DNA of 61,161 nt, counting the filler, from Hausera hauseri (Eukaryota), in NCBI GenBank assembly GCA_046269625.1. It is 12 parts of 12 records of this genome, joined end to end, with 100 filler letters (N's around TTAATTAATTAA, not from the genome) between each part and the next. Parts side by side here need not be neighbours in the genome. Positions count along the whole stretch, not along the records: positions 36,006 to 41,761 come from JBJURY010193971.1; positions 41,862 to 46,166 come from JBJURY010646219.1; 10 more parts are not named here. The stretch is one strand, 5' to 3'. The stretch's first letter is position 1; every line of letters begins with the position of its first letter. Below the pieces are notes generated by a model that was not told where the DNA came from, did not search any database, and worked only from the letters and a program-made list of their open reading frames with translations. This document shows positions 1 through 61,161 of the stretch, piece by piece. A program made the position numbers and the translations under genes.

Positions 1-3000
1 TGTTTGAGAGCGAGGACGATTGCCAATAGTTCTCGATCAAACGTGGAGTATCGAGTTTCAGGTGCGGTTAGTTTGCGAGAAAAAAATTCCAATGGTTGGT
101 TTTCTCCCTTGTGTGATTTGGTAAAATACAGCGCCTACTGCAGTGGTTGACGCGTTAGTGATGAGGATAAGTTCTGCATCAGGCTTGGGAAAGGCAAGAA
201 TATGAACGGTTTTGATTTCTTCGCGTAGCTTGTAAAATTTGTCAACCAATTCAGGTGTTCAATGGATTGGCTGATGTACTTTGCCGCCGCTTAGGTGTGC
301 AAATTGTGCCGTCAATTCGGAGCAGTATGGGACGTATTTATGTACAAAGTGTAGTGTGCCAAGGAAGCTACGCATTTTGGTGGTCGTACGTGGCAAATGG
401 ATGTTACTAAGAGCTTTGACTCGGTCTGATTGGGGGGAATGACCGTCTGGTGTAGTAATGTGGCCTAAAAAGTTAATGAGTTTTTTGAAAAATTGGCATT
501 TGTGAAAATTGATTTGTAGATTATGGTGGTTAAGACGTTGAAATATTGCGCGAAGGTGTTCTTCGAGTTATTTAGCCGAAGATGAAACGACTAGTATGTC
601 GTCAATATAAGGGTATGCAAACGCAAAATAAGAAAGAATGGAATCAATGTGCAGCTGAAGAGTTTGTGCGGGGCATTCCGTAAAGCAAATGGCATGAATA
701 AGACTTCATAAAGGCCAAAAGGAGTAGTTACTGCGGTTTTCCAATGTCTTCGGGTGCTACCGGTATTTGATGGTAAGCTTTAACTAGATCAATGGTTGAA
801 TAGATGGTGGCTGAATTGAGACGATGCAGGATATTATTAAGGATACACATCCATCATAGTCAAGTTGTTAAGTTGTCGGTAATCACCGCATGGTCTAAAG
901 GTACCGTCCTTTTTTGTACAACGTGTAACGGTGATGACCAAGGAGATTTGGAACGGCGTACGATGCCGGAGCGTTCTAGCTCAAGAAATTCGGCTTTTAC
1001 GCACTGTTTATGGCGAGGTGACAGAGGCTGTACATTTGGCGTATTAGACGTTTGTGCTGTGTGACTGTGTAATGTAAGGTGCTGTTTGCGGGAGTAAAAG
1101 TACGGTTTTTTCTAAGTACGCGTGGGCAAGATGTGTTGATGAACTGTTGTAAAGTTGTAGGTAGCTGTGAGATTCGGTGCAAGTGGTGAAACGGCTTGAG
1201 CAGTAGCAAATGTAATTTGTGAGTTGTTAAATGCTGTGCAGTCAAGTGGTATTTGGTGCAAGGTTGTTGAATTGAAAATGGTGTTGGCTGAAGTATTTTT
1301 ATCGAATGAGTGAACGTTGGTGGCAGTACCACAATTGTCGACATTGAACTTTGATCGAATGTCAGTATTATTATTTAAAAATTTACGAATAGAATTATCG
1401 TTATAAAAAATTGAATTATTCATAGACTTTTTTAATACTGACTTCCGCATTCCGGTCAATTGCGCAGTAGTCGAAATGCTATTTACATGCTCAGAAATGT
1501 CGCCAACTGTGCTTTACCTCAAACATCGCTGGCTGCAGTCAACCAGTAGATTGTAGTGCGAGAAAAAATCAGATCCAAAAATTGCCGACTGGACGTTAGC
1601 GACTGTAAACGTTTAGCGAAAAGGCGCAGAGAAAGCAGGAAAGGTGAAAGATAATGTAGCCGTGCCAGAGATGTGCAGTGTCTGGCCTGAAGCAGTATAT
1701 AAAGGCTTAAGTTTGAATGAAGTTTTGTGTAGAAAAGGTTTGCGGTAATAGAGAAATTTCGGCCCCTGTATCAATAAGGAAGTCAAGCGATTGAGTTGTA
1801 GGGGCATTGATTGCAGCCTTTAGCATGAAGACTGCAAAAGAGATGTGTCAGCGGTCAGAATATAAGACTACCTTCGCCAGAGTTTGCCGTGACTTCTGGC
1901 GGCAAACTTAGTTTTTTGGAAAAGGTGAATGAGAACGACTGTTAGAGAGAAAGGCAGTACGTCCTTCATTCGTATTGGATTTGAAGGTGCAACCTGGGAG
2001 ACATTTAATGGCCTAAGTTTTGAACCTTGCATGATAAATGCAGATAACGGTGTCCAAGGAAAACTTCTGGTTATAAAATTGGCAACCCAGGCAGCATTTC
2101 TGAGCATTTGTGTTGACGTTGCTGTGGTAGTATCAGATCGACAAACGCGCAGGCGATGGTGAAAGGTTTCGTGACGTAGAACGGGTACGGGAAGCGGCAA
2201 AACCCCCTCATCGGGACAAAGACAATATATTTAATTTATTATTTGTTGTTGGTAGTTGCCTGCAATGCAATAATTTCAGCACGTAGCTGATTTAGCTGCT
2301 GTTTTATGGGCGTGTTAGTTGTTTGTATGTCGTTAGCAGCAACTGCTGCTGAAACTACGGGTTGCGAATTTATGTGGAGGACATCATATGTCCTATCGGC
2401 CAATTCGGCCAATTTTTCAAGCTGCGTGGAGTCTCCCACCAAGGTAAGAAGGGCCCGAATTAGGATAGGTAGGGCGTTCATAAAATAATGGCGCAGAAGA
2501 TCCGGGTTATGTTCCCTAGTGACGCCAAGGGTACGCAAGTGTGCTAATGAAGTGCATAAGAAGTCACTGGGTTTTTGCGTGCCCAGTGCATTTTCGTTGA
2601 AGAAACGCTGCATTATGGAGTCAATGGAAGGTTCCGTCTGTTTCAATACAACGTCAAATAGTTGGGTATAGGGATCATGGTGCTGAAAGATCTTTAGCAA
2701 GTTGTGTATTGAGGCTTTTATGCAATTTGGGAGCAGATAGAGTAAGCTATGCGCTTTAGATAAGGTGTCGGTGATTCCATTATACTGGAGCCAGAGTTGG
2801 TGGAAGTGAAGCCACGTTTTACTGGACTTTTCGTTATCGATGAAGTAGTCAGTGCAATGTTTAGAAGTATAAACTGGGTTTTTGTTGGAAGAGTTTGCGT
2901 CGGTTAAAATAGGTGGTGGATTTAGTATGGCACAGTAGAGAATGGGTATTGGCTTTTTTGTTGTGGTTCTGTCCGTGGTGTCAGTGATCGGCGGGGAATT

Positions 3001-3360
3001 CATTCCACCACGGAAACGGGGATGTATGTTAAAGCAAGCTCCATTTGAAAAAAATAGTTTCGTTAAGATGAATGATAGCGCCGTGATGAATAAGGAAGAA
3101 GTCTGAAGACCAAAGGAAAGAAGAAATGCGGGTCTGAAGTGTGGGAATATGTGGCTGTGTTGTGTGGAGGGTATAAATGTGTTATTATAAAAAAAGAAAA
3201 AGAAAATGGCAGCAGTAGTGGGCTGGGGGCATGACTTGGGGCCGACATCGAAGGTGCCCCCGACCGACCGACGCAAGGTTGGCGGCCAGGATCTCCGCCT
3301 CGACGCGGCGGGCAGCAAAATGCGGGTTGGCCGAATTTCAGCCAAAATCTCGCAATAGCG
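1..3360 (-). mobile_element. Degenerate Ty3/Gypsy LTR retrotransposon (CsRn1-like), gag-PR-RT-RNase H portion
   Basis: Gag ORF within 2239-3001 (MNSPP...), two C-x2-H-x9-C-x3-C motifs near 1990-2135, protease-region ORF 1613-1807, RT (YPYIDDILV near 590-620), RNase H (ILAFPKPDAELILITNAS, 58-249). Many stops and frameshifts. GC-rich LTR-like DNA at about 3220-3360. Confidence 0.93.
1874..1917 (-). promoter_or_regulatory. gag-pol -1 ribosomal frameshift signal (A AAA AAC heptamer plus H-type pseudoknot)
   Basis: Gag frame ends CCA AAA AAC TAA. It is followed by GTTTGCCG/CGGCAAAC (stem 1) and CCAGA/TCTGG (stem 2). The -1 frame reads LPPEVTANSG, matching the start of the pol ORF in the copy at 55983. 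Confidence 0.8.
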
Positions 3361-4464
3361 GGACGTTATCTGGTATAGATGTTTGGAATATTTGGTCAGT
3401 GTCGAATTCTGTGGGAAATTTGATAAAAATGCGAATAATTCATAGTTGGTTTTAATAATCTATATCGAAAAGAGCAAGGTTGTCCGTTGCGATTCTTGGT
3501 AGCTCGGACAAAGACGCAAAAGGAAGACGCTCGAGAAAGCGTTTAAAAACATCTAAGAGTCTTGTTCGTGCTGAAGAAACGTGAACGTTACTACGAAGTC
3601 GACTTTGATGGCGTTTACAGTTAACATCTGGAGCCATCTGTAGCTGAAGAGCTACAAAGACCGTTGCAACAGAACGTATGGGTCTCGATGCGACTCGTTT
3701 TACGTTAAATGCAGCAGCTATTGCAGATTCATCATCGTTGATAAACGAACCCTGGTTCATTTGGCTGCTCGAAATATTCGGTTCAGCATCTTGCCTATCG
3801 GTTAACATTGATGATGAATTCACTAATAGCACCACAAAATTCTTGTCTGAATTATCTTGCCAAAGAAATTGCCGATCATGTCAGCGTACCAATTCAAATG
3901 CAGTGGTTGGTCAATAAATTGCAATGCATTATAAATCGCTTTCTGAGAATTTACAGCCGATCTGGCGTCTTTGCCGTGATATATCATTAAACTGTAAACA
4001 TTAGTTTGTGTTTTCATATAAGTAACATCTATAATTGAATTGCCAGTGATAGCACCTACAGCAACATTACAGAAATCACCACTATTGGTACACAATAAAT
4101 TCGTTCGCTCATTTGGTGCCTGGTAAATAGGGGAAATAATTTTGTCAGCAAATGCTGATACAACATCTAATTTTTTTTGTATTCTTCTGCATATAATGAT
4201 AATGCAAAGTATACATGTATTCTTGAAACTGTTTGATTGTTTCAGCAGCAAATTTCATGCAAATCGTACATTTTAAATTTCTTGAAATGTTTTTATTAAA
4301 ATTGCATAAAGTACCTGGAAAACATGGCGAACTCGCCCCGGCACCGTGCTCGACTTTCGTTAAGGATCTAACGCATATTTCTGCCAGTGTTAAAACGGAA
4401 TTAAAATCTTTTGGCGAAGTATCCAGAAAGATGCATGTGGCATCCGCTGCACAATCGGGCAAAA

Positions 4465-4627
4465 TATAGCCATTTTTATGACCCGGGTCTATGCTAATAA
4501 TAAATACATCTCGTAAAGGTTGTGCCATAACCAATTGACGAAGATTAGTTGCAAATATTTCGAGCGAGTCACGTTGAGCCTTTTTAGTTAGCTCATTTCT
4601 GATTTTTCGAGTTATATACGGTAACAC
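4465..4627 (-). pseudogene. SRBD1: Fragment of a Tex/SRBD1-like protein (YqgF/RNase H-like domain start)
   Basis: LPYITRKIRNELTKKAQRDSLEIFATNLRQLVMAQPLRDVFIISIDPGHKNG matches the Tex-family 'F..NLr.lL...P....lglDPG..G' motif. Similarity is lost on both sides. Confidence 0.75.
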
Positions 4628-4864
4628 AAGACAATCATCCTCACATAGGAAGGTTATTCACAAAGAGATAATTCTGATCGTTTGAAAGTGTCTCGTGGGG
4701 CGGTTCAATCTGCATTGCGTATATATAAATATTCGGGGTAATTCAATGATAGGATGAGGAGCGAAAGGCCTAGGAAAACAAGCAAAACCATGGACAGAAT
4801 CATTCACCGTTTACCAATGAGAAATCGTCGGAAGGCAGCTAGAGATATCCAGGCATCCTGTTAC
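4628..4864 (+). mobile_element. Tc1-type transposase N-terminal HTH fragment
   Basis: Translation EGYSQRDNSDRLKVSRGAVQSALR...G*FNDRMRSERPRKTSKTMDRIIHR..NRRKAARDI, with the GRPR-like motif of Tc1 transposases. Contains stops and is cut by the contig end. Confidence 0.8.
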
Positions 4865-4964
4865 NNNNNNNNNNNNNNNNNNNNNNNNNNNNNNNNNNNN
4901 NNNNNNNNTTAATTAATTAANNNNNNNNNNNNNNNNNNNNNNNNNNNNNNNNNNNNNNNNNNNN
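4865..4964. other. Artificial contig spacer N44-TTAATTAATTAA-N44 (also 8957-9056, 13485-13584, 18421-18520, 24131-24230, 29348-29447, 35906-36005, 41762-41861, 46167-46266, 50393-50492, 54828-54927)
   Basis: Identical 100-bp unit 11 times. The core gives stop codons in all six frames. Confidence 0.99.
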
Positions 4965-5095
4965 GCTTTGCCATTTGGGTAATAGGGAGAGGTATGTAGT
5001 TCACTACATTAATCTCCAGCAAGCAGTAAAACATGGACTCCACATTACAAAAATACACAGAGCCCTCCAATTCAGTCAGTCCATGTGGTTGCAGT
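4965..5095 (+). pseudogene. Polinton pPolB fragment, truncated by hAT element
   Basis: [39 protein letters not shown], homologous to the pPolB segment at about 29800-29930. Confidence 0.88.
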
Positions 5096-8020
5096 TAGGG
5101 AATGCAATACCGTTAAAAATTTTCGATACCGGTATTTCGGTATTTTCGCTTTTAGAACCGGCAATACCGGTATTTTATCGGTATTAGTATTATTTTAAAA
5201 AATGTAAACAAAATTAAAATTTACTTATTATAGGTTATGTTATTATTTAGGGATAGTACAAATATATGTCAAACACAACTAAACAACAAAACATTTATTT
5301 TTAAGAATAATTTAACAAAATTAAATCCAACTTTTTTAATATATATATTACATTAATTCGTACAAGTGATTATTATTTTTGATGCAAATTGAAATATGAT
5401 TTCAAAAAACATATATGATCCAACGTACCGTCGTCTAACCTCGATCTTATTTTTGTGGTTATATGTTGAGCAGCCGAAAAGGCTCGTTCTGACTCCACAC
5501 TTGTTGGTGGTATTGTTAACAAGTATTCATAAGCAAGCTTTAGATGCACCCCTCTAATTCCATGCTCTTCAAAAAATTGTAATTCTTTTTTAAGTTTATG
5601 TTCTATTTCTAATCTTTTGTTTTGTTTCTTTGGGTTTGGAACATTCGTCATTGCTTTGTTAATCACATTCTCTAATTTGTTTTTTAATGAAACAGTTGCA
5701 GTATTAATGGCGGATAGAGATGAAACTAGTGTATCTTCATCTTCAAGATCAAAATCTTCACTGTGTGGTTCATTATCTGGTTCATTACTTTTAACTCCTA
5801 GGCGTTTTATAAGAGGAATCAATATTTTTGTAATAGAACCTTTTTTAAGTTTAGGACATAAGTCTGTATCCGTTTCGATTTCGTTTTGTGAAGCGTTGTG
5901 TAAATATTGCAAAACTTGAGATATGTTTGTTCGTCTTTGCATTATTCTATACTTCAGAGCATTTATCAATTCAATACTTATTTTACTTTTTTGTGCAACA
6001 AGCGTGTCAAACACAAATTTAAACGTCGCGTCTGCAACAAGAAGATTAGAATCTCTTCTGCATAGGGCTTCGACTGCTAATTTAATTGGTGACAATGCAT
6101 CAATGATTTCAGAAACTAATAGAAACTCCTCTTCGGAAAAGACTATGTTTGATTTTAAATCAATTAATGCTTTTTGGACACAATACCGTAATTGGTAAAA
6201 CCTTTCCAACATAATAAGTAAACTATTCCATCGTGTTATGACGTCCAACTGCAAATTCAATTCTTTTCCAAATTGTAGTTTTACATATTTTTGTAAATAT
6301 TGATCATTTTTTGTTGGAGATCTGAAAATTTTAATGACACTTCTAATTTTTGTTACCAGCGGGGATAAATTAGCATAATTCAAATTTATTTTAGTGTCAA
6401 CAGATCCAAACTCTAGGACAACACCATCATCTGTAATCTTTTTATCTTCTTCGTTGTCAGTTTCTATGTCATTGTCATCATCTACATCACTATCACAATC
6501 GCTAGATTGGGATTCAATTGGTTCAATTTCAGCATCAACAGTCACTAAACTGGAGTTTTTTTGTAAAGGACATCTCTAACAGCTAGGTGGATGCCATGTG
6601 CAAAACATAACTGATGTTCGACTTCAATCAAATGTCCAAGTTTTACCATAACTGACGCACCATCTGTCGATATACAAACAATGTCATTTGTTAAGTTGAG
6701 ATCAAATTCTTGTAATTTTATTTTCAAAATCTCCAAACATTTTTCCGTTGGCACTTTTCCATGTAAACGGGCTAGTCCAATGTTCCGTATATATCCTCCA
6801 GTAGAATGTACGTTTATATTTAAATACCTCCGATTGCGAACCGAGGTCCATTCGTCAAATGTTAAGCTAAATCGGTTGCCTTTCGATTTTAAATCAGACA
6901 TTTCTTTAATAACTTCTATTCTTATCTTCTTGCTATATTCAGTGATCATAGATTTTATTGTTGCAGCTGATTTTGGTAGATCATTATATCCTCTTGCATG
7001 TAGCCCTTTTCTTATATCCTCTGAAGAGCAGAAAATTCTAAATGGTAGTCCATCACGCGCAACCATACGAGCCAGGATTTCACATAACTGTTCCTTCTTT
7101 TGATTTTGAAAATAATAATTTAATGTTTTTGGTAGGTTTACACTAGAACAAGACGCATCATTTTCATTATCTGCTGCTACGTCGCTTTTAGTTTTTAAAT
7201 TTATGTTATGTCGAGTTTTCAAGTGGGTGTGAAGGCCACTTGTGGATCCTCCCTGACATTTGATTTCTTTTGTACATTTCTTACATTTTGCTACTTGCCC
7301 TTGATTAGCAACTAAGTAATAATGCCAAACCGAATATACGTCGCTCCCTTTTTTGTGTTCTTGAAATATATTGGATTCCGAATTCATACTTTTGATTCTA
7401 AAACAATTATTTTAATTAATTAATAATTTTAAAAAAGTAAATCTAGGTTATTAAGGAACCATAAAATAGGTTTTATTAATAGGAAATTGATTTATCTGCA
7501 GCATATTTAATAGTGCTGACGTTTATGTATATAATATTATTGGATATTGAACATAAATTTACAATCAAAATTAACACTAATATCGTTCACCAGTGCATGT
7601 AGATATTTTTGAGAACAAAACGTAATTGCAAAATGTTGCAAATCGAGCAACATATTACTTGCTCAATTTACAAGACAAATATTATTAAAATAAATTAAAC
7701 TCTAGGACTACGAAATTTACTTACATATATTAATTATTGCACAAGCAAAAAACCAACAACTTTCACTTTCAATTTGTGTCTACGTACTGAAAAAACACTC
7801 CGCACTGAACTAACATCCTTTAGCTACAGTATACGGGATCTCATTTGATTCTAAGTAAATGGGAGATTGCCCGAATCAAGCTTCCGTGTAACGTGTATCA
7901 ACTAGCGCTAATGTTCCAATACCGAAAATACCGGTATTTTTAAGGTAAATACCGGTATTAATACCGACGAAAATTTGGACGGTATCCCGGTTTTCGGTAT
8001 ACCGGTATAGAACCTTCTTA
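5096..8020 (-). mobile_element. hAT DNA transposon, near full length
   Basis: Left end TAGGGAATGCAATACCG; right end is an imperfect inverted match. Both ends carry clusters of ATACCG/ACCGGT subterminal repeats (5107-5185, 7919-8008). The element encloses a hAT transposase. Confidence 0.88.
5373..7387 (-). CDS. hAT transposase with BED zinc finger, split by one frameshift at an A7 run (about 6556-6562)
   Basis: BED finger (VWHYY..AKCKKC..STSGLHTHLKTRH), TFDEWT, STDGAS, CFAHGIHL, DVITRWNS, C-terminal IPPTSVESERAFS..KIRSRL. Adding one A fuses the 280-aa and 390-aa ORFs. Confidence 0.93.
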
Positions 8021-8310
8021 GTTGAAAAGTATTATTTCGAACAACATTGCATAAAGGAGTGCTTCCAAAGGTAGAAAGAAACATATCCTAATGAGCGCGC
8101 CCCTTCAAAGCGTGCTATCCAAGATTGGGTAAAAATTTTAAAACAGAAGGGACCGTTGTAGATACAAAAAGAACAAGGAAAAAACAGATACAACCAATGA
8201 AAACGTGGAAACCGTTTCTACTTTTTACGTTGAAAATCCTACAACCTCTACACGGCGGGCATCATCTCACATACAAATTTCACCAATATCACTTCGAAGA
8301 ATAATGAGAG
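8021..8310 (+). mobile_element. DUF4817-type Tc1/mariner-superfamily transposase N-terminal relic
   Basis: Frameshifted VEKYYF...PSKRAIQDWVK/FKTEGTVVDTKR/NENVETV..NPTTSTRRASS..IS..SLRRI pattern. Confidence 0.7.
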
Positions 8311-8956
8311 AGTAGGGTAAAAATGGGGAGTCTGTCCAATCCCCCGGGAGTGTGGGCGTCGATAAATCGATAGGGCACATGTGCTAATCGATAATTCACA
8401 CTGTGCACTACTGATCGATAGAGTGCTAGGCGACGGTGCCGCTATGCACCGTTGCTATGCACATTTTTGCATATTTCACAAATCGATCGATGCACATTGT
8501 ACAATTGATCAAATCGATACGGGCAAAGTACTATTCGATAGTGCACATAAGTGCACATCGATTAGTGCACTGTGAAAGTGTGCTGCACATGTACAAATGT
8601 GCAAAAATCAATCATATCGGATATCCGATAATCCCAATGTTGATGATTATCAGAAGGCACCGGGTGCAATCGAAAGCATACATGATAAACTTTGACAATG
8701 TGCAGTTAGAATTTAAGTATATTGATTGGTTTCGAATAATTGCCAACTGGAACAGAATCCCCACAGGCCTTTCCTGTATAAATTGAAAATCAATAATATC
8801 AATATGGCACATTTACTGGCGGTTGCAGTACTTGATGTACTATCGTTCAGTGCAATACTCGAGTCAGGTGCGCTCTTGGATACGGTTGCCAAGGCACTTT
8901 TTCACTTTTCACATATTGGTCACTGGGCAGCGTAGGATTGATGGAATCGATCGGGG
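8311..8956 (+). repeat. Polinton/Maverick terminal region (left end), copy 1
   Basis: Starts AGTAGGG. Homologous to 18309-18420, 22569-24000 and (inverted) 33050-33889, which lie directly upstream of pPolB. Confidence 0.75.
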
Positions 8957-9056
8957 NNNNNNNNNNNNNNNNNNNNNNNNNNNNNNNNNNNNNNNNNNNN
9001 TTAATTAATTAANNNNNNNNNNNNNNNNNNNNNNNNNNNNNNNNNNNNNNNNNNNN

Positions 9057-9132
<76 letters not shown>
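9057..9132 (+). repeat. (ATCA)19 microsatellite, probable 3' tail of the L2 LINE
   Basis: Perfect tetranucleotide array just downstream of the L2 ORF2 end on the minus strand. Confidence 0.92.
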
Positions 9133-9134
<2 letters not shown>

Positions 9135-9990
9135 TTTTATTTGTATAGCACATTTCAGCAGCAAGGCATTTCAAAGTGCTTTACATAATTAAAAACAGAA
9201 CATTGAATAAACAGTATGAAAGAGAAAATGATTATTTAGAAATATCAAAAACAACAAAAAACATAAAAACATCATCAAAACCCGCACCAACCCTAATTTA
9301 ACCATATGCGACTCTAAACAGGTGGGTTTTAAGTTGAGATTTAAAGGCACTCAGTGTTTCAGCTGTTTTACAGTTTTCCGGAAGTTTGTTCCAAATTTGT
9401 GGTGCATAGAAGCTGAATGCTGCTTCTCCTCGTTTGGTTCTGGTTCTGGGGATGCAGAGCAGACCAGAACCAGAGGACCTGAGGGGTCTAGACGGTTGGT
9501 ACAGCAACAACAAATCTTTAATGTATTGTGGTGCTAACCCGTTTAGAGATTTATAAACTAACAACATTATTTTAAAGTCAATTCTCTGAGCCACAGGGAG
9601 CCAGTGTAGGGACTTTAAAACTGGTGTTATGTGCTCTATCTTCCTGGTTTTAGTGAGAACGCGAGCAGCAGCGTTCTGGATCAGCTGCAGCTGGAGGATT
9701 GATTTGTTAGTCAGGCCTGTGAAGACGCTGTTGCAGTAATCAATGCGGCTAAAGACAAACGCATGGATGAGTTTCTCTAGATCTCACTGAGACATAAGTC
9801 CTCTAATCCTGGAGATGTTCTTCAGGTGATAGAAGGCCGACTTTGTGACTGTCTTAATGTGGTTCTGAAGGTTCAGGTCAGAGTCCATCACTACATCTAG
9901 ATTTCAGGCCTGGTTTCTATTTTGGAGCTGCGATAACAGAAGCTGCATGCCGGCTCTTGATCATTTCTCTTTAGGTCCAAATGTGTTTCT
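9133..9990 (-). mobile_element. L2-clade LINE 3' fragment, teleost-like
   Basis: ORF2 C-terminus LHWLPVAQRIDFKIMLLVYKSLNGLAPQYI...RPLRSSG..LL.IPR..TKRGEAAFSFYAP..WNKLP...LKTHLF, typical of fish L2 elements. Confidence 0.9.
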
Positions 9991-10499
9991 TGTCATTAAA
10001 GCAGCACTTCCATTTTCACATGCGTTAGATCTATCTGTAATCTCTGCCGGTGAACTCTAAAACAATCAGTGATCATCAGTGCAGAGCGATGCTGCTGCTG
10101 CAGGAGGAAGAGCCCCGCCCGCTCACAGCTGGATAATATCGCGGCCTTCAGGTGAGGTCAGCATGAAGCAGATGAAAATCACCTTCATGCTTCTGTCCTG
10201 CAGCTCTGTGCAGCTCGTTTCTCTGTGTTCCGCTTCACAGGATGAATTCAGCACCGTGCAGATGGAGGCATTCCCAGGCTGGCCCACAGTGAGGCCCGCT
10301 GGCAGGCTGAGGCGGGTCCAGACCACAGAACCAGAACTCTGGCTACTAGTCTGCGAGTGCAGTCATGCTGGAAAGGAAATCCATCCTTTGACAGGAAGAA
10401 GCTTGTCGAGCTGAAAGCTTCTGATGAACTTCCACGTCTAATAGGAATGATTTTATTGCTATTTTTTTATATGCTTACAATATTTTGGCTAAAGTTTCT

Positions 10500-13484
10500 T
10501 TAGAAACGGCTCTTTTCAGGCATAGTTCTGATTGGCACTGAAGAGGAGCACAAATATAGAATCATGTCTGACAATGAACAATTGAATGTACGCTTATTTT
10601 GGTAATGAGCATAATGGGATAATCGTAGGGGTTTTGGAAACAGATTCAGCAATAATATGAACAGTAATGGAAATATCAATGTGAAATGTATCAAGTATAA
10701 CAAAACAGGGAACTTTGCCTGATTTTACCCATAGAAGATATGTTTTCAATGTGGTGGCGGCCAATATGAATTTATCCACAAAAAGGAAACCTTCGTTACT
10801 TCAACGGAATAGTTGATAACTATTCATCAATAATGAAATTAATGAAATTAACATTGTGCATGGTGTTTAAAGCTTAGAAAATAAGGAGAATAATTTGTGT
10901 GCAATGAAGATGGAGCAGAGTACGAAAAGGGAAGTGAAAATACGTAGTGGAACAAAAATTCGGTAGACATGTTAAAAAAGAAATTGGCACAAAAACGTTG
11001 GTTGATCAATACGTAGATTGTATCAATGGATCCAAAGAAAAACCAAAAAATGATACGACGATCGTATGAGCCTACACTGATTTCTGCAACTCATCAAGAA
11101 AAAGCAAAGAATAAACCGATCGTTTCTTGCAAAGTTAAAGTCCAGATTGTAAATGTCATGTTCGACACTGGATCTGAAATAAATGTCATTCGTAATGAAT
11201 TTCTGAAGAAACAGACGCGTGACCGTGAACATTCAAATGTTCCCATAAAATGATGTTACTAGGTGCGTTAAGGGAACTAAAGAAAAGGTATTAGGAAAAG
11301 TCAAATTATATTTAGATGTAGATTCAGTAAAGTCGAGACATGTTTTTAGCGTACTACACGATATTTTTTCTAATTTTGTAGGAAAAAGGAGTATGAAACA
11401 ATTATATCTCAGTGATTCCTAATCGAAATTGCACATGACCGACAGTGTAGAAATTCCTTTATTATCTAAGGTTAAGTCATCGTCTTCATAAAACTAACGT
11501 CATCCGCATTAGTGAGCCGCAGTGTGGATTCTCAGGGAGGTCGGGCTCAGCGGACGCAGTTATAGTTTAACGTGATTTCATCAGAGGATCTTTGCTTGGA
11601 TGGAGATGAATATCTAATTAGAGGAGTAGCATTTCAGGAAGACCTAAGTGATTCATTTTTATTTACGGGTAATAAAAGTAATTTTGGCAAACCGCGATCT
11701 TCTAGTCGGAAATAGTTTAGTAACTGTGAAAGAAGGTTTAATGTTGATTAAAATTTGTATGGATGAAGGCCGATCGCAAAGCATTCATACGGGAATGCGG
11801 CTGGGCAAAATTGAAGAAATTATTGAAGTAGACAGTCAGGAAGGGAAACATCTAAACCAGATAGAAGGGAGTAGCCCAGATAACATACCGAGTATTTTGT
11901 GTAAAATTACGAGAAACTTCAACCAGCTCGAGGAGAAATAGGTAATGGCCGTGAAAAATATATTACGGAAAATATTTCGATTTTCAGTACTAACCGCCTT
12001 GATGTAGGCGTGACTAACTTAGTGAAAGGTGTTATAAATACAGACGAAGCGCAACGAATAGCTTTCAAATCTAGGAGAATTCCACAAGGCCTAGAAGAAA
12101 AAGTGAAAGGCATGATTGATGAATCAAAAAAGCTGGGATTGTGCGTCCCAGTACTTCACCATGGAACTTCCCTATCGTTGTAATGAAATAAAAGTATGTG
12201 GGTATTAGGATGTTTGTTGATTACAGAGAATTGATCTCAAATACTGTTGGTCAGGTAACGTGTTTTTCTACATTAGACCTAAGCAGCGGATATCATCAGG
12301 TACCTATTAGAGAAGACATGGAGAAGGCTGGATTTAGCACAAAATTTGGCCAATTTGAGCTTACTAGAATGACATTTGGATTATTCCCAGCATCTAAACA
12401 TTCCAGAGGCTAATGAACGTAGTATTGCAGAACGATAATGGGATGAGTTGTGTCATATACTTGAACGATATCCCCATTTTCGGATGGACAGTAGAAAAAC
12501 ATAATGAAAGACTGGATAAAGTCTTGAGCCGAATAATGCAAGCCGGATTAAAATTAGCACTTCATATATGTCAATTTTTTCAGTATTTGGGACACATAAC
12601 AAGTAAAGACGACATAAGAACGGATCCTGGGAAAATTTCATGCATTCAGAAATGCAAACTTCCTGGATGCATGAAGGAAATGCAGAAGTTTCTCGGTTTA
12701 TAGGAAGTTCATAAAAATTATGCTGAAACGACAGAACCGTTATATGGCATGCTTAGGAAGAATGAGATTACTTGGAACGAAGAAAGGTCAGCATCATTTG
12801 AGACATTATAAACGCAAATGGTGACATAGCCGATTCTGAAACCACCGACAACTAATGGGAAGTACATACTAGACATCGACGCATCTTTTCGTAGTATAGG
12901 CAATATTTTATCACAATTGCAAGAAGGAGAAGAACGCGTATGTTTCGAAGCAGTTAACAAAAACACAAAGAAAATACTGTATAATAAGAAAAGAGTTACT
13001 GTCAGTCGATAAATTTGTTCTGGAATTCAAACACTATTTGCTAGGTCGCAGTATTAAAATTCTTTGAAGCGCACAAATTCTTATGGATTCTGATGATGGA
13101 AAAAACCAAATGTAAACATAACGGTAAGTGAGAAAGTCCCATGGAGTGTTATGAAAATATTGATGGTGACATTCAAATTATAATACAACTTCTGAAATCA
13201 GAGAATAATAAACCATGCTTGGAGACGGTGAGAAAGGATATTAAAGAACTGAATATGCCATGGAACTAAAACAATATCTTAAAGTACACAATTATGTACT
13301 GTACATGTGTAACAAGAACAAATTCCACAGTAATTCTGATGATTCAACGAAGTTCATTAATTAAGGAATTCCATAGACTTTCCGGATATGTAAGTATGGA
13401 ACGGATGATTATGGGAATGGCAGAGGACTATTTCTGGCCTGGGAAGACTAATCAAATAAAAAAGCAATTACGACCTCTCAGTTC
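10500..13484 (+). mobile_element. Degenerate Ty3/Gypsy element of a second family (gag knuckle, PR, RT, RNase H, start of IN)
   Basis: FDTGSEINVI protease, GIRMFVDYREL, FSTLDLSSGYHQ, YLNDIPIFG, YLGHI, LDIDAS RNase H, YFWPG integrase zinc-binding region. Confidence 0.9.
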
Positions 13485-13584
13485 NNNNNNNNNNNNNNNN
13501 NNNNNNNNNNNNNNNNNNNNNNNNNNNNTTAATTAATTAANNNNNNNNNNNNNNNNNNNNNNNNNNNNNNNNNNNNNNNNNNNN

Positions 13585-15960
13585 TACCATCTTTTTTGGA
13601 ACCACATGTAGTGGTGAAGACCAAGGGGATTTGGAACTTCTGATTATTCCTGATTTTTCCAGTTCGATAAACTCAGCCTCCACTGCCTTTCTGCGGCGAG
13701 GCGATAGCAGGCGGACCTTTTGATGTATTGGTCTTTGATGTGCTGTTACTATGTGATGGAAGGTGGATTTTGGTAGTACGAATGATCTGTCCTTTTGCAA
13801 CAGACGTGTGCAGGAAGACGAAATATATTGCTGTAAGTCAGAGGGCAATGATGAAAAGTTTTCAGGCGGTGTCGATGCATCGTGACTGGATGCAGTTAAG
13901 GTATGAGTTGTAAACAAGGTGTGGTGAAAAGGTGGTATTGAATGCAGGAAGTTCGTGTTGAAGATGGTGTTGGCAGCGGTACTAAAAGTAATAGGTGCCA
14001 CGCAGTTGGCAATATCGTATTTGTTGCCCTAATAAAAATTTCTGTATAATAAATGATTATAGAAATAATTTAAATAGGAAATCGTTTTCTTTAGTATTGA
14101 CCTGCTAAAAGAGATCGTCCGGATGGACACCGAAATGCTGCTAATTTGATTAAAATTATTTCCGCCCTTTAAGGAACATCGTTTGCAGTCTACAAGTAAA
14201 TTATAGTGGGACAGAAAGTCTGAACCCAATATACGTGTGCGTACATTGGTTACCGTAAATTTCAATGTGAATGTGTTTGGAAAATTTGGAAGAGTGAAGG
14301 TTAATTTAGTAACACCAAAAGTTTGTGAAGGTTCACAGGACCCAGGAAACAGTTGCTTTTTTGAAGTTAAATTGTTTTGGATGTGTTATGTTGGTGGTAG
14401 TAAAGAGATTGCTGCGCTGGCGTCTATTAGAAAGTTAATTTTTTGCTTTGTTGGAGTGACGACTGCCGCTTCCAACGTGAATACAGAAAAAGAAATGTGT
14501 CGGCTATCGTTTTGGAGGTTGTTGCCTTTGCTAGAACTAGCGGCGAAATCAGTGTTTTTTAGCTGGTGTGTTTGGCCTACTATTTTGTGTGAGTTTAATA
14601 GTGTTGATTTTATTGTGTGTGTTGTATTTACAGCCAGCTAGACAATTTTTTGCTTTTGTTCCAAATTTTGAGTGATAGATGCAAAGGATGTTGCTTGTAT
14701 TAAAATCGGGGGAGTAAAATTTACAACCGATGCAGCATTTCTGAGCATTATTATTGAATTTGTTATGGTAGTAGCAAATAGACAACCGCGCGGGCGAAGG
14801 TGACAGTCTTTGTCGTTGATTAAATACATTAGGGGAAGCAGCCCTAGAAAAACCCCGTCGAGGCAGCGTTAACTCATTTAATTTCTCGTTTATGTTGTTA
14901 ATTGTTTTTTGCAACATTTCATTTTCTGTGCGTAATTGCGCAATTTGTTACTGCAGCATGGCATTTTGTTGTTGTTTGTTTGTTGTTAATGCTGCAGAGA
15001 CAGTTAGTGTTGTATGCGAATGCAGCACTTCATAGGTTTTGTCCACCAGTTCGATTAGCTTTTCCAACACCGTTGAGTCCTCGACCGCAGTTAGCAAAGC
15101 TCTTATTTGAAGGGGCAATGCATTTAAAAAGTAACAACAAAGAATTTCTGGACTATGCTCAGATGCTACGCCAAGGGTATTGAGATGAAACAAAGATGTG
15201 CGCCAGAATTTAGAAGGCTTCTGTAGGCCCATGGTGTTGTTGTTAAAGAATTTTTGAATGATAGAGTCGATTGACGGCTCAGTGAGCTTAATAATAGCAT
15301 TATAAAGTTGAGCATACGGATCGGTGTGCTGATAGATGTCGATGATGTTTGTGATTTTTGTTTTGATGGAAGCAGGTAAATGCAAAATTAGGCTGCTGGC
15401 TTTGGATAAGGTGTCGACGACGTTTTGTAATTGGGGCAAAAACTGATGAAGTTTTAGCCATGCTTGGGCAGAATTTTGGCTATCGAGGAAGTATTCTGTG
15501 CAGGATAAAGGCGTGGGAGTGTATGATGTATCAAAGTATTTGAGGCACTTTATTTGGGTAAGTAAGTGATAGAGATCGGTGGTATGGTAGGTTTCTCCGT
15601 GGTGTCAATAGTGGGTGGTGAATCCATGCCACCACGGATGAGGAAATGAATGTGAAGAGAGATATTAGATAACAAAGATTTCAGAGTTCCAAAGAGGGGT
15701 ACCGTGAAGCCTTAATGTGTGAGGTAAAAGTCAGGTGAGCGAAGGAAAGTGGAGATGAAGTTATAGATTGCTGCCGTGTTTAAATGTGTTGCCGCATTTA
15801 TGCAAATGTGTGTTCGTTAAAAAAGAAAATAAGATGTCATGTGGCCAGGGGCGTGTCGTGGGGCGGCAACGAACGGTGCTGTCTAACCCAATGGTATAGG
15901 GTGAACAGCAGGGACTTCAACCTCACCATGACGGGCCTCAAACTGCGGGGTAATCTATCT
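13585..15960 (-). mobile_element. Degenerate Gypsy (CsRn1-like) copy, gag-PR-RT start
   Basis: Gag ORFs 14948-15439 and 14549-14917 with two intact CHCC motifs, ILGSDFL protease end, and RT start SKSPWSSPLHVVPKK. Confidence 0.93.
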
Positions 15961-16077
15961 CTTACCTGTCTTACTGTGAAGCGTGTTCAAAATTGGAAGT
16001 AAATGTTTCTGAATCATTTCTTGCGCTAAAACTTTTGATGAATTTTGTACACTGTGGAGACAAATCATCTTATGCCG

Positions 16078-18209
16078 TTAATTGTAAATTTGTGACATAC
16101 AAACTAAAATTCTTAAGTTATTGGCGGAATTTATAAAAGAATTGTAATTAGGATAACTTATATGCAGCGATATTGCGGCGGTTCCGTTGTAAATGCCCAA
16201 GGGTCGGATGGCTGATTTTTCAGCATCATCATTGTACTGATCTTGAGACTCCTCTTCTTCGTCGTCATCAGTTATTTTTGAATCCATAAAAGACTCAGCA
16301 ACTCGTCGAGCAATAAGGTCCTTAAAATTAAAATATTTCTTTTCACTAGCCAATTCCCGTTCCCGAATACTAAGAACGAGCGTTTCAACAACTTTCTGTG
16401 AATCGCTTTTCGCGATACCCTTTTCAAAATACATTGCAAGGTCTTCCTCCCAACGACTCTGGACTACGGTTTTAATGCCCGTTTTGCCTTCCGCGAATAT
16501 GACATTCAATCCCTCTGAAATGGAATTATCAAATTTTTTGTCGTTAATGCACGTTAATTCCGAACAGAAAGATGGTAGACTTTCTTTGTTAAGCTTCCGA
16601 CAAACGTTTTCGTCAATTTCAACTGAATATAATTTTGGAAATTGTTCCAAAAGCGGAACAGTCAGAAATCGATTTCGTCTGTTATTAAGTTTCATGAGAT
16701 TTGGTAGTAAGAAACATCGGGGCAAGTAGGAAATGGAATTGTTGTACAGATTGAGTTCGACAAGATTGTAGCAGTAATTGATGTCAATCGGCACGATGCT
16801 TGTAAAGGAACAGTTGATGAAATCCAGTATTCGAACTTTCTGTAATTCATCGGTGCCCGTGTGAATGTAGATTTCGCTTTCGTTTAGTACGTTGCCTTCG
16901 GCTTCACAATTGACATTCATGTTGCACAGTACTTCATGATTCTTAAACTCTTCGGATTTGTATATATCGCAATCGTCATCATCACTATCTGGCTTCACAG
17001 ACATTTCTTCAATAACAGGAACGTGAGTGCTACTGAGCATCGAATAAGCCGGTCCGTCTTCTAGAAAATCACTCAGAACTCGAACTGCCGAAGCTAGGTC
17101 AAGTTCGGAAATATCTTCCTGATTGTATAGCCACACATTCGTTGTGTTATAATCATTTTTGTCGCCTACCGTACTGTGACGTAAAGAGTAACCAGATACT
17201 CTGACAACCTTCTTAGCTAGGTCTGTCAATACTTTTCGGTGTGTAAGCAGGCCTATGTTGCCTTTAACAAGATGGTAGGCCGCCTGCTTGACAGCAACGT
17301 CATACGGTGAAAGTGGCTGGTGAGAAACATGAAACGACCATTAACTGCCGATGTTTCTCGCATATATTAATGGGCCTCTTCCACGTCACTAGGACTACCT
17401 TTGAGCATTGCTTTCAATTTTGGTAGTTCTTCTGGGATTTGCACTTCAACTGCGTTACACTCGGACTTTGGCTTGATGGGATATTGATAAAGTTCTTCCT
17501 GTTGTCGTTCAGCTGCCGTTCTGATTGCGTTTTCTTCGTTTTTATTCAACTGTAAATCACGTTTACCAAAGCTTGCAAATCCCCCTTAACCAAAAAGGCT
17601 AGCAGGAGATATACCCGTAAACATAAAATCTAATGTATTCATAAGCGGTGGAAACGGACGAGAAGGTGTAGATCCAATATTTGATGGAGATTCGTCAACA
17701 TTATTTGCAACAACGCTGTAATTTCGGCTTTCAGGATCAACTTTATCTCGATTATCTGTGTGTCTTTCCGATTTCGTAAACAATCTGAAACGTTCTATCA
17801 TGGTTGTTGCACATTCGAATAACTTTTTTTTTATGGAAAAGCAATGCTGAAACGTGACGACAGACTTGAGCTGCTGCTTGATTTGTGGCCATTTCAAAAT
17901 GTGTAAGATGTCGGACGGTTGGTCTAGCTTGGACATAATTCATGCTATGCTTACGCAATAGCAAAAGGTCGTTTTTACGCTCCTCACACGACTTTTGTAT
18001 CTTTCAACAAGACCAACCAGATCCTGGTAGGCACTCAATGGACCAAGTTTCTCAGAATATGGCTGGACTGCCAGCAATTCTGAAGCACTTTCTAAAGCAG
18101 CAGAGACTTTCCTTGCTTCCTCTCTTATCGCAGCATATTCGGTTTTATTCATTTCCGGCAAAATGACATGAATTTTGGGTAAAAAGCTATTGCTTGCATC
18201 CATATTCAC
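16078..18209 (-). pseudogene. Intronless leucine-rich-repeat protein gene, disrupted
   Basis: ORFs 17940-18209, 17586-17936 and 17367-17549 share one frame separated by single stops. One frameshift leads into the 383-aa ORF with LRRs (LVELNLYNNSISYLP, LMKLNNRRNRFLTVP, LYSVEIDEN). Confidence 0.65.
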
Positions 18210-18308
18210 AGCATTTTTTCTAATAAAAAATTTCTATCGAGTGGCAATTTCACTTTTGGACAGGCAATCAAACATTTTTTACATGAATCAAAATTCTCGT
18301 GCAATGGG

Positions 18309-18420
18309 AGTAGGGGGAAAATACCGCTTCTGGCTCAGCCCCCCCGAGGGGGGGGAAGATCGATAAATCGATTTTGCACATGTGCCGATCGATAGTGCAC
18401 CAGGAGCACTATCGATCATA
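18309..18420 (+). repeat. Polinton terminal region, copy 2 (cut by contig end)
   Basis: AGTAGGGGGAAAT...CTCAGCCCCCC...TCGATAAATCGAT...CACATGTG, same layout as the other copies. Confidence 0.72.
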
Positions 18421-18520
18421 NNNNNNNNNNNNNNNNNNNNNNNNNNNNNNNNNNNNNNNNNNNNTTAATTAATTAANNNNNNNNNNNNNNNNNNNNNNNN
18501 NNNNNNNNNNNNNNNNNNNN

Positions 18521-18823
18521 TGCCCGAGCCCCTTTCTTCCGCCCGACATCCCATCGACTTCGGTCCTTCACCGTTCGATGCGCCTTCCGTGTCCCATTAT
18601 TTCTATGTGCCACACATTACCGTGCACAACTTCCTTCTTACATCCGCTTTTTTCGTGCACTTCCCCTGCTTCCGGGGTGCACCGTGCACTGTGCACGGCG
18701 TGTTTTTTGACATCTACGTCGTCTAATCTATCCATCCGTGCGGGTGTGCGCATCAAGCAAGCTTCGGATTGGCTGAATGAGGGGGCCCGGGGGGTGAGTC
18801 AGGACCGGCATTTTTCTACTACT
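18521..18823 (-). repeat. Terminus of a related, more GC-rich Polinton (ends ...CTACTACT)
   Basis: Reverse complement reads AGTAGTAGAAAAATGCCGGTCCTGACTCACCCCCCGGG: a canonical AGTAGT Polinton end that resembles the first 40 nt of the other termini. Confidence 0.7.
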
Positions 18824-18894
18824 GCAAATAAACAAAATTTAGTAAAGTGACACGGTTATACAGAACCTACATGGATATACGATTCGCAGTTAGA

Positions 18895-19540
18895 ATGATC
18901 ATTTGTTGTTTTACCTAGTGACAGCTGTCCAAAAACTGAACTGGATAATAAGGCGGGCAGGGTTATTGTAGGTTATTAAAATTCATTACATTTTGATGGA
19001 AACTGGAAAGTTGCTTTAGCAGATTTTACATTAAAGTATCCTTACAAACCAAGTACTCTTATAAATTGAATGAAGATTAAATATCACAAGGAGAAAAATG
19101 TAACGGTTAAACTTTTATGAAATTGAGCATCTTGGTGATTGTGTAGCTTCAAAGATGGAACATGAACATGGAGTAGAATCTGTTATCATAAGAACGTTTC
19201 CAACTATTTCTATAATTGATAATAAACTTCTCATTTCACATAACAGTGATGTCGAGTTGAATCTTTGGGATGCAGTTGCAGTAAAATATCTTGATTTTGC
19301 GGGTCCAAAAGTCAAAGGAACAATGTCAATGAAGAAGTACAAATAATTGCCGAAAAAGAACTAGATCCGTCAATTAATATTATCTTTCTGAATTGAAATT
19401 TAAAACAGGACTTGTAGAAGAACTACAATTTGAAATTGTAGGTGATCATTACTTTCCAAACATTGACAGGTTGTGTGAACATCTCAAGAAAATATGGTCA
19501 GGTATCGAAAATGACATGTTCAAAATATCGAGCTGGTCGA
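18895..19540 (+). pseudogene. Polinton minor capsid (penton-like) pseudogene, N-terminal part
   Basis: FVVLPSDSCPKTELDNKAG...SLHFDGNWKVALADFTLKYP, parallel to YMVLTSNSC...WEVALTEFKFP at 38057. Confidence 0.72.
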
Positions 19541-19549
19541 ATATTTTTA

Positions 19550-20435
19550 GACCGCATAGGAAGATCAAGCAGCCCGTCAGCTGATGCTAAACAGCGTATG
19601 CAGAAAGTTTCAAAATTGATCAAGACTAACCCTTTCATTACTGTAAGGGAAATTTCCAGCAGTACTAATATTCCTATTGTTACGATTCACAAAATTATTC
19701 ATACTTTGGGATTTCGAAAAATAACAACACGATGGATTCCTAGGCGTTTAACTGCAGCACGGAAACAGGAAAGGGTGGCAGCTACTAAAGAAAATCTTCG
19801 TCTCCTTGAAAGTGGTGAGTTAGACATTAGAAATATCGTAACCCTTGATGAAAAACTATTCCGTTGCTTTGTTCTCCGAGGAAGGTCGGGTGTACAGGTT
19901 TGGCAGAGAGAAGGTCAACCTTGAATTGGTGTACCAAAAAGTATGGGTCGAAGTTCAGTTAGTTCCCGATTATACCGTTTTGCCATGTCAGTTAATGGTA
20001 TTGTTCATGAGTATGCTGTCACTCCACGTACAACCATAAATGCAAATACCCACATATCTGATTGCTTACAGCCGGCGCTTACGAATTTCAAAAGGAATAA
20101 ACATCAATGGCACACCTTCATCCTCCACAATAACTCACGACCTCACGTGTCCCAAGCGGTTAAGAATTTCTTGGAATCAAAGCATATCTCCATAATTCGA
20201 CAACTACCATAGAGTTTCGACATTTCCCCCTGTGATTACTACTTCTCGCAGCTAACCAAGACAATGGCAGGAAAGCTATTCAATTCACAGGAGGATCTTT
20301 CTGAAGTTATTCATGCTGCCCTTGAATCAATTCCAAAGGAAAAGTTTATCCCTGCCATGGAACAGTGGAAAGAGAGACTGCAGCTCGTAATACAATATGA
20401 AGGCGATTTTTTCGATGAAAAGTTATTACAATAGT
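19550..20435 (+). mobile_element. Mariner transposase pseudogene
   Basis: GFRKITTRWIPRRLT, IVTLDEK, HNNSRPH, degenerate YSPDLAP (*SFDISPCDY). Confidence 0.88.
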
Positions 20436-20439
20436 ACAA

Positions 20440-21600
20440 GTACGTGGTACGTTAGATAAGTCCCTGGACTCGTGTATAAATAGAATGATGATAATAAGGA
20501 CGCTGTTACTATAAATAGCGGTCACCTTAGTAGCTACAAATGTAGCGCTGTCGTGTTTGCGCTGCTGCTTAGGTGAGAGAGCATGGCAGTTTTCTCATTT
20601 TCATACAAGCGATGTCGTCAAACGTGGTATATCGCAGCGTCATCAAATTCCTTGTGCTGAAAGGCACTGAGAATAGGGAAATCATCCAACAGCTACAGGA
20701 GGTCTACCAGAACCAGTGCCCGTCACGTTTTAAGATTTGCTACTGGATTGAGGAGTTTAAACGTGGTCGACAGTCAGTTGTCTACCAGGATAGAGAGGGA
20801 AGACCGTCTGAAATTTCCGATCAAAATCGAGATTTGTGCCAGAAAATTATCCTCTCTGAACGACTCCACTTCAGTATGTTCACTACTCATGCAATCCTGA
20901 AGGATTTTTGCATCAGAAAACTCTCCTCGCATTTCGTTCCCGGATTCATTAGTGGAGAAATGGCTGCTCAACGCCTGGCGTGATGCAAATCCAACCGGAA
21001 GCTCTACGACAAGTATGGCGATGCTTTTCTTCAAAACATTGTCACCAAAGACAAGACTCCAGTTAGCCTCTATGTCCCTGAGAGTAAGAGGGACTCTGCT
21101 GAGTGGCGAATGTCATATGAATCAGCTCCACAGTGGGACATCTCACGGACGAGCTGCAATGCTTACTGTATTCTGGGGTATTCGCGGCATTATCAAGATC
21201 GATTTCCTGGACCGAGAAGCCACGATGAACTCACAGTACTACAGTGAGCTCATGCGTGATGTTCGGAAACGTTGGCGAAAGTCTCTAGGCATCCTTCTCT
21301 GGCTATTGCATGACAACGCTCCAATTCTCCTCGGCCAAAGCGGAAGAGTGTGGCTTCCACTTTGTGGCGCCCCCTTCATACAGCCCGGACCTGGCTCCCA
21401 GTCATTTTGTGCTAATCGACCACCTCAAGTGACATCTGAAAGGTCACCATTTTGAATCCGCAGAAGAACTGAATGAGGAAGTGGAACAAATCCTGACAAA
21501 ATTTGCTCCGAATTTCTTCGAAAATGCCTTTGTGGAGCTCCTTCAACGCTGGAAGAGATGCTGGAAGAGGGAAAAGGTTCATACATTGAGAAATGAGTGT
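20440..21600 (+). mobile_element. Second mariner element (5' end plus degenerate transposase)
   Basis: YRSVIKFLVLKG...WIEEFKRGRQS..REGRP, MLTVFWG, LLHDNAP, YSPDLAPS. No matching 3' TIR was found. Confidence 0.88.
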
Positions 21601-22568
21601 ATGTTGGGTTACGTAATGTTCAATCCTCACCAACTTTACTTGGTAAATGAAAATAAGTTATTACTTAATTAGTGAAGCAAACAATTAACCTTATTTCAAA
21701 TCGGTGCGTAGAAGTAATCGTACGTAATGCTACCTAACTGTCAGTCAGTAATGTGTATTATAAGTCTCGGTTTATTTAATTTTACTCACTAAGGTTTAAT
21801 ATCCTGTCTTTAATTGGGTGATTAAACGGGCGGTCGTTAGGTAGTGTTAGACCTAGACGACCAAATACCAATTTAGTTAGAATTTATTTAATTACTTTAT
21901 TTACTGAAACAAAAGAGCAACGCCAATGAATATTATGATAATATTTTGTACAACAAAATGCCAACAACCATGAAACTCTTTAACATGCACTCAAAATCAC
22001 TAAAACAATATACTTACTGGATAACATGGTTTCTTTAAGACAAGAAATAATCAACAAATTGTTCTGTTTCTATGTCGAATACAAGTTACTTATATAGCAG
22101 TAGATGAAAAAATATAAATGTCTATATTAAGACAATATGTCCTTTTTAGGACAAAACAACACAACTCTAGGGCAAAACAACACAACTAATCATTTCACAT
22201 AATGAAAGAAACAGAAAATCTTTTTCATTAGCTAAATATCGATTGCATACATAAAATCAGTGAGGGAGCAATTGGATAGCATTTCAGTCAGCGAGGGAGA
22301 AATTATTTCAATCATCATCAGTTGTTTCAGTCAATTTCAGTCATCACTTGTAAAAGTAGTTTTTACTATAAAAGTACTATCTAGTAATAAAATCCATTCC
22401 ATTGGCAATTGGTATTCACGTTAAATACTAATTCGGAATCTCTCTTATATACGTACATTAATTAAAAAATGGAAAATCAATAATAAAATTTATAATCTTC
22501 ACTGAAATATATATTTCTTTAGAAAGTTATCAATTGTTTTTATAAACACTGCCTTTGCCGAGAATTGG

Positions 22569-24130
22569 AGTAGGGGAAATATGGGATGTCTGCCTCACCC
22601 CTGGGGGGTAATGGATAAAACGATTTTGTACATGTGTCAATCGATAGTGCACACTGTGAACTATATATCGGAAATATTCTAGGCAACGGTACCGCTAGGC
22701 ACCGTTGCTATGCATATTTTTGCACATTTCACAAATTGATCGCTGCGCATTGCACAATTTATCGGATCGATCGGGACAAAGTATTAATCCGTAGTACGCA
22801 TCAGTACACATCGATTAGTGCACAGTGCAGGTGTACAGCACATGTGCAATTGTGAAAAAATTAATAATATCGGATTTCTGATATTTCCGATATTGATGAT
22901 TAGCACATGGCACCGGGTGAAATCGAAAGCACACATATTGCACTGTGTGTATGTGCAGTTAGAATTTAAATATATTGATTCGTTTTCGAATAATTGCCAA
23001 CTGGGACAGAATCCCTACAGGCCTTTCCGATATAAATTGAAAATCAATAATTTTAATATGGAACATATACTGGCGGGTGCAGTACTTGATGTACTTACGA
23101 TCAGTGCAATACTCGAGTGAGGTATGCTCTTGGATACGTTTGCCAAGACACTTTTTACTTTTCACATATTGGTCACTGTGCAGCGTACGATTGATGGAAT
23201 CGATCGTGATCAAGTGCAGATAGATAGAGCACATCGAGATGCACCTTGATATATACTGTGCAGTGCAAAAACACGTGTGCAAGTGTGTAAAAATCAATAT
23301 TATCCGATTTCCCATATTTCCAATATTGATGATTAGGACATATGACCGGATGCATTCGAACACAAATATGGTGCAGTTTATGAATGTGCAGTTAGAATTT
23401 AAATTTATCGAGCCGATTTCGAATAATATCCATCCAAAGTGCAACTGGGACAGACTCCTCATAGGTTTTTTAGGCCCTAAGGGACCAAAATTGGATATTA
23501 TAATTCGCGGGGACGGATAGGAAATCGAATATGTCAATCTCGAATTTCGAGTCGAATATTAGAAATTCAAATGTTTTAACTCGAGTATCGAACTATTCGA
23601 AAAATCTAATAGCCACAATTGATTCCTCATATATGAAACCCCCATTATACATAAAAGTTATTCCATGAAAATGGACTATATAGGTACAAAATCAATATTT
23701 CGAATTAAGCAAAATCTGCATTTAATGCCCAGTGAAGCGGATATAAATAAATCTAATAGCGGACACAGATAGGAAGACATATATGCCGGATCTGAATATG
23801 ATGTTAGATGATCGAATTAGAGCTTACAAGTCGAATACTTAGCTATTCGAACTCGAATATTCGATCAAGCATGCATTATTCGAAGAATCTAATGACATTA
23901 TTCTATTCCCCATGGTTGAAAACCTATTTGAAGTTGGCGCCGCCATGTATTTAATTGATACATTAAAACAAAAGCGCATTAAAACCAATCAATAAGCGAG
24001 ACAGTACATGGTGATATGGCAATATATTTCATTATTTCCAAAATCACTTCAACGAATGGTGATTTTTTTAATTGTGCTCCTCAAAATAATTGGTTGATTT
24101 TTAGATGTGCAAACTTTACAGCCAATGTTT
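22569..24130 (+). mobile_element. Polinton left end: terminal region with two ~433-bp tandem units, running into the start of the pPolB ORF
   Basis: Starts AGTAGGGG. The marker ATGTGCAGTTAGAATTTAAA occurs at 22951 and 23384. 24000-24130 matches the reverse complement of 54700-54827, which precedes pPolB. Confidence 0.8.
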
Positions 24131-24559
24131 NNNNNNNNNNNNNNNNNNNNNNNNNNNNNNNNNNNNNNNNNNNNTTAATTAATTAANNNNNNNNNNNNNN
24201 NNNNNNNNNNNNNNNNNNNNNNNNNNNNNNAAACAAGTAGCAAAAGGCAATTCATTTTTATTGAATATATTTTTGTACAATTCCCGTTAGGATTTAGTAT
24301 TATTTTACGAATAACTTAAAATAGGAAGTAACAGAGATTGATGTCAATTATTCAGTTTCATCGAACACGAATTATTGCAATAAATTTGTACATTCTAAAA
24401 AGGGAAATTTCTCAATTAGGAAAATATCACATTCTCACAATTCTTCAAAAACGGTGTACCACATCAAAATAACGGAGTCGTGAGGGTTAGTGCATGATAG
24501 TGTTATTCACCCGACCTTTTTTTAATTTTTTTGTTCTTTTAATATTAAAAGAACTTGTT

Positions 24560-27500
24560 TTCATACATGGTATCAGACGGACATATTTTCTTGTTGTTAC
24601 ATTAATACGTTTTCTGGCATTTCTTTCATTTTCGAATGCGTAATTCAAAAAGAGCAAAACCGATACAATTTATTTTTACGATTACGGGAGTCTCACAACT
24701 AAAGTCTATGGTAAGTTGGAGCTCCCAAACATTCCTGACCCATTGTCCCCGATAAATTCCAGTACGATACACCTACTTCAATGGATACAAATTTTTCTCA
24801 CAAAAATCATATCAGTATTTCACCACATTGTTCTGAATATTTTATACACAATTAGAAGTCTACCAAAACTTGGTTCCACTTCCATCAACTCTGGGTACAA
24901 TCCATAGGTATTACAGACTCGTTATCCAAAGCCCATAATCTACTTTATCTTCTACCAAATTCTATAATGGCATCAATCCACAACTTACTGGACATCTTTC
25001 AACACTCTGACCCTTATACCCAACTGTTCGATGCTGTGTTAAAACAGACAACACACAATCAACATAATCAATGATAGGCTGAATGACCTTTCTTTACATC
25101 GACGGAATGCTCACTCATCTCATCGAATACGCTCTCCTTCCAGAAATCGGACACCGTCACCAACTCGGTCATTCATATGTTATTACCATAACAAATTTAA
25201 CAAAGCAAATAAGTGCTGTTTATGGTGTAGATATTATTCATCGAATCTACACTCGGATAACATATTTGAATCTATCACGCAAAATTCGGATCTAGTGCTC
25301 GAAATTGTGTCTCAAGTTGTAACTATAAAACTAATAATAACTACACCACTGATAAACATTCCAGTTTCTCTCAAAATAGCCGTTTTAACTCACCAATCCA
25401 AAAAAAGCGATTCCGCCTCCAGTATTATCGGCAGATCCTGGAAATAGCAACTTATCTAATTCCTTTTGCCGACACATTTCATTTGCAGTCTTCACACTAA
25501 AAGCTGCTATCTCTAATCATAACATTCAATTTATAGATTTTCTTATTGATACTGGCGCATTGATTTCACTACTACCACTTTCTTTTCCAGTTCAACATTC
25601 CTCATCTAAAATAAAACCTTTATACACGGCATCTGGTCAACCTCTTCGTATTGCCGGAACTTGCAAATTATCTTTCACTCTACCAAACTTTTCTTCTCCA
25701 TTTCATTGAACGTTCATAGTAGCCAACGTCCAGACGGCAATATGTAACTCAGATTTCCCTTCGCACTACAACTTGCTAGTCTATTGTAACCGACGCTGCC
25801 TGAAAGTAAATACACGTGTAGACCGTAGCACAGGTATAGACATCATCCCAACAACATCACAGGCAACAGTAAGTAAGCAATCTATTTTAAAACAGCCAAC
25901 ACCTCGTCCTAATTCCAATAACTATAACAATTTACACCATAACCTTCTAAAGGACAATGTCAATAGCCAATCAGAGCTCAATGTCGACACCGAACATTTA
26001 GTATTTTTGTAAAATCATTGAACAATAACACTTATTCAAACACAGTTTTGGACCCGACCATCCTACTCCAAACTCCACTTGATTCCTCATCAACAATCAA
26101 TCACCATGTACCAATTATTACTAACAACCTCGGTTCATCTCCAGTTACAACATTCCAGCAACTATCCGCAAGTTACAAAACAATTCGTACATACTTCCTG
26201 TTTTCGTACACTTCAGAAAGATAGGAATTTCATCCAAGTAAACAGCATTTACCACCATATAATTACAAGACATCAAAGACCAATTAGACAAAAATTCCGT
26301 CCATTATCACCGCGACTTAGACAGGCAGTAGAAGCTCAATTTATGGAACTCGAACAATCAGGTATCGTCCCCAGATCTAAATCATCATGGTCTTCGCGTC
26401 TCCACGTTGTACAAAAAAGATGGATCCTTCCGACCATGCGGCGATTACAGCCAACTTGATACTTTAACCACAATGGACGCATATCCACTACCATTAATCA
26501 AAGACATATTACATCAACTTAATACTACTTCAGTTTATTCGACAATCGATTTAGCCAAAGCTTAGCACCAAATTCCTGTCGCACCGGAAGACATTGAGAA
26601 AATTGCAGTCACCACACCTTTTGGTCTTCATGAGTACTTGTATATGCCTTTTGGTCTCCGGAATGCCGCACAGACTTTTCAGCGACAAATCGATTCCATA
26701 CTTTCAGATTTTACCTTTGCGCATCCATATATTGACGATATCTTGGTTGCCTCTTCATCAGGTAAACAATACCAAGGACATCTACGATCCATCTTCAAAC
26801 GCCTTAACCATTTCAATCTACATATCAATTTTGCGAAATGAAATTCCTTTCAAAAAGGCGTTAATTTCCTCAGACATATTATCACATCAAACGGCCATTC
26901 ACCTCAGCCTGATCGAGTTGAGACTCTTAAAAATATCCAACTACATACGGCAACCACAGAAATGCGCAGTTTCCTTGGTACTTTGCATTTTGTCCACAAA
27001 TATATTCCATATTGTTCAGAACTCATGGTACCTTTTGCACACTTAAGAGGAGGATAAAAACATCAGAAAATCATGTGGACACCTCAACTAGTTAATGACT
27101 TTGACAGGTTACGTGAAGGACTAAAGATTGTTGAAATACTTGCATTTCCTAAACCTGACGCTAAGTTAATTTTAACTACAAATGCATCGAACATTGCAGT
27201 AGGTGCTGTACTACACCAGCTATACAAAGGAGAAAATCAACCGCTAGAATTTTTTTCCCGAAAATTAACGCCTCCAGAAACCAGATATTCAACTTTCGAT
27301 CGGGACATGTTAGCAATAGTCCTCACTTTAAGGCATTTTTCTTATTTACTTACAGACCGCCGTTTTGTTACACAGACAGATCATAAGCCGCTGATTAATA
27401 TAATGACTATGAAACATCCTTCAACACGACAAGAACGGCAAATTTCATATTTGTCCACATTCAACTTTGACATCAAATATATCGACGGTGTTGACAATCT

Positions 27501-29347
27501 AGCTGCCGATTTCCTACCCAGATCAGTCGGTTCGATCAATTTTTCGCCAATCTTCACTCAGATAAGGCTACAGGAAAATCACCCATCGCAAGATTTTCTC
27601 AAATCGTTAAAATCTCATCAGATAATCGACCGTGTGGCCTTAGATACTTCCAAACCAGGACAATACAAAATTATTCTTTGTCCATCTTTACACAAACAAG
27701 CATTCCATAATGTACATTCGTTACATCATCCTGGTGCCAAAGCAACTTTTCATTTACTTCAACGACAAACAGTGTGGCCAACCATGCGCTCCGATGTGCA
27801 AGCATGGGTTAAAGAGTGCGCGCCTTGTCAAAAATATAAAACAATAAAACATCTAAAACCTCCATTGTACCACTTTCCACGCACATCACGCTTTGAAACT
27901 GTATATATTGATATCGTCGGTCCTCTCTCAATAGACAACGGACACCAATTTATTCTGAACATGATGGACAGGGCCTCACGATGACCGGAAGCCATTCCAC
28001 TGCGGCGCACAAACACTGACACAATAGCCAATACTTTCATCCGTACGTGGATTAGTAGATTCGAATCCACTCGTTACATCATTACGGATCAAGGCTCTCA
28101 ATTCGAATCAAATCTGTTCAAATCTCTAGTCAACCGATTAGGTATAAGTCATATTCATACTACACCCTATCATCCAAAAGCAAATCGCCTGCTCGAACGT
28201 TTCCACCAAACCCTGAATACATCACTTCGAATCCTTGCGCAGTCAAACACCAATTAGACTACACTTCTATCGTTCGTCCTGCTTGGCTGGCGATACATTC
28301 CGTCCACTTCCACAGGATGTTCACCAACTGAAGCATTATTCGGAACTCCCGTACGGTCATTGTTCAAATTAATCGTTTTAGAGGAGACTCCTACAGACAA
28401 GAGGATACGAGCAGCTCAGGATCATTTTGTTACAATCAGCAAAGATTCGTTTTGAAGGCTCTTACACAATGACAAATCTTACATACCCGAAGACTTATAC
28501 TCAGCAAAGTTTGTATGGTTAAAAAACCAGACACCTTGCGGTTTCCACCCACAGTACTTAGGACCATATAAATTAATACAACTACACTCACATAATGATG
28601 TTATCCTCAAAGACGGAATAGAAGTTGTAATGCATTTCACTAATTTAAAACCAGTCTTTTACGTAGACGATACATCACCAACGGAATCATCAACCTCATT
28701 CTTCACACCTATTACCAACTCTACCTCGACTTTGATTCCCCAGTCCACCACATATCATCCCGCTACTACCGTCCCTGTGCCTACACTGTCACCTATCAAT
28801 TTCAAACCTACCTCCATCTTGACATTTCCATCTACCCCTACTTTGATCACTATTGCCGATCCGCACTCAACTGTTACACCTTCTCCTTTTTCTACACCAC
28901 CTTTCAATTAGTCACCTGCTCAAACTACAGCAAAAACGGGTATAATCTACCTACAGTCGTTTCTCCATTACCTTTTATATTAACTTCCCCAGCAAAAACA
29001 TCCAATAACACTGAAACTGAATTTTTTTAATAAACCCTACAAGCGGCCGACACTACAGTGAAGGTATGTCTCAAATCCGTTACTTTCAGTAACTATAGCA
29101 GAGAATTAAACAACGAAGGAGTACAACGCCTCGTACGCACAAAAACTCATTAGACAAATTTTGTTTGTCCTTAGAACTTTCTTTCAGTCTTTTCTTTTAA
29201 GTTCTCAACTCAGCTACTGGGGGTATTGTAGTGCTACTACTGTTATTTTGATTTTATTTCCTGCATTCAACAGGAGTAGCAACAATGTTATTATGACATA
29301 GTAACTTCGTGGTTTTCAAAACTGTATTGTCATTGTATGGAGTTTTT
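24560..29347 (+). mobile_element. Near full-length degenerate Gypsy (CsRn1-like) element
   Basis: Candidate PBS TGGTATCAGA at 24568, gag with double CHCC, FLIDTGA protease, YIDDILV RT, RNase H/IN ORF 27073-27984 (HH-CC, IDIVGP, TDQG, ERFH), and G-rich tract plus TG LTR start near 29218-29230. Confidence 0.94.
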
Positions 29348-29447
29348 NNNNNNNNNNNNNNNNNNNNNNNNNNNNNNNNNNNNNNNNNNNNTTAATTAAT
29401 TAANNNNNNNNNNNNNNNNNNNNNNNNNNNNNNNNNNNNNNNNNNNN

Positions 29448-32400
29448 CACCAGCTTTATGGGCTGGAATGTGGGTACCATGATGTTCTAGTGGAATTTGT
29501 ACATCAGTTTCTTTGACAGGTCTAGTATTGCCATACACACATATATGAGCTTACTGAATTGCAAGCATGTTTTCAGCATATGGATGCTGACCACGTTCTC
29601 CGCATATATGGTGCTTCTGTGGAAATTTGGCTTGGCAATGAGCTTCTTTACCCGCTTCCACTCACAGACCAACTTGATGTTGATACTGTTGCGGATATTC
29701 TCCATCGTCTTGCCAAAAACGCTGTTATTATATAGCTTAAATTTATCCCTTTTCTAAATCTTTTTTGAATTAGCCCTTAGCTTCATATTGAGTTCTATGT
29801 AAGGCTGCAGCCAGAGGGACTGGCTGAACTACAGGGCCCGGTGGATGTTCGTAATGCAGAGTTCATTCCTGATTGCTTACTGGAGATTAATGTAGTGAAC
29901 TACACACCTCTCCCTACTACCAAGATGATAGAGTAGCTTTCTATGCTTTCCATGGGGTGGAGGCTTGCTCTCAGGGAGGAAAGTCAGTTGTTCATGCCTT
30001 GTATGGATGCTATGTGCATATTCAACATCCACCTCAACTATGTATCTCGTATTTCCAGTGGGATCCAGGTCCAGTATAAGGATGTCTTTAAGATGCTCGA
30101 CCACTTGAAATCATCATACGGCAATGGGGTGCTCACTGCCCATCTATATAAGTTGTTGGCATCTAGGTAAGCATTATATGAAGACGCCTTTGCTGGGTCA
30201 TATTCAGCCATATATTTGTTGTTGACCTCACTATACCGATGAATGATCTGGCATATTCCGCTACTAATGCCTCTCTCGATCATGAGGATCATGTAATTCT
30301 TTATGATTTGCAGACGGACACCTCTATATCTTAGCATTGCTGCCCAGCTTATTCCTGGAGCCGTAAAGAAGTGAGCTGTATCCAATGCATGGATTTTTAT
30401 CTTAACATCCCTGAAGCTCTCAAAGACATCCGTCAGCAGCAGCATGTCCGTCTTGAAGTATATATCGCAGTATTCTCCAATTGTTCTGCATTGGAATGCA
30501 TGCCAGACATTTTGGGCATGCTGATAGTCAGAATCGTTGATATGGCTGTCCGATAGCTGGCTATAAAAGCTCCCATTGTCCGGCAACGAGGTCTCATTCA
30601 GTGTTTCCCATGATGTGATGTAATCATAGGGAAACACTTCCTTCCTTCTGACCAGGTTAAATGTAGTGGGGAAGAGCCGCTTTGTCACCTTGAGTTCTTC
30701 TGCAGGGAGGTTCTTCACTAAACTGTCAAGTAAAGACGACATGAAACAAAAACTGTCTACGAAGCTAAGCCTGATTTTTCCAACATGTTTGATAAATGCG
30801 ACGTATTTTTCTTCACTGTTTGGAATCACATCAATGTTTCCTTCAACGTTTCACAATTCTCTGATTATAAAATGGGAATCATAGCCACTGAGATTCTGGA
30901 ATACCATGGAGACACATGTACATGTTTTGCAACGTAGATTGCAGTTATTGCATGCCGCGCCTCAATATATGCCTGTAAAATGGCAATGATCTCTGACTTT
31001 CCAATTCTCCTCTATGAAGGATTGCCACACAAGTAACATTCAATTGCCTTGCACAATTCTTCTTGCTTCTTTGACATGCGTATGTTATGCTTATACTGCT
31101 GCAACATATCTCCAAGCCTATGATCCATGTCTTCAAGTCGTTCCATGAAATGTACTGCTGCATTTGGACCCCTGAAAAGATATGGTTCATTGTCCAGTCC
31201 TTTGGCATACATACAATATGATAAGAGTTTATGATATTGGCATGTCGTTGTGCTGCTATGTTGTGGATTGAGTTTGCAACTCTAAACTGGACGCAGAGTC
31301 GCTTTAAATTTGAAAAAGATGACTATTGGATCTTTATCGTCTTCTCGAATGCCTTGAATTCAATGTAATCCTTTTTGGGAAATTCTGGCCTGATACAATA
31401 ATTGTCGTTGCAATATATCTCCATCTGTCGGCTGCTGCATCGCTTACAGATCTCTATTCTTCCATGATTTGTTGTTATTTGGGATCTTATTAGGCGTCCA
31501 AAGTTCTTTATCCAGATGAAATGCTTCTTTTCACCATCATCTATTTGGAGCATCACGTATCTGCAGTGGATAGAATTTGTCCTCCTCATCGAAAGATATT
31601 GATTGATATTTTGTTGAGTTGTATTATATTGTATATTATTTTTGACTTTATCTATGGGTGGAGGAAACGTGATGTATTGGAAGTCATAATTGTGCTGCAG
31701 ATCCTTATATAGCCAAATTCAATCTGCTGCATGTTTTTAATCCCGTACAAGTTTACATAGAATAAAATACATGAAACACTTGTGGTCATTATTATGGACA
31801 TTAATGCATGCGTTTTTTTGCGAAATCCATTCAGGCAGCTGAATATGTGAAATGTATCGCATGAGGAAATACTTGTGCACATGCACACGCCGTCTCTTGA
31901 TGGCTTTCAGGGTCCTGCTGCTTTTCTTATCCTGGCTCTCCCCAGCTTCATGGATCAGCTTCCTGTGTTCCTCATGTAACCATTCTGCTATATTGGGTGG
32001 CTTCCAATATGGGCCTATTTTCGGTCTTGAAGGCCCTATTGGCCTCCAGTTTCATACTGACCTTAAGGGCTTTGAGCTCCGCCATGTTGTCCTGAAGAAT
32101 CCCTATTGTTTCTTCCTTGGTGTGTTCTAGAAACTCATGAAGGGTGTTTGACCAGTTTCTGCAATAATATAGCTGCTCGCTTTTTTCTTTAATGCTGCAG
32201 TATCAACTTGCCGCTGTCATTGGCTTTTTGGTGGAGCATCTGAAATATCTGCTGCTACGCGTTTTAGTCCTGAATCGAGCTTTGCTGCTACTGCCCCATC
32301 AGGCTGTACTGCTGCATCTAGCTTTGCTGACGCAGCAGGCAGTTCTGCTACGACTAGCTTATGCTGCTTATTAAAGATGGTCTTCTTTGATTTCCTTGAA

Positions 32401-32860
32401 GTCTGTTAAATGGACAATATGATCTTCATAAAACGGAATGTATTCTCCATCACATATAGTCTCATATCCTGGGCAAATATTATAGAGAATCCTGTTGGAT
32501 TTGTATCCACAGTAGTTCCTCATGGTATTATGACAGTTCTGAGGGTTGTGTATTGCACATGTGCAATATATGTACGAACTGCCACTTTGAATTTCTTTAG
32601 GCATGAAAGTCATTATTAACTTATTCGTAATGAATATTTGTTTTTTCGACTTGGTGAAGGAAATCAGGTGTTGTTTATGGGCATTGCAAAAGTCTTCATA
32701 TCTGGTCTGGCACACTACCTCATATGTAGGGCATATATAATACTTAGTCTTGTTGTAAAGATGACTAAAATATTTTTTCATTACATTATAGCAAGTTTTG
32801 TGCTCGTCAATTTGAGCCATACAACCTCTGTATATTTTGCAAATATAAAAATTAACCAAT
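29448..32860 (-). pseudogene. polB: Polinton protein-primed DNA polymerase B pseudogene with long N-terminal extension
   Basis: QNLSGYDSHFII, FVDSFCFMSS.LDSLV, RKEVFPYDY, YLDANNLY, NSVFGKTMENIR. Multiple stops and frameshifts. Confidence 0.93.
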
Positions 32861-33049
32861 TATTTGAGGATTACAAATAAACATTTCACAGTTCGTGGAA
32901 GTAATTTTGTAAATAACAAAACATAGCCATATCAACGCATACTTTCTCATTTATGGGTTTCTTAAATTTTGAATTTACTGACTTTCACTTATTTTTTGAA
33001 CATTCTAAAAAATTTTGTTTTAATGCATCAAATAACTTAAATTCATGTT

Positions 33050-33889
33050 GGCGCCAAATTTAAAAGGTTTTCACGCATGGAAAATCGAAGGACGTCATTA
33101 GATTCTTCGAATAATGCATGCTTGACTGCGTTTTCGAGTTCGAATAGCTAAGTATTCGACTTTTAAGCTCAAATTTGAATATCTAACGTCATATTCCAAT
33201 TCAACATACATGACTTCTTATCTGTGCCGCTATTAGATTTATCGATATCCGCTTCACTGGGTTTTAAATACAGATTTTGCTTTATTCGAAATATTGATTT
33301 TTTATCTATATAGTATATTTTCAAGGAATTATTTTGATGCTTGAGGGGTATTTGGACATGTGGAATCGATTTCCCTTCTTAGATTTTTCAAAAAGTCCGA
33401 AGTTCGATATTCGAGCCAAAAAATGTTCGAATTTCGAAAATTCTGCTCGATATTCGAGATCTCCATACTGAGTTTCCTATCTGTCTCCATTGAATGTAAT
33501 ATCGATTTTTTATTCCTTAGGGCGAATAAACCTATGTACCTTCGGTCCCAGTTGCACTTGGGGTCGATATTATTCGAAATTCACTCGATCTATATAAATT
33601 CTAATTGCACATTCGCATAGTGCATCACATTTGCTATCCATTGCACCTGGTACCATGTGCTAATCATCAATATTGGAAATATCGGAAATCCGAAATTATT
33701 GATTTTTCACACTTGCACTTTGTGCTAATCGATTTGTTTAGTAGTGCAATTTTGGGCGATCGACAAGTGAAGTGTGCAAAAATATGCTTAGCAACGATGC
33801 CTATCGGCACTGTTGCCTGGCACATTACAGATAGATAGTGCACAGGGTGCACTATCGATTAGCACATGTGGATTATCAATTTATCGACG
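33050..33889 (-). repeat. Polinton terminal region upstream of pPolB (single internal unit; outermost ~45 bp missing)
   Basis: Reverse complement aligns with about 22610-23950. Confidence 0.78.
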
Positions 33890-34087
33890 AAGATTGACTT
33901 CAGTGATTATGCGAGAGTTCTGCAGGCGCAGACTCACATAATATCAGAGATGCGAAGAATCCAGTCTAGGGATTATAACATTGAGACAGTAAAGCTGCAG
34001 AAGGACAGCCTAGATTGGAGGGATGACAAGAGACAGATCCTAGAAGATGAAATCCAAACAATATCTCACGGGTATGTTGCATTGTGA
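33890..34087 (+). pseudogene. polB: C-terminal fragment of another pPolB
   Basis: MRRIQSRDYNIETVKLQKDSLDWRDDKRQILEDEIQTISHGY, the conserved DDKR...T..HGY end of Polinton pPolB. Confidence 0.85.
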
Positions 34088-34261
34088 ATATGTAAATAGA
34101 TTTTTTGTATTGTTTTTTTTACGATGTTTTGTATTGTTGTATCAGTAAATCTTGCTCAAAAATCGTGTTGTGTTTTTAATTAAGTCATTAGAGATGTTGG
34201 GTAAGGCCAATTAATTAAATACTATATAGGTCAAATAAAACTATACAAGTATTTTCATAAC

Positions 34262-34782
34262 GCATTTATTTTATAGCAATATAACTTTGACATAGCGATA
34301 AACACTTTTTATAAGCAGAATATGAACCATGTTCATTATAAATACATGTAATTTTTTTTGGCATAGCTACCAAAGATGCCACATTCATACGTTCATATTC
34401 GTAATTCCGGAAATGTACTGCTAAATATCTTCTTTCGATCATCAGCATGGTCCTTGCCATAGAACGTGGCCTCATGTATGTCATATATAGTCTCAATGTC
34501 TTTCATGCGGCGATTTCTACAAAACAGGTATTATATTCATCCGACGTCAGTTTGTGATGATACTGCGTCAGATAGGCATTTGTTGCTTATGTCTTGTCTG
34601 TGCAGCAATGTATTTTAGGCCTAAAATAGTATATGTTATTTCGTATGTACTAAAATTCACTTAGGCGATACACAAAGTAATGGATTAAACATATTCTCTA
34701 CTGACATTATACAGAATTCCTTAATCATGTATTCATTTGTATTATCCACAAATCCCTCCAAGTCAATAAAACAGATAGACAT
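34262..34782 (-). pseudogene. Polinton-associated DEDD-like exonuclease ORF, disrupted
   Basis: Starts MSICFIDLEGFVDNTNEYMIKEFC (ExoI-like D-x-E). C-terminal C..H..(C)A segment in ORF 34266-34496. Confidence 0.55.
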
Positions 34783-34828
34783 TTTTAACAACATTTATCA
34801 ACACAACAATAACAACGTTTATAACATT

Positions 34829-35165
34829 TTATCTACATTGACGTCTAAGCCAGTTCGCACAATAATTCCCACGTAGAAATGACAATGGATGTTGATACAT
34901 AATGTCATTGTATGTGACAGGTTGTCTCATACGTTCCAATTTCGTCACCAGTGGTGATGGGTAATACATACCAAGTGGATCAAATACTTTAACATTATCT
35001 GGTGAAACATGTATTGCTATCCAATGTTCTCCTGGTAAATTAGCAGAATGTGTATTAGTTACATATCCTCCATTGATCAGATATTCGGGAACTTTATCCA
35101 AAGGATATACTCCACGGAGATTTCGGAGTCTGCCCAAGGTCTTTTCAATCTGAAATGTACTGCAT
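34829..35165 (-). CDS. Adenain-type cysteine protease (capsid maturation protease), catalytic Cys apparently mutated to Arg
   Basis: GVYPLD, VTNTH...PGEHWIAI, FDPLG, Q.PLSFLRGNYC (expected CG.YC). Confidence 0.9.
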
Positions 35166-35219
35166 GTATAAATTATATAATTCCATAAAACTTACTTCAT
35201 ATCAACATCCAACAATATT

Positions 35220-35905
35220 TACTAGTAATGTTTATGCAATTTTAATCCACCTTTTCGAATTTGTATTTCACTATCGAAAAGTCCATGTGCATATATTGTA
35301 ACAGCATTTTCTAATGCCTTGTCGAATCTTAAATCTAATTTCCAATTGCCTGTTCCTGGCATTTATGGCTGATCAATATCAAAATCCGACGCAAAAACAA
35401 ATGTAAAGAACAAATACTTTCCTTTGAATTCATCCATAGAGATGCAATTATTCATATTTTTATTCTCAAGTCCCATGTTTAGTATTATTGACCCATAACA
35501 TGCTTCAGCAAAGTTATTCTTTTCAAAGTCTACTCTATATCTATCCCTATAGTCAATTCCTGGAAATAGGGTAAGGGAACTAATATTGAAGTGATCAGAT
35601 GCTGAACAGTATAGGTGTATTCACCACTGACTTTACTACTAGTCTGAAATGTTACCAGTACGAATTTTGGTAGACGTTCATCACCAAATAGATTGTCCTT
35701 GTATTCGCCATGTGATCCCTTGGAAATTAAAAACTGAACTATTTTTGCTCTTCGTTTGGGATACATGGCATTTTAACTATCAAGATCCAATGTATGGACC
35801 ATTCTCACAGATTCCTGAGAATGAACACGTTGTATCAGTAATTTAGCCTCCATAACGTCTGTATGTCACTTTATTTCCGTTTCAATACCACTCTTTGCAT
35901 AATGA
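35220..35905 (-). pseudogene. Polinton major capsid protein, C-terminal half
   Basis: EAKLLIQRV..SV..H..L..NAMYP, DNLFGDERLPKFVLVTF, GNWKLDLRFDKALENAVTI. Located next to adenain. Confidence 0.85.
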
Positions 35906-36005
35906 NNNNNNNNNNNNNNNNNNNNNNNNNNNNNNNNNNNNNNNNNNNNTTAATTAATTAANNNNNNNNNNNNNNNNNNNNNNNNNNNNNNNNNNNNNNN
36001 NNNNN

Positions 36006-36605
36006 TATGGGTTTGAGATTTGCAACGGCGGTTTTCAAATAAAAGACATTGTCGCTGCTTTTAAGCCGAATCATGACTTTAACACCGGGCAGTAGGTATT
36101 TCGGCTGATCGAAAAAGTCAAAGTACAGCGGTACACACATTGTAAGTACTTCTGATTCTGCCACCCATGCCTGACGGTTTGCCGGAGTGGCGTCATATCC
36201 GATGATTTTCGTCAAGTGAGTCGTTTTCCTCTCAGTATTGTAATTCAGAGCCGTTTCAATGAGTGCTTTGATACTGTATAGACTGATGTTGTCTTCGATT
36301 TTGACATTGTTCAGTCAGTGAAGCCTCCTGGAACAGTGTGAGGAAAAAGTAATTGGCTGATGTGACAATGTCTGTTGCAGGAGAACCGTTGACGAGTCCT
36401 TTTTAACAAGGACTTTTACATAGAGTAACGTATCGTTTAAATCCAGGTATTCATTGTCCGATACCATAATGTTGAATTGAATGTCAATGTTATTGTTCGT
36501 TGAAAACGAATCAACGGGGTAGATTTCTTCAAATGCCGCATTGTCAATAATAACTTGTGGCGCGCCTTTATCAAATATACACAATTCAGATATTTCAGAT
36601 GCCAT
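36006..36605 (-). pseudogene. Polinton major capsid protein, N-terminal half
   Basis: SELCIFD..PQV.I...EEIYP...IQFNI..EYLDLNDTLLYVKV, and PLYFDFFDQPKYLLPGVKVMIRL. Confidence 0.9.
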
Positions 36606-36616
36606 TTGTCTATCAA

Positions 36617-36982
36617 TCAATCGAAAATCTTACGATGGCGACGTTTGCTTATAGCTGATGAGCTCGATGATGCTCTACGGCGTTTTCTCATCATCAAGCC
36701 ACTGAAAAGAAATTGTTTTTTGACCGATTCAACGACTCCCGGTGTCGAGTTTTTTATTTCTAACAAGGCGTGTTCCTTCATAGATGGTAAAATCAATTTG
36801 TTTTCATATAGTACGTCCTGTGCTTTTTTTTCTGTCACGGTTCCAATACGCTTCAACACCGGAAATTCTAAATGTGCCAATGTACGCAACCATCCAGAGC
36901 CATACTGTGTACCAACGAAATGCGACAGTTCACCGCCCTGCTTGGGTTTACTGCAAATGGAAACGAGTTCGGAATCAATCAT
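36617..36982 (-). CDS. Small Polinton virion core-type protein upstream of the major capsid gene
   Basis: QGG..FVGTQYGSGWLRTL..PVLK motif and a basic KRRR..KRRHRKIF tail. Conserved position between the penton and MCP genes. Confidence 0.7.
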   Translation of the reverse strand: MIDSELVSICSKPKQGGELSHFVGTQYGSGWLRTLAHLEFPVLKRIGTVTEKKAQDVLYENKLILPSMKEHALLEIKNSTPGVVESVKKQFLFSGLMMRKRRRASSSSSAISKRRHRKIFD

Positions 36983-36989
36983 GTTGGAT

Positions 36990-38057
36990 TCGACGGAAAT
37001 GAAGAGTTAGACTGGTTGTGATACCGTACGAAAATTCAATAAGTTAGCCCGCGTCTCATCGGATATTCTCTTCAACATTGTTTATAGATGTAGATGCCAC
37101 AGGTAGGTACATTGGATTATTGAGTTTGACAATGACATTGTCGCCAGCAATATACTTGCTGCTATCCGAATAAATTGCATGGAGTAGCGGTACACGTACT
37201 CCACCGACCAAAATTGGTTCGGTGATATTCACGTAAACGTACATTTGACTTAGTCCAGTTTTCAGTTTGGGTTTAAGTGTTGCAACATTTGCCGCTGCTG
37301 TCTTCGTATTCGATGCCTCAAACCGCTGTTTTTCAAAACCCAATACCATGGTCAAAGCTTTGTCCAACGAAATGCCGACAATATCCTTAGCCAGTTCAAA
37401 TTTAATGTACGCACTTGCATCTAATTCGAAAACTTTAAATATCGCCTTGTACTTTTGATTTGAAAAAACTTTTTGACAGAAATGTGCTAAAGATTTGCAA
37501 TAGACATTGTCTCCAATCGATACGTATGACGTTGACACCCTTTCTACTGTATAGGTAAATTTCACCGTTGTCTAATAATATACGGGACTTAATCTTGGAC
37601 CAACTACACATTCATTTTTAATATGTTTACCTTTGTACTCTGTATTTTCGAACCCAAATTTCTGCGCCATCTCAGAGGACTCAAAGGTAACAGTAAATTC
37701 AAAATTTGTCATAAAATGTAAGTTTTGATCTAAAATAAAAACACCGATTTTGCCGTGTGAACCGTAATTTGCTTCGGTCGTGCAAATGGCCGATTCTCCA
37801 ACTGTTATTTTATTGCTAGTAAGTATCAGAAGACAAGAATGTGTTTTGGTTTCAGTAACAGTCGTGTTGTACATTATTTTCATACAACTTTTCAATGTCA
37901 CCGGTGCGTAGGGGAACTTAAATTCCGTCAGTGCAACCTCCCATTGTCTAGCAGATAAACACAAAGGATTGTTCCAATCTACAACGTATTCAATGGCTGA
38001 ATTGTTCGGACGAGTCGTCGAACAACTGTTGCTCGTCAACACCATGTAAATACTCAT
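36990..38057 (-). pseudogene. Minor capsid (penton-like) gene, copy B
   Basis: YMVLTSNS..PNN...WEVALTE N-terminus; MYVYVNITEPILVGGVRVPLL..NPMYLPV C-terminus. ORFs 37572-38057 and 37056-37565 are in frame across one TAG. Confidence 0.85.
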
Positions 38058-38069
38058 GATTTCGATAAT

Positions 38070-39142
38070 GATAATGATGATGGTGATACTGTTGACGCAG
38101 TTTGTTTACTATCGACGTTGACGACGTCGAAAATGTAACGTTAAGTGTGTCGTTGATCCGAACAGAAATTTAATGGGTTCCCAAAATTCATCAAACATAT
38201 ACACGGAAATACTGTTCACAATATTGAGAGACAGTGATAAGTACATGGGTCTGAACGTAATAACGCGAACAGTTTCACCCGATGATGTTTTGTACGTGTC
38301 AGAATCCAGTCTGAAGTCAGCAGTTGTTTACGTTCTCCACCAACGAGTACGGATTCGGTTAAGTTTGTTACAATGTTGATTCGGTGAAATGTTCCATAGA
38401 GTTGTGGTTGGTATTTGTCAACAATAAATCGTTCAACAATGCTTTGATAAAATTCATGTCGTGAAAAACCCAGATTCCGAGCCAATAATTAATCAAAGGC
38501 AAAATATGTAATATTGTCATGGAGTGTAATCGAAATATGACCATCTTCGTTTATTTCACATGTCTTTACGGCTAATGTAGTCGTTTTCTTGACGTATTCA
38601 CACAATTCCAGTTAGGTTTCCATTAGTAAATCGTGTGGTACAATACTTGAGCGGAAGACTGATTCTGACTTAGTTTACTTTACTATAATATCAGATTCCG
38701 CATCGGATAAAGAGTCCAATTTTTCACCAATTATAACATGTTCACCTATCCGTAGACGTTTTGAGTGTACATTGACTGGTTGAAAACCCCATGCCTGAGC
38801 ATCAACTATAGAATTAAACTGCATTTCCATGGGATTTCGATGCATTAGTTTCATACGGTAGTTTGAAAAATCAACATAAACCGAGAAATGTCGCGAATAA
38901 TTGCGAAGAGTATATCGGTTATTGTGTCGGATTGTCCGCAAAGGACTTGAAATAGGGTACGTTTCTTGTCGGGTAAAGTAAATACCACTGTTTTGACGTA
39001 TTGTCATTGGTGAAAATGTAAATTTGAATTCCGTCAAAGCCACTTCCCAGGCTCTCTGTGCAATGGTAAACTGTTTAACGGTATTGTCATGTTGTGATAA
39101 TGATCTGTTAATATCAAGTACAAAGCAAATGCTGCTGCTCAT
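38070..39142 (-). pseudogene. Minor capsid (penton-like) gene, copy A
   Basis: WEVALTEFKF near the N-terminus and TNLTESVLVGGERKQLL near the C-terminus, paralogous to copy B. Confidence 0.75.
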
Positions 39143-40190
39143 TGAATCTGTGATGCAAAAATCCAACTCGATGCAGTGTATCCGTGCCTCTTGATGAGAT
39201 ATTGTTCATTCGAACCTTTGCCACGTGAACGTAGAATTTCTCAAATACTTTATACATCGGGTTTCTCGGGCAGTACCTGCAGTTTCTGTTTGTAGAATTT
39301 ACCGCGTATTTCCTCACCGTTTTTATCCTGTAAAACGTACATGACAGGTATTTGTTTTGTGTTGATTGCCGAAATGCGGGAAACCTTGTCGCTCCAGTTC
39401 TGATTGAAATTCTTAATGAATGGTGTAATACTTATTTTCAAAATGCGTACGTAAGCACCGATTTTATATTTTGGGTGTTTAATTGCTCGTTGTCGGTTTT
39501 TATAAAGTCACATGTCCAAATCATCGATTACGTCAACCGGACGCATTCCGTTGATTCCACGGTGTGTCGAGTAATTATGTACATGAATAATATCCGGCAG
39601 GACATCTACACAGCGTTTGTTGCCTTGCTTCGTAAAGAATTTATTTAGACGACAACGCAATGTTCGATTAAATCGTTCAACGAGTACAGCCTTGTATTGG
39701 AAAACACCGAGTAGTGATTTACGCCGAACCGTTTCAAGACAGCTGCAACGTGGGCGTTGTAGTATTCCTTACCCAAATCCGTTTGTAAATGTTTCCAAAG
39801 CTGTTGTTGTTGCTGAATCAGTGTCTGAACAGCGTCGGCAATCTCTTTACCGGATTTAGGTTTCACGGCAATTGCACGTGCAAAACGACTAAACACATCA
39901 ACGCATGTCAGCACGTACCGATACCTACGGTTGATGCTGGCGTATGGAATCATTTCCATCAGATCCATTTGCCATACGTTATTTACACCGAAAGCACGGT
40001 ATGCACGAGTTGGAAACCGCCTTCTTATCGGTTTGTTTAGGCTGTATGCTGTTTCCCGAGCCAACGTTGGGTTTGTCACCCAGTCTGTTTGACAGTCTTT
40101 GCCAGTTTGTCGACGCCAGTATAGCTGACGGGATGACGCGGATCGAACCACACGTCGCTCATCGTTGCCCTCGGTGTTGTTGACTATGTC
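39140..40190 (-). pseudogene. Polinton retroviral-like integrase with C-terminal chromodomain-like segment
   Basis: AYSLNKPIRRRFP, WQMDL, YVLTCVDVFSRFA, LQTDLGKEYYN, VERFNRTL, GEEIRGKFY. Frameshifted. Confidence 0.93.
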
Positions 40191-40310
40191 GTTTTCATTA
40201 GCATTACAGCAATTAGAAAGAAACGTTGATGAAAGATTCGGTAAACTGGGACTAAATGATGAAAACCATGCACTCATGTCGCTACATCATCATATACTTA
40301 TCGTCATTGT

Positions 40311-40640
40311 TTATACTATGCTGCAAAACCAGAGTCCGCCCAATAATAATGTGACAACCGGTAGAATTGCACCAAGGAATCCGCCATCTTGCTGGTATAT
40401 GAATTCTCGTTTTAGTCGTTTACTACGAGCGTTGGCAAGGCCAATGAGCCGTTTTCGATACTTTAGTAAATTCCGCTTTCCACTACCAATGTCAACGTGA
40501 CCCACAACGATAATGTATAAAATTTCCATCAAATCGTCTACTACAAATTGCGGAAATGATCGCAGCATGTTTCGCTTATGTCTCGTAGGTGCCTTGAGCA
40601 AAGCAATAAAGTACGGCTGACTACCTTTGAATATCGCATT
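40311..40640 (-). CDS. Small conserved Polinton virion protein ending in Q.GGFL amphipathic helix
   Basis: LMEI..IV.G.V.I...LLKYRKRL..LA...KR..QQDGGFLGAILP. Located between the ATPase and integrase genes. Confidence 0.72.
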   Translation of the reverse strand, partial: NAIFKGSQPYFIALLKAPTRHKRNMLRSFPQFVVDDLMEILYIIVVGHVDIGSGKRNLLKYRKRLIGLANARSKRLKREFIYQQDGGFLGAILPVVTLLLGGLWFCSIV

Positions 40641-40868
40641 TTTTTTCTTTTTGGACGTATTGATGCTGATGAGACGTAGTTGTCTATAACCGTTGCCACT
40701 GTGACGGTAATTTGCGTCTAGTTGTTGTTCAACGAAGCACAGAATTGATTAATCGCTTGACTGTAGCGGCGCTTCGTTTTTATACACGTTTCTTGACGCT
40801 GGACACCCGCTTGGTAGGTTTACGTTTAAGAATTGTTTTTCGGAAATTCTTCATTTTTACTACTATCA

Positions 40869-41500
40869 TCACCATGTCGATTTTCGAATTTGCTTATAGA
40901 CATACACGCTTTTCGGATTGAAATTATCTGTTTGTATACGCATGTCATCTGAAAATTGTTGTATAAAGTCAATAAGCAGATACCCGTGTGGCTTGATCGT
41001 AGCATCACGATATGCATCGATTAAATAGGCCCGGTTGTGAGGAAATGCTGATCGTGCTACGGGAGTTGGATCACGGGGATTTTTGAACAGTACCAAACAG
41101 TATACATTTAGATTTCGTGCTGGATGCTGTCCATCTGAATGGAACATGTTTCGCGTAATGAAAATTACCGTTACACTACGGTGTCGTGCAATCTTAATGA
41201 ACATATTATTGAAGTCGGTTTGTTTGGCGGCCTGTTTAAATAAATCGTCAATAACAATAATTTCACCGTGTCTTAAACATTCAGACCATTTCTATTACCG
41301 TTATCGATTTTAATTTACAAAATTCTTGATGTGTCAGACCGGAATCTCCACCACTGGAACCCTGATACCTGTAAATGTGATTGAACCGTGGTGAATGGGA
41401 TATGTTGTGGTATTTCTGCAATAGCTTACAAACAAGGTGTGTTTTACCACTTTCATTTGGGCCTACATACTGGAAAATTGCATTATTCTGCAGCATTATG
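40869..41500 (-). pseudogene. FtsK/HerA-like (A32-type) DNA packaging ATPase
   Basis: Walker A GPNESGKT, Walker B IIVIDDL, ARHR.VTVIFI, LFKNPRD, PHGYLLID. Confidence 0.92.
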
Positions 41501-42420
41501 TTAATAAGATACGCTTCGTCACGCGTTTTTGTTTATATTCACGCCATACAGATATATAAATATTGCTACAGTATGAACACTGTTTCCATAATGTTAGCCA
41601 ATATCAACTATCAGGGACATGTTACAGAGTGGATTAACGCATTACCATTTAATTAATGGAAGCCGAGGCAATATGTCCACAAATATCCACTGGATTTTAC
41701 ATGTATTATATTTCAATCGGGAAAGTGTCGTATTATGAGTTTTCTCAAACCAATCACAAATNNNNNNNNNNNNNNNNNNNNNNNNNNNNNNNNNNNNNNN
41801 NNNNNTTAATTAATTAANNNNNNNNNNNNNNNNNNNNNNNNNNNNNNNNNNNNNNNNNNNNCAATCAAAAGATACAATGTAAGTATTAAAAAAGAAAAAT
41901 ATTACAAAAATAAAGCCGAAGTTGAAGGAATATACAGTAAGAAGGATGATAATACAGTATCATTAAATAGAAAATTAAGTTAGTCAAAGTTCATAGCTGG
42001 ATCACAATGTCACTGGAACGCAATTCTGATAACTGATCTTCTGTCTGGATTCCATAGAGATTCTCCAATATATAATCGTTTGAGGATCAGTACATAATCA
42101 TCCGAAGGTTTGCTTTGTAAGTATCGTTGAGTATTAAGGGTTTTCCTGCCTTGGCTTAGGGATGAGGATAAGATCCATCTGAATTGAAATAGGTTTCATG
42201 GTGACAATAGTTTCGTCATCTAATTCTTTGAGAATTTCTGATTGGTATCTGATACCAGCCATATGTAGTGTTTGATATTGTGAACTTTTATATATTATAG
42301 CCACAAGTTTTCCAAAGTCGGGATTTGTATACAACTGTTTTTAGTTGTAATTTTTGATTTTGGCTGATGTACATAAAATACATTTACTGTTCTAGTTTTT
42401 CCTCCGTATAAAAGAACTGA

Positions 42421-44004
42421 TCATTTTTTTCCAATCTGTTGAATTTCTCGTTGTTCTTTCTCTAGTTTCTGCATTATCATATCAGTTTGTTTCTTTATTT
42501 GATCGAACACACTTGGTGTATTACTTTGTATGACTTCTTGTTTATACTCAAGATGATATTTCTCTGGTATTTTTTGAAACGAACCGTTGTGGACTAGGTT
42601 ATTTGGTGGTGATGTCCATTCCAGTGTTAACTTTTCATTGGAACATTTTTCGGTGATGAGAACGTGAATTCGCATGATTAGCTGTAACACAGATTCAGCT
42701 TGCTTAGGAAAATGTTCATCAATTCCGTATACTTGGGGTAATTGAGTGAGATTGACTTTTTGTAGTCCCATCTCATGAAATCGATCCTTTGTATTGGATA
42801 AAGCCAATAAGTCAATTATTCCATGCAGAACTTCGATAGGAATTCGTAGTGCTTTCAATAAGGCTACAGTGTTAACCGATATTATCGTATATCCAAATAG
42901 GTATTTGATTATTTCTTGACGAACAGTTTCTTCATCTTCTGCCTGCATCATAAGAGCTAATGTTATTCCGTGGTGATGCTCATTAGTATTAGATATCCTT
43001 GTTCTAGGATTACTAAAGGCATGATAAATTAACAACTTTTTCTCGTCTGCGATTGTGATTTCGATTGGTACTGGGTTACCTTTAACTCCATACGCAAACG
43101 ATGCTGCAAGATACCTATAATTGACAACTGTGGTTAGTTGAAAATTATTGGTATTTTGAATATCTGGTAATGTATGAAACAATGGTGATTGCAGTCCGAT
43201 TAGCATATCCTCTTTGGAGACTATTTCAAATGCTAATACTGCCGGTGTAGTAATTATTCTGAATCGAATAGGAGTTCTCATTGCTAAGTGAGAGATTTCT
43301 ATAGTGGCGTAGGCAGATTTGATTGCTTTATCCTTGTTACTGGAGGAATAATTGTCATTGCCAGAAACAAATTGTATTTGTCCTTGAGCAATGTGTATAT
43401 AAAGGAAGTCGTATCGATCTTGTATTTTTAGCAATTGTTGCAGACTGATAGTGTAGTGTGGTTTTTCCATTGATATTATCCGGAAACTGCGATTGTGGCA
43501 TGTTGATTCTTTGAGTTGATTATCCAGAAACTTGGCTTCTGGAAAAAATATATCTGGATTTTGCTCTGAGAATTGTAAAATAGTTTTATAGAACTTGGAA
43601 GAGAATCGATTTTTTGGTCCTTCGTGTAGGACTATATGTTTTTGTAGTAACTCTTCCCAAGTTTTGTTTTTGATTTTTTCTTCTCGGCCTTCAGCCAGAT
43701 TCTTATTCATATTTGTTTTTAATTCTTGATATTTCTGCTTCTTTTCTGATGGTATTTCTGAGAAATCTGGTGGTGGTCTTCTTATTTCAACAACTGATTT
43801 TAGTGGTTTTGGTAAAATTGAAGGAACTGATTGTGGCTGATATTGTAATATTCCACATACCATTGGTGGTCCAAATGATGGATTTGAAAATCGTAATTCT
43901 TGGCTGGGTGGTATAACCCTTCGTTTAGGGTTAGGGACCACAGTTTGTACTGATGCATCCGAATCGGAACCGGAATCGTCCAGATCAATTTGGAAATGTG
44001 CCAT
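42421..44004 (-). CDS. 527-aa Gypsy cargo ORF (3' part of the 728-codon frame) with putative inactive retropepsin-like and DEDDh exonuclease-like domains
   Basis: Uninterrupted frame with an internal ATG at 44004 (MAHFQIDLDDSGSDSD). Domain calls are by eye only. Confidence 0.6.
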   Translation of the reverse strand: MAHFQIDLDDSGSDSDASVQTVVPNPKRRVIPPSQELRFSNPSFGPPMVCGILQYQPQSVPSILPKPLKSVVEIRRPPPDFSEIPSEKKQKYQELKTNMNKNLAEGREEKIKNKTWEELLQKHIVLHEGPKNRFSSKFYKTILQFSEQNPDIFFPEAKFLDNQLKESTCHNRSFRIISMEKPHYTISLQQLLKIQDRYDFLYIHIAQGQIQFVSGNDNYSSSNKDKAIKSAYATIEISHLAMRTPIRFRIITTPAVLAFEIVSKEDMLIGLQSPLFHTLPDIQNTNNFQLTTVVNYRYLAASFAYGVKGNPVPIEITIADEKKLLIYHAFSNPRTRISNTNEHHHGITLALMMQAEDEETVRQEIIKYLFGYTIISVNTVALLKALRIPIEVLHGIIDLLALSNTKDRFHEMGLQKVNLTQLPQVYGIDEHFPKQAESVLQLIMRIHVLITEKCSNEKLTLEWTSPPNNLVHNGSFQKIPEKYHLEYKQEVIQSNTPSVFDQIKKQTDMIMQKLEKEQREIQQIGKK

Positions 44005-45470
44005 TTTGTCGAATTGTATTCTAAAAGAAAATATTAACGTTTGATTTCGTTTTTGTACGAAATCAGTTTGTGTGGGTAGATAAATTTTTATTGGTTGTTC
44101 ATATGAACCTTCAACAACTGGTTGGTTAAAAAGATTTCTAGTTTGGACATGTAAGCTTTCTACATCTTTAGAGATCGTAGTCAGCTTTAGCTCACTTACG
44201 CTTAATTTTGTCAATTCCACAGTTATCGTAGCAACATTTGTTACTTGTAAACAACACATAACAAACATTGTCGTTATTAAGGGTTGCATTTTTGTATTGA
44301 TTAAGTTTAACTGCATATGACTTGTATTTCTTTTATTTACGTCAGTTTGTCTCGTAAAGATCTGCAATTGTTTTTTCTGGTTCTTTATTATATTTCTTTT
44401 TCTCTTCCATACAAGTAACTGTCGTACAGTAAATGGTGTTGTGATAATTAACAAAAATGTCAATATTACTATAAACGGTATTATAGTTTTTAACATATTT
44501 GGTTCATATATTGTATCATCTGTATATGTCTTTGTTAGATATATTGGTTGGTATGGTATGTTTTTAGATGAGTATATTTTAGTTTGAGTCCTAATTTTGT
44601 TATGCAAGGTTTGTTTACCTTCTTGTGTAAAAATTACTAAATACTCTTCATCAGGTTAAAGTTCAGAACATCTTGTAGTTCTTTCTTTTTCTTTAATTAC
44701 CGAATAAATGATATGATATTTTCCTATGCATGATATCTGTATCGGTTGAGTAGCTGGAGTTAGGGTTTTGAACTCGATGTACGCATCTTTAATTATGTTT
44801 GAAACTGATGGTATGTTCTGTAGGACTTGTGGCTTAACCTGCAAGACTTTTTTACTTACTATAATTGTAATTTCGATTCTAGTTATTGGACTAGTTGTTA
44901 GAACTGAAATTTCGAAAAATTGTGGAACTGACATTTGAATATGGTAGTGTAGGGCCTTTTACCTGACGTGTGAATAAGAAATTTCGGGAAATAATAAGTG
45001 ATTTGTAAGTCAACATCTGAATTTAGCGTGGGTCTTTTTAGATCGATTTTATCTATAAGTCTAGGTTCCGTATCTTTATCTTGAGTAAAGAAAAAAGATT
45101 GACCTATCTTTTCTATATGTACTTGTCTGGCTATCGGCTCAAATTCATTTTGTTTAGCCAATATACCATCCACTGGAAGGTAATAAAGTTGTAATATGCA
45201 TACTTCATTCATAAGAGGTACCTTACATTGTTTTGTAAGTAACCATATATCTTGTTTACTAGGTGGGATCATTAAATATCCTATTTTTGAAAATACAGGT
45301 TCTCCTTCGAGTAGACAATCTATCAAATAAGGTTCATATTTCCAACTAATTTTGATTTTTAAATTTAGGTTTGCATTTACTGGTTCGGTTACTAACGTTT
45401 GACCTACTGTTGATAAAATGAATCCCAAAATTACTACTAAAAATAGTAATTCTTCTAGACTACAGGCTGG
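44005..45470 (-). pseudogene. Env-like / type-I membrane protein region following integrase
   Basis: Signal-like LLFLVVILGFILSTVG, about 300-aa beta-rich region, TM IIPFIVILTFLLIITTPFTV followed by KRKR. One frameshift (about 44935) and one TAA (44656). Confidence 0.55.
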
Positions 45471-45499
45471 TTTAATAGTAGTCTTTTTATATGATCTAA

Positions 45500-46166
45500 G
45501 CGAATATTTAGGTTTATAATGAGGTGTAGGTTCTTTCGGTTCTTTAGTTACTCTCTGTACGGATACACACTCTATTCTGGTTTTCTTGCCAGTACCTTTT
45601 TCTATAAAGACATTTTCTGGAGTCGATTTTACTACCAGATACGGTCCTTTACCAGTTCTAGTTAATTTTAAGGATTTGCCTGGTTTGGCAACGGGATAAT
45701 GTATCATTACTTTATCGCCTGGTTGAAAGTTATGAGGGTTACTCTTTTTATCATATTGTTCCTTATAAGTTGCTTTGTATTCGCGTATGGCATATTTAGC
45801 TCTAATCCAATAATTAGCAAGACTATGTACAACGCCTGCATGAATAACTTCTTCATCCGTATTGATAGGAATGTCCTTTTCTGGCAACAGCTGTATATCT
45901 AATGGTAGAAGAGGTTTTCTGCCATAAAGCAATTCAAACGGTGTATACTTACTAGATGTCGGTGTGGTAGCTATTGCGAATTGAACTACTTTTAAATGTT
46001 CATCCCAATCCTTCTGGGATTTATCTATCATTGTTGACAGGAGACACTGGACGGTGTAGTTTAATCGTTCTACTTTTCCATTACATTGTGGATGATATGC
46101 TGTGGTTAGCAATCGCTTAGTTTGACATATGTCAGTTATTTCTCTTAGTAATTGGCTTCTAAAATT
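45500..46166 (-). mobile_element. Ty3/Gypsy integrase core and GPY region (third family)
   Basis: TTAYHPQCNGKVERLN, DWDEHL, TPFELLYGRKP, FQPGDKV, KGPYLV. Confidence 0.95.
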
Positions 46167-46266
46167 NNNNNNNNNNNNNNNNNNNNNNNNNNNNNNNNNN
46201 NNNNNNNNNNTTAATTAATTAANNNNNNNNNNNNNNNNNNNNNNNNNNNNNNNNNNNNNNNNNNNN

Positions 46267-49200
46267 CTGATGATTTTTTGTTCCGATACGCTCCTGGTCG
46301 ACTGTTGTTCCATGACCATTTTCATAGGCTTGGAGAAAGTTTTTAAACTGTAAATCGATTTGTTTCAGATTTACGCCTTTGCATTTCAATACGGACTTGC
46401 TTTGCGTTTTCAACGCGTAACATTTCGGTCTTAGGAAAATTCCTTCTGTACTCGATACTGCCTTTGCTTTCATCTTTAAACTTGTCTATAACAGCCGAGA
46501 AACGAGTGTAATAAAGAGGGTCGCTAGTATCGTAATTCAACGTGTCCAACTCTTCATTAGAAATCATTGCTGGCAAGAGTTGTGATCTTAAATCAACTCC
46601 ACGGCACTCAAGGAAAAACTATCCGTGTAACCAGCAATGATATTTAATTCACAATTAAACTGGTGTTTATATTTATCCAGTTTGATGTAATTAAGCTCAT
46701 ACATCCGTAGCTTGGAAAGATCAAGTACGGCCTGACCATGTATGAGGGCCTATCTAGTGTAACTGTCTTTATCGACGAGAACAGCAACCAGATCATCAGC
46801 AATAATGATACTTTCTTTGAACTGGGCTTTTCTGGCATATGTTACAAGCCTCTTTGCATTGTTACAAAACCTCAAATTGGACCGTTTCATCAGATTTTCC
46901 ACTGTTTTCCATATAAACTGTTACTTTTGAGCTTAAAAAGTCCTTTCAAAAGCATTTTTAGCAGCAGCCCTCTTTGCTATATTAAGGTTGATGTAGTCCT
47001 TAAAGACAACCTTGATCAAATTCAACGGCCCCATGTACCTTGTCAACCACAGCACCTAGCTTGATATATAGCTGCAAAAGCCTATAATGGAAAACATAGT
47101 TGGACTTTCGCTCATGTGTTAGCAGCAATTTCTTTACTCGTGAATCAGGAGGGCATTGGCTGATTGGAGCTAAAAACAGTTGGTCAAACTTATCGCGCTC
47201 ATCAGCCGAAATGCTCAAATTAACTTCGAAAACGAGACCACTTTTTTGTGTAACAGTGTCGACAAAAGGCAACTGTGAAATCAGGCTGTTTAATCTATCC
47301 TCATTGTAAATCCAAACCAAATTTGCAAATGTCAAAGGTTTCGATAAAGCCCAGCCGTACAAATTATTCACATCTATATACAAGATAGTGGTGCTTTCAT
47401 CGGCGGTAACCCTATGTTTATTTACAAAAGTCATGCCACCGCGAATACCGGATTGGAAAAAACTATACATTTCAGGATCCTGAATGAGCTCAATACGATA
47501 CGGACTCGTTTTTAGTGCAGTTGCACAAGATAATCCTGGAATAGACACGAAATTAACCGCTTCTAAGCCATCCTCCAACTTAACCCGCTTTCTGAACCGT
47601 TCAAAAATATTACCTAACAAGTATACATCTAGTTTCACGTATACTAACATGTAATCTAAAAGCGAGTTACATTTATATCTTGATCAGGTAAGTTGCGCCT
47701 CCTGATAATTGCTGTCACTAACACCATCCAATTTCGGTGGTAATTCAAAAATCGACTGCAAGTCAGTAAACGATTTGGCTGCAGTGTATGGAAAAACGCC
47801 TTTTCTCTTAATAATATCAGTTGGAAAGGCTGTTTCGGTGAAGTCTAAATTAGAGGCCAGTGTCTTCAGTGAAGCAGGTAAAAACTGAAGCGTGTCCGAA
47901 AAGCCAATTGAAACAGACTTTTTACCTGAACATCGTATCATTGCCTGCATAGTGAGGAATTTTTCAGTTGTTTGTGGAATGACACTTATTTGCCAACTGC
48001 CGAATTTAATGCATGCTTTAAAATATGATGAACATCATATCCACGCAAATTATGGAATATAACAGATAAATTGTACCTAATCTGTCGAGCCAAGTTACGT
48101 TTACTACATGTTGGGCCTAGGAATTTACCCGTAACACTACAGTGATCTCGAACAAATTGAGAACCATTTTCATGACAGTTAACAATATATGACGTTCTTA
48201 AACCGAAACCATTCAGGTGATGTTAGTGGGATCATTGTTTTTTTGCATTTTTGTACTAGAGGGAAACCAAGCTTTTCACAATTTACTCTAAACAAGTCAG
48301 AAACTGAACGATAGCATTTTCACCAACAAACTGCCTATATTGAATATTTGTTGATGAAACTAGCAAAAGACCGGCTACAGCAGGCAAATGAATATGCTTG
48401 ACTTTATCGTCAGGACACAGAACAGATTCAAAGTCAGCATATGACGAAAGGAGGACTTATAGATTTGGACCAGTCCTTAAATTCACAAAACTTGTTTTCA
48501 GGTATTCTGTACAAAGTTGTGCAATTGGAAGACATGCACATTGGTAAATGCTTAGCATAAGCAGTGTCAAGCCTAAATCCATACAAACATTTCTCACACC
48601 AATAATTACATTGAATTCTCATACCATTAGACCGTATGTTCAACAACCGATTAAAATGAGGAATTGCAACATAATAGAACTTATCGTCATTTCCTAAAAT
48701 CATCAGTTTCACTACAGTACGATTCGGATTTTTGCTTCTATACAAAATATCAACGAATGGATTTTTCACAATATCCTCATCAAAATCCACATTTTCCTCA
48801 TCGTGAAACAAGAAGACATTAATTGACAACTGTGGATTCTGCCTTTCAAATTTACTTATGTTGCGTATTTTCATAGGCATATCTTCTGCAGAATACTTCA
48901 ACTCCCTTAAATAAGGAATATAATTACTAACTCTGTTTTTATGCCTATTATTGTCGATAGACGAATATTTGGTCACTGCGAGAAGAGTACAAGAAACAAA
49001 CTATCCCCATTTTGCACGTTAATAACTGCCTTTGAAAAATTTAAAGCGTCAGTTGTTGGTAGATAGGATTTTCCAGATAGATAGGGTAGTGGCTTGTTCT
49101 AACTATATGAAAACAGTATTTCAGAATTTTCACTACCTTTCAACCACTACCAAATTCGGCAATATTTTTAACTTGCTCACGCAAAGTATCAGCTACAGAT

Positions 49201-49720
49201 TGTGGGTAAGCCTGCTCATAAGGGACAGCTCTGTATGAAATATGTTTCCTTAAAGTCACCTTCAGCATTCGGTAACAGAATCTCAAGTCTGTATTGAATC
49301 TTACACGAAGAAAACCGAGAAGTGTACGTATCTACAGTATTCAGAATTTCCTCAGGTGATCGAGTACAAACGAGTTGGTCAGGCGAAACATCAAAGCAAA
49401 GGTGCACATAATTATTAGCGATCATAGTTTGAACATTAAGTCGTAGCTTTTTCACAGAATCCACTTTCGATTTCTTTGCCTGAATTTCGGTTCATCGGTC
49501 GTTTAGCCGGCTGACGAGATGGTTTTATCGGCTGTTTAGCTGGTTTAGCTGGTTTATCAGTTATCGGAAGTCGTTGCTGTGCTACGAACTGTTTTGCCAT
49601 ATTTATCATTTCTCGATGTTCTTGCAGTATGGTTTTTGGTTTGTTAAAGTCAGATAGTGTTGATGGTGTGGCAAGTTGGACAAATGTAAAATAGGGACCT
49701 ATCAACTTTCACTCCATATT
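46267..49720 (-). pseudogene. polB: pPolB pseudogene of a distinct Polinton/adintovirus lineage
   Basis: FHNLRGYD, KRKGVFPY, GIRGGMT, YIDVNNLYGWA, YTDSF, KFKDE, LRPKCY, KCKGV. N-terminus differs from the 29448 and 52121 copies. Confidence 0.92.
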
Positions 49721-50674
49721 TGGCCATAGCGTTGTTGCATTTTTTTTCAAAATGATCTTTGTTGGTGTAATAGTTGAAGTGGCAAATCTAGAAGTTATAA
49801 ATGAAAGAAAAAAAAGAAAATCCAACTAACCATTTTAGCAGATTTTTGAAAGTTTTAAATGACTTTTAAGCCTCATTTATACTTATTTTCAACCAATCAG
49901 ATTTTATATAAGAGTATATATACTCCAAAACTGATTTGTCTTAGTGATATTCAAAAAATCAATGCTCGACCGGTTAGGTGTACCATAGATTTTGTGTAAA
50001 ATGCATTCGCAAATGGCTGCAAGATTGTTCGTCATGTCCAACATGTAGGAAAACAAGTCTATATTTTGCAATATACACTAAAGATGGACAATTATTGTGT
50101 TAACTACTATCTGTCATTGAAATAAAAAAATTTTTGTTACTTTTTCTATAAAGAAAAAACAAGACTAAAAAACTAAGATTTATTGACAACTATTTATCCA
50201 AAACTGCATACATAGAAGCCACAAGATTCATTTGTTTATTTATCAAGTCCTTATATTCCCGTAAAAGATTTAGCATATCCGTTCTCGTTTCAGATCAATT
50301 ACCGGCTGTAGAATTGGTTTCGGTGGTAAAATTTCAATCAAGTTAAATTTAACATCAATGTATCGTCATTAGCCAACAAAAACGAATTAAATNNNNNNNN
50401 NNNNNNNNNNNNNNNNNNNNNNNNNNNNNNNNNNNNTTAATTAATTAANNNNNNNNNNNNNNNNNNNNNNNNNNNNNNNNNNNNNNNNNNNNGATTTTCT
50501 ACCTCGAGGGCGGTACAATACAATCGCACCAAATGCAAAATTATCAATCCCGAATGACAATTTGCATGAAATGAATTAAGATTTTCTCAGACATATACAT
50601 ACAAATATTAGAGAAAGTTTCATACAAGACAATCATATTAAAATGGTTTTGAAATTGCAATAATCTTACAAATC

Positions 50675-51045
50675 ATCTTATAATAATTATATCGAGATCG
50701 ACGGAGAATGGAGTAATTTGGAAACCCAAGATACTGCCTCGTTGACTGATAGATTTCTTTTTTTAAATTACAACTAGAGTTTTGACGTCTTAAAACGATT
50801 TTTATCGAAGCGCTTTGCGGTACACGGATTACAAGAAATTTCCTATTTTACTTGTAGAAAATAATAAAATCGACCTTATCAATCAACGGAAGGTCTCCAA
50901 ATCAGATATTGAAGCACTGGCAAAAGACTTGCAGATCGATTTCATCGAAACCAGTGCTAAATGTTTACCAATCCGAATCGATGAAACATTTGCTCAAATA
51001 GTTCCGAAAATGACAAACGGAAAACGATATCCGATCAAATCCTAA
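50675..51045 (+). pseudogene. MRAS: Ras-family GTPase relic, most like M-Ras/R-Ras
   Basis: IEIDGEWSNLETQDTA, FPILLVENNKIDL (G4), FIETSAKCLPIRIDETF (G5 followed by the extra residues seen in M-Ras). Internal deletion, no P-loop seen. Confidence 0.7.
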
Positions 51046-51652
51046 ATGACGTTGAACAAATGTTCATTTCATTCACATCCGAACATTTTGAAAATGATAA
51101 TTTGAGTTCTACGCACACTATCGAAAAAAACCGCATGATTGCTAGTAATATCTGGGGACTGTCTCTACTGCTATTAAATCGTTTGTAAATCCAACGGTTT
51201 CTAGATATTTTTTCTCGATTTATCCGTGTCATTATTTTCCTTTTTTGAATTTGAACGTCTTTATGTCTATTTGATTATTTTCTTCCCACCTCACAATTTC
51301 ATTCGATTTATCAGCTTCGTTGTCTATTAACATGAAGATAGAAAATGACGAGTTATCTGATTCAGTCGATTTGTATTGTTACCATTTCATATCAAGATGA
51401 ATATTTTTAACTGGAACAAAATTTCCCCTTTGGTTTCTAGTTATGTTACTATAATTAATTCTTTTCAGTATTTCCTATACTGTGGTCTGATAAGATTTCA
51501 TCCGAATGAGATGTGTGCTATCATACGTTTTTCATCAAGGATCCTAGTGGTGGTGGTTTTAATTACTATTGTTAATAAAGCTCTCGAAGGCCTATTTCTT
51601 TTAATTGCGATACATATAGAATATTAGACCGTATCGAACGTTTTATTTTAAG

Positions 51653-51842
51653 AAATGTTTCGTCAGTAAAAAAGATAACACTGTATGACAATTTTGAAAT
51701 TCACTGCATTATGTGCTTTACGATACTAAGGATCATCGTTAATCAAAACTTATTGGCTGAGGATGAAGGCGAATGCGTGATCTGCCTCGTTGAATTGATA
51801 CGTGGAAACATTGTTGCAACATTACCATGTTTCTGTAAATAG
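51653..51842 (+). pseudogene. ZNRF1/2-like zinc finger plus truncated RING-H2 fragment
   Basis: DNFEIHCIMCFTILRIIVNQNLLAEDEGECVICLVELIRGNIVATLPCFC, closely following the ZNRF pattern E.H..MCL..PR..YN...L..D.GECVICL.EL..G..IA.LPC.C. Confidence 0.75.
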
Positions 51843-52120
51843 TTCTATTATTTATTTTTCCTTGTTTTCTTTTGATTTTGTGCATAAGTTATTTTGATCC
51901 TTAAAGAGCCAAATTGTGTGTCGAACAAGTGAACTTGCATTTTATTCGAAATGAAATTTCAGAGTTTGTTTAAATATTGTAAATAAAGTTTAAAAAGTTG
52001 TAAGCGATTTTTGAATCAAAATTTTAAATTAAATAAATCAATTTTTTATCCGACATTATTCTGTTTCTATTCTGCGTCTATTTATCGTTGGAATTTTATC
52101 GCATAAATATTGAATATTTA

Positions 52121-54827
52121 TCAGTCAGATTTAATACCATACCAACTCATCCCTGAAGCTGTAAAGAAATGAGCCGGATACAAAGCATGGCTATTCATTT
52201 TAACATCCCTAAAACTCTCAAAGACATCTGTCAGCAGCAGCACGTCCGTCTTGAGGTATATGTCGCTGTATTCCCCTAATGTTCGACATTGGAATGCATG
52301 CCAAACGTTCTGGGCATGCTGGTAGTCAGCACCACTGATATCGCAATCAGAGAGAACATTGTAAAAGTCCTTGACCGACAATGAGGTCTCATCAAGTGTT
52401 TCCCATGAAGTTATGCAGTCATAAGGAAACATGCCTTTCCTCTTGACGAGGTCAAATGCCGTGGGGAAGAACCGCTTTGTCTCCTTGAGTTCTTTTGCAG
52501 CGAGGGTCATCACTAAACTGTCCAGTGACGAGCTCATTAAGCGGAAACTGTCTATGAAACGAAATCTGATGCGGCCTACAGGCTTGGTGAAAGTGATGTA
52601 TTTTTCCTCACTGTTTGGGATCACATCTATATTTTCATCAATGTTGCCTAATTCTCGGACTATGAAATGGGAATCATAGCCACTGAGATTATGAACACTA
52701 CAGACACATATGTACACGTTTTGCAGCGATGATTGAAGTTATTGCATGCTGCCCCTCGATATACACATGTAAAGTTGCAATGATCCTTGACTTTATGATT
52801 ATTCTTGGTGAAGGACTTGTCGCACAAGTAACATGTTGTTGCTCTGCGCCATTCTTCAGCTTGTTTCTACGACATGCTCATATTATCCTTATGCTGCTGA
52901 AGCATGTTTTTAAGCTTATGAGCCATGTATTCAAGTCGTTTCATAAAATGTGCTGCTTCACCTGGACGTCTAAGTCGATATGGTTCACTGTCCAATACTT
53001 TGGCATACATGCAATATGACGAGAGTTCATGATATTGGTATGACGTTTTGCTGCGATTTTGAAAACTGGTAGTGCAGCTGTGAATTGGCCGGAGAATAGC
53101 CTCAAAGTCGCTATAGATAACTATTGGAACCTTGATCTTTTACTCGAACTCCTTGAATTTAATGTAGTCTTCCCTGGTAAATTCTGGCTTGATACAATAA
53201 TTGTTGTTGCAATACATTTTGTACTCTGCAAGCTTGTCCACAGCTGAATCACCACTGAAATGGGAAAAGCATCGTTTACATATTTCTAATCTTTCCTTAT
53301 GTTTCGTATTTATGGATCTGACAAGACGCTCAAAGTTTTTGATCCAAACATAATGTTTCTTTTCTCCGTCTTCTAGTAGGAGCAGATCCCTATGATCTTC
53401 CAATTCAGTATCATATATATGCAGGGGATAAAATTTGTCCACCTCGACCAATCCAATGATGTTGATGGATATGTTGTTGTTTCGGCTGAACTTCTTAATT
53501 TCATCTAAGGATGGAGGGAACTTAATACATTGGAAGTCATAGTTGTGCTTCTGATCATTATATAGCTAAACTCGATCTTCTGCATGTTTTTGATCACGTA
53601 CGAGTTTACATAAAATGGCATACATAAAATACATGTTGTCATTATTATGGACACTAACACGTGCCTTTTTATTAGCGATCCATTTCCGAAGCTGAATATA
53701 AGGACTGTCCCGCATTGGAGAGTACTTGTGAACATACACAAGCAATCTCCTGATGGTGCCAGAGTCCATCCGTTCTTCTTATCCTGACTCTGATCGGCTT
53801 CATGGATCATCTTTGCATGCCCTTCATTCAGCTATTCTACTATATTAGTGGCTTCAAAAATGGGTCGATTTCTGGTCTTGAAGGCCCTTTCGGACTCTTC
53901 GCCATCAACATTAAAGTATATGGCCCCAAGTTTCATATTATCCTTAATGGCCTTGAGCTCAGCTATGTTTTCCTGGAGAATCCCCTCTATTTCTTCATCT
54001 GTTTACTCCAGAAATTCCTTAATGGTTGTTTGACCAGTTGCATCAATGACATATTTGCGGCATTTCCTCTTTAATGTTGGAGCATCAACTGGCCGCTGTC
54101 TTTGACTCTTTGATGGAGCCGCTACGCCTGATGCGCCTGATGCGCTTGATGCGCGTTTTAATCCTGCATCTGGCTGTACTGCAGGCTGTGGTACTGCAAA
54201 TTGTAGTACTGCAGGCTGTGGTACTGAAGGCTGTAGTACTGCAGGCTGTGTTGCAACTGGCTTATGTTCATTAAAGATGATATTCTTTGACTTTGACGCG
54301 AAGTCAGTCAAATGATGTTTGTGATCTTCATAAAACTGTATGTATTCTCCATCACATACAGCTTCACATCATGGGTATATTAATAAATGATCCTATTGAC
54401 TTTGTGTCCATAATAGCTCTTCATGGTATTGTGGTAATTTTGAGGGTTGTGTATTGTACATGTGCAATACACATATGAACTGCATCTTTGATTTTCCTTT
54501 AAAGTCGTTATTGGTATATTGGTATTGAATATTTGTTTTTCCGACTTAGTGAAAAAAATCAAATGCTGCTTATGGACATTGTAAAAGTCTTTATAATTGA
54601 TTTGGCACACTGCCACACATGTAGGACATATATAATAATAAACCCTGTTGTACATAATACAGTGTCAATTTTCAGGCTTGGGGATTTGAGCCAACCATTC
54701 GCTGTGAAGTTTGCACATCTAAAAATCAACCAATTATTTTTGGAGTACAATTAAAAAACTCAACATTCGTTGAAGTGATTTTGGAAATAATGAAATATAT
54801 TGCCATATCACCATGTATTGCCTCAGA
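52121..54827 (-). pseudogene. polB: Polinton pPolB pseudogene, N-terminal half (same family as 29448-32860)
   Basis: HNLSGYDSHFI, RFIDSFRLMSSSLDSLV, RKGMFPYD, YLKTDVLLLTDVFESFR. Truncated at about 52135. Confidence 0.93.
54165..54252 (-). repeat. 15-bp coding minisatellite (QPAV-like pentapeptides) in the pPolB N-terminal extension
   Basis: GCAGGCTGTGGTACT-like units repeated about 6 times. Confidence 0.8.
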
Positions 54828-54927
54828 NNNNNNNNNNNNNNNNNNNNNNNNNNNNNNNNNNNNNNNNNNNNTTAATTAATTAANNNNNNNNNNNNNNNNN
54901 NNNNNNNNNNNNNNNNNNNNNNNNNNN

Positions 54928-55440
54928 GAAGCATTATTTGGTACTTCTATCAGATCATTATTCGAGCTGGCTGAGTTGAACAATATTCCTACAGACGAAA
55001 CCATGCAAGCGGCTCAGAGACACTTCATTGCGATCAGCAAATACTCATTTTGAAGACTGTTACACGGAAATAAACCTTACATACCCGAAGATTTATATAC
55101 TGCCAAGTTCGTATGGCTAAATAATCAGACGCCGTGCGGTTTTCAACCTAAGTATTTTGGCCCTTACAAAGTAATTCGTTTACACTCGCACAACATCATC
55201 ATCCTCAAAGTCGACAAAGAAGTAACAGTCTACATCAACAACACTAACCCGGCCTTTTTCATTGACGATACGTCTCTCATCGGAACCACTTCTCCACCAA
55301 CATCTTTACACGATTTACCTTCCATCTCTGCTTAATTCTTTAACCCACTTTCTCATACGTTTTCTCCCAGGACTTCTACTCCAATTTTTTCTGACAGTTT
55401 ATCCCCTTTTTCCTTACCCAATTTTGCACATTTAAGCTTT
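54928..55440 (+). mobile_element. Gypsy (CsRn1-like) integrase C-terminal fragment
   Basis: EALFGTSIRSLF...YIPEDLYTAKFVWL...GPYKVI, homologous to 28330-28660 and 58870-59200. Confidence 0.88.
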
Positions 55441-55464
55441 TTAACACCTTGTGGTGCCCATGGC

Positions 55465-58400
55465 TCTTGAAAAAATGGCCGAATTAGCCGATAAAACATA
55501 TGATGTTCTACACTTACATTCCCCACTAGTCGTTTCGGCGGCAGTTGCTCCTAACGATATTCAGTCCAATAACATATCAATAAAACAACAACTCAATTAG
55601 CTACGTGCTGAAAATATTGCACTACAATCAACAATTAACAATATAAACAACGACATAAACAAGTTTCCCCTGTCCAAGAGAAGAGATTTTGTTGCTGACC
55701 GCGCTCCTCCTGAATCTAGAAACAGGTCACCATCGCCCGCGCGGTCGTCAATCTGCTATTATCATTGCAGATTTAATAAGAATTCCAAGAAATGCTGCCT
55801 AAGGTTCAAATTTTATAACAAAAGTTTTTCTTCAGATACCGTTCATTGCATTTACCACGCAAAGTTTAAAAATCAAGCCCGTAAATGCATTTCAGGCCGC
55901 ACTTTCAAACCAGACACTAACGACGGACGAACTACCTTTTCTTCTAGTAGTCGTCCTAGTACATTTTTTCAGAAAAATAAATTTGCCGCCAGAGATCACG
56001 GCAAACTCTGGCAAAGGCACTACTTCACTTCTTGAATGCCGACACGCCTCTTTTTCTGTCTTTACTATAAAGGCTGCAATCACCGCTCCTACAACGCAAT
56101 CCGTTGACTTCCTCCTTGATACAGGTGCAGAGATTTCTTTATTGCCCCAAACCTTTCCTGTCCAAAATTCGATATTTAAAATCAAATCTTTATACACCGC
56201 TTCGGATCAACCGCTGCACATTTTTGGCATGGCTAAACTATCTTTTATCCTACCAAAATTTCCTTCACTTTTCTACCGGACATTCACAGTTGTTAGTGTC
56301 CTGACGGCAATTTCAGATTCTGATTTTTTATCATATTATAATTTATTGGTTGACTGCAGTCAACGATATTCGAGGAGCGGCATCACTGGCAGCATTACTG
56401 AGCATGACAATAGCATTTCGACTACCGTGCAGTCAATCGAGAAACGGAGGTCAAATTGGGGAAAATCAATAAATAATTCGAAGTTCCATAACTATAATTC
56501 AATTCGTAAATTTTTAAATAATAATATTGATATGCAATCGAGGTTCAATGTCGATAATTGTGGTTCTGTCACTAATGTTCATTCACACAAAGAAATCACT
56601 TCATCCAACACCATTTTCAATTCGACCATCATACACCAAATACCACTCGATTGCACATCACAAAATAATTCACAAATCGCATCCGCTGATACCCAAGCTA
56701 CTTCACCATCATCACCGAATCTATCACAGTTGTCTACAACTTTACAGCAATTCGTTACCACATCATGTTTACGCGTACTTAAAAAAGATCGTTCGTTTAC
56801 TTCTACAAACAGCACTGTACATCACGTAATTACACAACATCAACGACCAATACGTCAAAAGGTGCGAACACTGTTACAGCGTCGAAGACAGGCTGTAAAA
56901 GCCGAATTTCTTGAACTAGAACGCTCCGGCATTGTACGCCGTTCCAAATCTCCTTGGTCGTCACCTTTACACGTCGAACAAAAAAGGACGGTACTTTTAG
57001 ACTATGCGGTGACTACCGACAGTTAAACAACTTGACAATCATGGATGCGTACCCCCAGTTACTAATCAAGGACATCCTGCATCGCCTTACTTTAACTACC
57101 ATTTACTCGACCATCGATTTGGTCAAAGCATACCACCAAATACCGGTGGCATCCGAAGTTATAGAAAAAACTGCTGTCACTACTCCTTTTGGTCTCAACG
57201 AGTACCTGTTTATGCCTTTCGGTTTGCGAAATGCCGCACAGACCTTTCAGCGACATATTAACTCAATTCTCTCAGATTTTCCGTTTGCGCACCATTATAT
57301 TGATGATATTCTGATCGTTTCGTCTTCGGTCAAACAACACGAGGAACATCTTCGCGCAACATTCCAACGCCCTGGCCATCATAATCTCCAAGTCCATTTC
57401 GACAAATGCCATTTTTTCGAAAAGCGCATCAACTTTCTAGGCCACGTTATTTCACCAGACGGCCACTCTCCTTAACCAGACCGAGTTGAAGCCCTTAAAA
57501 ATATCCAATTACCAAGTACGACCACCGAAATGCGCAGCTTCCATGGTACACTACACTTTGTACATAAATATGTATCATATTGCTCCGAATTTATAGCACC
57601 ATTTGCACACTTAAGCGGTGGCAAAAAACATCAGCCAATCCAGTGGACACCTGAATTCGTAGACAAATTTGATAAGTTACGCGGAGGAATTAAGACCGTC
57701 GACATTCTCGATTTCCCCAAGCCTGATGCAGAACTAATCCTTACTACAGACGCTTCAACCACTGCGGTAGGTGCTGTACTCCACCAGATCTACAAAGGAG
57801 AAAATCAACCTCTAGAATTTTTCTCTCTCAAGCTAATATCCACTGAGACCAGGTATTCAACGTTTGATGGAGAGTTATTGGCCATCGTTTTTGCTTTAAA
57901 GCATTTCTCCCACCTACTTGTCGCTCGCCATTTTACTATAAAAACCGATCACAAACCTTTACTTAACATTATGGCTATGAAACATTGTTCCACACGCCAA
58001 GAAAGACAGATATCAAACTTGTTTACATTTAACTTCGACATAAAACATATTAATGGGTTTAATAATTTAGTTGCCGATTTTTTATCTATGTCGGTTAGTT
58101 CGATTAATTTTTCACCAATTTTACGCAAGCTCAACTTCAACGAAAACAGCCACCTCAAGACATGCTTAATTCTTTCAGGTCTTGCAAAATCGTTAACAAT
58201 GCGGCTTTAGACACTTCCAAACCAGGTCATTCCATAATAATTCTCTCACCATCATTGCAAAGGCAAGCAATAAATAGCGTACATTCGCTACACCACCCTG
58301 GTGCTAAAGCCACTTTTCGTTTACTCCATCGACAAGTAATATGGCAGTCAATGCGTTCTGATGTGCAGGCATGGGTTAAGGAGTGTGTGGCTTGCCAAAA

Positions 58401-59940
58401 ATACACAAAAACTAAGCATTTAAAGCCATCACTGTTCCACTTTGCCTGCACATCGCGTTTTGATTCCATGCATATTGACGTCGTCGGCTTTCCTCCTCCA
58501 GACAACGGTCATCAATTCATTCTCACTATGATGGACAGTTCCTCGCGATGGCCAGAAGCCATTTTTCTGCGGAGCACGAAAACCGATACCATAGCTGACG
58601 TTTTCATTCGTACAAGGATTAGCAGGTTTGGAACACCTCGCTTTATCATCACAGACCAGGGTCCACACTTTGAATCCAACCTGTTCATATCCCTTGTTAA
58701 CCGATTGGGGATCCATCACATACATACTATGCCTTGTCACCCCCAATCGAACAACATTGAAAAAGTCACTAAGAATTCTTGCAGAGTCTAACACGAGTTG
58801 GACAAATCTTCTTCAGTTTGTTTTGCTTGGCTGGTGGAACACTCCGTCTACTTTTGTAGCATGCTCACCTACTGAAGCCTTATTCGGAGCTTCTGTACGA
58901 TCATTATTCCAACTAACTGCCCTAGACGACACTCCTACAGGTGAAACGATATGGGCGGCGCAAAATCACTTTGTTACGCTCAGCAAAGATTCGTTCTGCA
59001 GGTTACTACATAAAGACAAAACATATTTACCCGAAGAATTGCATTCGGCAAAATTTGTATGGCTAAAGAATAAAACGCCATGAGGTTTCCAACCGCGGTA
59101 TCTGGGGCCTTATAAACTGATACAGCTGCATTCACATAATGCTATTATCTCTAAAGACGGCAAAGAGCTTACAGTACATATTACCAACTTAAAGCCCGTC
59201 TTCTTTGTACGCGACACTTCACCAATTGACACGTCAACCTATTTTCTCACTCACACCTTTCCTGCTGTTCCTTTATCTGTTACTACACCTGTTTCACCTC
59301 CTCCTTTTGCTCCTAGTTCTGCTTTATCATTTTCCACACCTCCTACTTTTATTCCTATCTTTCTTCCTTTCTTTACCATTCCCTCTGTCTCATTTTCTAC
59401 TTCTACTCTTTCGCCTAACACAATTCCAATTTCTACTTCAATTTTCGTCTCTTCTCCTTCATCCGACACTTCACCTTTTTTCACTCCTTCAATTTCTAAC
59501 ACTCTTGAATACCCTTAACCATACGTCTCCAACAATTTCCCTCCCTCCTTCACCCTTTTCTTCTTTTTGTTCTGACTAGTCTTTGCACGACACAAAACTC
59601 ACCACAAAATCTGACAATATTTTCCCCAACTTCAGACTCTGCACGCAAACACACCGCATAAAGACAAAACACGCAGCATCACCTCTAGCATTATAATAGG
59701 GAAAAATCAGTAGAAGGCACACAACGTTTTGTTCACACTAAGGCCAGCTAACAAAGATAGTTTTTCGTTTAGCAATTTTTTCTTTCCGTTTATTTTGATA
59801 TTTATAGCTTTCACTTTGCCACCGGGGTGATGTGGTGCCACGGCGGCCGGTGCCCTTTAGCCCATCTGGTTGGGCGCGGCCGGGCGTCCGCTGTCGCCTC
59901 GTCGGATCAATAGTCAGGTCCGACTCTCCGCATTGAAAAT
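55465..59940 (+). mobile_element. Degenerate Gypsy (CsRn1-like) element, gag 3' half to 3' LTR start
   Basis: Double CHCC, pseudoknot at 55982-56011, FLLDTGA, YIDDILI, LTTDAS, TDHKPL, IDVVG/TDQG, GPY, and G-rich tract then TGTGG at 59831. Confidence 0.95.
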
Positions 59941-60974
59941 CTTACCCTAAATAGGAACTATATAATAAAGATGACGACAGCGATTTTGAGTTAACTCCGT
60001 CCATAATTACACAATCTAAAAATGTTCAAGTTTCTAATGTTTTTTTAGCCAGTACTCCCGTTCCAGTTCATAATAAAACAGCTATTTTTCCTAAATCTCT
60101 TATTCAATCGATAGGTGTTCGACGAATTATACACTTAGCGAACACATCTCTCTTCCAAACACAAAATGCTTAACACAATACCAATCAGATACCTATCAAT
60201 CATTTTCCAACGCCCCAAAAGTAGTACCACTTATCTACAAATCTCCATTAAACACTGTTGTTACGACCAATCTAAGTATCACTCTTCATTTTACAACGAA
60301 TAACTTAGTGTCAGTGCTTCTGATGAATTGCGGCATTATTATCAATGCGAATTCGAACCCGTCAAACATTAAAAATTGAGCATCGAAAATGGACTCACAA
60401 TTTCTTTGCCGGCAATACCATTAACTTTCGTGAAATACTTTGTTCAAGTCGAAAAATCCCATAGCCAATCATCTTCACTCTGCATGCACTGTTGTTAGAC
60501 GGTCTTTGCAAAACTATTGTTTTGTAATTGCATGATGATTTGATTTTACAAACGGACAGATTTGGTATGCCTAATTCTAATGAACAAAAAAAGTTTTGGA
60601 ATCGTGTAAGAAGCAACTTGTTGTATTATCAAGCAAACTATTGTTTATTGCTTATCATATCGGCAGTTTTAAAAGTTTATTCCGTCCACATGCGATGATT
60701 GTTTTGATTTTGTCCATTTTGTTGATATATTTCTATGATATAGCGGATTTGGTGGATTTCACAATTTCATCGAATATTCGACTGGAAATTATTTTAGTTT
60801 CGCTGATTTGTGGATGTATGTTTGCCAGTTCTGAGGCTGTTTCGATTGATTCTATTTCTATTCCGCTGACAGTGATACTTGTCCATGCTTTATTCCGAAT
60901 GTGAAATATGAAAAACCAACTCAATGATACCACGAAATATTTTGAAGAAAGTTCAATGAAATTACTGAATAATA

Positions 60975-61161
60975 ATGGCAACCAACGACGATTTGTTTAA
61001 GGGTGATTCTGAAATCGACGTTTCGTTTCGGTTAATAAATGTCCTTGGAGCTCCTGATAAATGTGGGACATTCGAAAAGTTACAAATTGATTTTCCAACC
61101 GAAAATTCTCTTTATAAACATGTCGGTGATTATTTAAATGAAGATGGATTGGATTTGCTGC
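60975..61161 (+). CDS. CDK1/2-like kinase C-terminal fragment
   Basis: MATNDDLFKGDSEIDVSFRLINVLGAP...YLNEDGLDLL contains the GDSEID motif specific to cell-cycle CDKs. No upstream kinase motifs were seen, and it is cut by the window end. Confidence 0.8.
   Translation, partial: MATNDDLFKGDSEIDVSFRLINVLGAPDKCGTFEKLQIDFPTENSLYKHVGDYLNEDGLDLL

What the first reader, a model, noticed from the sequence alone, without database searches (positions are those of the whole stretch)
41862..46166. Gypsy retrotransposon with about 3 kb of extra cargo coding sequence fused behind integrase
Seen: the integrase frame does not stop after the GPY motif. With only one frameshift (about 44935) and one TAA (44656), coding sequence continues to 42421, including an unbroken 728-codon frame. 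Most other elements in the window carry many more lesions. Established: some Ty3/Gypsy elements carry env or other extra ORFs, including DEDD-type exonucleases in nematode and bdelloid rotifer elements. Inference: the order IN / membrane protein / pseudo-protease / pseudo-exonuclease matches no family I recognise and may define an undescribed retrovirus-like lineage.
Basis: partly seen in the sequence, partly recalled or inferred. Interest (0 to 1): 0.85.

Follow-up and report, generated by a model that had tools for sequence, protein, structure and literature searches.

The report
Gypsy element carrying dead ISG20-like exonuclease
Behind its integrase, this multicopy jumping gene carries a conserved run of extra coding sequence, with a likely membrane protein and a relative of RNA-trimming enzymes (ISG20/REXO4 type) that lacks its catalytic acids yet stays under selection, so it likely serves the element as an RNA-binding helper.

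Summary
The stretch is one whole 4,305-bp contig between artificial linkers, so gag, RT and LTRs cannot be seen. After a Ty3/Gypsy-type integrase, coding runs on for about 3.5 kb. One sequencing run holds many diverged copies. The stop at 44656-58 is not shared by them, and in the exonuclease-like part 31 of 40 listed differences are silent (30% expected). A search of 1.84 billion proteins found seven unnamed relatives sharing a two-domain unit: an unassigned 140-aa domain plus a DEDDh exonuclease closest to ISG20L2, ISG20 and SDN1. Three relatives keep the catalytic acids; four and this copy lack the motif I pair. The 'pseudo-protease' is not supported. Membrane topology, a splice-acceptor candidate and the stand-alone relatives suggest that this unit is made as a separate protein, not as part of one fusion. 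Known rotifer cargo is DEDDy-type and intact. Earlier scan notes report Gypsy elements with RRP6 or TatD nuclease cargo on other DNA, none with this family. LTR enclosure, expression and the relatives' genomic context are untested. Verdict: new variant of a known kind.

The parts
45552..46166 (-). C-terminal half of a Ty3/Gypsy-type integrase (last catalytic Glu region, GPY at 45639-45647); cut off by the contig end
   Evidence: 54 proteins at E<=1e-5, nearly all LTR-retrotransposon pol, best 39-41% identity over this part only; GPY motif; long unplaced branch in a 48-row tree
45405..45449 (-). Hydrophobic, signal-peptide-like stretch in frame with integrase
   Evidence: Read directly from the translation; no predictor run; P0016 and P0006 show a like stretch between integrase and an env-like region
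44497..45404 (-). Candidate ectodomain of about 300 residues, interrupted by the frame change (44901-44961) and by the stop at 44656-44658; family unknown
   Evidence: No meaningful Pfam, PHROGs or NCBIfam match; all 10 contigs covering 44658 differ from this copy there
44904..44962 (-). Region of the frame change; also a 59-nt GT-AG pair of the right phase (intron candidate, unproven)
44419..44496 (-). Transmembrane segment, followed by a basic tail
   Evidence: Kyte-Doolittle 19-mer peak 2.44; 10 Lys/Arg in residues 81-120
44005..44289 (-). Second signal-like stretch (44230-44289) and a 75-residue module after it; family unknown
   Evidence: Hydropathy 1.73; no family match; covered by diverged copies (records 5, 6)
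44002..44021 (-). Splice-acceptor candidate (AG ending at 44021) and in-frame ATG at 44004 in a strong context
   Evidence: Shares rank 3 of 256 AG sites by a crude score and is the most T-rich of the 14 best; the only one of 22 in-frame ATGs with both A at -3 and G at +4 apart from those at 43863 and 43470; no RNA data
43603..44004 (-). N-terminal part of the likely separate 527-aa protein: acidic stretch, KRR motif (nuclear-signal-like, recalled pattern), proline-rich and charged stretch
   Evidence: Sequence itself; not shared with the relatives
43183..43602 (-).
   Evidence: Profile of this part from 7 relatives finds it at 45 bits, E 3e-14; best of 2000 shuffles 10.6; no PDB or common Pfam match; not a retropepsin; cupin likeness inconclusive
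42646..43122 (-). DEDDh exonuclease fold of ISG20/REXO4 type with none of the four catalytic acids
   Evidence: Own DnaQ profile 17.8 bits, P 1.2e-7, best of 2000 shuffles 9.6; family profile hits ISG20L2 E 2e-21, ISG20 5e-12, SDN1 9e-10; hhalign 97.6%; 31 of 40 listed differences silent
42424..42513 (-). C-terminal charged helix, coiled-coil-like
   Evidence: Helix 715-743 is the best-scored part (pLDDT 57-73) of an otherwise unusable model
41995..42420 (-). Further, more broken coding stretch; family unknown
   Evidence: The stop at 42087-42089 differs in all 3 covering contigs, and 4 of 5 listed differences in 42078-42102 fall on third positions of one frame; no Pfam match; dUTPase idea not supported

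Best explanation
This is the 3' half of a multicopy Ty3/Gypsy-type element whose integrase is followed by a likely membrane-protein gene and by an ISG20/REXO4-type exonuclease fold without catalytic acids that is conserved between copies and likely acts as an RNA-binding helper of the element. Shown: integrase with GPY, open frames, many diverged copies, purifying selection on the exonuclease-like part, the fold, the missing acids, and a wider family with both intact and dead members. Inferred, step 1 (about 0.6): the stretch after integrase is a signal sequence, so an ectodomain of about 300 residues enters the ER and is anchored by the segment at 44419-44496 as a type I membrane protein; an envelope-like role in cell-to-cell spread is possible (about 0.35). 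Inferred, step 2 (about 0.6): the 527-aa protein from ATG 44004 is made from a spliced subgenomic RNA, so it stays out of the ER and can reach the nucleus. Inferred, step 3 (about 0.45): its dead exonuclease fold binds the element's own RNA, shielding it from host 3' trimming or helping unspliced RNA out of the nucleus, as CERV does for Cer1.
For: Copies: 954 contigs of one run lie on the stretch, 507 of them under 90% alike, with depth in 30 of 30 bins. Selection: 31 of 40 best-supported differences in 42600-43180 are silent against 30% expected, p 6e-10, pN/pS about 0.13. Listed differences at the two motif I codons 518 and 519 are silent, so the loss is likely old. Fold; Atlas lead RNase_T at 0.82; PHROG_192 E 0.0047. 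Family: 7 of 8 hits at E<=1e-3 share the two-domain unit; P0057, P0058 and P0060 begin at that unit, keep all four acids and have no hydrophobic segment. Precedent for dead DEDD folds that bind RNA: PML PXL and Exuperantia (PMC13659232, passages), Maelstrom and EXD1 (PMC5408684). Precedent for a spliced nuclear accessory protein after pol: CERV (PMC10309623, passages).
Against: No LTR, gag or RT is visible, and the 3' end shows no clear polypurine tract and LTR start. No listed contig spans the whole stretch. The genomic context of the seven relatives is unknown, so they may not be retroelement genes. Selection was tested only on 581 bases, and on 40 of 93 differences chosen by support. In the whole-contig table 25 of 31 differences inside the three frames were non-silent; these are places where this copy differs from every laid contig, which fits decay of this copy, but they give no support for selection on the membrane part. 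The ectodomain has no homologue, no fusion-protein hallmark was tested positive, and splice sites rest on a crude score. Both structure predictions failed (pLDDT 36 and 34).
Confidence: 0.5

Rival explanations
1. The whole cargo is one polyprotein with pol, cut by signal peptidase and the element's protease into a membrane protein, a small secreted module and the exonuclease-like protein, as in the long single frame of planarian Burro elements; no splicing is needed.
For: Frames run on from integrase without an intergenic gap, and the stop at 44656-58 is not shared. P0016 and P0006 have integrase, signal-like stretch and env-like region in one frame. Burro integrates many domains in one polyprotein (PMC6431247, passages).
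Against: After the second signal-like stretch no further transmembrane segment of like strength follows, so the exonuclease-like part would end in the ER lumen. Three relatives start at the unit itself.
Confidence: 0.2
2. The dead exonuclease is a counter-defence decoy: it binds small-RNA or cDNA 3' ends, or host nucleases of the ISG20/SDN1/ERI-1 kind, and so blunts silencing or restriction.
For: Closest solved structures are ISG20L2, ISG20 and Small RNA degrading nuclease 1. The Atlas also lists the arenavirus nucleoprotein exonuclease at 0.79, a lead only. Retrotransposon-borne helicases show weak silencing suppression (PMC6338049, part 1 of 4).
Against: Likeness to SDN1 or ISG20 reflects the fold subfamily, not a target. 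pN/pS of about 0.13 shows no arms-race signal in this part.
Confidence: 0.2
3. The cargo is not part of the retrotransposon: it is a separate repeated element, viral insert or host gene fragment joined to an integrase fragment by nested insertion or misassembly.
For: None of 54 integrase relatives shares the cargo. The contig is short and unplaced. The relatives' contigs of 2-25 kb could be viruses or other elements.
Against: Integrase reads in frame into the cargo. Depth is continuous across the junction, and one contig lies on both sides of 45308-45523 (table 5). No terminal repeat or target duplication was seen inside the contig.
Confidence: 0.1

Closest known systems
Juno and Vesta LTR retrotransposons of bdelloid rotifers with DEDDy exonuclease ORF3 (PMC5408684; parts 2 and 3 of 5 read)
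   Same: Gypsy-type element with a DnaQ-superfamily exonuclease gene after pol.
   Different: There the enzyme is DEDDy (RNase D-like), keeps its catalytic residues and lacks transmembrane or coiled-coil parts. Here it is DEDDh of ISG20/REXO4 type, lacks all four acids, has an extra conserved domain and follows a membrane-protein gene.
Cer1 CERV of C. elegans (PMC10309623; passages)
   Same: [quoted passage not shown]
   Different: The paper names no exonuclease (0 occurrences); no sequence comparison with CERV was made; splicing here is only predicted.
Env-carrying Ty3/Gypsy errantiviruses with F-type or gB-type env (PMC13524379; passages)
   Same: Signal peptide, ectodomain and transmembrane anchor after pol.
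   Different: The ectodomain here is shorter (about 300 residues), has no Pfam match and no similarity to the env-like tails of P0016 and P0006; more genes follow it.
Pseudo-exonucleases PML PXL, Exuperantia, Maelstrom, EXD1 (PMC13659232 passages; PMC5408684)
   Same: DEDD fold without catalytic acids, kept for nucleic-acid binding.
   Different: These are host genes. No SAM-like part was tested or seen here, and the partner domain lies N-terminal.
ISG20, ISG20L2, SDN1 (PDB 1wlj, 7yw5, 5z9x)
   Same: Best solved-structure matches of the family profile.
   Different: Active host enzymes; they lack the N-terminal domain of this family.
MDG1-group sORF2 of Drosophila (bioRxiv 10.1101/2025.03.14.642691; abstract and outline)
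   Same: Gypsy elements can spread between cells with a membrane protein that is not a classical envelope.
   Different: sORF2 is a short protein; the membrane protein here is several times longer.

Membership tests
Ty3/Gypsy (Metaviridae) LTR retrotransposon | DDE integrase at the end of pol with a GPY/F motif, closest to Gypsy-type pol | tested here: met
   54 hits, nearly all RT-RNaseH-integrase polyproteins, best 39-41% identity; GPY at codon 174
Ty3/Gypsy (Metaviridae) LTR retrotransposon | Order PR-RT-RH-IN and gag upstream | not testable with these tools
   The contig begins inside the integrase core; no genome is held
Ty3/Gypsy (Metaviridae) LTR retrotransposon | Two LTRs, primer-binding site, polypurine tract and target duplication enclosing the cargo | tested here: inconclusive
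   No repeat of the contig elsewhere in the window; the last purine run of 9 or more bases is at 42405, with about 400 likely coding bases after it
Ty3/Gypsy (Metaviridae) LTR retrotransposon | Dispersed, diverged copies | tested here: met
   954 contigs, 68/105/274/507 in the 99+/95-99/90-95/under-90 bands, one run
DEDDh 3'-5' exonuclease (PF00929) | DnaQ-like fold | tested here: met
   2 of 7 relatives pass the Pfam cut-off; this protein alone gives no Pfam match
DEDDh 3'-5' exonuclease (PF00929) | Four catalytic acidic residues D-E-D-D | tested here: not met
   Aligned residues are A, S, L, V; the motif III His may be kept, where the alignment is least sure. Works-like claim: a fold relative, not an active member
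Rotifer DEDDy ORF3 (Juno, Vesta) | RNase D-like DEDDy type with intact residues | tested here: not met
   Family profile finds DEDDh structures only; intact relatives have H-x4-D. No direct comparison with rotifer sequences was made
Errantivirus F-type or gB-type env | Signal peptide, ectodomain, transmembrane anchor | tested here: inconclusive
   Hydrophobic stretches present; no dedicated predictor available; the gene is broken in this copy
Errantivirus F-type or gB-type env | Homology to class I F or class III gB fusion proteins | tested here: not met
   No Pfam match for the pieces; no BLASTP similarity to the env-like tails of P0016, P0006; remote likeness not excluded without a good model
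Retropepsin (A2 protease) fold | Similarity to retropepsin profile, DTG motif | tested here: not met
   33-sequence profile: no hit on the frame; profile-profile probability 0.2%
Cupin barrel (for the unassigned domain) | Similarity to Cupin_2 profile | tested here: inconclusive
   hhalign 0.85%, score 14.7 against 13.4 reversed and 12.6 best of 39 shuffles; best single member P 3e-4

The most novel reading that the evidence does not exclude
An undescribed lineage of complex, retrovirus-like Gypsy elements with a new type of envelope protein and a spliced Rev/CERV-like regulator built from an ISG20-type exonuclease, whose unnamed metagenome relatives record the passage from active nuclease to dead RNA-binding module inside mobile elements.
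Probability: 0.22. Interest if true: 0.82.

Novelty: new variant of a known kind. Interest (0 to 1): 0.58.

Why it matters
Extra genes after pol are known, but almost none has a function. Here one belongs to a small unnamed protein family with both intact and dead members, and the dead form is held by selection. That makes a standing question testable: do nuclease cargoes of retrotransposons act by cutting, or only by binding RNA? It also adds ISG20/REXO4-type enzymes, known as host antiviral and small-RNA nucleases, to the genes that such elements have taken up. If the membrane protein is an envelope, it would be of a type other than F and gB.

Tried and rejected
Word-index protein searches for the cargo found nothing; the exhaustive search did, so the first blanks were a sensitivity limit. 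Pattern scans of viral contigs and metagenome contigs found no relative. The phage 'exonuclease' hit lies antisense to the annotated gene and is rejected. P0062 is a HEAT-repeat protein matching a charged helix and was dropped, leaving 7 of 8 hits. Single-sequence AlphaFold models were unusable, so no fold search was run. Atlas search of residues 120-500: no usable hit. Pseudo-protease rejected. dUTPase for the 3' tail, a resemblance I recalled, was not supported by a 3-sequence profile (in one search one row was cut from the wrong strand). Cupin for the unassigned domain: inconclusive. The integrase tree left the element unplaced. Whether the acids were lost once or several times is unresolved: long branches meet. 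The hydropathy scan of frame A ran on a wrong frame and is not used. No RNA holder was listed; this says nothing on expression. The look-up of the relatives' contigs was closed, so their context is open. Literature searches that found no description of this cargo: (open-access library only; Repbase, Dfam and GyDB were not searchable; no supplements were read, and those of PMC13524379 may list related elements).
Full report
What the window is. The window is 12 pieces of 4-6.5 kb joined by the linker N44-TTAATTAATTAA-N44. The finding is exactly one piece, 41862-46166. The other pieces hold unrelated mobile elements, and neither DNA nor protein of this piece recurs in them. No genome is held.

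The observation. On the minus strand frame A is open for 422 codons (46166-44901), frame B for 100 codons (44958-44659) and, after one stop, for 744 codons (44655-42424). The longest frame in 500 shuffles was 185 codons. The first 200 or so residues are the C-terminal half of an integrase with GPY. A search among longer proteins gave 54 hits at E<=1e-5, nearly all LTR-retrotransposon pol, best 39-41% identical and confined to the integrase. In a 48-row tree the integrase is a long branch with no supported neighbour.

Copies. One run holds the stretch; it may be the source sample, so it is no independent sighting. 954 of its contigs lie on the stretch, 507 under 90% alike, with depth in all 30 bins. 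A contig identical to this copy has depth 8.8, while summed depth is mostly 50-370; this suggests ten or more copies, though the tool warns that the sum is no copy number. At 44658, inside the stop, all 10 covering contigs differ from this copy, so the stop is not a family trait. No listed contig spans the whole stretch; diverged pieces chain over 43772-44960, and one contig lies on both sides of 45308-45523, linking the integrase tail to the cargo.

The frame change. It lies between 44901 and 44961. No insertion or deletion is listed there among copies. This fits a lesion of this copy near 44960. A 59-nt GT-AG pair of the right phase also sits there, but it is 1 of 6 such pairs by a crude score. 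I put a private lesion at about 0.7 and an intron at about 0.25.

Selection. In 42600-43180, 31 of the 40 best-supported differences (of 93) are silent; 30% is expected from the observed spectrum (p 6e-10, pN/pS about 0.13). Against this, the 40 rows listed for the whole contig gave 25 non-silent of 31 in the three frames (8 rows lay outside them and the row in the stop was left out). In those rows every laid contig differs from this copy, which fits decay after insertion, but 22 of the 31 come from two stretches covered by one to three contigs. Selection on the membrane part is therefore not shown.

The exonuclease-like domain. Pfam, NCBIfam and PDB searches with the single sequence were blank. 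Leads were the Atlas (RNase_T, 0.82) and PHROG_192 (E 0.0047). A profile from 16 natural DnaQ-like proteins scored residues 534-595 at 17.8 bits, against 9.6 for the best of 2000 shuffles. The exhaustive search returned 8 proteins at E<=1e-3. Seven match residues about 350-660; the eighth is a HEAT-repeat protein and was dropped. All seven are unnamed or 'hypothetical', from ENA or JGI contigs of 2-25 kb. Two pass the Pfam RNase_T cut-off. A profile of this protein and six of them finds ISG20L2 (E 2e-21), ISG20, SDN1, PolC and DnaQ structures. In the 8-row alignment three relatives keep D, E, D, H and D; the other four and this copy lack both motif I acids, and this copy has A, S, L and V at the four acidic places. 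Listed copy differences at codons 518 and 519 are silent. The dead state is thus likely old and conserved, though 53 weaker differences were not shown.

The domain before it. Residues 352-491 are conserved in the family on their own: a profile from the seven relatives scores them 45 bits, shuffles at most 10.6. They do not resemble retropepsins and match no PDB chain or common Pfam family. A cupin likeness is inconclusive.

How it likely works. After integrase come a signal-like stretch, about 300 residues, a strong transmembrane segment and a basic tail: a likely type I membrane protein. Two integrase relatives show the same in-frame layout with env-like tails, but the tails are not similar to this one. 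A second signal-like stretch follows. In a single polyprotein it would send everything downstream into the ER lumen, which makes little sense for a nucleic-acid fold. A T-rich acceptor candidate at 44021 and an ATG in strong context at 44004 offer a way out: a spliced RNA for a 527-aa protein with an acidic stretch, a KRR motif, the two-domain unit and a terminal helix. Three relatives begin right at the unit and have no hydrophobic segment. Dead DEDD folds that bind RNA are known in host proteins, and Cer1 makes a spliced nuclear export factor from the same position. I therefore favour an RNA-binding helper for the element's own RNA. Binding, splicing and location are all untested.

Coding likely continues to about 41995: a stop at 42087-42089 differs in all 3 covering contigs, and nearby differences favour third positions. 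No family was found.

Comparison with what is known. Rotifer Juno and Vesta carry intact DEDDy exonucleases without membrane parts (PMC5408684, parts 2-3 of 5). That paper does not mention nematodes or DEDDh. Capture of genes in place of, after or before env is established (PMC6431247 and PMC5718144, passages). Env in metazoan Gypsy elements is F-type or gB-type in the survey I consulted (PMC13524379, passages). Seven searches of the open library found no Gypsy element with an ISG20-type or dead DEDDh cargo; repeat databases and supplements were not seen. Earlier scan notes describe Gypsy elements with RRP6-like, TatD and dioxygenase cargo on other DNA, unchecked by me; none shares words with this protein or with P0058.

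Verdict. A real, selected accessory region of a Gypsy-type family, with a cargo protein family not found in print. The kind of event is known; the ISG20-type dead nuclease, its partner domain and the pairing with a membrane protein are new. Interest 0.58.

Noticed in passing
window 1-61161: Eleven identical linkers (44 N, TTAATTAATTAA, 44 N) join 12 unrelated pieces; the window is a concatenation of unplaced contigs, so neighbourhood has no biological meaning.
   Followed up: yes
window 1-4864, 13585-18420, 24231-29347, 54928-61161: Four pieces of another Gypsy-type family, 70-80% alike to each other, with RT, RNase H and integrase matches; unrelated to the finding.
   Followed up: partly
window 36006-41761, 29448-35905, 46267-54827: Polinton-like pieces: integrase (PF00665) at 39648-40286, B-type DNA polymerase (PF03175) at 47003-47683; three similar frames at 37056-39205 and one at 40869-41291 look like minor capsid and packaging ATPase genes (recalled, no Pfam match).
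   Followed up: partly
window 5373-7411: hAT transposase with BED finger and dimerisation domain in two long open frames.
   Followed up: partly
window 9298-9783: C-terminal piece of a LINE protein of a type I recall from bony fish; it may be host or contaminant DNA. No Pfam match.
   Followed up: no
window 16078-17340: A 420-codon frame with weak NAB NCD2 and leucine-rich-repeat matches, both under the cut-off, in the same piece as a Gypsy gag-like frame.
   Followed up: no
P0055: The best relative carries the same dead two-domain unit and a C-terminal RING finger over the Pfam cut-off: a possible ubiquitin ligase aimed at RNA-bound proteins.
   Followed up: no
P0056, residues about 18-26: A Phe-rich run ending in Arg lies upstream of the unit, as in this frame at the acceptor candidate; it may be a translated pyrimidine tract. 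Protein-level guess only.
   Followed up: no
P0016, P0006: Gypsy pol proteins with integrase, signal-like stretch and an env-like region ending in a hydrophobic anchor in one frame.
   Followed up: partly

Follow-up and report, generated by a model that had tools for sequence, protein, structure and literature searches.

Two-metal DEDD catalysis requires the aspartate, glutamate and histidine residues of the motif. Some proteins have kept the fold without the chemistry while active relatives survive elsewhere. These include Maelstrom, which in metazoans has lost its DEDD residues and binds single-stranded RNA (as described in excerpts of PMC4408791), and EXD1 (in excerpts of PMC5408684); both are host proteins of the piRNA pathway. 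Retrotransposons have also captured such nucleases. The excerpted text of PMC5408684 describes an RNase D-like DEDDy exonuclease, with its motif intact (DEED), as the extra 3′ ORF (ORF3) of the bdelloid Juno and Vesta LTR elements and of Terminons. Likewise, large Gypsy elements of Phalaenopsis orchids carry an extra AlkB-type domain that is an active m6A demethylase, according to the excerpted part of PMC9289625. Burro and GYPSM1 are giant Gypsy elements of 25-30 kb in which gag, a ubiquitin-like domain and a mononegavirus-type fusion glycoprotein stand in frame before PR, followed by RT-RH-IN (PMC6431247, in excerpt). The section on Burro domains in that excerpt lists no DEDDh or AlkB cargo. 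Part of PMC13524379, whose main text contains neither "exonuclease" nor "DEDD", reports a gag-env-pol order in elements of nematodes, bryozoans and flatworms as well.

We analyzed a window of 61,161 nucleotides of Hausera hauseri DNA, which encodes a domain that resembles ISG20, ISG20L2, REX4 and SDN1 in fold, profile and motif spacing. Unlike these enzymes, it is the product of a retrotransposon, has an AlkB-like fold fused to it and has lost all five catalytic residues. Compared with the DEDDy ORF3 of Juno, Vesta and Terminons, the captured domain is DEDDh/ISG20-like, mostly dead and paired with AlkB. In contrast to Maelstrom and EXD1, it is transposon-encoded and has no visible ECHC zinc motif. 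Whereas the orchid enzyme is active, no metal-ligand set is conserved here, and a nuclease fold is attached. We considered whether "REXA" of PMC11848433 was the same module and rejected it as an unrelated domain. In the literature searched (the original Burro paper, Repbase entries and supplements aside), we found no description of DEDDh or AlkB-DEDDh cargo in Burro-like or gag-env-pol elements.

The DEDDh domain and its host element

On its own, the window protein produced no Pfam match at E ≤ 1, no PDB sequence match at E ≤ 10 and an empty word-indexed homologue search. A profile built from 50 catalytically dead copies in the same genome matched ISG20L2 (E = 1.2e-8), ISG20 (3.8e-7), SDN1 (1.1e-4) and the PolC exonuclease (0.0019), and one restricted to lineage A gave a weak PolC match alone (E = 0.018). 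We then turned to structure prediction. An AlphaFold model of positions 42514-43683 reached a pLDDT of 91.5 and a pTM of 0.88. Foldseek, the comparison with DnaQ-like exonucleases that the initial annotation had proposed, placed ISG20 first (E = 3.3e-7, TM 0.76 by target length, rmsd 2.6). VIA-align likewise returned human ISG20 as the best match for model residues 188-354 (Z = 17.0, rmsd 2.4 Å over 160 aligned residues), with the next at Z = 13.5. The alignment behind the model had 56 rows, including two intact-motif relatives; the dead-only profile serves as the control without them. RNase_T clusters in the ESM Atlas, at 0.85-0.87, are a lead only. Together with the alignment to the intact-motif relative P0010, these matches place the fold at 42622-43122 on the minus strand. 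At the level of a predicted model, they confirm that the 155-codon stretch is an ISG20/REX4-type DEDDh exonuclease domain with a DnaQ-like RNase H fold. The initial annotation had called a REX4/ISG20-like DEDDh fold at 42650-43115, and the call stands: all six motif pieces it quoted fall in one minus-strand frame inside the ORF, although the frame starts at 43113, not 43115.

The window consists of small contigs strung together by N runs and a stop-codon spacer, and the true neighborhood of the domain is 41862-46166 only. This contig (JBJURY010646219.1) is edged by artificial N/spacer joins and has no physical linkage to the other window contigs. Over its whole length (41862-46166, minus strand) it is the 3′ part of a decayed Burro-like Gypsy element, with 89.8% nucleotide identity over 4207 bases to its closest relative, L021. 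Read along the minus strand, the end of a Gypsy integrase is followed by a post-integrase region with a hydrophobic segment and then by the domain-bearing ORF (42421-44655). The integrase core and C-terminus, leading into the post-integrase region, lie at 44898-46166; the frame shifts near 44955 and runs into a stop at 44656-44658. A hydrophobic, likely transmembrane segment (44413-44484, minus strand) ends the region. Two more frameshifts, one near 42340 and one near 42150, and a second in-frame stop (42421-42423) make the window's own copy a broken relic. A public run matches 42338-42766, 42879-43014 and 43046-43255 with zero differences; it may be the source sample and hence is not independent.

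The other contigs of the window hold a hAT transposase with a BED finger, Polinton-like genes (integrase, ATPase and polB-like ORFs, assigned partly by eye) and unrelated Gypsy pol genes (5373-7411, 36504-41532, 46270-48034, 52121-52738, 26431-28344 and 55803-58791). No tRNA was found in the window.

Searching the genome with the domain returned at least 151 matches, a lower bound from 150 scored among 3635 candidates. L021, on contig C66660, is a 2851-codon frame that encodes a Monjiviricetes-type fusion glycoprotein, PR, RT, RNase H and integrase, and then the DEDDh domain. Such Gypsy pol domains in the frames of relatives bear out the retroelement setting that had been proposed from the window alone. 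In the copy adjoining L021, PR is preceded by gag, a ubiquitin-like domain and the glycoprotein. In relatives L041, L042 and L076, env lies in frame between gag and pol within a single polyprotein, a part that the window contig lacks, and in L041 the ubiquitin-like domain (residues 1081-1148) precedes env. No Pfam match to BIR, ankyrin or MATH domains was found in the two frames scanned. Element length, estimated from two neighboring copies, is ~17 kb, compared with 25-30 kb for Burro and GYPSM1. We regard the carriers as Burro-like gag-env-pol Gypsy elements, an assignment by layout. Contig C66660 (L021, L022 and L041) holds two head-to-tail copies, 93% identical over their content overlap, that apparently have one terminal repeat of ~1.3 kb in common. 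After the first copy we discern by eye what we take to be a purine tract, a ~1.3 kb TG...CA repeat-like stretch, a primer-site-like motif and a donor-like AG/GT.

Catalytic residues, relatives and selection

To place the catalytic residues, we aligned the window protein pairwise with P0010 (22% identity over 348 aa, E = 1e-14). At the D, E, D, H and D positions the window has Ala, Ser, Leu, Lys and Val (codon starts 43107, 43101, 42861, 42705 and 42690), just as expected from the earlier reading that the spacing is kept and the acidic catalytic residues are replaced. Whether the losses are fixed across copies had been raised as a check, and they very largely are. None of the five residues is present in 59 of 61 own-genome rows, and the other two rows have one each; the canonical D and E of ExoI, D of ExoII, and H and D of ExoIII occur in 0, 0, 2, 0 and 0 rows, respectively. 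This count omits same-contig duplicate loci and five truncated or frameshifted rows (L004, L006, L014, L039 and L064). Four residues, E208, P226, R227 and D250 (model numbering), are invariant across the dead copies. They are mostly common to active relatives and may be structural.

The 61 rows fall into at least four deep, well-supported lineages that are ~20% identical to one another. An exhaustive HMMER search added six distant relatives, and a wider profile one further dead relative, P0011. It is metagenomic relatives that supply the intact motif: D-E-D-H-D is complete in P0003, P0007 and P0010 (from L075), three of the eight tabulated outside proteins, and the first motif is absent in the other five (P0002, P0004, P0005, P0006 and P0011). 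P0003 clears the Pfam RNase_T cut-off and matches ISG20L2 (E = 6e-16), ISG20, SDN1 and PAN2. Used as a query against the H. hauseri genome, it recovers the same AlkB-DEDDh family over both domains, and none of the 95 scored matches (of 3529 candidates; 30 were fetched as loci) is an intact-motif copy. In L075 the intact nuclease is a separate ORF behind env-PR-RT-RH-IN. Given these intact-motif relatives, one of them at the same position behind pol, the window domain appears to be an inactivated captured enzyme. In L075 (2-9040 and 9207-9875), moreover, the polyprotein contains two protease-like stretches, and a coiled-coil-like ORF of 222 aa separates pol from the nuclease gene. Among viral contigs, no relative of P0010 was found. 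The dead AlkB-DEDDh relative P0002 bears a C-terminal RING finger.

In an RT tree that includes three other Gypsy RTs, the carriers group as a single clade, and the branching among the four lineages has no resolution. Our domain tree is a quick one and is unrooted because the outgroup search for cellular homologues returned P0003 and P0007 only. Monophyly of the dead lineages is not rejected (p-AU 0.30), which does not demonstrate a single origin of inactivation. Searched with PF00929, the genome yielded nothing beyond a bacterial-type dnaQ and an ERI-like exon. The dnaQ gene (L073:1480-2145) is AT-rich, which suggests symbiont or contaminant DNA in the assembly.

The dead domain is under purifying selection within lineages. 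Median omega for the nuclease core is 0.068 (0.019-0.156) in the 38 unsaturated pairs (dS 0.1-1.5, dN under 0.3) of 1431 from 54 sequences. When the dN filter is dropped (78 pairs, 44 sequences), saturation of dS between lineages raises the median to 0.71. Between the window and L021, omega is 0.08 in the nuclease domain, 0.10 in the AlkB part and 0.04 in the integrase, compared with 0.47 in the upstream linker. Choosing stop-free stretches for dN/dS biases omega downward, but not enough to explain values this low. Synonymous divergence between these two copies is uneven, with dS of 0.1-0.3 in the 5′ part (43200-46160) and 0.7-1.3 over the nuclease domain and tail (42424-43120), suggesting that one of them is a recombinant mosaic.

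Partner domains and expression signals

Upstream of the nuclease domain, positions 43207-43668 (minus strand) encode a predicted AlkB-like 2OG-Fe(II) dioxygenase fold, a double-stranded beta-helix that has the additions typical of AlkB. VIA-align superimposed model residues 6-159 on Ofd2 (Z = 11.0, rmsd 3.0, 135 aligned), and other AlkB-type proteins followed (ALKBH6, Z = 10.7; ALKBH7, 9.7; ALKBH5, 9.2), all at identities of only 6-12%. Across the 61 rows no His or Asp column reaches 85%, and the His-x-Asp/Glu...His triad is not conserved as judged by alignment rather than residue-level superposition. Lineage A and P0002-P0007 retain a single conserved His. On visual inspection, the AlkB metal triad is also missing from the relatives whose nuclease motif is intact. 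The predicted model thus has an AlkB-type fold without conserved metal ligands ahead of the nuclease.

The likely start of a stand-alone protein lies at 43671-44004 (minus strand), where Met 44004 is followed by an acidic Ser/Asp patch, a conserved basic motif at 43935 and a Pro-rich linker. The basic motif resembles a nuclear-localization signal. In a public run, the stretch that encodes it (43907-43941) has a summed depth of ~2170 per bin, compared with ~20 nearby, and is therefore common to many copies at the DNA level; besides encoding a peptide motif, it may act as a cis signal. At the other end, 41994-42423 (minus strand) is the broken remnant of a C-terminal domain of ~150 aa, interrupted by the stop at 42421-42423 and the frameshifts near 42340 and 42150. 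Its counterpart in lineage A (L002:2335-2802) is modeled at a pLDDT of 89. It has no solved-structure match (best Z = 2.8), which does not establish a new fold, and matched no ESM Atlas cluster.

Several features suggest how the unit might be expressed. A polypyrimidine tract and AG (44021-44036, minus strand; AG at 44022-44021) resemble a splice acceptor and end 16 bases before the Met codon. In lineage A, such a tract with YAG precedes the acidic N-terminus in 17 of 18 loci at 11/14 pyrimidines and in 15 of 18 at 12/14, against background rates in pol of 0.05 and 0.019 per 150 bases; the ATG that follows is in frame in those 15 loci. Read by hand, 9 of 13 full-length rows of another set, more decayed than the first, have the acceptor, and L075 has an acceptor-like site two bases before its ATG. 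In lineage B, 7 of 16 loci carry such a site 38 codons upstream of the conserved start of the domain, and no in-frame ATG lies close to it. Two public runs, both of contigs of unrecorded kind, showed no joint there, which is evidence neither way, and no retrocopied spliced form was found among 30 loci of 40 matches.

Other copies keep the domain in a longer frame. A stop-free frame common to the domain and the upstream hydrophobic segment is found in 25 of 51 loci (many of the others are too short or belong to lineage C), and in L021, L077 and L083 the domain is in frame with pol. In lineage C, the pol stop is TGA in 12 of 12 loci and is followed by CGG in 11 of them (L078:7415-7600, L080, L084-L093). 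A stop-free in-frame linker then runs into the AlkB-DEDDh ORF, with alignment gaps that are all multiples of three. Three hairpins in this stretch show double-sided changes in 7 of 25 pairs, the structure being derived from the same sequences. The type II readthrough signal is UGA-CGG with a 3′ stem-loop (PMC3159437, in excerpt), and programmed readthrough from pol into AlkB-DEDDh is likely in lineage C. From these signals we infer that the unit may be made both as a polyprotein tail and from a spliced subgenomic RNA. The initial annotation, right about the fold, its ISG20/REX4 affinity and the catalytic loss, had overlooked the splice and readthrough signals, as well as the AlkB-like partner, the intact relatives and the broken state of the copy.

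Possible functions of a dead two-domain unit

We favor, at about even confidence, the reading that an ISG20/REX4-type domain without catalysis, joined to an AlkB-like fold, is an accessory protein whose role would be to bind nucleic acid and to protect the element's RNA or act as its chaperone. Both folds derive from RNA-handling families. An ancestral element would have captured a working DEDDh nuclease beside an AlkB-like domain that already lacked its ligands. The nuclease may have lost its first motif early, because Ala/Ser-x-Asn/Ser is common to most dead lineages. Probably produced as a polyprotein tail and from spliced subgenomic RNA, the unit could use its two substrate clefts, one for an RNA 3′ end and one for a modified base, to hold RNA without acting on it. 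RNA held in this way would be shielded from host nucleases, m6A readers or small-RNA processing. RNA binding, shielding of RNA ends and suppression of silencing, the roles first suggested for the dead domain, are plausible by analogy with Maelstrom. Charge counts against an RNA-binding role: the median net charge of the dead domain is -1 in lineage A and +0.5 in lineage B, both near neutral, and +4 in lineages C and D, which are mildly basic only.

The neutral charge in the window's lineage would instead suit a decoy or adaptor acting on host proteins, a tentative but possible alternative. Here the dead unit would mimic a host enzyme of RNA decay or demethylation, or recruit ubiquitin machinery, and so blunt defense. 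Consistent with this, the protein opens with the motif that resembles a nuclear-localization signal, L041 has its ubiquitin-like domain, and P0002 is fused to a RING finger. In addition, Burro elements bear ubiquitin- and apoptosis-type host-manipulation domains, according to the excerpted text of PMC6431247. However, conservation lies in the core and the substrate-side loop instead of on an obvious new surface, as judged without coordinates.

The shared frames described above raise the further idea that the unit is structural, a part of the particle or the polyprotein that would resemble a matrix or scaffold and be anchored behind the post-integrase transmembrane segment. A frame open from the hydrophobic segment, or even from pol, into the domain would fit such a role, as would a lineage C frame kept across its likely readthrough stop. 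We nevertheless think it unlikely, since the nuclease of L075 is a separate ORF and every lineage inspected has an acceptor-like site just upstream, which suggests independent expression.

Could the domain still be an enzyme whose active site has been rearranged or borrowed? If an offset of one position is allowed, 15 of 61 rows have an acidic residue close to the second Asp site and 22 have one close to the last, and E208, invariant in the dead copies, is Ser in the intact relative P0003. On the other hand, all 61 rows lack an acidic residue both at the first D and E sites and at the positions next to them, none has a His near the His site, and two-metal catalysis needs just these residues. 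Retained activity is therefore very improbable. Finally, that the domain is a functionless vestige carried by the element, as the broken window copy might suggest, is hardly tenable and largely refuted by the selection signal, with an omega of ~0.07 within lineages and a fold kept across lineages that are ~20% identical.

Returning to the RNA-binding accessory protein, a bolder and distinctly doubtful version can be sketched. Two dead RNA enzymes would form a dedicated counter-defense protein, produced through regulated splicing and, in lineage C, also through programmed readthrough. It would grip the ends and the modified bases of the element's RNA, so that host RNA decay or piRNA processing could not act on them. 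Such a protein would be the transposon's counterpart of Maelstrom, extended by a third domain that has no matched fold.

With these results, the 3′ end of envelope-bearing giant retrotransposons, a very abundant class, gains an explanation that it had lacked. They also provide a natural active/dead pair of one captured nuclease at the same genomic position, which makes a switch from enzyme to binding module directly testable. To our knowledge, few transposon-encoded modulators of host RNA surveillance have been described in animals. A double pseudoenzyme that strong selection has preserved in deep lineages makes a good candidate for one.
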